Assembly: GCF_001598795.1 (NCBI RefSeq)
Contig: NZ_BCZP01000011.1
Coordinates: 30,001 to 62,000 of the forward strand
Length of the DNA: 32,000 bases
Direction: 5' to 3'
Source of the DNA: Delftia acidovorans NBRC 14950
GTDB taxonomy: Bacteria; Pseudomonadota; Gammaproteobacteria; Burkholderiales; Burkholderiaceae_C
Shown: one piece after another, positions 1 to 32,000 of the stretch
How positions within the stretch are numbered: position 1 is the first letter of the stretch
How the letters are laid out: the number at the start of each line of letters is the position of its first letter
Made by a program: the position numbers and the translations under genes
Notes under the pieces: generated by a model
The model's database searches: none
Told to the model about the DNA's origin: nothing
What the model saw: the letters and a program-made list of their open reading frames with translations, nothing else

Positions 1-319
1 GCGGCAGGTAGCCCCCCAGCAACGCGCCCAGCAGCTTCTTGCCGGTCTCGTCCGACAGCGAATGGCCGTACAGGCGGCCCACCTTGCGCAGCAGGCTCAG
101 CTGCACGCCGGTGAGGGCGATCAGGTCCAGGCCCGGAACCGGCAGGATGCCGATGCCCATGGCCGTGATCACGTGGTTCTTGATGGTGTGCAGGGCCTCG
201 TTTTGCCGCTCCTGCGGGGTCAGGGGCGCATCGGCTGTTTCAGCAGAGGCCACGGCAGCATCGGCAATGGCCGTGTCGGTGGCAGGGCTCACGGTACTTT
301 CGGCTTTTTCCACGCTCAT
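1..319 (-). CDS. DUF697 domain-containing protein (N-terminal part; ORF runs out of the window at position 1)
   Basis: ATG at 319-317, preceded by GGAG (330-327) with a 7-nt spacer. Hand translation: MSVEKAESTVSPATDTAIADAAVASAETADAPLTPQERQNEALHTIKNHVITAMGIGILPVPGLDLIALTGVQLSLLRKVGRLYGHSLSDETGKKLLGALLGGYLP... The block 'GIGILPVPGLDLIALTGVQLSLLRKVGRLYG' matches my memory of the DUF697 (YcjF-like) signature. It is absent from the ORF track because it is open-ended at the window edge. Confidence 0.6.
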   Translation of the reverse strand, partial: MSVEKAESTVSPATDTAIADAAVASAETADAPLTPQERQNEALHTIKNHVITAMGIGILPVPGLDLIALTGVQLSLLRKVGRLYGHSLSDETGKKLLGALLGGYLP

Positions 320-405
320 GGGAAATCTCCAGTTGGGGAACAAGTGGCCCGGCGCACGGCGCCGGGAAGGCGGCACAGGAAGCGGAGTTCGCCCAGTGCC
401 ACGGC

Positions 406-421
406 GGAACACAAATGTTCC
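406..421. promoter_or_regulatory. Inverted repeat GGAACA-N4-TGTTCC in the leader of the DUF697 gene (possible operator)
   Basis: Plus strand reads ggaacacaaatgttcc: perfect 6-nt arms with a 4-nt spacer. It lies between the putative -10 (442-447) and the start codon (319). Confidence 0.25.
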
Positions 422-441
422 AAAGTGTCACCGACACCGGA

Positions 442-470
442 ATCATTCGTGAAACACAGGTAACAGTCAA
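442..470 (-). promoter_or_regulatory. Putative sigma70 promoter for the DUF697 gene
   Basis: Minus strand reads TTGACT (470-465), a 17-nt spacer, then AATGAT (447-442). Position is about 120 nt upstream of the ATG at 319. Confidence 0.3.
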
Positions 471-471
471 C

Positions 472-503
472 CCTGCGCGCCGCGCCCTGGCCGCGGGCGC
501 AGG
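472..503 (-). terminator. GC-rich hairpin just downstream of the last NRPS-operon gene (possible operon terminator, no clean U-tract)
   Basis: Arms cctgcgcgccgcg (472-484) and cgcgggcgcagg (492-503) pair with one bulge; the loop is ccctggc. On the minus strand the hairpin is followed by GTTGACTGTT, which is only weakly T-rich. Confidence 0.3.
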
Positions 504-542
504 AGGGGGTCAGGGGACTGCGAACGGGGTGCATTCGGGGCC

Positions 543-2147
543 TCAGCCTTCGGCTTTTCCGTAGAGGCGCTCGGCCGGGATGCCCAGATCCTCGCAGGCG
601 GCCAGCAGGGAGCGCACGGAGCGCATGGCGGCCGACTCCGGGTCGAACTCGATGCTGGTGATAAACGACAGCCACGGCTCCAGCCCCAGTGCATAGACGA
701 AGACCTGCTCGCACTGCAGCATGCGCAGCAGGCCCATGGCGCGGCGGTAGTCCGAGCCGTCGAGCCGGCGCGACTGGTCGCGTGCGCGGTCCAGCGGTGT
801 CGGCAGCAGCGGACCGTACAGCCAGCTCAGGGGCGCGCCCTCGCACTCCATGCCGATGAACAGGGCCTGCAGCGAACCCACCACGGGGCGCAGGTGCTCG
901 TACAGGCGAGGCTCCAGATTGTTGGAGTCCGCCGCGAACAGCAGGCGGCTGCCGGCGGCATCCACCAGCCAGGCGGCCTTGGTGCGAATGTCCAGATCGG
1001 CATGCTCGCCCAGGAAAGGCAGGGCGGTGACCGTCAGGTCGCCCTCGCTGAAGACCTCCAGCGGGCCGATTTCCTGCACATCGGCAAAGCCCGCCGCCTG
1101 CAGTGCGAGCTTGAGCGAGGGGTCGGCAAGACTGCCTCCCCCGCCGGCTGGCACCAGAACCCGACCGATGCGCGAGCGCAGGGCCAGCAAGGTCTCCAGC
1201 TGCACATGGTCCTGGTGGTTGTGCGTCAGCGCCACGCAGTCGATGCGCTGCGGCAGGTCGGCCAGCGTGAAGCGCGGTGTCTGGCCCGCGCTGCCACCGG
1301 CAGGCACCAGGGGATCGATCAGCACGCTGCGCCCACCTGGCGTCTCGACCAGCACGCAGGCATGGCCGAAATACCGCCAGCGCGCGCTGCCCACCGGCGC
1401 CGTGTCCGCCAGGTCCCCACCGCGCCGGGCCGGTGGCGTGCCGGTCAGCAAAGCGTGGAAGCGGTCGGCCCGCGCGCCCTCCAGCCCGAGCGACTCGGCG
1501 ATGGCATCGAAGGGGCGCGGTGCGTGCCGCAGCGCTGCCAGCATGTCGTTGGCGGGGCTGGCATACGGAATCTGCAGGGCGACCGCCCCGTCACGTTCGA
1601 GCTGCGGCGTGCCCAGGGCAAAGGGCCGCACATCGCCGCCGCGCATCACCAGCGTGCTCTGAGCCGAGGTGTCATACAGCGGGCTGCGGTAGAGCAGCGC
1701 CTCGATCAGGCGCAGGTCCGGTGCGCCGGTCAGCGAGTACACGAGCTCCGCATAGCCGCGCACCGAATCGGGAAGGCGCGGATACAGCTGCGCCATCGAA
1801 TGCCCATCGGCCTGGGTCTTGAGCAACTCCCAGCACTGCCCCAGGTCGGCAGCAAACGACAACAGCCCGGCATGGCGCTGGCGCGTCTCGTCCAGCAGGG
1901 CCTGGATGTCCCCGCGGCGCTCGGCCGGCCAGTCCATGAAGGGGCCGCCGCGCATGGCGGCATTGGCCACGGCCTGGGCATGCAGCTCGGGCGCCTCCAG
2001 ATAGGACTCCATGATGCGCACGTAGCGGTTGGCCAGGTACAGGGCCGCCGTGGCGGGCGAAATCAGAAAGGACCAGGCATACCAGCCCGCGAACCGTGGC
2101 ACGGCCACCACGTCCTCGCGCAGATAAAGCGGTGTTGCGTCAGCCAT
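543..2147 (-). CDS. CmlA-like nonheme diiron beta-hydroxylase candidate (N-terminal domain plus MBL-fold domain; would be annotated MBL fold metallo-hydrolase)
   Basis: ORF track 543..2159. I prefer the ATG at 2147 (MADATPLYL...) because GAGGAG lies 5 nt upstream and ATGGCTGA overlaps the upstream TGA stop (2142-2140). HxHxDH motif THNHQDH is at 1206-1226. Length is about 534 aa, with an N-terminal domain of about 260 aa ahead of the MBL fold. It is the last gene of an NRPS operon, the context described for CmlA-family beta-hydroxylases acting on carrier-bound amino acids. Confidence 0.55.
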   Translation of the reverse strand: MADATPLYLREDVVAVPRFAGWYAWSFLISPATAALYLANRYVRIMESYLEAPELHAQAVANAAMRGGPFMDWPAERRGDIQALLDETRQRHAGLLSFAADLGQCWELLKTQADGHSMAQLYPRLPDSVRGYAELVYSLTGAPDLRLIEALLYRSPLYDTSAQSTLVMRGGDVRPFALGTPQLERDGAVALQIPYASPANDMLAALRHAPRPFDAIAESLGLEGARADRFHALLTGTPPARRGGDLADTAPVGSARWRYFGHACVLVETPGGRSVLIDPLVPAGGSAGQTPRFTLADLPQRIDCVALTHNHQDHVQLETLLALRSRIGRVLVPAGGGGSLADPSLKLALQAAGFADVQEIGPLEVFSEGDLTVTALPFLGEHADLDIRTKAAWLVDAAGSRLLFAADSNNLEPRLYEHLRPVVGSLQALFIGMECEGAPLSWLYGPLLPTPLDRARDQSRRLDGSDYRRAMGLLRMLQCEQVFVYALGLEPWLSFITSIEFDPESAAMRSVRSLLAACEDLGIPAERLYGKAEG

Positions 2148-5100
2148 GTGTCTCCTCAAGCCAATAGGTCAGCGGCCGGTCCTGGTCCAGCGTCTCCAGC
2201 AGGTGCGCCATGGACTCCAGCAGGGCGTCGGCCACGGCGGGAGCGACCTTGAGCGCGTCGTGCACCGCCAGCAGGCGAAAATCGTCGCCGGGCATGACTT
2301 CCAGGTTGAACGGGTGGTGCCAGGCGTCACGGATGTCCACATCGTGAAAAGCCAGGGCGGCGCTGTCGCTGCCCAACTCGCCCAGCGGGTAGTTCTGAAT
2401 GCGCAGCGCCGTGCCGAACAGGTCATCGGCAGCGGCCAGCCCGGCGGCCGATGCGATAGCCCGCGGCGCCAGCCAGGCATGACCAGACGCCTGCATGCGC
2501 CGGCGCTGCAACTGCTGGCAGGCGGCGGCAAAGCCCTGCGCCCGGTCGAGCCTCACGCGCAACGGCGGTGTGGCCAACATGGCGCCCACCATGGCCTCGG
2601 CACCCTCGAGTTCGGCGGGACGCAGGGCCGAGGTGACGCCAAAGGCCAGGTCGTCGCGCCCCATGTGCCGCGCCAGCACCAGCGCCCACGCCAGCAGGGC
2701 CACGCTGGGCACCGACAGGCGGTGGCGGCGGGCAAAGGCAGCCACGCTGGCGCCCGTCCCGGCTGCCAGCACCCGGTGCACCTGGCGGGAACGTCCGCTG
2801 GCCACGGCTGCCTCGGCAGCAGGCCAACGCGAGGGCGCCAGGCCCGCCAGTTCATTCTTCCAGAAGGCCTGCGCGCTGCCCGCATCCTGCGCATCCAGCC
2901 AGTCGAGGAAGCGCCGCACGTCGGGCGCTGGAGTGTCGGGCGCCGCCGCGCCGGGCAAGCGGCCCGCATAAACGGCCTGCACATCGGCCATCAAAATCGG
3001 CATCGACCAGCCATCGACCAGCAGGTGATGGTAGGTCCAGCAAAAGCGCCAGCCGCCGTCCGGCATGCGGGCGAGCGCAAAGCGCATCAGCGGGGCGCGG
3101 GCAAGATCGAAGCCGCGCGCCTGCTCGATCTCGCGCAGCGCATCGTATGCGACCTGTGCATCGGCGGGTGTCCAGGCAGACCAGTCCTCGGTGCGCCAGG
3201 GCGCGGCGGTGAGGCTGTCGTCCACATGCTGGCGCCCCGACCCGTCTGCTGCGTCCACAGAGAAACAGCCGCGCAGCGCCGCATGGCGAGCCACGGCGGC
3301 GTTCCAGGCAGCCATGAAAGCGGGCACGTCCAGCGTCGCAGGCAGGCTGGCCCCCAGTTGCACCACATAGGCGGACGATCCCGGGCAGGCCAGGGCGTGG
3401 GCCAGCATGGCGTCCTGCTGCGGCCCCAGGCCATGCGAGGGCAAGGCTGGCGCGCGCAAGGACGGGCTGGCCTGTGCGCCGCCTGCCTGTACAGAACCGG
3501 CTTGCCGCGCACTGGCCGCCGCGTGCACCAGCCAGGCCTGCATGTCGGCGGCCAGCGCCGCAATCCAGCCTTCCTCCAGGTCCCGGGGATCGTAGGTGAG
3601 ATCCAGCGCCAGCCGCCCGTCCGCCACCATGGCATTGACTTCCAGCGGGAAGGCACGCGGCGTGCTCGCCGCGAAGCCCGGGCCATCGCGCTCCGGCGCA
3701 GGGCGCAGGCCCTCGCCTTCGGGCCAGGCCGTATCCCATTGCCCCAGGTAGTTGAAGGCGATGCCGGGCGGGGCCTGCGCGGCCAGGGCCTGGCGCACGG
3801 CCGGCTCGGGCGAAAGCTGGCTGAGCACGCCGTAGCCGAAGCCGCGCCGCGGCATGGCGCGCAGAGCCTCACGCACGACCGCAAGAGCAGACAGCGCGGA
3901 CGGGCCCGCAGCGCCGTCCGCAGGCGGGGCATCGGGCAACGATCGAGGCAGGGGCAGTGCCAGGGGTGCCAGCGCCGTGAACCACCCCACGGTGGAGCCC
4001 ACCTCCAGGCCTTCAAGCACCACATCGCGGCCATGCGACTCCAGCGCCACACCGATGCAGCGGCCCTGGACGCGACCGGCCAGGGCCGAGGCCAGCGCCG
4101 CCAGCAGCAGCTCCTGCATGGAGGCGCCATGGACCCGTGGCGCCTCGCGCAGCAAGGCGCCAGTCTCGTCCACGGACAACTGCACGCCGAGGGTGACGGC
4201 TCCGCCCACCGTGGAGGCCGCCCCGGCGCCACGCGCCAGCGGCAGGCAGGCGTCGCCTGACTGGGCCAGCCAGTACGGCAGCTCGGCACGCGCCGACTGC
4301 GATGCGGCATGGCGCGACACGGCTGCCGCCCAATGGCTGAAGGACGCGCCAGGCGGCCTGGCAATGCGGCCAAGGCGGCAGGCCTCGGCCAGATCGTCCA
4401 GCAGCACGCGCCAGGACACGGCGTCGATGGCCAGGTGGTGCACGACCAGATGCAGGCGCGCCTGTGCCTGTGCATGAGTTGGCGCCTCCTCCTGGCCCGG
4501 GGGAAGGTACAGAGCCGCGTGCATCAGCGGGCCCGCCTGCAGGTCCAGCCGCTCCTGGTTGGCCACGGCGGCGGCCTGCAGCCGCTCGCGCCATGCGGCC
4601 GGCGTTTCGCCAGGCGGCGATGCCACCACCTGCAGCAGCGGGACCGCAGGCGGCACAAGGCCATCGGCCAGCGTCTGCACCCAGCCGCCGTCCTCGCGGC
4701 GATAGCGCAGGCGCAGCGCATCATGGCGCTGCAGCAGCAGCGCCAGCGCGGCCTGCAGCCGTTCGGGCGCGAGGTCGGCAGGCACGGTCAACAGAAAACT
4801 CTGGTTGTAGTGCTGGCGCTGCGGAGCGTCCAGCGCCAGGAACCAGCGCTGGATGGGCGTGAGCGGCACGCGGCCATCGCCTGCAACGTCCTCGGTGGCG
4901 CGGGGCTGCACCACCGGCCCTCCGTCCTGATCCAGCAGCGCCACGAGAGCAGCCACCGTCTGCGAGGCCGGGTCCATCAGCTGCGCCAGCGTGATGGCCA
5001 GCCCCTGCCGGTTGGCCCGCGCAACCACCTGGATGGCAAGAATGGAGTCCCCGCCCAGCTCGAAAAAGCTCTGGTGCGGCCCCACCTCGGCAACGCCCAG

Positions 5101-8100
5101 CACCTGGGACCAGACCGCCGCCAGCCGCGCGCAGGCGTCGCCTGCAGCGGCGTCGGCGGCAGGCGCTGGCGAAGACGGCCGCGCCGGCTGCGCCGCCAGT
5201 TGCCGGCCCAGTGCCTGGCGGTCGATCTTGCCGCTGTGGGTGAGCGGGAGCTGGTTCAGCTCCACGAAATAGGCGGGAACCATGTGCGCAGGCAGGCGGG
5301 CCGCCAGGTACGCGCGCAACGCCTCGGCGCCGACGGGGTTCGCGGCGCCCACGCAGGCCGTCAGCCGGTGGTCGGCCTCGCCGTGCGCAATGACCAGCAC
5401 CGCTGCGGCCTCCACGCCCGGGTGGGTGGCCAGCGCAGCCTCGATTTCGCCCAGCTCGATGCGCAGGCCGCGCAGCTTGATCTGGTGGTCGTTGCGGCCT
5501 GCAAAGTGCACGCGCCCATCGGCCAGGCGCCAGCCCCGGTCGCCCGTGCGGTACAGCCGCTCGCCGGGGTCGCCGAACGGATCCTGCACAAAGCTGGCCG
5601 CCGTCAGCCCGGGACGCCCCAGGTAGCCCCGCGCCAGCCCTGCACCGCCGATGTACAGCTCCCCCGGCGCCCCCGGGGGCAGCAGGCGCATGTCCTCGTC
5701 CAGCACATGCAGCTGCATGTTCGGCAGCGGCCGTCCAATGGGCAGCTGGTCGGCGCGTTGCACGCCCTCCTGCACGCTGACAGCCACCGAAGCCTCGGTC
5801 GGTCCATAGGCATTGAAAAAGCGCCGGCCCACCGACCACCGCAGCGCCAACTCCGGTGCACAGGCCTCGCCGGCCACCACCAGCAGGCGCAGCGCATCAA
5901 GCGAGGCCGCCTCCAGGGTGGAAAGCACCGTGGGCGGCAGTGTTGCGGCGGTGATGCCATGGCGCCGCACAAAGGCCTGCAGCTGTGGCCCGGCCCTTGC
6001 CATGTCCGGGGCAGGCACCAGCAGCGCCGCCCCATGGCGCCAGGCCATGGTCATCTCCCAGACGGAGGCGTCAAAGGACAGCGAGGCGAACTGCAGCACG
6101 CGATCGCTTCCATCCAGCGCGAACACGCGCTGCTGGGCATGGGCCAGGGCGCGCATGCCCGCCCGCGTATTGACCACGCCCTTGGGCGTGCCCGTGGAGC
6201 CGGACGTATAGATCACATAGGCCGAGGACGAGGCCTGCGGTTGGGCAAGCACAGTGGCCTCGGCAGCCTCGTCTGGCGACATGGTGCCGAATAACTGCTC
6301 CGGCGTGAGGCAGCGCAAACCCAGTTCCTCCGCCACGGGCAGCGCGGCATCGGCCAGCACCAGCACTGCGCCGCTGTCCTCCAGCATGAAGCGCTGGCGC
6401 TGCGCCGGCAGCGCAGGGTCGATGGGCACAAAGGCTGCGCCCGCGCGCAGGATTGCGGCAATTGCCGCCAGGCATACGGGAGAGCGGCCCAGGCACAGGG
6501 CCACACGGGTTTCTTGCCCTGCACCCAGGGCATACAGCGAGCAGGCCGCCTGGCTCGACAGCCTCGCCAGTTGCGCATAGTCCATGCGACCGTGCGGCCC
6601 TTCCAGGGCCGTGGCGCCGGGCGTGTGCTGCGCCCAGTGGTCGATCCAGTCCACCAGAAAGCGCTCGTCCATGGTCTCGGCAGGGCCGGTGCCGGCCTCC
6701 AGGGCATCGCGCGCCTGCTCGGGCGCGAGCTGCAGCAGCGAGCCCAGTGCCTGACCGGGCTGCGCCGCCATGGCGGCAAGCAGCGCATCGAGGTGCGACA
6801 GCAGGCGGCGCGCTGCCGCAGCCGGCACCTGCTCGCGGTCGCGGTGCAGTGCCAGGCGCCATCCATCCGTGCCTTGCATGCAGGCCAGGGTGAGCAGGAA
6901 GTTGGTGCGCTCATGGCTGGCGACTGCGGCCAGGCACAGACCACCGGCCTGCAGCGCATCGGGCGCAGGATAGTTCTGCACCAGAACCAGGGACTGGAAC
7001 AGATCGCAGCCTGGCTCCAGTTCCGAGGCCTGGCGGATTTCCGCCAGCGATGCGGCCGCATGCTGCTCGCGCTCCAGGTGGTCCCGCTGCAGCGCGGACA
7101 GCCACGAGAGCAGCGGCATGCCGGCAGCCACACGCACACGCGCCGGCACCGTGGCGATCAGCATGCCGACCATTTGCTCCACGTCAGCGATGTCGGGAGA
7201 GCGCCCCGACACGGTCACACCGAACACCAGGTCGCGGCTGCCGCTGTGGCACGACAGCAGCAGTGCCCAGGCGGCCTGCAGCACGATGCCGGGCGTGGCA
7301 CGCGCGGCGCGGGCCAGCGCGGCCAGGGCGCTGCTGGTGGCGGGCGGCAGCAGGCATTCGATCGGGTCCGGAGCCTCAGGCTCGACAGGCTCCCCGGCCT
7401 GGCGCAGAAAGGCCAGTGAGGTGGGCTCGTGCAGGCCCTGCAACGCCTGGCGCCAAAAGGCCTGGTCGGCCTGCACGTCGCGCCGCTGGTGCCAGCGCAC
7501 GCAGTCGGCGAAATCGGGCGCGCGCGGCAGCGCTGGCGTGCCATCGCCCAGGGCCTGGCCGTACAGGCGGAAGACCTCGTCCATCACCACAGAGACCGAC
7601 CACCCGTCCAGCAGCAGGTGGTGGGCGCTCCACAACAGCTCATGGCGGTCTTCTGCCGTGTGCAGCAGATGCAGGCGCATCAGGGGCGCGTGGCGCAGGT
7701 CGAAGCCCCGGGCCCGGTCCTGCGCCAGCAGTGCCGACAGGGCGGCATGCTGCGCGGCCGTATCCATGGTGCGCCAGTCGTCGTGCTGCCAGGGCAGCTC
7801 CACGTGGGCATGCACATGCTGCATGGCCTCGCCATCGTCCCAGTGGAAGCTGGTACGCAGCACGCCGTGGCGTGCCACCACAGCTTCCCAGGCACGGCGC
7901 AGCGCTGCCGGGTCCAGCGGACCCTGCAGGGTCAGTGTCAATTGATCGAAGTAGACCTGGTCATCGGGTGCACGCAGACTGTGGTAGAGCAGGCCGTGCT
8001 GCAGGGGCGTGAGCGCCAGCACGGCCACCGGAGCACGGCTGCGGGGAACGGCCTGCGGCACCTGCCCGGCCGGGGCAGCACATGCTCCACGGCCCTCACG

Positions 8101-11100
8101 CGCGGCGCTGGCGATCTCGGCCAGCACGGTCTTCACCTCATCCAGCCATTGGGCGATGCGCTCGCGGTTCGGCCCCCCTGCCGGAAAGCTCAGTTCCCCG
8201 CGCAGCCGGCCATTCCAGAGCCCCGCATTGAGCTCGATCACATGGCTGCGCGCCAGTCCGGGGGCCTGCGCAGGTCCCGCCGCCTCATCCACCGGAGCGA
8301 TGGTCTCGTCCCCGGCAGGGGCGCCGTCCATGCGGCCCAGGTAGTTCAGCAGCAGTTCCGGTTCAGGCAGCGCGGCCAGGCCGGCGCGCACGGCGCCGTC
8401 GGGCGAGCGGTAGCGCAGCAGCCCCAGCGCCAGTCCCTGCCATGCGGCGCCGCGCACCTGAGCGGCAACCTGCGCCACCACCGCCGCGGCATCGGCGGCG
8501 CCGTGAGCTGGCTCGATGCCCACGCGCTGCAGCGCCGTGAACCAACCGACGGTGCGAGACAGGTCCAGCTCCTCGAAGAGGTCGGCGCGTCCGTTGCGCT
8601 CCAGATCCAGCCGCCAGGGACCATCCACCCCCAGCCGCACGCCTGCCACAACCAGGGCGGCGAGCAAAGCCTCGTCCACGCGGGCGGCAAAGGCACGCGG
8701 CACCTCGTGGACCAGGGCCTGCGTCGTCTCCTCGTCCAGTTCGAAGGCCAGGGTCTGGGCCTGGCCCACGCAACCGGCTGGCGTCTGGGGAGGCAACACG
8801 GTCGCGCCCACCTGGCTGAACGCCTGTTGCAACGCCTGCGCCTGCGCAGCCGCCTCGGGCCCGGCGGCCAGCTCGCCCAACCGGTGCGACCAGCGCGCAT
8901 AGGAGCTGGTGGGCGCGGGCAGTCGCACGGGCTCGCCGCGCGACACTTGTGCGCAGGCCAGGGCCAGGTCTTCCAGCAGTACCGACCAGGAATAGGCATC
9001 CACCGCCAGGTGGTGAATGGCCAGCATCAGCCGGCCCGTGCCGGGCAGCAGCACGCCACGCACCATGCGGCCGGACGCCGGGTCCATGGCGCGCTGGGCC
9101 GCGGCAAAGGCTTCGGCCTGGCGCTGCTGTGCCTCTGCCGGTGCAAGGCCCTCCAGGCAGACCACGTCCAGCACAGGCCCGGGCGCCATGGGGGCAATAT
9201 CCAGCACGCCTTGTGCGTCCACCCGCAGGCGCAGCATCTCGTGGCATGCCACCACGCCCGCGAGCGCCCGCTCCAGCGCTTCGGCCGGCAACTGCGGGGG
9301 CACGCGCAGCACGGCCGCCTGGTTGTAGTGAGCGGCCCCTGCCCCTGCATGCTCCAGGAACCAGGCCTGGATGGGGGTCGGTGACAACGGTGCCCCGGCC
9401 TCCGCCACCGGTACCGTCGGCGCGGCCCGCGACCGCAGGGCGATCTCCCCGGCCAGGGCACGCACGGTCTGGGTGCGGAAGATGTCGCGCACCACCAGGT
9501 CCAGGCCCTGGCGGCGCGCACGCGAGACGATCTGCAGGCAGCGGATGGAGTCCACACCCAAGTCGAAGACGTTGTCGGTGACGCCCACCTGCGCAAGGTT
9601 CATCACCTCGGCAAAGAGCCTGGCCAGGGTGGCTTCCAGCGGGCTGCAAGGCTGGGCCGTGCCGTCCGCCACAGGCAGCTGCGGCGGCGACTGGAGGGCC
9701 AGCCCCGCCAGCGCGCGCCGGTCGATCTTGCCCGATGCCGTATGGGGCAGGCTCTCCAGCACGCGGCACACGGCAGGCACCATGTAGGGCGCAAGCCGCT
9801 CGGACAGCCAGCTGCGCAGCGCCGCCGCATCGGCCTGTCCCGCAACCACCGCGAGCAACACCGGCTGGCCTGCGCCATCGTGCGCCAGCACCACGGCAGC
9901 CTCGCGCACGCAGGGATGGGCCATGAGGGCGGCCTCCACTTCGGCGGGCTCGATGCGAAATCCCCGGATCTTCACCTGCGCATCGCGCCGGCCCAGGAAC
10001 TCCAGCGCACCGTCGGCACGCCGCCTCGCCAGGTCGCCGCTCCAATAGGCGCGCGCCCCGCCCAGTGCGGCGCAGGCGCGAAAAGCGGCCTGTGTGGCCT
10101 CGTCCTGTTGCAGATACCCCTGCGCCACACCACCGCCGCCGATGACGATTTCGCCGATGGCCCCGGCAGGCAAGGCCTGCCCGGCGCTGTCCACCACGGC
10201 CAGTTGCACGCCCTGCAGCGCATGGCCCAGAGGCAGGATCTCGGCCGCCAGAGGCAGCACGTCGTGCGCGGGGTCGAAGAACGCGGCCGAAATGGTGGCC
10301 TCCGTCGGGCCATAGCCGCTGAGCAGGGCCACAGGATGGCGGCACAGCGCCTGCCACTGGCGCAAGCTGCGCACGAAAACGCGGTCGCTGCCCGTGACCA
10401 CCAACCGCAGGGCGGGCGGAACAGCCGTGCCCGATGCATGCAGCATGCCCACCCACTCGTGCCAGAACGCGGACGGCAGATTGAGCACGGTCAGCCGCGC
10501 GCCTGCCACCTGGGCCTGGAAAGCCTCCAGGCTGTCAAGACTGTTCTGTGCCCGCAGCACCACGCAGGCACCGGAGGCCAGCGTGGGGAAGATCTCCTCG
10601 GCAGCCACATCGAAATCGGGTGCCGCGAACTGCAGCACGCGATCGGTCTCGCACAGGCCGAACTCACGCGCCACCGCCGCCGCATGGTGGGCCAGGTTGG
10701 CATGGCTCACGACCACGCCCTTCGGGGCGCCGGTCGATCCCGAGGTGAAGCAGACATAGGCCCGTTGCGCGGGGTCTGCGAGCCAGGGCTGCTGCGCGGC
10801 GCTGCCGGCAGGCTCTGCCACCAGGTCCGGCGCCAGGTCCGGCGCTACCAGCACCGTATGCGAAGGCCACTGCTCCGCCGCAGACGCGGTAATGACCAGG
10901 CGCACGCCGGCCGCCTCCATCATGGTCGCGCGCTGTGCCAGCGGCCTCGCCAGGCTGAGTACGGCATAGGCACAACCACAGCGCCAGGCCGCCAGCATGG
11001 CCACCGGCAAAGCCAGGCAGTTGCCCAGGCCCAGGCCGATCAGGTCGCCGGGCCTGGCACCCGCGCCGCGCAGTCGCCCGGCCAGTGCGTCGGCCTGGCA

Positions 11101-12770
11101 CACAAGCTCGCGCAGCGAAAGTGCCGCGCCATCCGCCTGCACGGCCATGCGCTGCGGCCAGCGATCGGCAGCGCGGGCTATCAGCGCGGGGACGGATGCC
11201 GGCGCAGCGCCCTCGGGCATGGCTGGTGCGGGAGCCACGGCGCAGGCCTGCGGGGCCAGCGCCAGCCGGGACAGTGCAAGGCCGCACGCCCACTGCCCCG
11301 CCACATGCGCAAACTGCGCGCACAGCGCAGCCACGGTGGCCGGGTCGAACAGGTCGGCGTCGTACTCCATGTCGCAGGCGAAGGCTTCGCCGTCCAGACG
11401 CGCCGACAGGTTCAGGTCCAGCTCTGGCGCCGCCGCTGGCACGGGCAGCGGCCGCACGGCCAGCCCCTGCATCGCCAGCACGGCTGCACCAGCGGTCTGC
11501 TGCACGAACATGGTCTGGAACAGGGGCGCACGGTTGAGCGCCCGCTCGGGCCGCACGGCCTGCACGATGCGCTCGAACGGCAGGTCCTGGTGCTCGAATG
11601 CCTGCAGGCAGGTGCGGCGAACGCGCTGCAGCAGCTCGGCAGGTTGGGGGTCGTCGCGCAGGTCGATGCGCAGCGGCAGGGTGTCGATGAAGAAACCGAC
11701 CAGTCCCTGCGTCTGCGGCGTGTCCCGGTGGGCCACCGGGCAGCCGATGACGACCTCGTCCTGGCCGGTCCAGCGCCCCAGCACGGCGGCATAGGCGGCC
11801 AACAGCGCCATGAAGGGCGTGACGCCTGCGCGTGCTGACGCCTCCTGCAGCGCCTGGGTGCCCTCCGGCGAGATGCGAAAGTGATGGTGGGCGCCACTGG
11901 CGCCGCGCTCTGCGGGCCGGGGCCTGTCCAGCGGCATCGCCAGCTGGGTGGGTGCGCCCTGCAGTTGCGACTGCCAGAAGGCCAGTTGCGGCGCCAGCCG
12001 CGCCTCATCCAGCGTGGCGCGCTGCCAGGCCGAGTAGTCTGGGTAGCGCAGGGGCAGCGGTTGCAGCGGCGACGGCAGGCCCTGGCAGGCCGCGTCATAC
12101 AGCTGGCCGAGTTCGGCCAGCAGCAGCCCCATGGACCAGAAATCCCCGGCAATGTGGTGCAGCGACAGGGCCAGCACGTGGCGCTGCGGCTCCAGTGCAA
12201 ACAGGCGCAGCCGCAAGGGGGGCGCCTGCGTCAGATCGAAGGGCTGGCGCGCCTGCTGCGCCATCAGGTCGGCCAGGCCCTGGGGTGAGGCATCGTCCAC
12301 GGACTCTGGCTGAAGGCGCACGGCCGTGGCAGCGCCGATGCGCAGCACCGGCTCGGCGGCCTCGTCCACGATGACGCTGCGCAGCAGCTCGTGGCGCTCC
12401 ACCAGCACCGTCAGCGCCTGCTGCAGGGCCTCAAGGTCCAAAGGGCCTTCGAGCTCGAAACAGGCGGCCATGATGAAGGCGCTGCCACCGCCCTCCAGCC
12501 GGTCCAGGAACCAGAGCCGGCGCTGGTTGAAGGACAGCGGCACGCGGTCGGGATCCACCTCTGCAGCAGCTCCTGCGGCCACTGGCGCGGGCCCGCTGCG
12601 TGACAGCAGGGCCAGCAGCTGCGGCTTGAGAGCGCGCAGCTCATCGCGCATCTGCCCGCCAATGGCACCTGCCGGGCCGCGCACTTTCAGATCGCCGCCC
12701 TCGACTTGCACGGTCACGCCCAGCTGCGCCAGGCGGGCCAGCAGATCGCTTGCCCTGTCGCTCGCACTCT

Positions 12771-12774
<4 letters not shown>
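2140..12774 (-). CDS. Non-ribosomal peptide synthetase, two modules: TubC-like docking domain-C-A-T-E-C-A-T-E-C (terminal condensation domain, no TE)
   Basis: ORF track 2140..12813. The preferred start is ATG 12774 (MKSASD...), which forms an ATGA overlap with the upstream stop and has GGAGGA 11 nt upstream. Motifs read from sequence, in order: HHIAGD 12142-12159; TSGSTG 10729-10746; carrier Ser (DLGVDS) 9547-9549. E domain 1: PIQAWF, HHLAVD 8998-9015. C domain: HHLLLD 7606-7623. A domain 2: TSGSTG 6190-6207, FDASVWE 6055-6075; carrier Ser (GGDS) 5044-5046. E domain 2: PIQRWF, HHLAID 4423-4440, FNYLGQ. Terminal C: HHLLVDGWS 3013-3030. Confidence 0.95.
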
Positions 12775-23830
<11,056 letters not shown>

Positions 23831-23834
<4 letters not shown>

Positions 23835-26800
23835 GGCAGCGCCTTGGTTGCTGCAGCGCCGTGGGCGGCCGCCTTTTGATCAGGGGTCATGCTTTCGATC
23901 TCGAACAGCCGGCCCGCAATGGCCAGCGTGATTCCCGGGCGGGATTCCAGCGCAATCACGCGCTGGCAAAAATCTGCCATGCAGGGGTGGCGCAACAGCT
24001 CGGCCATCGATATATCGACGCGAAACAGCTCCCGCGTGCGCGCCGCGATCTGCGCCGCCCCCAGCGAATTGCCGCCCAGCGAGAAGAAGTCGTCGTCCAC
24101 ACCACAGTCGGCCAGGCCCAGCGCCTTGCACCACAGGCGCACCATGTAGCGCTCGAACGCATTGCGTGGCGCTGCGCTGGATGCCATGCCCGCAGCCAGG
24201 CGCAAAAGGGCCGCGCGGTCCAGCTCCCCCCGGGCATCGGTGGGCAGGGATGCGACGTTCAGCACCGGCACGCTCACCGGCCGTCCACAGGCATCGTGCA
24301 GCCACCGATGCGGTGCGGACGGGTCACCGCTGCCGGCCACTTCATTCACTTGCTCCACTTGATCCACTTGATCCTCTTCGCCGGCACGGCGCGCGTCGAC
24401 TGCGGCGCCTTCACGCACCCAGACCAGCTCATCGGCACCGTAGATGGCGCCCTCGCGCACCGCGGCGTGACGGGGATGGCCGAGGTCCAGGCCCACGGTC
24501 ATGACAGGCTGCTCGCCGCGCACCGCCAATTCGAAGGCCTGCAGGCCCTGCGCCTCATCGATCGACAGATAGCCCGAGGCAGCGAACAGCGCCGGGTTCG
24601 ACACCTGGCGGCTCAGGCCGATGTCCCGCCACGCCGAAAAACCGAGGTAGCGGCAGCGGGCGCCACCGGCGCTGTGCGCCTGTCGCTCCACAAAGGCCAT
24701 CTGCCAGGCATCTCCCGCCGCATAGGCCGCCACGCGGCGCCCCCCCAGCAGGCCCATGACCGAGCCGGCCACCAGGAACAGGGCCCGGGGATCGTGGGCG
24801 ATCAGGGCGTGCAAATGGCGCGTTCCCTCGACCTTGGCGCGCTGCGCCCGGGCAAAGCATTGCTCTTCTTCCTCCGCACACAGGGCCAGGCGCGACTCGG
24901 CTGCCAGTTGCACCACGCCGGCCAGCGGCTGTCCGAAGTGCTGCTGCGCCTGGGCCACCGCGGCCTGCAGGGCGGCGGGGTCGGTGACATCGGCCTGCAC
25001 GTACAGGAGCGTCCCGCTGCGCGAAAGCAGTTCCAGTGGCTGCCGGCGCTCCACAGCAGGGGCACGGCCGACGATGAGCAGCCGGGCGCGGTACCGGCCG
25101 AGCAGGTGCCGGGCCAGCAAAAAGCCCACGCCCCCCAGCCCACCGGCCAGCAGGTACAGCCCCTGCTCCTGGAATCCCTGATGCCCTGCAGCATCGGGAA
25201 CCAGGGGCACCAGGGGCACCAGGGGCACCAGGCGCCGCACCCGCCGCACGCCGGCATGCCACAGCACCTCGGGCTCGCGCTGGCTGCAGCCCAGTTCCGC
25301 GCACAGCCCGGCGGCATCAAGAACGGCGGCATCGGCAGCGACACTGGCGTCGGCATCGGCAGCGACACCGGCGTCGCCCCAGGCGACATGGCGGCAGCGC
25401 AAGGCAGGCATTTCAGCCTCCAGACTGCGCAGTACCGCGCGCGCCATTGCCCGCTGGCCCTCGTCCTGAGCCGTACCTGCGCAGACCAGCAACCGGCCTG
25501 GCACATGCCCGCCGGGGGCGGCCAGCCAGCGGGCTGCCTGCAGCAGGCCAGGGGCCAGCGCCTGTTCACCGGCCAGCACCAGCACATCAGGCGCCCACTC
25601 GCGCAACGCGGCCACGGCGTCGGCCGGTGAGCCGGTATCGTCCAGCGCCATCCAGCGGTGACGGGGCTGCAGGGCCTGCAATTGCGCCAGCGCCTGGGCG
25701 CCGGCACCACACAGCGCCACAGTCAACGCATGCGCCTGCGCAGGCGCCATGGCCGGCAACGCATCGTGCTGGCGCGGGCGCCATACGGGCCGGGCAAACC
25801 AGGCAGGTATGGTGCCTGCACCGCCGATCAGGCAGGCGGCATCCTTGATTTCGCGATCAAAGGCCCCTGTCTCCACCAGGCGGCGCAGCTCCACGCGCTG
25901 CACCTTGCCGGCACCCGTGCGCGGCAGGCGCTCGGGCGGCACGGCAATGAAATGGTCCACGGCCAATCCCAGGTCCTGGCCCAGGCGCATGCGCAAGGCG
26001 CGCATGAGCGAACGGCGCAGTTGCGGCTCGCCAGCGCCCGGCGCGTGAAAGAACAGCACCAGTTGGTCGGTGGCCGCGCCGGCCGGGCGCACGCCGATGG
26101 CAGCCAGCCCCTGGCGGTCCAGGCCGGGCACGCGCGCAGCGGCCTCCTCGATCTCGGCGCTGTAGAAATTGGCACCGTTGACGATGATCATTTCCTTGAC
26201 GCGGCCCACGATGTGCAGCTCGCCCGAACGCAGGAACCCCATGTCGCCGGTCTGGAACCAACCGTTGCGCAGCGCCTCGGCCGTGAGGTCGGGCCGGCCG
26301 TGATAGCCCGAGAACACCGAGGGCCCGCTGAGTTCGACCCGCCCGATCTCACCCTCCATCAGGGTGCGGCCTGCATCGTCCACGATGCGCTGTGCACCGC
26401 CTGCGATCGGGTGGCCCAGGCTGGTCACCGCCTCGCCGGACGCTGTCCAGCAACGCAGCGAGAACGCAGAGACCGTCTCGGTCATGCCAAAGGACATCCA
26501 GACGGCGCCCTGCCTGAGCCCGTCCTGCGCAAAGCGGCGCTCGAAATCCACGAGGACCGGCTCCGATACCGGCTCCCCGGCGTTGATGAGCATGCGCAAA
26601 CAGGACAGGTCCCAATGGCCGGGGGCCTGGCCGCGGGCTGCACGCAGCAGCAGGTCGAATGCAAAGTTGGGCGCCCACACCGCTGCGACCCGGTGCTCGG
26701 CCACGAGGTCCAGCCAGCGCGCGGGAGCCTCGAGGATGGTGGCCGTATCCACCTGGACCTGGTCCAGGCCCAGCACCGTAGGCATCACGCACAGGAACAC

Positions 26801-27913
26801 CACGCCGCCCACATGGTCCAGCGGCATCCAGTTCAGCGCGGTCTCGCCGGGCGCGAAGCGCAGTTGCTGCTGCACGCCGCTGATCATGGCGGCCAGATTG
26901 CCGCGGCTCAGTACCACGCCCTTGGGCGTTCCGGTGCTGCCCGAAGTCAGCAGCATCAGTGCGGGCTGCCCCGGCCCGGCGCTGGCCGAGGGCTGCGCGG
27001 GCGCACCCGCCTGCAGTGCCTGGGCATCGAGCAGCTGCATGCCCTGCAGCGCTGCGGCATGGGGCCGCAAGCCGGCCAGGGCTGCCGCAGAGCCGACCAC
27101 GGGCGCCCTGCCCGCCACCTCCCAGCAGTTGAGCAACCGCTCCAGGCCGGCCCCCCCGGCCGCCGCCGGTCCCAGTGCCAGAGGCGCCGGCACCAGGCCG
27201 CCGAGCACACAGCCCCAGAACACGGGCAGCAGGTGACGACTGTCCCCGGCGTCCACGATGACGGTGTCACCCGCCTTCAGCCCCAGGGCCAGCAGCCCGC
27301 CCAGGGTGCGGCAGGCCTCGTCGAGCAGTTGCGCATAGCTGGTGCGGGACTGGGAAAGATCGGCAGCCACATGGACGATGCCCGCTCCGGGACGCGCAGC
27401 CGCGCGCACCAGCGCCTGCTCCAGCGCATATCCGACACCCGCGTCCGGCAGCGCAGGTGAATGGTGGACGGCAGGAATGCGCTCGTGCAAAGGCACCGCG
27501 CCGCGCCGCGCCGCAGGTGCGGGCGCCGGATCGCCCAGCAAGGGCCGGCCGGGCAGCAGATCGCACAGGTGCAGGTGGGAAGCCGGCTGCACGGCAGGCC
27601 GGGTGACCAGCGCGCTGCCCCATTGCTGCTGCGCGGCGTCGACCGCGCCCGGTGACCAGACTGGCAGTGCGGCCAGGGCGGCCTCGTCGATGGCGCCCAT
27701 GTCATCGAGCGGCAAGGCGCTGACCCGCACCACCGCATCGCCTGCGCCAGCCAGGGCAGCCTGCAGGGTATCGCGCTCTCCGCCCACCACGTAGGCGACC
27801 AGACCGTCGAACCCCGCAGCATTGCGCCGTGAAAGATGCACATCGGCGGCTCCCACCGCCATCAGGCGGGCTTTCAGACCGCCCGCTTCCGCCCCGCTGT
27901 CCGTACCCGCCAT
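23831..27913 (-). CDS. Loading subunit: adenylate-forming (FAAL/A-domain-like, ANL superfamily) domain - PKS-type ketoreductase (with structural subdomain) - peptidyl/acyl carrier protein
   Basis: ORF track 23831..27967 begins at a TTG. I prefer ATG 27913 (MAGTDSG...), which has GAAGGG about 9 nt upstream and sits downstream of the predicted promoter/TSS. Motifs: LTSGSTGTPKG 26930-26947; NWMPLDHVGG; IVNGANFYSAEIE; A10-like GAGKVQR with Lys codon 25904-25906; KR Rossmann AGGLGGVG 25124-25147 with K/S/Y candidates; carrier FFSLGGNS with Ser codon 24065-24067. Confidence 0.9.
24337..24381. repeat. Imperfect in-frame 9-bp tandem repeat (about 5 copies, CCACTTGAT-like) encoding EEDQVDQVEQVNEV between the KR and carrier region of the loading subunit
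   Basis: Plus strand reads ccacttcat tcacttgct ccacttgat ccacttgat cctcttcgc. Confidence 0.75.
25200..25235. repeat. In-frame 9-bp tandem repeat (ACCAGGGGC x3 plus one variant) encoding LVPLVPLVPLVP just upstream of the KR Rossmann fold
   Basis: Plus strand reads accaggggc accaggggc accaggggc accaggcgc. Confidence 0.85.
25327..25374. repeat. 24-bp tandem duplication (2 copies, one mismatch) encoding DAGVAADA/DASVAADA in the KR structural subdomain region
   Basis: cggcatcggcagcgacactggcgt (25327-25350) is followed directly by cggcatcggcagcgacaccggcgt (25351-25374). Confidence 0.85.
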
Positions 27914-27978
27914 CGATCCGATCCCTTCAAAGCTGTGGCTCCGACGCCGATTCACTGCCCTGCCCAAAGACCGGCCGG

Positions 27979-28007
27979 ATAGTTACAAACATTTTCTTTA
28001 ATGTCAA
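27979..28007 (-). promoter_or_regulatory. Putative sigma70 promoter of the NRPS-PKS operon (TTGACA-17 nt-AACTAT with extended -10 TGn)
   Basis: Minus strand reads TTGACA (28007-28002), the 17-nt spacer TTAAAGAAAATGTTTGT, then AACTAT (27984-27979). The TG of an extended -10 lies within the spacer end (tgT-AACTAT). The predicted TSS near 27972 leaves a leader of about 59 nt before ATG 27913. Confidence 0.5.
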
Positions 28008-28102
28008 TGCAGCCATTCTCATTAAGAGAAGGTTCAATGGAAACATTGGCATGCCAACGCAAGAGAAACGCCGACAGCAAAGCCTGGCAAATTCAATTGA
28101 TT

Positions 28103-28122
28103 ATTGAAAATGGATTTTCAAT
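28103..28122. promoter_or_regulatory. Perfect inverted repeat ATTGAAAAT-GG-ATTTTCAAT (candidate regulator binding site upstream of the operon promoter)
   Basis: Read directly: attgaaaatggattttcaat, with 9-nt arms and a 2-nt spacer. It lies in the AT-rich block about 100 nt upstream of the -35. The adjacent TCAATTGA palindrome is at 28093-28100. Confidence 0.35.
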
Positions 28123-28139
28123 ATATTTTCACCGCATGT

Positions 28140-28161
28140 ATATCACTGAAATCAGTGATAT
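28140..28161. promoter_or_regulatory. Perfect inverted repeat ATATCACTGA-AA-TCAGTGATAT (candidate operator/activator site)
   Basis: Read directly: atatcactgaaatcagtgatat, with 10-nt arms and a 2-nt spacer, about 135-155 nt upstream of the -35. Confidence 0.35.
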
Positions 28162-28534
28162 CGACATCGTGGCGTCAAAGAGCGGCGCCAGGAAGAGCGG
28201 GCGGCAAGATCACGGCGAAAGCCATGCAGGCCCGGGAACTGAAGGGTGACTGCAAGAGAGCTGCTGACCTTGAACGGGCAGGATATGGGCAGGGCATAGG
28301 CAGGCGGCCAATGCACCATGGCTGTGCATGAAAACGGTCATCAGTGGCAGCCCTGCCATGAATAAGCATGCCACCCATAAATCAGTGCTGCCAGGATCTT
28401 TTTTTTGACGCAAGCGCTTATTGAAGCAATTGCGCCACAGTCACGGAAACAGCACGGAAAGCCATCGAAACAAAACAATGCAAATTCCGAGCTGGGCAGG
28501 GGCCAGGATTTGCACGAGGAAGATCGTCCAGACG

Positions 28535-28570
28535 AAAAAAAGCCCCTCGGATTTTATCCGAGAGGCTTTT
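28535..28570 (-). terminator. Rho-independent terminator downstream of tRNA-Val
   Basis: Minus strand reads AAAAGCCTCTCGGAT-AAA-ATCCGAGGGGC followed by TTTTTTT. The stem is 28542-28566, with an A-run at 28535-28541 and a T-run at 28567-28570 on the plus strand. It starts about 13 nt after the tRNA 3' end. Confidence 0.7.
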
Positions 28571-28582
28571 CACCAATATATT

Positions 28583-28659
28583 TGGTAGGCGCGATTGGAC
28601 TCGAACCAACGACCCCCACCATGTCAAGGTGGTGCTCTAACCAGCTGAGCTACGCGCCT
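28583..28659 (-). tRNA. tRNA-Val (anticodon GAC), CCA encoded
   Basis: The reverse complement is AGGCGCGTAGCTCAGCTGGTTAGAGCACCACCTTGACATGGTGGGGGTCGTTGGTTCGAGTCCAATCGCGCCTACCA, 77 nt. It folds as a cloverleaf: 7-bp acceptor stem; D arm GCTC/GAGC; anticodon stem CCACC/GGTGG with loop TTGACAT; T arm GTTGG-TTCGAGT-CCAAT. It closely resembles the E. coli tRNA-Val(GAC) I recall. An extended -10-like TGCTATACT lies upstream at about 28679-28687. Confidence 0.95.
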
Positions 28660-28729
28660 GTCGTTTGTTGAAGCCGCAAGTATAGCAGTGCAAAACAGGG
28701 CTTCCGGGCAAGTTGCGCAGTTTTTCCGA

Positions 28730-29995
28730 TCACAGCACCCTGGCGCGTTCCAGCATGGCGTGCATCAGCACATTGCAGCCTGCGGTGATGTCGGCCGGCG
28801 TGGCGTCCTCGATCTCGTTGTGGCTGATGCCGTCCTTGCAGGGAATGAATACCATGCCGGCCGGTGCCAGCCGCGCCATGTAGACCGCGTCATGCCCGGC
28901 GCCCGAGACGACGGGCATGTGCGAGTAGCCCAGGGCCTTGGCGGCGCGCGCCACCGCATCCACGCAGTCGGCATGGAAGGGTTGGGCGGGGTAGCTGGAC
29001 ACCAAGTTGATCGCTATGGGCAGGCCCGTTTCCCGGCTGATGCGGTCGGCCACGGCGCGGATGTCAGCGTCCATGGCTTCGCAGTCGGCATCGGTGGCGT
29101 TGCGCAGGTCGATGCTGAATTTGACCTGCCCCGGGATCACGTTGCGGCTGTTGGGATGGACCTGCACCATGCCCACCGTGCCGCGCCCGTGGGGCGGATG
29201 GCGGTGGGCGCAGGCCACCACTTCCTGCATGAGCTGCGCGGCCGCCTGCAGCGCGTCCTTGCGCAGGGCCATGGGCGTGGGGCCGGCATGGGCCTCCATG
29301 CCCGTGACCACGCAGTCATACCAGCGGATGCCCAGCACGCCGGTGACCACGCCAATGGTCCTGGCGTTGTCCTCCAGCACCGGGCCCTGTTCGATGTGGG
29401 ACTCGAAGTAGGCGCCGATCGGGTGGTCGCCCGGTTCCTGGCTGCCCACATAGCCGATGCGCTCGAGCTCGCCCTTGACGGTCTTGCCTTCGGAGTCGGT
29501 GGCCGCATAGGCATGCTCCAGCGTGAAGGCCTTGGCGAACACACCCGAGCCCATCATCACCGGCACGAAGCGCGAGCCTTCCTCGTTCGTCCAGAAGGCC
29601 ACCTCGATGGGCGCTTCGGTCTCGATGCCGTGGTCGTTGAGCGTGCGCACCACCTCCAGCCCCGCCAGCACGCCGTAGTTGCCGTCGAACTTGCCGCCCG
29701 TGGGCTGGGTGTCGATGTGGCTGCCCGTCATGATGGGTGGCAGGCTGTTGTCGCGCCCGGGCCGGCGCATGAAGCCGTTGCCGATCTTGTCGATGGTCAC
29801 CGTCATGCCCGCCTCGCGCGCCCAGCGGGTCACCAGATCACGGCCCTGGCGGTCCAGGTCGGTCAGCGTCAGGCGGCAGACGCCGCCCTTGGGCGTGGCG
29901 CCGATCCGGGCCAGCTCCATGAGTGAATCCCACAGCCGGCTTCCGTTGACGCGCAGCTGCGCGATGTCCTGCTTCACTTGGGTATCTGTATCCAT
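28730..29995 (-). CDS. M20-family Zn-dependent amidohydrolase (N-carbamoyl-amino-acid amidohydrolase / beta-ureidopropionase / allantoate amidohydrolase family)
   Basis: 421-aa ORF. ATG 29995 has AAGGAG 6 nt upstream. The sequence shows family hallmarks (GSHIDTQPTGGKFDG, EEGSRF, GAGHDA) and lies 24 nt downstream of the dihydropyrimidinase gene. Confidence 0.85.
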   Translation of the reverse strand: MDTDTQVKQDIAQLRVNGSRLWDSLMELARIGATPKGGVCRLTLTDLDRQGRDLVTRWAREAGMTVTIDKIGNGFMRRPGRDNSLPPIMTGSHIDTQPTGGKFDGNYGVLAGLEVVRTLNDHGIETEAPIEVAFWTNEEGSRFVPVMMGSGVFAKAFTLEHAYAATDSEGKTVKGELERIGYVGSQEPGDHPIGAYFESHIEQGPVLEDNARTIGVVTGVLGIRWYDCVVTGMEAHAGPTPMALRKDALQAAAQLMQEVVACAHRHPPHGRGTVGMVQVHPNSRNVIPGQVKFSIDLRNATDADCEAMDADIRAVADRISRETGLPIAINLVSSYPAQPFHADCVDAVARAAKALGYSHMPVVSGAGHDAVYMARLAPAGMVFIPCKDGISHNEIEDATPADITAGCNVLMHAMLERARVL

Positions 29996-30019
29996 TGCGG
30001 TCTCCTTGTCATGCGGGCT

Positions 30020-31510
<1,491 letters not shown>

Positions 31511-32000
31511 CTATGCCTTGCTCAGCGCGGGAGCGCCCTTGGTCACCTGGCCTGCCATGCCGATGCGGTAGACCACGCCGGCAATGAACAGGCCGATGAA
31601 CCATGCGTAGTCATAGGCATGCTTGAAGAAATCACCCACGTTCGGGAATGCAGCGGGGAACGCCGCGTGCAGGAAGCCGGGCAGGTTGGGCGCCACGCCC
31701 AGGGCGAAGGCCGCCACGGCCACCCAGTTCCAGCCGTTGGAGTAGCGGTAGACGCCCTCTTCCCTGTACAGGTCTTCCACCACCAGCTGCTTTTTGCGCA
31801 CCAGAAAGTAGTCCACCATCAGAATGCCCGCGATCGGCCCCAGCAGGGCCGAGTAGCCGATCAGCCAGGTGAAGATGTAGCCCTCGGTCGATTCCAGGAT
31901 CTTCCAGGGCATCATCACGATGGCAATGGCCACCGTCATGTAGCCACCCACGCGGTAGCTGATCTTCTTGGGCGCCAGGGCGGAGAAGTCATAGGCCGGC
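31511..32000 (-). CDS. NCS1-family nucleobase/hydantoin/allantoin:cation symporter (C-terminal part; N-terminus lies beyond the window end)
   Basis: The track ORF 31511..31951 begins at an internal GTG. The frame stays open to position 31999 (hand translation PAYDFSALAPKKISYRVGGYMTV...). The protein is hydrophobic and TM-rich, with an NCS1-like C-terminus, and sits upstream of hydA in the same orientation. Confidence 0.75.
   Translation of the reverse strand, partial: PAYDFSALAPKKISYRVGGYMTVAIAIVMMPWKILESTEGYIFTWLIGYSALLGPIAGILMVDYFLVRKKQLVVEDLYREEGVYRYSNGWNWVAVAAFALGVAPNLPGFLHAAFPAAFPNVGDFFKHAYDYAWFIGLFIAGVVYRIGMAGQVTKGAPALSKA

What the first reader, a model, noticed from the sequence alone, without database searches (positions are those of the whole stretch)
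543..28007. Orphan, self-contained four-gene hybrid NRPS-PKS operon with an unusual overall architecture
Four minus-strand genes are packed with overlapping stop/start codons: ATGA at 23831-23834 and at 12771-12774, and ATGGCTGA at 2140-2147. They sit behind a single strong-looking promoter. Colinear reading gives [ANL-KR-T] -> [C-A-T-C-A-T-KS-AT-KR-ACP] -> [dock-C-A-T-E-C-A-T-E-C] plus a diiron-hydroxylase-like tailoring enzyme. The predicted skeleton is a (hydroxy)acyl starter, then a beta-amino-acid-like residue, then a residue X extended by malonate and reduced (gamma-amino-beta-hydroxy, statine-type). Two D-configured residues follow, the last Phe-like and possibly beta-hydroxylated, with release by a terminal C domain. 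I do not recognise this combination as a characterised pathway. No MbtH-like protein, PPTase, transporter, regulator or thioesterase is encoded between the flanking housekeeping genes, so the operon is unusually minimal.
Basis: partly seen in the sequence, partly recalled or inferred. Interest (0 to 1): 0.85.

Follow-up and report, generated by a model that had tools for sequence, protein, structure and literature searches.

The report
Delftia copy of kasumigamide gene cluster
The four big genes are real, but they are the Delftia copy of the already published kasumigamide peptide-polyketide assembly line, and the "missing" helper genes lie just beyond the window edge, so this is a known pathway.

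Summary
The anatomy is confirmed. Four minus-strand genes overlap by ATGA/ATGGCTGA. Their domains are A-KR-T; C-A-T-C-A-T-KS-AT-KR-ACP; dock-C-A-T-E-C-A-T-E-C; and a CmlA-type diiron hydroxylase. The interpretation "orphan, uncharacterised, minimal" is not supported.

The window is 100% identical, over the 12,147 bases compared, to a Delftia genome (GCA_000741825.1). Its hydroxylase is 533/534 identical to that of D. acidovorans CCUG 274B. Nakashima et al. 2016 (PMC5061366) described that strain's cluster as dakasA-J, a homologue of the kasumigamide (kas/makas) cluster with the same domain order.

Kasumigamide is phenyllactate, beta-Ala, a Trp-derived gamma-amino-beta-hydroxy acid, D-Arg and D-erythro-phenylserine.

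The operon is not minimal. Directly downstream lie DUF697, a type II thioesterase, two small unknown genes, a cyclic-peptide ABC exporter, an SPFH/Band-7 protein, an Sfp-type PPTase and a second DUF697-like gene. The first of these starts at window 319 and runs off position 1.

The whole 34.5-kb block is a strain-variable island between tRNA-Val and phaR. Production in Delftia has never been shown. Verdict: already known, low interest.

The parts
23831..27913 (-). kasA-type loading gene (g1, 1360 aa from ATG 27913). It holds an ANL/adenylation domain (~25856-27367), a PKS-type KR (24671-25162) and a carrier domain (23957-24145).
   Evidence: Pfam hits: AMP-binding 3.6e-49, KR 2e-30, PP-binding 1.2e-12. 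The specificity code is GGFWIASSAK, without Asp235, so the substrate is not an alpha-amino acid. The size and order equal KasA (1381 aa, A-KR-PCP) in PMC5061366.
12771..23834 (-). kasB-type hybrid gene (g2, 3687 aa). Domains: C 22395-23714; A(beta-Ala) 20850-22337; T ~20580-20777; C 19206-20510; A 17655-19115; T ~17370-17567; KS 16176-17300; AT 14892-15716; KR 13287-13817; ACP 12819-13013.
   Evidence: Pfam. Specificity codes are VDWVTSLADK and DVSQVGAVTK. The KS has TACSSS and HGTGT; the AT has GHSLG and HAFH, a malonyl-type motif. Same order and size as KasB (3694 aa).
2140..12774 (-). kasC-type NRPS gene (g3, 3544 aa). Domains: TubC_N docking 12601-12747; C 11302-12546; A 9727-11196; T ~9439-9636; E 8005-9417; C 6655-8022; A(Phe-type) 5194-6642; T 4933-5127; E 3475-4887; terminal C 2143-3492.
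   Evidence: Pfam. Alignment of the seven C-type domains and their His motifs. TIGR01720 is found in the two E regions only. Specificity codes are DVENVGGISK and DAWTVAAVAK. Same order and size as KasC (3560 aa).
543..2147 (-). kasD-type diiron beta-hydroxylase (g4, 534 aa).
   Evidence: CmlA_N 1.4e-71 plus a metallo-beta-lactamase fold. Full-length match to CmlA structures 4JO0/5KIK at E 2.8e-114, with THNHQDH conserved. 533/534 identical to the D. acidovorans CCUG 274B protein. Between strains there are 20 synonymous and 0 non-synonymous changes.
1..319 (-). The first 106 codons of the next cluster gene (DUF697, 192 aa), which runs off the window.
   Evidence: Gene calls in six Delftia contigs. 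The window is 100% identical to L005. Pfam DUF697 1.3e-15. 74% identical to the orthologue in the Paraburkholderia cluster.
27914..28582 (-). AT-richer leader and promoter region at the left end of the island. It holds TTGACA at 28002-28007, perfect palindromes at 28102-28123 and 28140-28161, and a terminator-like hairpin at 28538-28570 after the tRNA.
   Evidence: Composition 55% GC; sequence; repeats; no consensus promoter. This sequence is absent from Delftia genomes without the island.
28583..28659 (-). tRNA-Val(GAC). The island begins 2 nt after its 3' end.
   Evidence: ARAGORN; Rfam 67.6 bits; comparison of empty and occupied sites.

Best explanation
This is the Delftia representative (published as dakas) of the kasumigamide NRPS-PKS assembly line. 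It is carried on a 34.5-kb strain-variable island inserted between tRNA-Val and phaR.

Proposed mechanism:
- Gene 1 adenylates an alpha-keto acid (phenylpyruvate in the characterised system). It loads the acid on its carrier domain, and its KR reduces it to the alpha-hydroxy acid (phenyllactate).
- Gene 2 adds beta-alanine and then an aromatic amino acid (Trp in the characterised system).
- The KS-AT-KR-ACP module of gene 2 extends that residue with malonate and reduces the beta-keto group. This gives a gamma-amino-beta-hydroxy acid.
- Gene 3 docks through its TubC_N domain. It adds a basic residue (Arg) and epimerises it to D.
- Gene 3 then adds Phe or phenylserine, which is also epimerised.
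- The CmlA-type diiron enzyme (gene 4) supplies the beta-hydroxyl.
- The terminal D-donor-type C domain, or the downstream type II thioesterase, releases the linear acid.
- The downstream ABC transporter exports the product, and the Sfp-type PPTase primes the six carrier domains.

Shown here: gene and domain order, intact catalytic motifs, specificity codes, near-identity to the published strain, island boundaries and purifying selection.

Inferred from the literature: the substrates phenylpyruvate, Trp and Arg, the timing of hydroxylation, the release step and the identity of the product.
For: Domain order and protein sizes equal KasA-D: 1360/3687/3544/534 aa here against 1381/3694/3560/529 aa.

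PMC5061366 names D. acidovorans CCUG 274B as a carrier of a kas homologue with identical domain organisation, 70.6% GC, and A-domain pockets 77-100% identical to Kas/Makas. The window's hydroxylase is 533/534 identical to the CCUG 274B protein, and the same sequence is widespread in Delftia. The window equals GCA_000741825.1.

The code VDWVTSLADK is the beta-Ala type and DAWTVAAVAK the Phe type (assignment of these codes is from my own knowledge of published codes). The same four codes recur in related clusters from Paraburkholderia and from metagenomes.

E domains follow both gene-3 modules, matching D-Arg and D-erythro-phenylserine. CmlA homology is strong.

The accessory genes (TE, ABC exporter, PPTase and others) lie inside the same insertion relative to empty-site genomes. 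dN/dS is 0.21 for gene 3, and gene 4 has no amino-acid changes between strains.
Against: No metabolite data exist for Delftia. The 2016 authors state they did not confirm production, and no later paper in the searchable library does.

I could not retrieve KasA-D or MakasA-D sequences for a direct comparison, and the paper's code table is an image. The Trp, Arg and phenylpyruvate assignments therefore rest on the paper.

The starter A-domain code differs among family members, so the starter could differ from phenyllactate.

E1 has ERNGR in place of EGHGRE, and its TIGR01720 score (56.6) is below the cut-off of 74.2.
Confidence: 0.88

Rival explanations
1. The cluster belongs to the same family but makes a different product. 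The Delftia line would make a kasumigamide congener, for example with another alpha-hydroxy acid starter or another aromatic residue at position 3, rather than kasumigamide itself.
For: The starter A-domain pocket is GGFWIASSAK here but HRLTVASITK, HRLSIASISK or GGFNVGA-CK in related clusters. The paper reports only 77-100% pocket identity and could not match the KasA-A1 code to anything known. No product has been detected from Delftia.
Against: The four amino-acid codes are conserved across the family. The authors judged the Delftia pockets equivalent to Kas/Makas. Domain order is identical.
Confidence: 0.2
2. This is the first reader's reading: a novel, orphan, self-contained four-gene operon for an uncharacterised product, unusually minimal because it lacks TE, PPTase and transporter.
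For: Within the 32-kb window no TE, PPTase or transporter of the cluster is visible. No MbtH gene is present in the island.
Against: A published homologous pathway has the same domain order and the same strain group. Eight further genes, including a TE, an ABC exporter and a PPTase, lie in the same insertion just beyond window position 1.
Confidence: 0.02
3. The island is a silent or decaying remnant that makes nothing under any condition.
For: The promoter is poor by consensus. No product has been reported from Delftia. No regulator is recognisable in the island.
Against: All reading frames are intact over 28 kb. Catalytic motifs are present in the C, E, KS, AT, KR and T domains. Purifying selection acts between strains: dN/dS is 0.21 for gene 3, and gene 4 has 20 synonymous and 0 non-synonymous changes. 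The island is kept in many Delftia genomes.
Confidence: 0.08

Closest known systems
Kasumigamide biosynthetic gene clusters kasA-I ('Entotheonella' sp., LC160290) and dakasA-J (Delftia acidovorans CCUG 274B), Nakashima et al. 2016, PLoS One 11:e0164468
   Same: The gene order of the three synthetase genes, all 23 domains in the same order, protein sizes within 1.5%, a CmlA-type hydroxylase, a terminal C domain instead of a TE domain, and an ABC 'cyclic peptide' exporter. The Delftia cluster is the same locus in a sister strain, with the hydroxylase 99.8% identical.
   Different: In 'Entotheonella' the hydroxylase gene precedes kasA, and the accessory genes differ: a regulator, a methyltransferase and flanking transposases. 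The Delftia island instead carries DUF697, TE II, SPFH and PPTase genes and has no transposase. The product has not been confirmed in Delftia.
makasA-D, Microcystis aeruginosa NIES-87 (LC160291). This is the only version with biochemically assayed A domains (phenylpyruvate, beta-Ala, Trp, Arg, threo-phenylserine).
   Same: The same five adenylating domains, one PKS module, the hydroxylase and the same product family.
   Different: In Microcystis the PKS module sits in a non-colinear position and the terminal C domain is missing. The window has the colinear arrangement and retains the terminal C.
AerA loading module of aeruginosin synthetase (A-KR-ACP; phenylpyruvate reduced to phenyllactate)
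   Same: The same three-domain loader logic: an adenylating domain without the Asp235 amine anchor, followed by a KR and a carrier domain.
   Different: Not compared by sequence here. The paper gives about 41% identity between the KasA and AerA KR domains. The downstream assembly line is unrelated.
CmlA (chloramphenicol) and related diiron beta-hydroxylases (PDB 4JO0, 5KIK, 8A90)
   Same: A full-length alignment, the CmlA_N domain plus a metallo-beta-lactamase fold, and a conserved HxHxDH metal motif.
   Different: CmlA acts on carrier-bound p-aminophenylalanine. For the kas system, the Microcystis A domain preferred free phenylserine in vitro, so the timing may differ. This is unresolved.

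Membership tests
kasumigamide (kas) NRPS-PKS cluster family | Loader protein with A-KR-carrier architecture, about 1380 aa | tested here: met
   Pfam finds AMP-binding, KR and PP-binding in gene 1, which is 1360 aa. KasA is 1381 aa.
kasumigamide (kas) NRPS-PKS cluster family | Second protein with the order C-A-T-C-A-T-KS-AT-KR-ACP | tested here: met
   Pfam. KS, AT and carrier motifs are intact. The protein is 3687 aa against 3694 aa for KasB.
kasumigamide (kas) NRPS-PKS cluster family | Third protein with the order C-A-T-E-C-A-T-E-C, ending in a C domain rather than a TE | tested here: met
   Pfam finds five condensation-type stretches. Alignment separates the E domains from the C domains. 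TIGR01720 is found only in the two E regions. The terminal C has HHLLVDG.
kasumigamide (kas) NRPS-PKS cluster family | A CmlA-type diiron beta-hydroxylase encoded in the cluster | tested here: met
   CmlA_N 1.4e-71. PDB CmlA E 2.8e-114 over the full length.
kasumigamide (kas) NRPS-PKS cluster family | A-domain pockets for beta-Ala, Trp, Arg and Phe/phenylserine, in that order | tested here: inconclusive
   The codes were extracted. The first (VDWVTSLADK) and the last (DAWTVAAVAK) fit beta-Ala and Phe by my recollection of published codes. The Trp and Arg codes could not be checked, because the paper's S2 Table is an image. The paper reports 77-100% identity for the Delftia pockets.
kasumigamide (kas) NRPS-PKS cluster family | The same locus as the published dakasA-J of D. 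acidovorans CCUG 274B | tested here: met
   Gene 4 is 533/534 identical to EPD44751.1 of CCUG 274B. Mapping to the accession range WP_016445283-WP_016445295 was not checked directly.
kasumigamide (kas) NRPS-PKS cluster family | Sequence orthology to the characterised KasA-D and MakasA-D proteins | not tested
   The reference sequences could not be retrieved.
kasumigamide (kas) NRPS-PKS cluster family | Production of kasumigamide ([M+H]+ 787.4) | not testable with these tools
   No report for Delftia in the library.
tRNA-linked integrative genomic island | An insertion next to a tRNA gene that is absent from sister genomes | tested here: met
   The block of 34.5 kb begins 2 nt after tRNA-Val and is absent from eight of the ten places shown, e.g. 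CP018101 and CP002735.
tRNA-linked integrative genomic island | An integrase gene and flanking direct repeats | tested here: not met
   No integrase appears among the island genes. The two ends share no repeat of 9 nt or more. Instead, 103 bp of the empty site are replaced.

The most novel reading that the evidence does not exclude
The Delftia island may make a so far undescribed kasumigamide congener, because its starter pocket differs from those of related clusters. In addition, the DUF697, ~60-aa, ~190-aa and SPFH/Band-7 genes recur beside kas-type assembly lines in Delftia, Paraburkholderia and several unrelated metagenome contigs. They may form an unrecognised membrane module dedicated to export of, or self-protection against, this peptide class.
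Probability: 0.2. Interest if true: 0.35.

Novelty: already known. Interest (0 to 1): 0.15.

Why it matters
The finding matters little for discovery. The pathway, its product class and this Delftia locus were published in 2016.

It is a useful calibration case.

Some modest open points remain. Kasumigamide has never been shown from Delftia, a genus found in clinical, soil and insect-associated settings. The release step (terminal C domain or type II TE) is unresolved. So is the timing of beta-hydroxylation. The conserved DUF697/SPFH accessory genes have no assigned role.

Tried and rejected
1. I scanned genome contigs with an alignment of gene-1 relatives, hoping to fetch the Herbaspirillum, Microcystis and 'Entotheonella' loci.

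2. A protein search with the whole of gene 2 timed out. A search with its A2-T-KS segment returned only proteins of 1751 aa or shorter at about 40% identity and no kas relatives.

3. The Herbaspirillum gene-1 homologue P0012 was not on record.

4. The paper's supplementary tables (A-domain codes and the dakas annotation) are held only as images.

5. I first considered a fatty-acyl-AMP-ligase lipopeptide starter, because NCBIfam ranks FAAL models first for gene 1. All those scores are far below their cut-offs (248 bits against 572), and the A-KR-T architecture and the literature point to an alpha-keto acid loader. I rejected that reading.

6. I considered delftibactin or another siderophore and rejected it. 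The domain order differs, and there are no hydroxamate or beta-hydroxy-Asp tailoring genes.

7. I considered integrase-mediated insertion at tRNA-Val. There is no integrase and there are no direct repeats.

8. I looked for an MbtH remnant in the 72-aa ORF after gene 4. There was no Pfam hit and no tblastn match to the Paraburkholderia MbtH.

9. Pfam run on the gene-1 N-terminus at E up to 10 found nothing.
Full report
**Observation.** The region 543-28000 is 70-74% G+C, and 28001-29000 just upstream drops to 55%. Four long minus-strand ORFs fill it: 23831-27967, 12771-23834, 2140-12813 and 543-2159. On the minus strand they read GCCATGAGC at 23831-23834, TTATGAAG (preceded by GGAGGA) at 12771-12774, and ACATGGCTGAC at 2140-2147. 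The likely starts are ATG 27913, 23834, 12774 and 2147. Gene calls in public assemblies use the same starts.

**Domains.** Pfam gives the following:
- Gene 1: AMP-binding, KR, PP-binding.
- Gene 2: two Condensation, two AMP-binding and three PP-binding domains, plus ketoacyl-synt N/C, Acyl_transf_1 and KR.
- Gene 3: TubC_N docking, five Condensation-type stretches, two AMP-binding and two PP-binding domains.
- Gene 4: CmlA_N plus a metallo-beta-lactamase fold.

I aligned the seven condensation-type domains. Two of them are epimerases, with PIQxWF, HHLA(V/I)DA, SRTVGWFT and (L/F)NYLG. The other five are C domains. The two C domains that follow the E domains carry HHLL(L/V)DGWS, the motif I know from C domains that accept D-configured donors. 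TIGR01720 hits only the two E regions, at 56.6 and 74.5 bits against a cut-off of 74.2.

The KS has TACSSS and HGTGT. The AT has GHSLG and HAFH, which is the malonyl type by established knowledge. All six carrier serines are present. Gene 4 aligns over its full length with CmlA structures 4JO0 and 5KIK (E 2.8e-114), with THNHQDH conserved.

The specificity codes, aligned to GrsA-PheA, are as follows:
- Gene 1: GGFWIASSAK, with no Asp235.
- Gene 2: VDWVTSLADK and DVSQVGAVTK.
- Gene 3: DVENVGGISK and DAWTVAAVAK.

**Source.** The exact hydroxylase sequence occurs in many Delftia assemblies and is named as Delftia acidovorans, D. tsuruhatensis and Delftia spp.. Over the 12,147 bases that overlap, the window is 100% identical to locus L005, from GCA_000741825.1 scaffold KN046795.1.

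**What lies beyond the window.** The same six Delftia contigs show that gene 4 is followed by eight more genes:
- a DUF697 protein of 192 aa;
- a 257-aa thioesterase;
- a 188-aa protein with no family hit;
- a 60-aa protein with no family hit;
- a 553-aa ABC transporter;
- a 385-aa SPFH/Band-7 protein;
- a 249-aa 4'-phosphopantetheinyl transferase;
- a 140-aa DUF697-like protein.

Only after these comes the housekeeping regulator PhaR. Pfam and NCBIfam confirm the assignments. The transporter passes the curated cut-off of TIGR01194, 'cyclic peptide export ABC transporter', at 334 bits against 286. The DUF697 gene starts at window 319 and runs off position 1.

**Island boundaries.** I looked up the dihydropyrimidinase encoded upstream of the operon. 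Many Delftia genomes have the order M20 amidohydrolase, tRNA-Val, PhaR, with nothing in between; examples are CP018101 and CP002735. Nucleotide comparison places the left edge 2 nt after the 3' end of tRNA-Val. The right edge lies about 110 nt before phaR. The block is about 34.5 kb and replaces 103 bp of the empty site. It has no integrase, and its ends share no repeat of 9 nt or more. All twelve genes lie inside this block, which defines the cluster independently of annotation.

**Identity.** A literature search for Delftia, 'biosynthetic gene cluster' and CmlA returned Nakashima et al. 2016 (PMC5061366). That paper describes the kasumigamide cluster of a sponge symbiont:
- KasA: A-KR-PCP, 1381 aa.
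- KasB: C-A-PCP-C-A-PCP-KS-AT-KR-ACP, 3694 aa.
- KasC: C-A-PCP-E-C-A-PCP-E-C, 3560 aa.
- KasD: CmlA-like hydroxylase, 529 aa.

It also describes the Microcystis NIES-87 version, whose A domains were assayed. [quoted passage not shown]

The paper then reports two homologous clusters found by BLASTP. One is in Delftia acidovorans CCUG 274B (dakasA-J, 70.6% GC) and the other in Herbaspirillum sp. CF444. Both have identical domain organisation, and their A-domain pockets are 77-100% identical to Kas/Makas. Production was not confirmed in those two bacteria.

The window's hydroxylase is 533/534 identical to EPD44751.1 of CCUG 274B. The closest relatives of gene 1 outside Delftia are 45-50% identical proteins of Herbaspirillum and Burkholderia/Paraburkholderia. 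This is consistent with the paper.

The kasumigamide cluster is also used as a reference cluster in BGC similarity networks. No later paper in the library reports the compound from Delftia. Recent antiSMASH surveys of island-free D. acidovorans list only delftibactin as an NRPS-PKS. That fits a strain-variable island.

**Mechanism.**

Shown here:
- the order of domains;
- intact catalytic motifs;
- the absence of the amine-anchoring Asp in the loader;
- a beta-Ala-type and a Phe-type pocket (assigning the codes to these substrates rests on my recollection of published codes);
- a malonyl-type AT;
- two E domains;
- D-donor-type C domains after each E domain;
- a CmlA homologue;
- an exporter, a PPTase and a type II TE in the same insertion.

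Inferred from the literature:
- phenylpyruvate as starter, reduced in cis as in AerA;
- Trp and Arg at positions 3 and 4;
- hydroxylation of Phe, free or tethered;
- hydrolytic release by the terminal C domain.

The release step is open. The Microcystis cluster lacks this C domain yet makes the same compound, and Delftia has a discrete TE.

Purifying selection argues that the cluster is functional. Between strains, gene 3 has dN/dS 0.21, and gene 4 has 20 synonymous and no non-synonymous changes.

**Family context.** A Paraburkholderia genome (L101) carries the orthologous set: kasC, hydroxylase, DUF697, a ~190-aa gene, a ~60-aa gene, ABC transporter, SPFH and DUF697. These are 40-74% identical to the Delftia proteins. 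That cluster has an MbtH gene, which Delftia lacks, and has no TE or PPTase. High-GC metagenome contigs (L088-L090) and an NCBI assembly (L007) place DUF697, a small ORF and Band-7 next to A-KR-T genes. The beta-Ala, second and third pockets are conserved there, while the starter pocket varies.

**Promoter.** The consensus scan finds no sigma-70-like site in 27800-28750. A hairpin followed by a T run after the tRNA (28538-28570) suggests the operon has its own promoter. Two perfect 10-nt palindromes (28102-28123 and 28140-28161) lie upstream of the -35. Rfam finds only the tRNA.

**Verdict.** The feature is real and was read correctly at the domain level. It is an already published member of a characterised pathway, and it is not minimal. 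Novelty: already known. Interest is low. The remaining open points are confirmation of the product in Delftia, the release step, the timing of hydroxylation, and the role of the conserved DUF697/SPFH genes.

Noticed in passing
window 1-319 (-) and L005:11829-18005; also L101, L007, L088, L089, L090: A set of membrane-type genes recurs beside kas-type A-KR-T assembly lines in Delftia, Paraburkholderia and unrelated high-GC metagenome contigs. The set comprises DUF697, a ~60-aa ORF, a ~190-aa ORF, an SPFH/Band-7 protein and a second DUF697-like gene. No function is assigned. They may serve export or self-protection.
   Followed up: partly
window 27674-27823 (-), gene 1 residues 31-80: The N-terminus of the loader, ahead of its real adenylation domain, resembles the end of an A-domain C-terminal subdomain (LVAYVVGG ... 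LPLDDMGAID). It is 39% identical over 59 aa to the same region of gene 2's second A domain. The A10 lysine is replaced by Ala. The motif is conserved in the 11-sequence family alignment A1. Pfam sees nothing there.
   Followed up: partly
window 28102-28123 and 28140-28161: Two perfect 10-nt inverted repeats with 2-nt spacers (TATTGAAAAT-GG-ATTTTCAATA and ATATCACTGA-AA-TCAGTGATAT) lie in the AT-richer leader, about 95-150 nt upstream of the TTGACA hexamer. They are candidate operator sites, yet no regulator gene is recognisable in the island.
   Followed up: no
window 28538-28659 (-): The island starts 2 nt after tRNA-Val(GAC) and brings its own terminator-like hairpin. That hairpin replaces a different hairpin present at the empty site. 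103 bp of the empty site are missing, and there are no direct repeats and no integrase.
   Followed up: yes
window 22395-23714 and 11302-12546 (-): The first C domains of genes 2 and 3 have non-canonical active-site motifs, HHAIIDL and HHIAGDF, in place of HHxxxDG. These domains accept the phenyllactyl starter and the ACP-bound polyketide-extended chain.
   Followed up: no
window 8005-9417 (-): The first epimerisation domain has ERNGR where E domains usually have EGHGRE. It scores below the TIGR01720 cut-off (56.6 against 74.2), although the known product carries D-Arg at this position.
   Followed up: no
window 28730-31951 (-): The upstream flank is a reductive pyrimidine-catabolism set: the end of an NCS1-type transporter, a dihydropyrimidinase, and an M20 amidohydrolase (beta-ureidopropionase-like). 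Dihydropyrimidine dehydrogenase genes lie further upstream in L093.
   Followed up: partly
L092, L098, L100 (about 13700-21300): A second variable spot lies just downstream of phaR. Some Delftia genomes carry prophage-like or mobile genes between phaR and the radical-SAM (MiaB-like) gene. These include a resolvase/recombinase, DUF2806, Peptidase_M15_3 and DUF2514.
   Followed up: no
L101:11630-11863 versus window 316-534: The Paraburkholderia cluster has an MbtH gene directly after the hydroxylase. Delftia has only an unsupported 72-aa ORF there, and no MbtH anywhere in the island. Conversely, the type II TE and the PPTase are found only in the Delftia island.
   Followed up: yes
L007 (GCA_046233135.1, JBJXHN010000003.1): This is a variant kas-like cluster. 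An A-KR-T loader is followed by a 2202-aa C-A-T-C-A-T protein without the PKS part, and then by a 4199-aa protein. Two ABC transporters, a TE, Band-7 and DUF697 lie upstream. It keeps the beta-Ala, DVSQAGAVTK and DVENVGGITK pockets. It may make a different member of the compound family.
   Followed up: partly

Follow-up and report, generated by a model that had tools for sequence, protein, structure and literature searches.

A CmlA-family diiron hydroxylase gene, probably a kasD orthologue, in a kasumigamide-type NRPS-PKS cluster of Delftia

The window, that is the whole 32,000-nt stretch analysed here, starts at base 30001 of contig 11 of a 6.63-Mb Delftia genome, and the flank beyond its left edge was also examined. 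It carries on the minus strand an NRPS-PKS assembly line of the order A-KR-T / C-A-T-C-A-T-KS-AT-KR-ACP / C-A-T-E-C-A-T-E-C followed by a CmlA-like hydroxylase. The features used below, in the direction of transcription for the assembly line and then for the hydroxylase, are the following.

23831..27967, minus strand: dakasA-type loading protein, 1378 aa, A-KR-T, with Val replacing Asp at position 235 (domains, code)
12771..23834, minus strand: dakasB-type NRPS-PKS, 3687 aa, C-A(VDWVTSLADK, presumed beta-Ala type)-T-C-A(DVSQVGAVTK)-T-KS-AT-KR-ACP (domains, codes)
2140..12813, minus strand: dakasC-type NRPS, 3557 aa, TubC_N docking domain then C-A-T-E-C-A-T-E-C (domain order as in the published KasC, 3560 aa)
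5224..6642, minus strand: last A domain, residues about 2058-2530, code DAWTVAAVAK, presumed Phe/phenylserine type (alignment and motif anchors)
4933..5127, minus strand: last T domain, residues 2563-2627, GGDS at 2587-2590; presumed site of Phe hydroxylation (Pfam PP-binding, motif)
3514..4866, minus strand: E domain of the last module, HHLAIDAVSW at residue 2792 (domain search; order as published)
2143..3513, minus strand: terminal C domain, HHLLVDGWS intact, residue 3262 (domain search, motif)
2152-2157, minus strand: Shine-Dalgarno sequence GAGGAG, 4 nt 5′ of the hydroxylase ATG
2140..2147, minus strand: overlap of the hydroxylase start with the stop of the NRPS gene, 8 nt, ATGGCTGA (read from the sequence)
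543..2147, minus strand: dakasD-type gene for a predicted 534-aa CmlA-family non-heme diiron beta-hydroxylase, stop codon 543-545 (Pfam, phmmer, homologue alignment, model)
1434..2126, minus strand: CmlA_N domain, residues 8-238 (Pfam PF18456, E 1.4e-71, profile positions 1-232 of 232)
546..1382, minus strand: MBL-fold catalytic domain, residues about 256-534 (Pfam Lactamase_B_2, Lactamase_B_3 and Lactamase_B; model)
1206..1226, minus strand: THNHQDH, residues 308-314, in which H309, H311, D313 and H314 correspond to CmlA H305, H307, D309 and H310 (phmmer alignment; invariant in 40 homologues)
1002..1016, minus strand: FLGEH, E381 corresponding to CmlA E377, mutated in PDB 5kil, E377D (alignment; invariant in 40 homologues)
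924..935, minus strand: AADS, D407 corresponding to CmlA D403 (alignment; invariant in 40 homologues)
837..854, minus strand: GMECEG, E434 corresponding to CmlA E430 (alignment; invariant in 40 homologues)

The open reading frame of the hydroxylase extends over 543..2159, and its in-frame ATG at 2147 yields the 534-aa protein. The upstream NRPS frame terminates with ...CAT GGC TGA, its stop codon lying at 2140-2142 and the hydroxylase ATG at 2145-2147. The hydroxylase gene is thus placed, as judged by its sequence context, in translational coupling with the last NRPS gene. Past the hydroxylase stop no minus-strand terminator-like site was found, and the stability of a GC-rich hairpin located 3′ of this stop was not above that of shuffled controls (z -0.69).

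The N-terminal part of the protein matches the CmlA_N profile over its full length, and a profile search of the whole genome returned it as the sole CmlA_N protein. The MBL-fold Pfam families begin at residue 258, after a linker (residues 243-245) which is modelled with low confidence. A phmmer search against PDB sequences matched CmlA (4jo0/5kik) over residues 8-529 (E 2.8e-114, 39% identity) and FrsH (8a90) over the full length (E 1.9e-106), the remaining matches being marginal. The seven diiron ligand positions are invariant across 40 homologues showing 48-70% identity to the query. Reportedly, Makris and colleagues listed in 2013 the ligands of CmlA, including E377, D403 and E430, as a 3-His/4-carboxylate diiron site. 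The CmlA ligand numbering used here is based on established background together with the alignment to the PDB sequences and the E377D entry. The PDB pair 5kik and 5kil differ precisely at the Glu of FLGEH (E377D mutant), which marks this Glu as a functionally studied ligand position.

An AlphaFold2 model computed from the alignment of these 40 homologues reached a mean pLDDT of 89.5 and a pTM of 0.92. Foldseek ranked FrsH 8a90 first (TM 0.95, rmsd 1.7 Å, 36% identity) and CmlA second (TM 0.90, 39% identity). The two superpositions extend over about 530 columns with rmsd of 1.7-2.3 Å, and other MBL proteins reach a TM of 0.39 or less, over the C-terminal half only. The protein is therefore a genuine CmlA-family non-heme diiron monooxygenase (NHDM) with the full two-domain architecture and fold of CmlA and FrsH, and it is predicted to bind two irons and to carry out an O2-dependent beta-hydroxylation. 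These results bear out most of an earlier sequence-only reading of this DNA, which had proposed a CmlA-family diiron hydroxylase of about 534 aa, with an N-terminal domain followed by an MBL fold, whose start overlaps the NRPS stop: the reading frame and Pfam agree with this size and layout, the overlap is real and amounts to 8 nt, and the position given for THNHQDH was exact. The checks it had suggested all turned out positive, namely homology of the N-terminal domain to CmlA, presence of the carboxylate ligands beyond HxHxDH and a full-length match of the model to the CmlA structure.

The Delftia enzyme can be compared to the characterised members of this family. CmlA (Streptomyces venezuelae, chloramphenicol; PDB 4jo0, 5kik, 5kil) shares with it the CmlA_N and MBL domains and the seven ligand positions. 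CmlA acts on L-p-aminophenylalanine held on the CmlP carrier protein, whereas the predicted substrate of the Delftia enzyme is Phe carried by the final module of a hybrid line of six modules, with subsequent epimerisation; both would thus have an aromatic L-amino acid as substrate. FrsH (FR900359 pathway, PDB 8a90) and HynC (hypeptin) belong to the same NHDM family. The substrate of FrsH is Leu and those of HynC are Tyr and Leu, in contrast to the predicted Phe of the Delftia enzyme. In the FrsH system, FrsA requires the MbtH-like partner FrsB. FrsH was reduced chemically with dithionite and methyl viologen, HynC had to be co-expressed, and the HynC variant E375D is the counterpart of CmlA E377D.

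An alignment of the window's five A domains, read with motif anchors, gave their specificity positions. The codes are, in order, a loading A domain without Asp235, VDWVTSLADK, DVSQVGAVTK, DVENVGGISK and DAWTVAAVAK. We take VDWVTSLADK to be of the beta-Ala type and DAWTVAAVAK of the Phe type. No match to the exact 10-residue codes was found in the searchable literature. The FDASVWE motif of the last A domain corresponds to NRPS residues 2247-2253 (window 6055-6075), exactly where it had been located before, and the code extracted here independently is identical to the one previously read by eye. The Trp and Arg assignments come from assays of Microcystis enzymes by Nakashima et al. (2016) (PMC5061366). 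For the loading A domain, an assignment as a fatty acyl-AMP ligase, suggested by its motifs, was dropped in favour of the published one, phenylpyruvate loading, which agrees better with an A-KR-T layout, with the missing Asp235 and with the results of assaying MakasA-A1 in vitro (PMC5061366).

This architecture is that of a published cluster. Nakashima et al. (PLoS One 11:e0164468; PMC5061366) described the Entotheonella kasA-D genes, coding for proteins of 1381, 3694, 3560 and 529 aa; the window proteins measure 1378, 3687, 3557 and 534 aa, and their domain order is identical to that of the published set. The same paper names Delftia acidovorans CCUG 274B (WP_016445283-295, dakasA-J, 70.6% GC) and Herbaspirillum sp. 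CF444 as carriers of homologous clusters, and the KasD, MakasD, DakasD and HkasD clusters all share the architecture of the window cluster, with protein sizes within a few residues. One difference concerns gene order: the Entotheonella table places kasD before kasA, whereas in the Delftia window the hydroxylase follows the kasC-type gene with the 8-nt overlap. Downstream of the hydroxylase, the operon continues with a DUF697 protein, a stand-alone thioesterase, a cyclic-peptide-type ABC exporter, an SPFH protein and an Sfp-type PPTase. This PPTase falls in the same 90% identity cluster as WP_016445294.1 of D. acidovorans CCUG 274B, the sequence cluster of the exporter contains Delftia proteins exclusively, and for the loading protein the closest relatives with a name belong to Burkholderia sp. 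SRS-46 and to several species of Herbaspirillum. From the domain order, the protein sizes and the PPTase cluster shared with WP_016445294.1, the hydroxylase gene is therefore identified, at the sequence level, as dakasD or its orthologue from a close Delftia strain. The source genome may be that of a strain or species of Delftia different from CCUG 274B.

[quoted passage not shown] We found in the searchable literature no experiment on any KasD orthologue, the Delftia enzyme included, and no report of kasumigamide production by Delftia.

To get access to the substrate, we collected 80 loci encoding relatives of the hydroxylase, extracted the codes of all flanking A domains and compared them with a hydroxylase tree (quick IQ-TREE version). 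Of the 11 nearest relatives carrying a Phe-type A domain, 10 have a code of the form DAWT[VAF]AAV[CA]K upstream and in the same orientation, and the remaining one (L060) has it downstream. The window sequence groups with those of Oxalobacteraceae bacterium GrIS 1.11 and Burkholderia sp. SRS-46 (SH-aLRT 100). In this clade the A domain directly upstream is DAWTVAAVCK or DAWTVAAVAK, and a DVENVGGI[ST]K domain comes ahead of it, as in the window. The next proteobacterial branches (Tateyamaria, Oceanibaculum, Rhodospirillaceae, Polaromonas) carry DAWT[VAF]AAVCK upstream, whereas a large acidobacterial and verrucomicrobial clade adjoins Val-type codes, e.g. DALWLGGTFK. Because Phe-type codes surround the clade of the window and Val-type codes the distant ones, the hydroxylase lineage tracks the specificity of the adjoining A domain, and the window lineage goes with Phe.

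The nature of the product points in the same direction. Kasumigamide carries D-Arg followed by a C-terminal D-erythro (anti) beta-hydroxy-Phe, i.e. D-erythro-3-phenylserine, which is its single beta-hydroxy amino acid (PMC5061366). The D-erythro configuration appears in the original report and again after the total synthesis and revision of 2020. The final residue had been anticipated from the DNA as a beta-hydroxy-Phe that is subsequently epimerised; this expectation agrees with the end of kasumigamide, and a Delftia cluster of the same architecture is published.

Taken together, these results make it quite probable that DakasD is a KasD orthologue, a diiron monooxygenase of a kasumigamide-type NRPS-PKS line which hydroxylates carrier-bound Phe and does not release the product. 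The last A domain (DAWTVAAVAK) would charge the final T domain with L-Phe, whereupon the diiron centre, in its reduced state, would activate O2 and hydroxylate the C-beta of Phe-S-T in the syn (2S,3R) sense, giving L-threo-phenylserine. After condensation with the chain ending in D-Arg, the downstream E domain would invert the C-alpha, and the hydroxylase would leave release to the terminal C domain, to the stand-alone thioesterase encoded two genes downstream, or to both. The (2S,3R) form of phenylserine is L-threo, and inversion of its C-alpha leads to (2R,3R), the D-erythro or anti form. According to the FrsH and HynC papers, syn (2S,3R) hydroxylation is common to all characterised NHDMs. 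The stereochemistry of kasumigamide appears consistent with syn hydroxylation followed by epimerisation.

The timing of hydroxylation is the point at which this scheme departs from the published one. In the 2016 proposal, KasD converts free L-Phe into L-threo-3-phenylserine before loading, and the E domain of module 6 then leads to D-erythro-3-phenylserine (PMC5061366). The enzyme and its product would be the same, but the last A domain would activate L-threo-phenylserine. The authors proposed this order because MakasC-A2 of Microcystis, in a malachite-green adenylation assay, preferred DL-threo-phenylserine over L-Phe (PMC5061366). This preference is the only biochemical datum on the hydroxylation step, and it points against carrier-bound timing. 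However, tolerance of an A domain for a beta-hydroxylated analogue says nothing on the order of events. Moreover, the characterised relatives use T-bound substrates: FrsH (Leu) and HynC (Tyr, Leu) were shown by direct assay to act on the aminoacyl-S-T intermediate, and the same is reported there for CmlA. The A domain next to the hydroxylase also retains a canonical Phe code, DAWTVAAVCK in most relatives and DAWTVAAVAK in the window, and the hydroxylase gene appears coupled in translation to the NRPS. Given the behaviour of these relatives, the canonical Phe code and the coupling, our analysis favours carrier-bound hydroxylation as clearly the more likely order, and hydroxylation of free Phe is rather improbable. 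If true, the latter would make the enzyme the first off-line member of the CmlA family.

The enzyme could also serve another module, for instance that of Trp or Arg, given that HynC serves two different modules; or the Delftia product, of which no isolation is reported in the searchable literature, could be something other than kasumigamide. Three observations speak against these variants: the phylogeny of the nearest hydroxylase relatives follows the Phe-type A domain, phenylserine is the only beta-hydroxylated amino acid of kasumigamide, and the binding sites of the A domains show 77-100% identity among the kas clusters (PMC5061366). We therefore regard both variants as very unlikely, and retain Phe on the last module as the predicted substrate.

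As for release, the cluster had previously been described as lacking a TE. This holds inside the window, but not at the level of the cluster: the stand-alone thioesterase (PF00975, E 1.2e-34; L001 16938-17720) lies two genes downstream of the hydroxylase, just past the left edge of the window. A further reading, to which we give only a slim chance, is that the beta-hydroxyl of the last residue acts as a putative nucleophile for release by the terminal C domain, yielding a labile beta-lactone peptide whose hydrolysis would give linear kasumigamide. The catalytic motif of the terminal C domain is intact, no cis TE is present and the hydroxylated residue is C-terminal, in line with such a release; against it, a Microcystis cluster without terminal C domain gives the same linear acid (PMC5061366). 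Finally, the alternative role once considered for the hydroxylase protein itself, that of an MBL-type thioesterase or release enzyme substituting for the missing TE domain, could draw on its MBL fold and on the absence of an in-cis TE domain on the NRPS, but finds no support here and is most unlikely, since the protein has the full CmlA_N domain and the family-invariant set of E381, D407 and E434, unlike MBL-fold thioesterases and hydrolases with their single MBL domain and hydrolytic His/Asp binuclear site, its full-length fold matches are CmlA and FrsH only, other release candidates exist (the terminal C domain with intact HHxxxDG and the stand-alone thioesterase), and the kasumigamide family needs a Phe beta-hydroxylase, for which no other hydroxylase is available among the scanned genes of the window and flank and no other CmlA_N protein in the genome.

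The distribution of the gene is patchy. A search of 39 further species of the same GTDB genus gave no homologue of the hydroxylase, and one of 200 genera of the GTDB family gave two only, both distant (41-45% identity); the exact sequence is present on many Delftia contigs. The GC content of the NRPS region of the window is 70-74% versus 66.7% for the genome. This patchy distribution and raised GC fit the horizontal transfer already proposed for the kas cluster (PMC5061366).

The Delftia cluster and the role of its hydroxylase were described in 2016 (PMC5061366), so that the finding reported here is correct but not new; as that paper already covers the gene, the family it belongs to and the role predicted for it in a kasumigamide-type cluster, the value of the finding as a discovery is low. 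Its interest lies elsewhere. Delftia, unlike Entotheonella, is culturable and genetically tractable, and would be a convenient host in which to address the timing of hydroxylation and the production of kasumigamide, for which the 2016 paper extracted m/z 787.3-787.5. In addition, the correspondence between hydroxylase clade and adjoining A-domain code (Phe type versus Val type) may provide a practical predictor for genome mining.

The assembly line opens with the A-KR-T loading protein (1378 aa), encoded as follows.

23831-27967, minus strand: loading protein, first assembly-line gene

About 190 residues precede the start of its AMP-binding match, and the stretch of about 380 residues separating the A and KR matches is without Pfam assignment. 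In the loading A domain Asp235 is replaced by Val, a substitution which is consistent with an alpha-keto acid as substrate. The intergenic region upstream of this gene (28001-29000) falls to 55% GC, compared to 70-74% within the cluster, and is probably the promoter and regulatory region of the cluster. At the other end, the stretch from the hydroxylase stop to the DUF697 gene contains a promoter-like element.

442-470, minus strand: promoter-like TTGACT-17-AATGAT

The stability of a GC-rich hairpin immediately upstream of this element was not above that of shuffled sequence (z -0.69).

Relatives of the CmlA-family hydroxylase were found in other settings among the 80 loci encoding them. In the alphaproteobacterial sister group, the Oceanibaculum pacificum locus (L004, 1-11572) carries a Phe-type A-T followed by KS-AT-KR-ACP in one single ORF, and the end of the PKS module is overlapped by the hydroxylase start. 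Because of this arrangement, probably found as well in L007, L014, L018, L045 and L056, a hydroxylated, statine-like 4-amino-3-hydroxy-5-phenylpentanoate unit is predicted, and hence a product family different from kasumigamide.

Next to CmlA homologues of Acidobacteria and Verrucomicrobia, A domains within 1-2 kb carry Val-type codes, DALWLGGTFK, DAFWLGGTFK or DA[LW]WLGGVFK (L026, L030, L035-L037, L046, L048, L050, L065, L067, L079 and L080). This proximity suggests a subfamily forming beta-hydroxy-Val.

A CmlA-type hydroxylase of about 50% identity also occurs in a clade of freshwater Burkholderiales with small genomes (L010-L016, L019-L025, L029, L031, L034, L038 and L040), where no complete A-domain code was readable within 10 kb of the hydroxylase. 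In Burkholderiaceae bacterium GE-14, with a 1.35-Mb chromosome (L016, 4000-18000), its neighbours are a response regulator, Cupin_8/JmjC-like and PhyH dioxygenases, a DUF697 protein and a cyclic-peptide-type ABC exporter.

Immediately beyond the left edge of the window, and two genes downstream from the Delftia hydroxylase, is a further gene; after it come an ABC exporter, an SPFH protein and a PPTase.

Contig 11 28938-29720 (source-contig locus L001, 16938-17720), minus strand: stand-alone thioesterase (PF00975)

This stand-alone thioesterase bears on how the chain is released or edited on an assembly line that terminates in a C domain.

Follow-up and report, generated by a model that had tools for sequence, protein, structure and literature searches.

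The stretch of Delftia acidovorans DNA analysed here (the window, 32,000 nucleotides) carries the genes kasA–kasD, which encode an NRPS–PKS assembly line and a CmlA-like diiron β-hydroxylase (Table 1). The loading module KasA, in which phenylpyruvate is reduced to phenyllactate (PMC5061366), is followed by KasB, for which Pfam identifies two Condensation, two AMP-binding and three PP-binding domains together with ketoacyl-synt, Acyl_transf_1 and KR domains. The KasB modules are those for β-Ala and Trp, and then a PKS module for the statine-type Ahipa unit. In KasC, five Condensation stretches, two AMP-binding domains, two PP-binding domains and one TubC_N docking domain are recognized by Pfam, and its last carrier domain, T6, carries the chain awaiting release. 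Depending on the start codon, KasC comprises 3557 residues (GTG) or 3544 residues (ATG), the ATG overlapping the kasB stop codon as ATGA. The start codon of kasD overlaps the stop codon of kasC, an arrangement that indicates translational coupling, and KasD combines the CmlA_N domain with a metallo-β-lactamase fold carrying an HNHQDH motif. Upstream, the cluster is bordered by a tRNA-Val gene, with genes of pyrimidine catabolism further out.

Table 1. Features of the kas locus, with positions in the window unless indicated otherwise.
Feature	Position	Strand	Description
tRNA-Val	28583..28659	minus	upstream border of cluster
kasA	23831..27967	minus	A-KR-T loading module; 1378 aa; Pfam AMP-binding, KR, PP-binding
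kasB	12771..23834	minus	C-A-T-C-A-T-KS-AT-KR-T; 3687 aa
kasC (dakasC)	2140..12774 (ATG) or 2140..12813 (GTG)	minus	dock-C-A-T-E-C-A-T-E-C
Last adenylation domain, KasC-A2	5200..6681	minus	hand-derived code DAWTVAAVAK, Phe/phenylserine type
Carrier domain T6, last module	5029..5130	minus	GGDS phosphopantetheine site at about 5029-5055
Second epimerisation domain E2, KasC	3562..4869	minus	HHLAIDAVSW at 4411-4440
Terminal C domain of KasC	2143..3438	minus	about aa 3126-3557 from GTG at 12813; Pfam Condensation
Motif YHHLLVDGWS, terminal C	3004..3033	minus	HHLLVD at 3013-3030; HHxxxDG core at 3010-3030
Second His of terminal C motif	codon 3025-3027	minus	aa 3263, within YHHLLVDGWS
Clade-specific Arg	2401..2403	minus	aa 3471, in ALRIQNYP; column comparison with DCL domains
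Clade-specific Trp-His-His	2314..2322	minus	aa 3498-3500; replaces consensus Thr-Asn-Tyr before P(L/F)
kasD/kasC overlap ATGGCTGA	2140..2147	minus	kasD start codon 2147-2145, kasC stop codon 2142-2140
kasD	543..2147	minus	CmlA-like diiron β-hydroxylase, 534 aa; Pfam PF18456 CmlA_N, E=1.4e-71
DUF697 gene, 5' part	1..316	minus	first of the conserved downstream genes running off the window
Type II thioesterase (TEII)	L001 12437-13210 (290-1063 nt beyond window position 1)	same strand	257 aa, PF00975

The C-terminal end of KasC is a complete DCL-type condensation domain. This domain begins at about residue 3127 (position 3435) and follows E2, whose own HHxxxD motif is at residue 2792; the protein stops approximately 12 residues past the terminal domain, leaving no C-terminal docking element. 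In a phmmer comparison with the PDB, the last 456 residues of KasC match the DCL-type C domains of structurally characterized NRPSs over query residues 26–438, the best relative being McyB (8hlk, E=5.5e-54), followed by PvdL, bacitracin synthase 3 (BacC), TycB and SrfA-C. The position after an E domain, the presence of HHxxxDG and the closest similarity to known DCL domains all place it in the DCL class. A preliminary description of this DNA had ended KasC in a DCL-like C domain with an intact active-site motif and no fused release domain. That architecture is borne out by Pfam, phmmer and the coordinates; HHLLVD is encoded exactly at the nucleotides given there (3013–3030), and neither a Thioesterase nor a reductase domain is matched by Pfam over the whole ORF (2140..12813). 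No cis A-T acceptor module is found downstream of the terminal C domain, the next gene being kasD. Such an architecture could not arise by chance.

The window almost certainly contains the Delftia representative of the kasumigamide (kas) family of NRPS–PKS clusters. The kas, dakas and hkas clusters were described by Nakashima et al. 2016, PLoS One (PMC5061366), who included a cluster from D. acidovorans CCUG 274B (dakasA–J; 70.6% GC). KasA–KasD are 1378, 3687, 3557 and 534 residues long here and 1381, 3694, 3560 and 529 residues long in the published cluster, with the same domain order, and the sole match in a search of genome contigs was Delftia tsuruhatensis at 98% identity. The KasC orthologue P0115 is that of Entotheonella; its neighbors of 3694, 540, 168, 215, 173, 341 and 305 residues match Table 1 of PMC5061366. 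Delftia KasC aligns with P0115 over its full length, domain by domain, both having the order dock-C-A-T-E-C-A-T-E-C. The adenylation codes, derived by hand from motif anchors and compared for the β-Ala, Arg and Phe/phenylserine domains, are also similar: DVENVTGISK in Delftia and DVENIVAITK in Entotheonella for KasC-A1 (7/10 positions), DAWTVAAVAK and DAWTIAAVCK for KasC-A2 (8/10), and, for KasB-A1, VDWVTSLADK, a β-Ala type. The locus thus shares with the published kas clusters the KasA A-KR-T module, the KasB and KasC domain orders, gene set and sizes, A-domain codes, the CmlA-like hydroxylase and a terminal C domain without a fused TE (PMC5061366). The differences are that kasD follows kasC in Delftia but precedes kasA in Entotheonella, and that the β-proteobacterial versions have additional DUF697, TEII, Band_7 and PPTase genes. 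In all essentials the cluster in the window equals the published dakas cluster, being either that cluster or its counterpart in another strain or species. The preliminary description had regarded the case as unsettled and not seen before; the terminal-C oddity has been known since 2016, when the missing TE was remarked upon and the terminal C domain was "expected" to act as a thioesterase (PMC5061366).

Kasumigamide (C40H50N8O9), which is made by the orthologous clusters of Entotheonella and Microcystis, is a linear compound with a free C-terminal carboxylate that ends in D-erythro-phenylserine and contains exactly six building blocks, matching six modules; the sponge that hosts Entotheonella contains the compound, and that study did not confirm its production by Delftia (PMC5061366). 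Delftia probably makes kasumigamide itself. As kasumigamide is a linear free acid, the releasing nucleophile is most likely water rather than an amine or an internal hydroxyl. The depsipeptide-forming statine or starter hydroxyl, or external amine, favored in the preliminary description is at odds with this product; of the three release modes listed there, only hydrolysis fits. The Microcystis makas cluster is without the terminal C domain and still yields kasumigamide (PMC5061366), so not every host requires the domain.

The conservation of the terminal C domain, the coexistence of an invariant motif with an eroded DCL consensus, and clade-specific residues are new in this analysis. Comparison of the Delftia, Herbaspirillum-like and Entotheonella orthologues shows the terminal C domain to be conserved to much the same degree as the rest of the KasC domains, with identities of 55.7% versus 52–59% for the catalytic domains (P0013), 47.7% versus 45–53% (P0051) and 34.6% versus 35.5–41.7% (P0115). 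HHxxxDGWS is invariant in 6/6 kas-type terminal C domains over this 34–56% identity, the whole motif being among the 44 invariant columns of their alignment (A1), and no locus, with the possible exception of L008, has a broken reading frame. Divergence from elongating DCL domains is nevertheless pronounced. When the DCL consensus is defined as the 108 columns at least 70% conserved in 369 background DCL domains, the kas terminal C domains keep 68–82 of these columns (73 in Delftia), as compared with 91.7 +/- 6.3 for the background, 84–96 for the internal DCL domains of KasC and 82–102 for other terminal DCL domains. The Delftia domain is in the lowest 1–2% of the 369 by this measure and, in consensus retention, departs from the DCL class. 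Two positions distinguish the clade. An Arg occupies a column in which 78% of the 369 background domains have Val and none of 373 non-kas DCL domains has Arg, and a Trp-His-His/Tyr signature, of which the Trp and first His are invariant in A1, replaces Thr-Asn-Tyr.

The same-strand gene string continues past position 1 of the window, as seen in six contigs with an identical downstream protein. The order downstream of kasD is DUF697, TEII, genes for proteins of ~190 and ~60 residues, an ABC exporter, Band_7 and PPTase. The TEII product is a stand-alone protein of the size typical of type II enzymes (~250 residues) with GCSLG (GxSxG) and the C-terminal His motif GGHFF, and its closest structurally characterized relatives are RifR (E=9.4e-37), RedJ, ClbQ and YbtT. 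Both RedJ and ClbQ off-load carrier-bound intermediates in their pathways. A type II TE lies two genes downstream of kasC in 4/4 β-proteobacterial loci examined (Delftia, L010, L012 and L013). The absence of a TE from the operon, as first described, is therefore a window-boundary artefact that holds only inside the window, and a "missing" TE must be checked past the edge of the available sequence. In Entotheonella, neither the 10 kb downstream of kasC nor the published kasA–I table contains a TE gene.

Release by the terminal C domain, as proposed in PMC5061366, is a reasonable reading of these data. We assign a probability of roughly 0.5 to the proposal that the intact terminal C domain hydrolyses the thioester and releases a linear free acid, with the type II TE editing or backing up. 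The finished chain would reside on the last carrier domain, where the L and D forms of its C-terminal residue would be brought into equilibrium by E2. Given its descent from a DCL elongation domain, the terminal C domain would have a donor side built for D-configured thioesters, a putative selectivity deduced solely from this ancestry. With no downstream carrier, the intact HHxxxDG site most likely delivers water to the thioester, and a linear free acid with a D-configured C terminus would be released. That the C domain rather than the off-window TEII performs the hydrolysis, the latter probably being an editing or back-up enzyme, is inferred.

Terminal C domains with several fates have been described. 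In IvoA (A-T-E-C) of Aspergillus nidulans, studied by Hai, Jenner & Tang 2019 as summarized in PMC12751119 and PMC11546977, a DCL-clade terminal C domain releases D-Trp as a free acid. By these summaries, the likeness extends to the T-E-C terminus, the clade of the terminal C domain and hydrolysis of a D-epimer; it is one of architecture, as the fungal IvoA has just one module and frees an amino acid rather than a hexa-unit peptide–polyketide. CroK-C2 of crocacin biosynthesis is a hydrolytic release C domain (Mueller et al. 2014, as cited in PMC12751119; also PMC11546977). As described there, it is a bacterial C-like domain that ends a TE-less NRPS–PKS line and yields a linear carboxylic acid. 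CroK-C2 is not known to be preceded by an E domain. The KasC domain resembles these hydrolytic domains in its terminal position without an acceptor carrier and in the free-acid product known from the Entotheonella and Microcystis orthologues. VibH and glidonin C13 similarly end chain growth with a free small-molecule nucleophile, and Burkholderiales examples are known, but in their products the C terminus carries an amine in place of the free carboxylate of kasumigamide, and C13 lies within a C-A*-T-TE module, unlike the terminal C domain of KasC (PMC10587159). Fungal CT domains (TqaA type) share the terminal position without an acceptor carrier domain; their motif is SHxxxDx and their products are cyclic (PMC10510592). 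A CT macrocyclisation domain was ruled out by the HHLLVDG motif and the linear product of the orthologues.

The retention of the PF00975 enzyme, with its GxSxG and GGHFF motifs, beside kasC in Delftia, L010, L012 and L013, and its relationship to RifR, RedJ, ClbQ and YbtT, would also fit a division of labor in which TEII is the true release hydrolase in Delftia and the terminal C domain is a scaffold or gatekeeper that does not cleave the thioester, either holding the D-epimer or docking KasD as X domains recruit P450s. Type II TEs adjoining NRPS genes are, however, mostly editing enzymes, and Entotheonella has the terminal C domain with no TE in its published cluster or in the 10 kb downstream of it. 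A docking role is suggested by the coupling of Delftia kasD to the end of kasC and by a CmlA_N gene directly after the terminal C domain in metagenomic locus L008, but kasD is not adjacent to this domain in L009, L010, L012, L013 or Entotheonella. A pure scaffold would not need the invariant HHxxxDGWS, whereas X domains have lost this motif; an X-domain-like, non-catalytic recruiting domain, which requires a degenerate motif, was rejected on these grounds. Although the productivity of makas without the domain agrees with release by TEII, we consider this explanation rather unlikely. The makas cluster and the low consensus retention could also indicate a decaying, functionless relic, with the chain lost by spontaneous or non-specific hydrolysis, but conservation that equals that of the functional A, E and C domains in three hosts separated at about phylum level, the 44 invariant columns including the whole catalytic motif and the intact frame make this highly improbable.

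Two further explanations give the terminal C domain a condensing function. Its intact HHxxxDG would permit condensation of the chain with an external amine or alcohol or an internal hydroxyl, such that the Delftia product, which has never been isolated, is not kasumigamide. Putrescine capture by the glidonin C domain, reported as widespread in Burkholderiales peptides (PMC10587159), and the extra genes of the β-proteobacterial clusters absent from Entotheonella are compatible with this idea. Weighing against it, and rendering it improbable, are the linear free acid made by orthologous clusters, the orthology of the Delftia and Entotheonella domains with clade signatures common to both, and the lack of an amine-supplying gene within 10 kb downstream or in the window upstream of kasA. 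Alternatively, an ordinary elongation DCL domain, to which the type, position after an E domain and intact motif would be suited, could serve an A-T or A-T-TE acceptor module encoded elsewhere and docking in trans. Inspection of the 10 kb past the downstream end of the cluster and of about 4 kb before its upstream end reveals no A or T gene upstream of kasA or downstream of kasD; together with six building blocks for six modules, the short C-terminal extension without a docking element and the loss of about a third of DCL-consensus positions, this makes a trans acceptor scarcely credible.

Release of a free acid by a C domain is rare, with very few biochemically proven cases (CroK-C2 and fungal IvoA), and in the kas family the role of the terminal C domain in release has not moved past the expectation voiced in 2016. 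As Delftia is culturable and Entotheonella is uncultivated, Delftia would be a practical host in which to decide between the terminal C domain and the type II TE. More tentatively, the kas terminal C domains could constitute a bacterial subfamily of their own, derived from DCL domains and releasing chains by D-stereoselective hydrolysis, with TEII confined to editing; the E-domain equilibrium would then be read out such that only the D-configured chain leaves as a free acid. For genome mining, a T-E-C terminus can point to a linear acid with a D-configured end, and the subfamily, if real, would provide a sequence rule that predicts linear-acid release from such termini. Its marks may be an intact HHxxxDGWS, Arg for Val before QNYP, W-H-H/Y for T-N-Y and loss of the PxQxG Gly, and the clade-specific residues are concrete targets for mutation.

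The last ~430 aa of KasC (window 2143-3438) form a complete condensation (C) domain, as the preliminary description had claimed, and the protein stops ~12 residues past it. Among solved NRPSs, this terminal C domain matches domains of the DCL type, the class that accepts a D-configured donor after an epimerization (E) domain, over nearly its whole length; McyB is the best match (E=5.5e-54), followed by PvdL, bacitracin synthase 3, TycB, and SrfA-C, which bears out the DCL-like type first assigned. HHLLVD lies exactly at 3013-3030, where an intact motif had been reported, within YHHLLVDGWS at 3004-3033, and the E domain upstream carries an HHxxxD of its own. The second His of HHxxxDG in the terminal C domain is residue 3263 (3250 when counted from the ATG) and is encoded at 3025-3027. 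By Pfam, a fused thioesterase or reductase domain is absent from all four Kas proteins. The observation of an assembly line ending in an intact C domain is confirmed.

All of the relevant genes of the window lie on the minus strand at ~72% GC, and kasA-kasD look translationally coupled, because all four overlap end to start (ATGA, ATGA, and ATGGCTGA). The kasumigamide enzymes were described by Nakashima et al. in 2016 as KasA (A-KR-PCP, 1381 aa), KasB (C-A-PCP-C-A-PCP-KS-AT-KR-ACP, 3694 aa), KasC (C-A-PCP-E-C-A-PCP-E-C, 3560 aa), and the CmlA-like hydroxylase KasD (529 aa), with homologues of the cluster in Delftia acidovorans CCUG 274B (dakasA-J, 70.6% GC) and Herbaspirillum sp. CF444 (PMC5061366). 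Kasumigamide, C40H50N8O9 with [M+H]+ at m/z 787.38, is linear with a free carboxylate; the same authors found no TE domain in the kas genes, considered termination via the C domain probable, expected a thioesterase role for the C domain at the C terminus of kasC, dakasC, and hkasC alike, and regarded release in Microcystis as unclear, since the cluster there has no terminal C domain (PMC5061366). The terminal-C ending is already known, having been published in 2016 for the same cluster and organism group and with the same remark (PMC5061366). A literature search found no test of the release step in the later papers it covered, which only cite Nakashima et al. 2016.

Features of the kas locus and its flanks
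Feature	Position	Strand	Remark
tRNA-Val	28583-28659		upstream of kasA; cluster border, with pyrimidine-catabolism genes
kasA product, 1378 aa	27967..23831	-	A-KR-T by Pfam
kasB product, 3687 aa	23834..12771	-	C-A-T-C-A-T-KS-AT-KR-T by Pfam
kasC product, 3557 aa	12813..2140	-	TubC_N docking domain, then C-A-T-E-C-A-T-E-C by Pfam
W-H-H/Y for T-N-Y, terminal C	2314-2322	-	clade-specific; Trp is residue 3498, first His 3499
Arg for Val before QNYP, terminal C	2401-2403	-	Arg is residue 3471; Val in 78% of 369 background domains; Arg in 0/373 non-kas
kasD product, 534 aa	2147..543	-	CmlA_N (Pfam, E=1.4e-71) + metallo-beta-lactamase fold with HNHQDH
DUF697 gene	starts at 316, runs off edge	-	first downstream gene
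PF00975 thioesterase, 257 aa	L001 12437-13210 (290-1063 nt past window edge)	same	GCSLG, GGHFF
~190-aa and ~60-aa proteins	after thioesterase	same	uncharacterized
ABC exporter, cyclic-peptide type	after small proteins	same	TIGR01194, 6e-98
Band_7 protein, then PPTase	after ABC exporter	same	gene string of six contigs
Conserved downstream string	L001 11829-16806 (past window position 1); L010 18549-23722; L012 11591-16707; L013 11686-16840

Against genome contigs, the terminal C domain gives a single match, in Delftia tsuruhatensis NBRC 16741 (98% identity). The KasC-like protein P0115 (3577 aa) has neighbors of 3694, 540, 168, 215, 173, 341, and 305 aa, which reproduce Table 1 of PMC5061366, and it is therefore the Entotheonella KasC. 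P0115 and the window KasC align domain by domain. The codes of KasC-A1 are DVENVTGISK in the window and DVENIVAITK in Entotheonella, and those of KasC-A2, of the Phe type, are DAWTVAAVAK and DAWTIAAVCK; the KasB-A1 code of the window is VDWVTSLADK, of the beta-Ala type. Judged at these residues, the specificity codes are conserved between the two clusters. The codes were read at Stachelhaus positions set by hand from motif anchors, in GrsA numbering.

Full-length KasC orthologues of the same architecture are P0013 (locus L010), P0051, those of loci L012 and L013, and P0115, and fragments are P0001 (L009) and P0002 (L008). L010, L012, and L013 stand in for Herbaspirillum sp. CF444, and L012 and L013 are at about 62% GC. 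A word-indexed homologue search with the terminal C domain alone returned four matches and missed the full-length orthologues; the exhaustive representative search orders by summed multi-domain score, and the orthologues were re-ranked by single-domain BLAST. P0039 (3515 aa), which also ends in a terminal C domain, was rejected as an orthologue on its differing A-domain codes and N terminus. Identity of the terminal C domain is 55.7% in P0013 (52-59% in the other catalytic domains), 47.7% in P0051 (45-53%), and 34.6% in P0115 (35.5-41.7%). By these alignments, the terminal C domain is conserved about as well as the catalytic domains of KasC; HHxxxDGWS is invariant among kas-type terminal C domains, and the domain is no relic on both counts.

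The surroundings of this motif depart from the DCL norm. In a DCL consensus of 108 columns, each with a conservation of 70% or more across 369 DCL domains, the background domains keep 91.7 +/- 6.3 columns, the internal DCL domains of KasC 84-96, unrelated terminal DCL-like domains 82-102, and the kas terminal C domains 68-82 (73 in Delftia). Besides the two substitutions listed in the table, the kas domains have, as clade-specific changes, lost the Gly of PxQxG and carry Leu or Met for the Phe of GxF(I)NT; in the C6-region motif, where five complete terminal C domains were compared, four have Ala instead of Gln, and Entotheonella has Glu. By its residue pattern, the kas terminal C domain is an atypical DCL, with the catalytic centre kept and the surround remodelled. 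A changed nucleophile or partner would yield such a pattern, which is in itself no proof.

An identical KasD sequence is found on many public contigs, six of which, including L001, extend the same-strand gene string past window position 1. The preliminary description had stated that the operon holds no TE or R domain. None is fused to the four proteins or lies within the 32 kb, yet the statement holds only there, because a thioesterase gene starts 290 nt past the edge; among solved proteins, its product is closest to RifR (9.4e-37), RedJ, ClbQ, YbtT, and SrfTEII, all of them type II thioesterases (TEII). The order kasC, DUF697, TEII, ~190-aa gene, ABC exporter, and Band_7 recurs in all four beta-proteobacterial loci, with the ~60-aa gene between the ~190-aa gene and the exporter seen in L001 and L010, the two loci compared for it. 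The ~190-aa protein has a signal-peptide-like N terminus, and the ~60-aa protein is a membrane peptide; a role in export or self-protection is possible for these two, DUF697, and Band_7. The downstream string is absent from Entotheonella, where neither the 10 kb downstream nor the gene table of PMC5061366 contains a TE gene. Only in Delftia does kasD lie between kasC and DUF697; in the metagenomic locus L008 (2-2940, 41% identity), a CmlA_N gene likewise directly follows the terminal C domain. The E-C junction of L008 is divided between two ORFs that overlap (467 aa and 512 aa), reflecting either a sequencing frameshift or a terminal C domain made as a separate protein.

In the orthologue hosts, the product is a free acid of six units from six modules, and the terminal C domain therefore neither elongates the chain nor captures an amine or internal hydroxyl. 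The most economical reading, to which we give a probability of about 0.5, is that it hydrolyzes the thioester. The last residue would be equilibrated by the second E domain of KasC, the D-epimer would be taken up by the DCL-derived donor site, and the acceptor side would hold water, or nothing carrier-bound, so that the acid would depart with a D-erythro-phenylserine terminus. Fungal IvoA, which off-loads D-tryptophan as a free acid through a DCL-clade terminal C domain after an E domain, is a precedent for such T-E-C release, and crocacin biosynthesis provides bacterial hydrolytic C domains (PMC12751119; PMC11546977). The earlier interpretation is partly supported: release by the C domain is what PMC5061366 expects, but an amine or internal hydroxyl as nucleophile does not agree with a linear free acid. 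The "statine" hydroxyl considered there belongs to the Ahipa unit.

The main rival, a tentative one, is that the TEII releases the chain, with the terminal C domain as its gatekeeper or as a docking site of the hydroxylase. Conservation of the TEII in beta-proteobacterial kas loci, the Microcystis cluster that manages without a terminal C domain, and the coupling of kasC and kasD in Delftia speak for it, whereas no TE gene lies in the 10 kb downstream or the published table for Entotheonella, the kas terminal C domains share an invariant catalytic motif, and kasD lies apart from kasC in most loci. Use of a nucleophile other than water by the terminal C domain is unlikely, and a module supplied in trans or a relic domain is in each case very improbable. 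CT-type macrocyclization was rejected on the motif and the linear product, and an inactive X-domain-like scaffold on the invariant motif.

CmlA acts on carrier-bound substrate. For the kas hydroxylase, free L-Phe was proposed as the substrate, given the preference of the Microcystis A domain for threo-phenylserine (PMC5061366). In Delftia, the tight coupling of kasC and kasD may be relevant to when beta-hydroxylation takes place.

At the upstream border, the spacer between kasA and tRNA-Val (27968-28582) is 55% GC against ~72% around it, and of four D. acidovorans genomes, a single one has the cluster (PMC5061366). It looks like an island inserted beside tRNA-Val; over 10 kb downstream of kasD, however, neither the tRNA gene nor its flanking sequence recurs to mark a far end. 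KasA opens with a ~200-aa extension ahead of the adenylation domain (27368-27967) that has no Pfam match, and its true start codon is uncertain, because the ORF opens at TTG and residue 19 is an internal Met. In the KasA linker ahead of the KR domain (25000-25040 region), PLV is briefly repeated in tandem (RLVPLVPLVPLVPDAAG), probably a trivial feature. The first C domain of KasC, to which the PKS carrier domain passes the chain, has the active site LHHIAGDFWS (about 12100-12125), in which Phe replaces the usual Gly (HHIAGDF, HHxxxDF).

Follow-up and report, generated by a model that had tools for sequence, protein, structure and literature searches.

Does the 1360-aa loading subunit encoded in this stretch of Delftia acidovorans DNA represent a new way of starting an assembly line, a FAAL-type domain fused to a ketoreductase (KR) and a carrier protein (T), or does it belong to a type of loading enzyme that is already known? 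In the window (the whole 32,000-nucleotide stretch that was analysed), the gene is very probably the Delftia orthologue of kasA, which encodes the initiation subunit of a kasumigamide-type NRPS-PKS line. Its product appears to be an already described, keto-acid-selecting loading enzyme and, by orthology, phenylpyruvate is its most likely substrate. The architecture is not new: this module type has been solved and is widely distributed, and the Delftia cluster was annotated in 2016.

The start codon of the gene, an ATG at position 27913, is preceded by a Shine-Dalgarno-like site (GAAGGGA), and upstream of it the frame stays open as far as a TTG at 27967. An orthologue with 97% identity is present in Delftia tsuruhatensis NBRC 16741; no exact match was found in the protein collection searched, where the nearest protein was 97% identical. 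Overall, 409 related loci were detected across species-representative genomes. The parts recognized in an earlier sequence-only reading (a complete adenylating domain of non-NRPS type, a KR preceded by a structural subdomain, and a carrier) were all present according to Pfam, motifs, and the structural model. The motifs quoted there were located in the same order: NWMPLDHVGG (residues 361–370), YSAEIE (584–589), GAGKVQR (667–673), AGGLGGVG (923–930), and FFSLGGNS (1276–1283). An N-terminal segment of approximately 100 aa and another one separating the KR from the carrier had been overlooked, and both are degenerate A_sub relics. Coordinates of all features are given in Table 1.

Table 1. Features of the loading subunit and of the neighbouring genes in the window.
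Feature	Residues	Window position	Strand	Evidence
dakasA-type gene, 1360-aa loading subunit; order: pseudo-Asub N part, KAL, KR, pseudo-Asub C part, T, presumed docking tail		23831..27913	-	ORF/translation, Pfam, full-length 6ULW match, D. tsuruhatensis orthologue
N-terminal degenerate A_sub relic (pseudo-Asub N part)	9-82	27668..27889	-	hhalign, conservation
Keto-acid-ligase-type (KAL) adenylating domain, A_core and its own intact A_sub	166-690	25844..27418	-	phmmer, motif conservation, no FAAL insertion; Pfam AMP-binding (residues 183-538), E 3.5e-49
Predicted KR structural subdomain	~700-915	25169..25816	-	AlphaFold fold, inside 6ULW alignment
Catalytic KR	916-1150	24464..25168	-	Pfam KR (residues 918-1081), E 2e-30; StsA KR alignment, column counts
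C-terminal degenerate A_sub relic (pseudo-Asub C part)	1159-1239	24197..24439	-	hhalign
Carrier (T/PCP)	1257-1319	23957..24145	-	Pfam PP-binding (residues 1257-1319), E 1.2e-12
Conserved C-terminal tail	1320-1360	23834..23956	-	Consensus of 42 homologues, DNA read
dakasB-type NRPS-PKS, 3687 aa, C-A(beta-Ala)-T-C-A(Trp)-T-KS-AT-KR-ACP		12771..23834	-	Pfam on overlapping pieces
dakasC-type NRPS, 3544 aa from ATG, TubC_N dock-C-A(Arg)-T-E-C-A(Phe/phenylserine)-T-E-C		2140..12775	-	Pfam on overlapping pieces
dakasD-type CmlA-like diiron beta-hydroxylase, 534 aa		543..2147	-	Pfam CmlA_N, E 1.4e-71

Keto-acid ligases (KALs) form a distinct clade of the ANL superfamily, in which an intact A domain and a KR are flanked by a split pseudo-Asub (PMC13643306; title of PDB entry 6ULW). 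Their hallmarks are a hydrophobic residue in place of Asp235 of canonical A domains and a Gly-Met motif implicated in recognition of the 2-keto group; biochemistry exists for StsA and for the KAL of Dol15D (PMC13643306). In the Delftia domain, the Asp235 position is occupied by V368 of PLDH-V-GG (Val in 119 of 121 homologues, Ile in StsA). The Gly-Met pair (G476-M477) is kept in all 121 and aligns with FGMSE of StsA, and K670 is invariant in the same set; before the Gly-Met motif, Met stands where the family has Pro (P473M). In phmmer searches against the PDB, the adenylating domain reached 329 bits with McyG, 300 bits with StsA, and 162 bits with the best FAAL. Canonical NRPS A domains gave 84 bits or less in a search with the full-length subunit, and the score of the model TIGR01733 was 130 vs. 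a cut-off of 317. Judging from these residues and scores, the domain is assigned to the KAL clade and is neither a canonical A domain nor a FAAL.

The same data bear on the possibility that, in an independent fusion event, KR-T was joined to a genuine FAAL-type domain that loads a 2- or 3-oxo fatty acid, a separate evolutionary solution. The best NCBIfam matches to the subunit do bear FAAL/FACL names, and FAAL structures rank next after StsA and McyG among its structural neighbours. However, these models scored far under their family cut-offs: 240 vs. 600 for PRK09192, 158 vs. 775 for PRK05850, 111 vs. 975 for FadD32, and 113 vs. 1100 for FadD28. FAALs (E. coli 3PBK, olefin synthase 7R7E-G, FadD32) have in common with the subunit the ANL fold and loading upstream of a carrier protein, but match it with approximately 160 bits against 300–330, about half. 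In the alignment to 3PBK, the subunit advances from residue 341 to 349 while the chain runs from 360 to 395 (~7 vs. ~34 residues), and in that to 7R7G from 323 to 340, compared with 330 to 372 in the chain (~16 vs. ~41 residues). The unaligned segment of both chains, which we take from its position to be the FAAL-specific insertion, was not found in the subunit. Known keto-acid modules have the identical domain type and motifs, and in the published phylogeny KALs are set apart from fatty acyl ligases (PMC13643306). An independent FAAL fusion is therefore extremely improbable, and the assignment of the domain as FAAL-type was given up. More generally, where "FAAL-like" motifs are found ahead of KR-T, the reading to adopt is a loading module of the keto-acid ligase type rather than a novel fusion; antiSMASH often labels such modules CAL.

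The best full-length match to the subunit, both in sequence and in fold, was StsA, a cereulide synthetase homologue from Bacillus stratosphericus (PDB 6ULW, 6ULX, and 6ULY); entry 6ULW is titled 'Adenylation, ketoreductase, and pseudo Asub multidomain structure of a keto acid-selecting NRPS module'. The two proteins were homologous over the whole length (phmmer E 5e-126), with an identity of only ~24–30%. An AlphaFold model of residues 161–1360 (the N-terminal relic lies outside it) had a pLDDT of 84.3 and a pTM of 0.74, and its top Foldseek matches were the four chains of 6ULW (E 1e-75, 1177 columns). Both proteins have the order pseudo-Asub N part, intact keto-acid adenylation domain, KR, pseudo-Asub C part, and T. 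The StsA motifs WMPLDHIGG, IINGKNYHNYEIE, SSGKIER, and FGMSE have matching equivalents in the subunit, the common patterns being WMPLDH[IV]GG, FGM[ST]E, and GK[IV]xR. The motifs that had been considered distinctively "FAAL-like" thus occur in StsA as well, and the whole-length homology contradicts the proposal that the KR-T fusion is distinct from the cereulide-type A-KR-T modules. Of the suggestion that a 2- or 3-oxo acid is loaded and turned into a hydroxyacyl starter, loading and reduction of a keto acid were supported, whereas a 3-oxo acid was not. Whereas the product of the subunit would be an acyl cap attached at the N terminus through an amide bond, StsA selects 2-ketoisocaproate, and its hydroxy acid is ester-bonded in a depsipeptide. 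The residue at Tyr+4 of the KR is Asn in StsA and Asp in the subunit.

The closest solved adenylation domain by sequence is that of McyG, the loading A-PCP of microcystin (4R0M; 33% identity according to Foldseek), which has neither a KR nor a pseudo-Asub after it and feeds a PKS. As in the subunit, the 235 position of McyG is Val and Gly-Met is present, so these motifs alone are no proof of keto-acid selection. This top-scoring match would suit a domain activating an acid other than a 2-keto acid, for example a 2-hydroxy acid formed beforehand or, as has been reported for McyG, an acid of the aryl or phenylpropanoid type, and the KR would then be left without a substrate on the module. We consider this very doubtful, since the entire A-KR-pseudo-Asub-T layout matches the keto-acid module 6ULW, the A domain of MakasA was phenylpyruvate-selective in assays, and phenyllactate is present in kasumigamide (PMC5061366). 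AerA of the aeruginosin pathway, likened to the subunit by description, has the same stand-alone three-domain make-up, A-KR-T(ACP); phenylpyruvate or hydroxyphenylpyruvate is tethered to it, reduced to (hydroxy)phenyllactate, and passed to the next NRPS as N-cap (PMC10143770). AerA is cyanobacterial, and its downstream pathway, leading to Choi-containing tetrapeptides, is unrelated to that of the subunit. KasA itself was first annotated through its resemblance to AerA (PMC5061366).

The N-terminal segment (residues 9–82) matched canonical A_sub in hhalign with 99.1% probability (E 1.5e-18, 83 columns), and the segment after the KR (residues 1159–1239) with 96.4% (E 1.1e-9); the latter also matched the N-terminal relic (96.2%). 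A control segment, residues 690–915, gave 0.3% against A_sub. The position of the A10 lysine is Ala74 in the N-terminal relic and Glu1231 in the C-terminal one. Residues L17, Y41, V62, G73, and L80 of the N-terminal relic are nearly invariant across 42 stand-alone loading subunits. These A_sub-like pieces flanking the A and KR domains are catalytically dead, as in the solved precedent 6ULW, and most likely associate into a structural pseudo-Asub like that of StsA. A single canonical A domain of the amino-acid type, with an FDxS core and Asp235, split by the KR at A8–A10 was also considered. It was rejected, since the ANL domain has no Asp235 and is whole, carrying K670 and an A_sub of its own. 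The split pseudo-Asub architecture has taken the place of the older view, in which the KR sits inside a canonical A domain.

Residues ~700–915, the stretch of approximately 200 aa ahead of the Rossmann KR, had no Pfam or hhalign match. In the AlphaFold model they form an alternating beta/alpha unit (pLDDT mostly 80–90), and they are included in the 1177 columns that Foldseek aligned with 6ULW, an A-KR structure; this fits a KR structural subdomain. A threefold in-frame tandem repeat of LVP (25214–25240) was observed within this subdomain.

The catalytic KR retains the NADPH motif GGLGGVG (924–930), R950, K1027, S1051, and Y1064. The sequence-only reading had considered that the catalytic residues might be absent; checked by alignment, Lys, Ser, and Tyr are present, and only the Asn at Tyr+4 is changed to Asp (D1068). 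This change, N1068D, occurs in 2 of 121 sequences, and two further changes, H1002Q in the HxAG motif and A1067G, also hit otherwise conserved KR motifs. The catalytic Lys is clearly gone from the KR of some relatives; decay of this domain does occur in the family. In comparison with the D. tsuruhatensis orthologue, 6 synonymous and 5 nonsynonymous differences were counted in the KR and 25 and 4 in the KAL, and the KR seems to be under weaker constraint, although the counts are small. Such changes would accord with a KAL that loads a 2-keto acid next to a catalytically impaired KR scaffold, so that the chain starts with a 2-oxoacyl (alpha-ketoamide) cap. We regard this as quite unlikely, given the intact Lys, Ser, Tyr, R950, and glycine-rich motif. 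Tyr+4 is naturally variable (H, Q, S, or C) among homologues retaining Lys, Ser, and Tyr, the nearest non-Delftia homologue also has Q1002 together with Asn at Tyr+4, and the nonsynonymous to synonymous ratio of the KR remains under the neutral expectation. An active KR that reduces the loaded keto acid is the preferred reading.

The phosphopantetheine attachment site of the carrier is Ser1283, conserved in 119 of 121 homologues. The tail that follows has the consensus ESxPGIT...IExMTPxQKAA among 42 homologues and presumably serves for docking to the subunit that comes next; the stop codon of the gene and the start codon of its successor overlap (ATGA).

The three genes downstream correspond to the rest of the kasumigamide cluster (Nakashima et al., 2016, PLoS One 11:e0164468; PMC5061366). 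The cluster was named dakas in D. acidovorans CCUG 274B and is also known in Herbaspirillum sp. CF444 (PMC5061366). The four proteins of 1360, 3687, 3544, and 534 aa are close in size to KasA (1381), KasB (3694), KasC (3560), and KasD (529) (PMC5061366), and their domain orders are identical to those published. KasA, MakasA, DakasA, and HkasA are the same A-KR-PCP subunit of ~1360–1380 aa, followed in the kas clusters, as in the window, by a C-A-PCP-C-A-PCP-KS-AT-KR-ACP subunit, a C-A-PCP-E-C-A-PCP-E-C subunit, and a CmlA-like hydroxylase. The specificity codes were VDWVTSLADK and DVSQVGAVTK in the dakasB-type protein, conserved in relatives, and DVENVGGISK and DAWTVAAVAK in the dakasC-type protein. 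The dakasC-type gene has an ATGA junction and was also called with 3544 aa in an identical contig. The Herbaspirillum sp. CF444 locus encodes a loading subunit with 45% identity, followed by a KasB-like ORF with the codes VDWTISLADK and DVSQIGAVTK. In assays of the Microcystis orthologues, MakasA-A1 selected phenylpyruvate, and the substrates of the remaining four A domains were beta-Ala, Trp, Arg, and phenylserine (PMC5061366), in agreement with the codes extracted here. The strain of the window differs from CCUG 274B of the published cluster; its KasD is identical in 533 of 534 residues to EPD44751.1 of that strain. The hydroxylase gene lies after kasC in Delftia, whereas kasD of 'Entotheonella' is listed before kasA (Table 1 of PMC5061366).

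In the proposed mechanism, the KAL-type domain would adenylate a 2-keto acid, by orthology phenylpyruvate, and the acyl group would move onto the phosphopantetheine of Ser1283. The adjacent NADPH-dependent KR would then reduce the tethered 2-ketoacyl group to the 2-hydroxyacyl thioester (D-phenyllactyl), and its condensation with beta-alanine, by the first C domain of the following, translationally coupled subunit, would leave a hydroxy acid as the N-terminal cap.

A modest remaining interest is whether Delftia makes kasumigamide or a congener. Production by Delftia was left unconfirmed by the authors of the cluster study (PMC5061366), and no later report of it was found in the 15 papers covered out of 30 with a mention of kasumigamide. 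Because P473M, H1002Q, A1067G, and N1068D fall at normally unvarying positions, there is a slim chance of a Delftia congener with an N-cap other than D-phenyllactate, either 2-oxoacyl (alpha-ketoamide) or a different hydroxy acid. Delftia is an environmental and opportunistic human-associated genus.

The loader gene begins with an ATG at position 27913, with a ribosome-binding-like GAAGGGA just 5' of it, and the part of the window occupied by the cluster has a G+C content of ~72%. The sequence-only reading had quoted a series of motifs from an adenylating domain, a KR, and a carrier in this ORF, and all of them were found in the translation in that order. Three domains were recognized by Pfam (Table), while residues 1–156, 686–920, and 1141–1256 gave no Pfam match even at an E-value of 10.

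Table. Features of the kasumigamide-type cluster and its flank in the window.
Feature	Position	Strand	Remarks
Loader (DakasA type) ORF	23831..27913	-	1360-aa product
AMP-binding domain	loader residues 183-538		Pfam E 3.5e-49
KR domain	loader residues 918-1081		Pfam E 2e-30
PP-binding domain	loader residues 1257-1319		Pfam E 1.2e-12
In-frame tandem repeat, ctggtgccc x3	25214-25240	-	9-nt unit; loader residues 892-900
DakasB	12771..23834	-	C-A-T-C-A-T-KS-AT-KR-ACP (domain search)
DakasC	2140..12775	-	TubC_N-C-A-T-E-C-A-T-E-C (domain search)
C terminus of DakasC	2140-3500	-	final C domain, no integrated TE
KasD-type hydroxylase	543..2147	-	CmlA-like diiron enzyme (domain search)
ATGA start/stop overlaps	23831-23834; 12771-12775		both synthetase-gene junctions
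Palindrome 1	28102-28123		perfect, 10-2-10; TATTGAAAATggATTTTCAATA
Palindrome 2	28140-28161		perfect, 10-2-10; ATATCACTGAaaTCAGTGATAT
tRNA-Val(GAC)	28583-28659	-	cluster end

Judged by sequence, the loader gene is orthologous to kasA, and this Delftia gene has already been described. The kasumigamide proteins comprise KasA (1381 aa; A-KR-PCP), KasB (3694 aa; C-A-PCP-C-A-PCP-KS-AT-KR-ACP), KasC (3560 aa; C-A-PCP-E-C-A-PCP-E-C), and the CmlA-like KasD (529 aa), and homologous clusters are known from Delftia acidovorans CCUG 274B (dakasA-J, 70.6% G+C) and Herbaspirillum sp. CF444 (hkasA-H, locus L005 in our set) (Nakashima et al., 2016, PMC5061366). The hydroxylase of the window is identical to the CCUG 274B protein at 533 of 534 positions, and the nearest genome by loader is that of Delftia tsuruhatensis NBRC 16741 (97% identity). 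DakasB ends in ...EEFTL and DakasC starts with a TubC_N-type docking domain; an EDFxL-like tail recurs in three related loci (L011, L019, and L021). The delftibactin del/dlc/dlp clusters were considered and rejected: their products include DelE/DelF with a DH-containing PKS and DelD of the TauD type, while both an A-KR-T loader and a CmlA-like enzyme are missing.

Alignment to PheA yielded four specificity codes: VDWVTSLADK, DVSQVGAVTK, DVENVGGISK, and DAWTVAAVAK. Genes that follow the loader in genomes of Oxalobacteraceae, Herbaspirillum, Burkholderia, and Rhodospirillaceae share the first two codes. The beta-Ala code string gave no match in a literature search; support for assigning beta-Ala comes from the assay reported for the orthologue (PMC5061366). 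Among the Microcystis A domains assayed in that study, MakasA-A1 was selective for phenylpyruvate, and the others used beta-Ala, L-Trp, L-Arg, and threo-phenylserine.

The adenylating domain had been read as FAAL-like, its fusion to a KR and a carrier then representing a distinct loading solution. Its best NCBIfam matches are indeed models named FAAL or FACL, all far under their curated cut-offs (240 vs. 600, 158 vs. 775, and 111 vs. 975), and the amino-acid adenylation model TIGR01733 was not reached either (130 vs. 317). Among all PDB sequences, the top match to the whole loader was chain A of 6ULW, the cereulide-synthetase homologue StsA (E 5e-126, with residues 115–1316 aligned in three segments); canonical NRPS A domains scored at most 84 bits in this full-length search. 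The ANL domain alone scored 329 bits with the microcystin loading A-PCP McyG (4R0M), 300 bits with StsA (6ULW/6ULX), and 162 bits with the best FAAL (3PBK). The motifs called FAAL-like are not distinctive, as the alignments reveal them also in StsA, a keto-acid module (WMPLDHIGG, IINGKNYHNYEIE, and SSGKIER). The FAAL-specific insertion is absent from the target in alignments to 3PBK and 7R7G: ~34 residues in 3PBK (360 to 395) correspond to ~7 in the target, and ~41 in 7R7G to ~16. The unaligned segment is taken to be this insertion from its position.

Domains of this kind were named keto acid ligases (KAL) in a 2026 paper, where they form a clade separate both from fatty acyl ligases and from canonical A domains (PMC13643306). 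Their hallmarks are a hydrophobic residue where canonical domains have Asp235 and a Gly-Met motif, the backbone carbonyl of which touches the 2-keto group (PMC13643306). Both occur in the target (V368 and G476-M477); in the alignment with 120 homologues, the former column holds Val in 119 sequences and Gly-Met is invariant. The A10 lysine of the active ANL domain is retained (K670). The loader module is a member of the KAL-KR-T family, and the idea of a distinct FAAL-KR-T solution falls because it pictured the precedents in an outdated way and the domain does not pass as a FAAL. Prediction of the substrate from a Stachelhaus-type code was abandoned: by our own reading of the alignments, the ten positions are nearly identical in the target (VGVVIASSAK), StsA, and McyG despite their different substrates and are therefore uninformative here.

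The KR is alignable to that of StsA and retains the glycine-rich motif G924–G930 and R950. The sequence-only reading had allowed for a KR devoid of catalytic residues; K1027, S1051, and Y1064 are all present. Five target residues depart from those at least 80% conserved in 121 homologues: P473M, adjoining the Gly-Met motif; H1002Q (in the HxAG motif), A1067G, and N1068D in KR motifs; and T1311C in the carrier domain. Asp1068, at the Tyr+4 position, is common only to the Delftia orthologue (2/121 sequences). The KR is probably active, since Tyr+4 is naturally variable (H, Q, S, or C among loader homologues retaining Lys, Ser, and Tyr) and the closest homologue outside Delftia shares Q1002. Codon differences from the 97%-identical D. 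tsuruhatensis gene were 25 synonymous and 4 nonsynonymous in the KAL domain, 13 and 14 in the structural part of the KR, and 6 and 5 in the catalytic KR; by these small counts, the KR seems less constrained than the KAL domain but still under purifying selection. What remains curious about this loader are the few Delftia-specific substitutions that adjoin the keto-recognition motif or fall in KR motifs, and also the predicted Delftia product.

In related stand-alone A-KR-T loaders (P0023, P0024, and P0026–P0028; loci L011, L019, and L021 of Tistlia, Rhodospirillaceae, and Alphaproteobacteria hosts), Arg or Ala takes the place of the catalytic Lys of the KR; some of them also have Thr instead of Ser and no longer have Asn at Tyr+4. 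These loaders lie upstream of shorter NRPS genes whose first A domain is of the beta-Ala type. Their Lys-less KRs may be dead, giving 2-oxoacyl starters.

A conserved N-terminal segment resembling the end of an A domain was seen in the consensus of 42 stand-alone loaders; a PDB phmmer search with the loader N terminus returned only a chance match. A_sub relics were detected only by profile-profile comparison to canonical A_sub domains, which matched residues 9–82 (probability 99.1%, E 1.5e-18) and 1159–1239 (96.4%, E 1.1e-9). The adenylating domain's own A_sub gave 98.6%, and residues 690–915, used as a control, 0.3%. Neither relic has the A10 lysine, Ala74 and Glu1231 standing in its place. 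With relics on either side of A and KR, the target matches what the title of 6ULW describes, 'Adenylation, ketoreductase, and pseudo Asub multidomain structure of a keto acid-selecting NRPS module'. The KR bears a pseudo-Asub fold that N-terminal elements complete (PMC13643306), and the two relics of the target presumably form such a structural unit together.

An AlphaFold model of residues 161–1360, which begins after the N-terminal relic, was built with a 42-sequence alignment (mean pLDDT 84.3, pTM 0.74). Foldseek placed the four 6ULW chains first in the PDB (E ~1e-75, 1170–1183 aligned columns), followed by McyG, the StsA A domain, and then FAALs; the TM-score for 6ULW was 0.44 because the relative domain positions differ. 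Residues 700–915, a segment with no Pfam match, are modeled as strands that alternate with helices, as would be expected of a KR structural subdomain. The tandem repeat encodes LVPLVPLVP in the linker joining the structural and catalytic parts of the KR; the D. tsuruhatensis orthologue (locus L001) has one copy of the unit, so the repeat number differs between strains.

Homology and the biochemistry of the orthologue suggest that phenylpyruvate would be adenylated by the KAL domain, the acyl group loaded on Ser1283, and the keto group reduced by the KR with NADPH to D-phenyllactyl-S-T, which the first C domain of DakasB would couple to beta-alanyl-S-T. On the same basis, the earlier guess of a keto acid converted to a hydroxyacyl starter appears to have been right. 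Phenyllactic acid and 3-phenylserine are constituents of kasumigamide, whose [M+H]+ ion was extracted at m/z 787.4; hydrolysis confirmed D-Arg and D-erythro-phenylserine, and chain release was proposed to proceed via the C-terminal C domain (PMC5061366). Taken with the substrates of the assayed A domains and the one PKS module, this structure corresponds to phenyllactyl, beta-Ala, a Trp-derived gamma-amino-beta-hydroxy acid, D-Arg, and D-erythro-phenylserine, which is the predicted product of the present assembly line. An early speculation that a 2-hydroxy acid on beta-Ala mimics pantothenate was dropped once the kas identity was clear.

Just beyond the window, identical Delftia contigs (L079–L082, 11829–17552) carry genes for a DUF697 protein, a stand-alone type II thioesterase, an ABC ATPase, a Band_7 protein, and an Sfp-type PPTase. 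In the low-GC intergenic DNA upstream of the loader gene, a simple scan found no sigma-70-like promoter. The two palindromes located there, separated by 16 nt, are possible operator sites; the first is kept in D. tsuruhatensis (L001 9791–9812) and the second is not. The tRNA-Val gene may mark an island boundary. From there to position 32000 lie genes for a carbamoylase-type amidohydrolase, a dihydropyrimidinase, and an NCS1 permease. These belong to reductive pyrimidine catabolism, which leads to beta-alanine, and adjoin an assembly line with beta-alanine as its first amino acid; this is probably a coincidence, since the ORFs upstream in the Herbaspirillum locus inspected (L003) are a different set.
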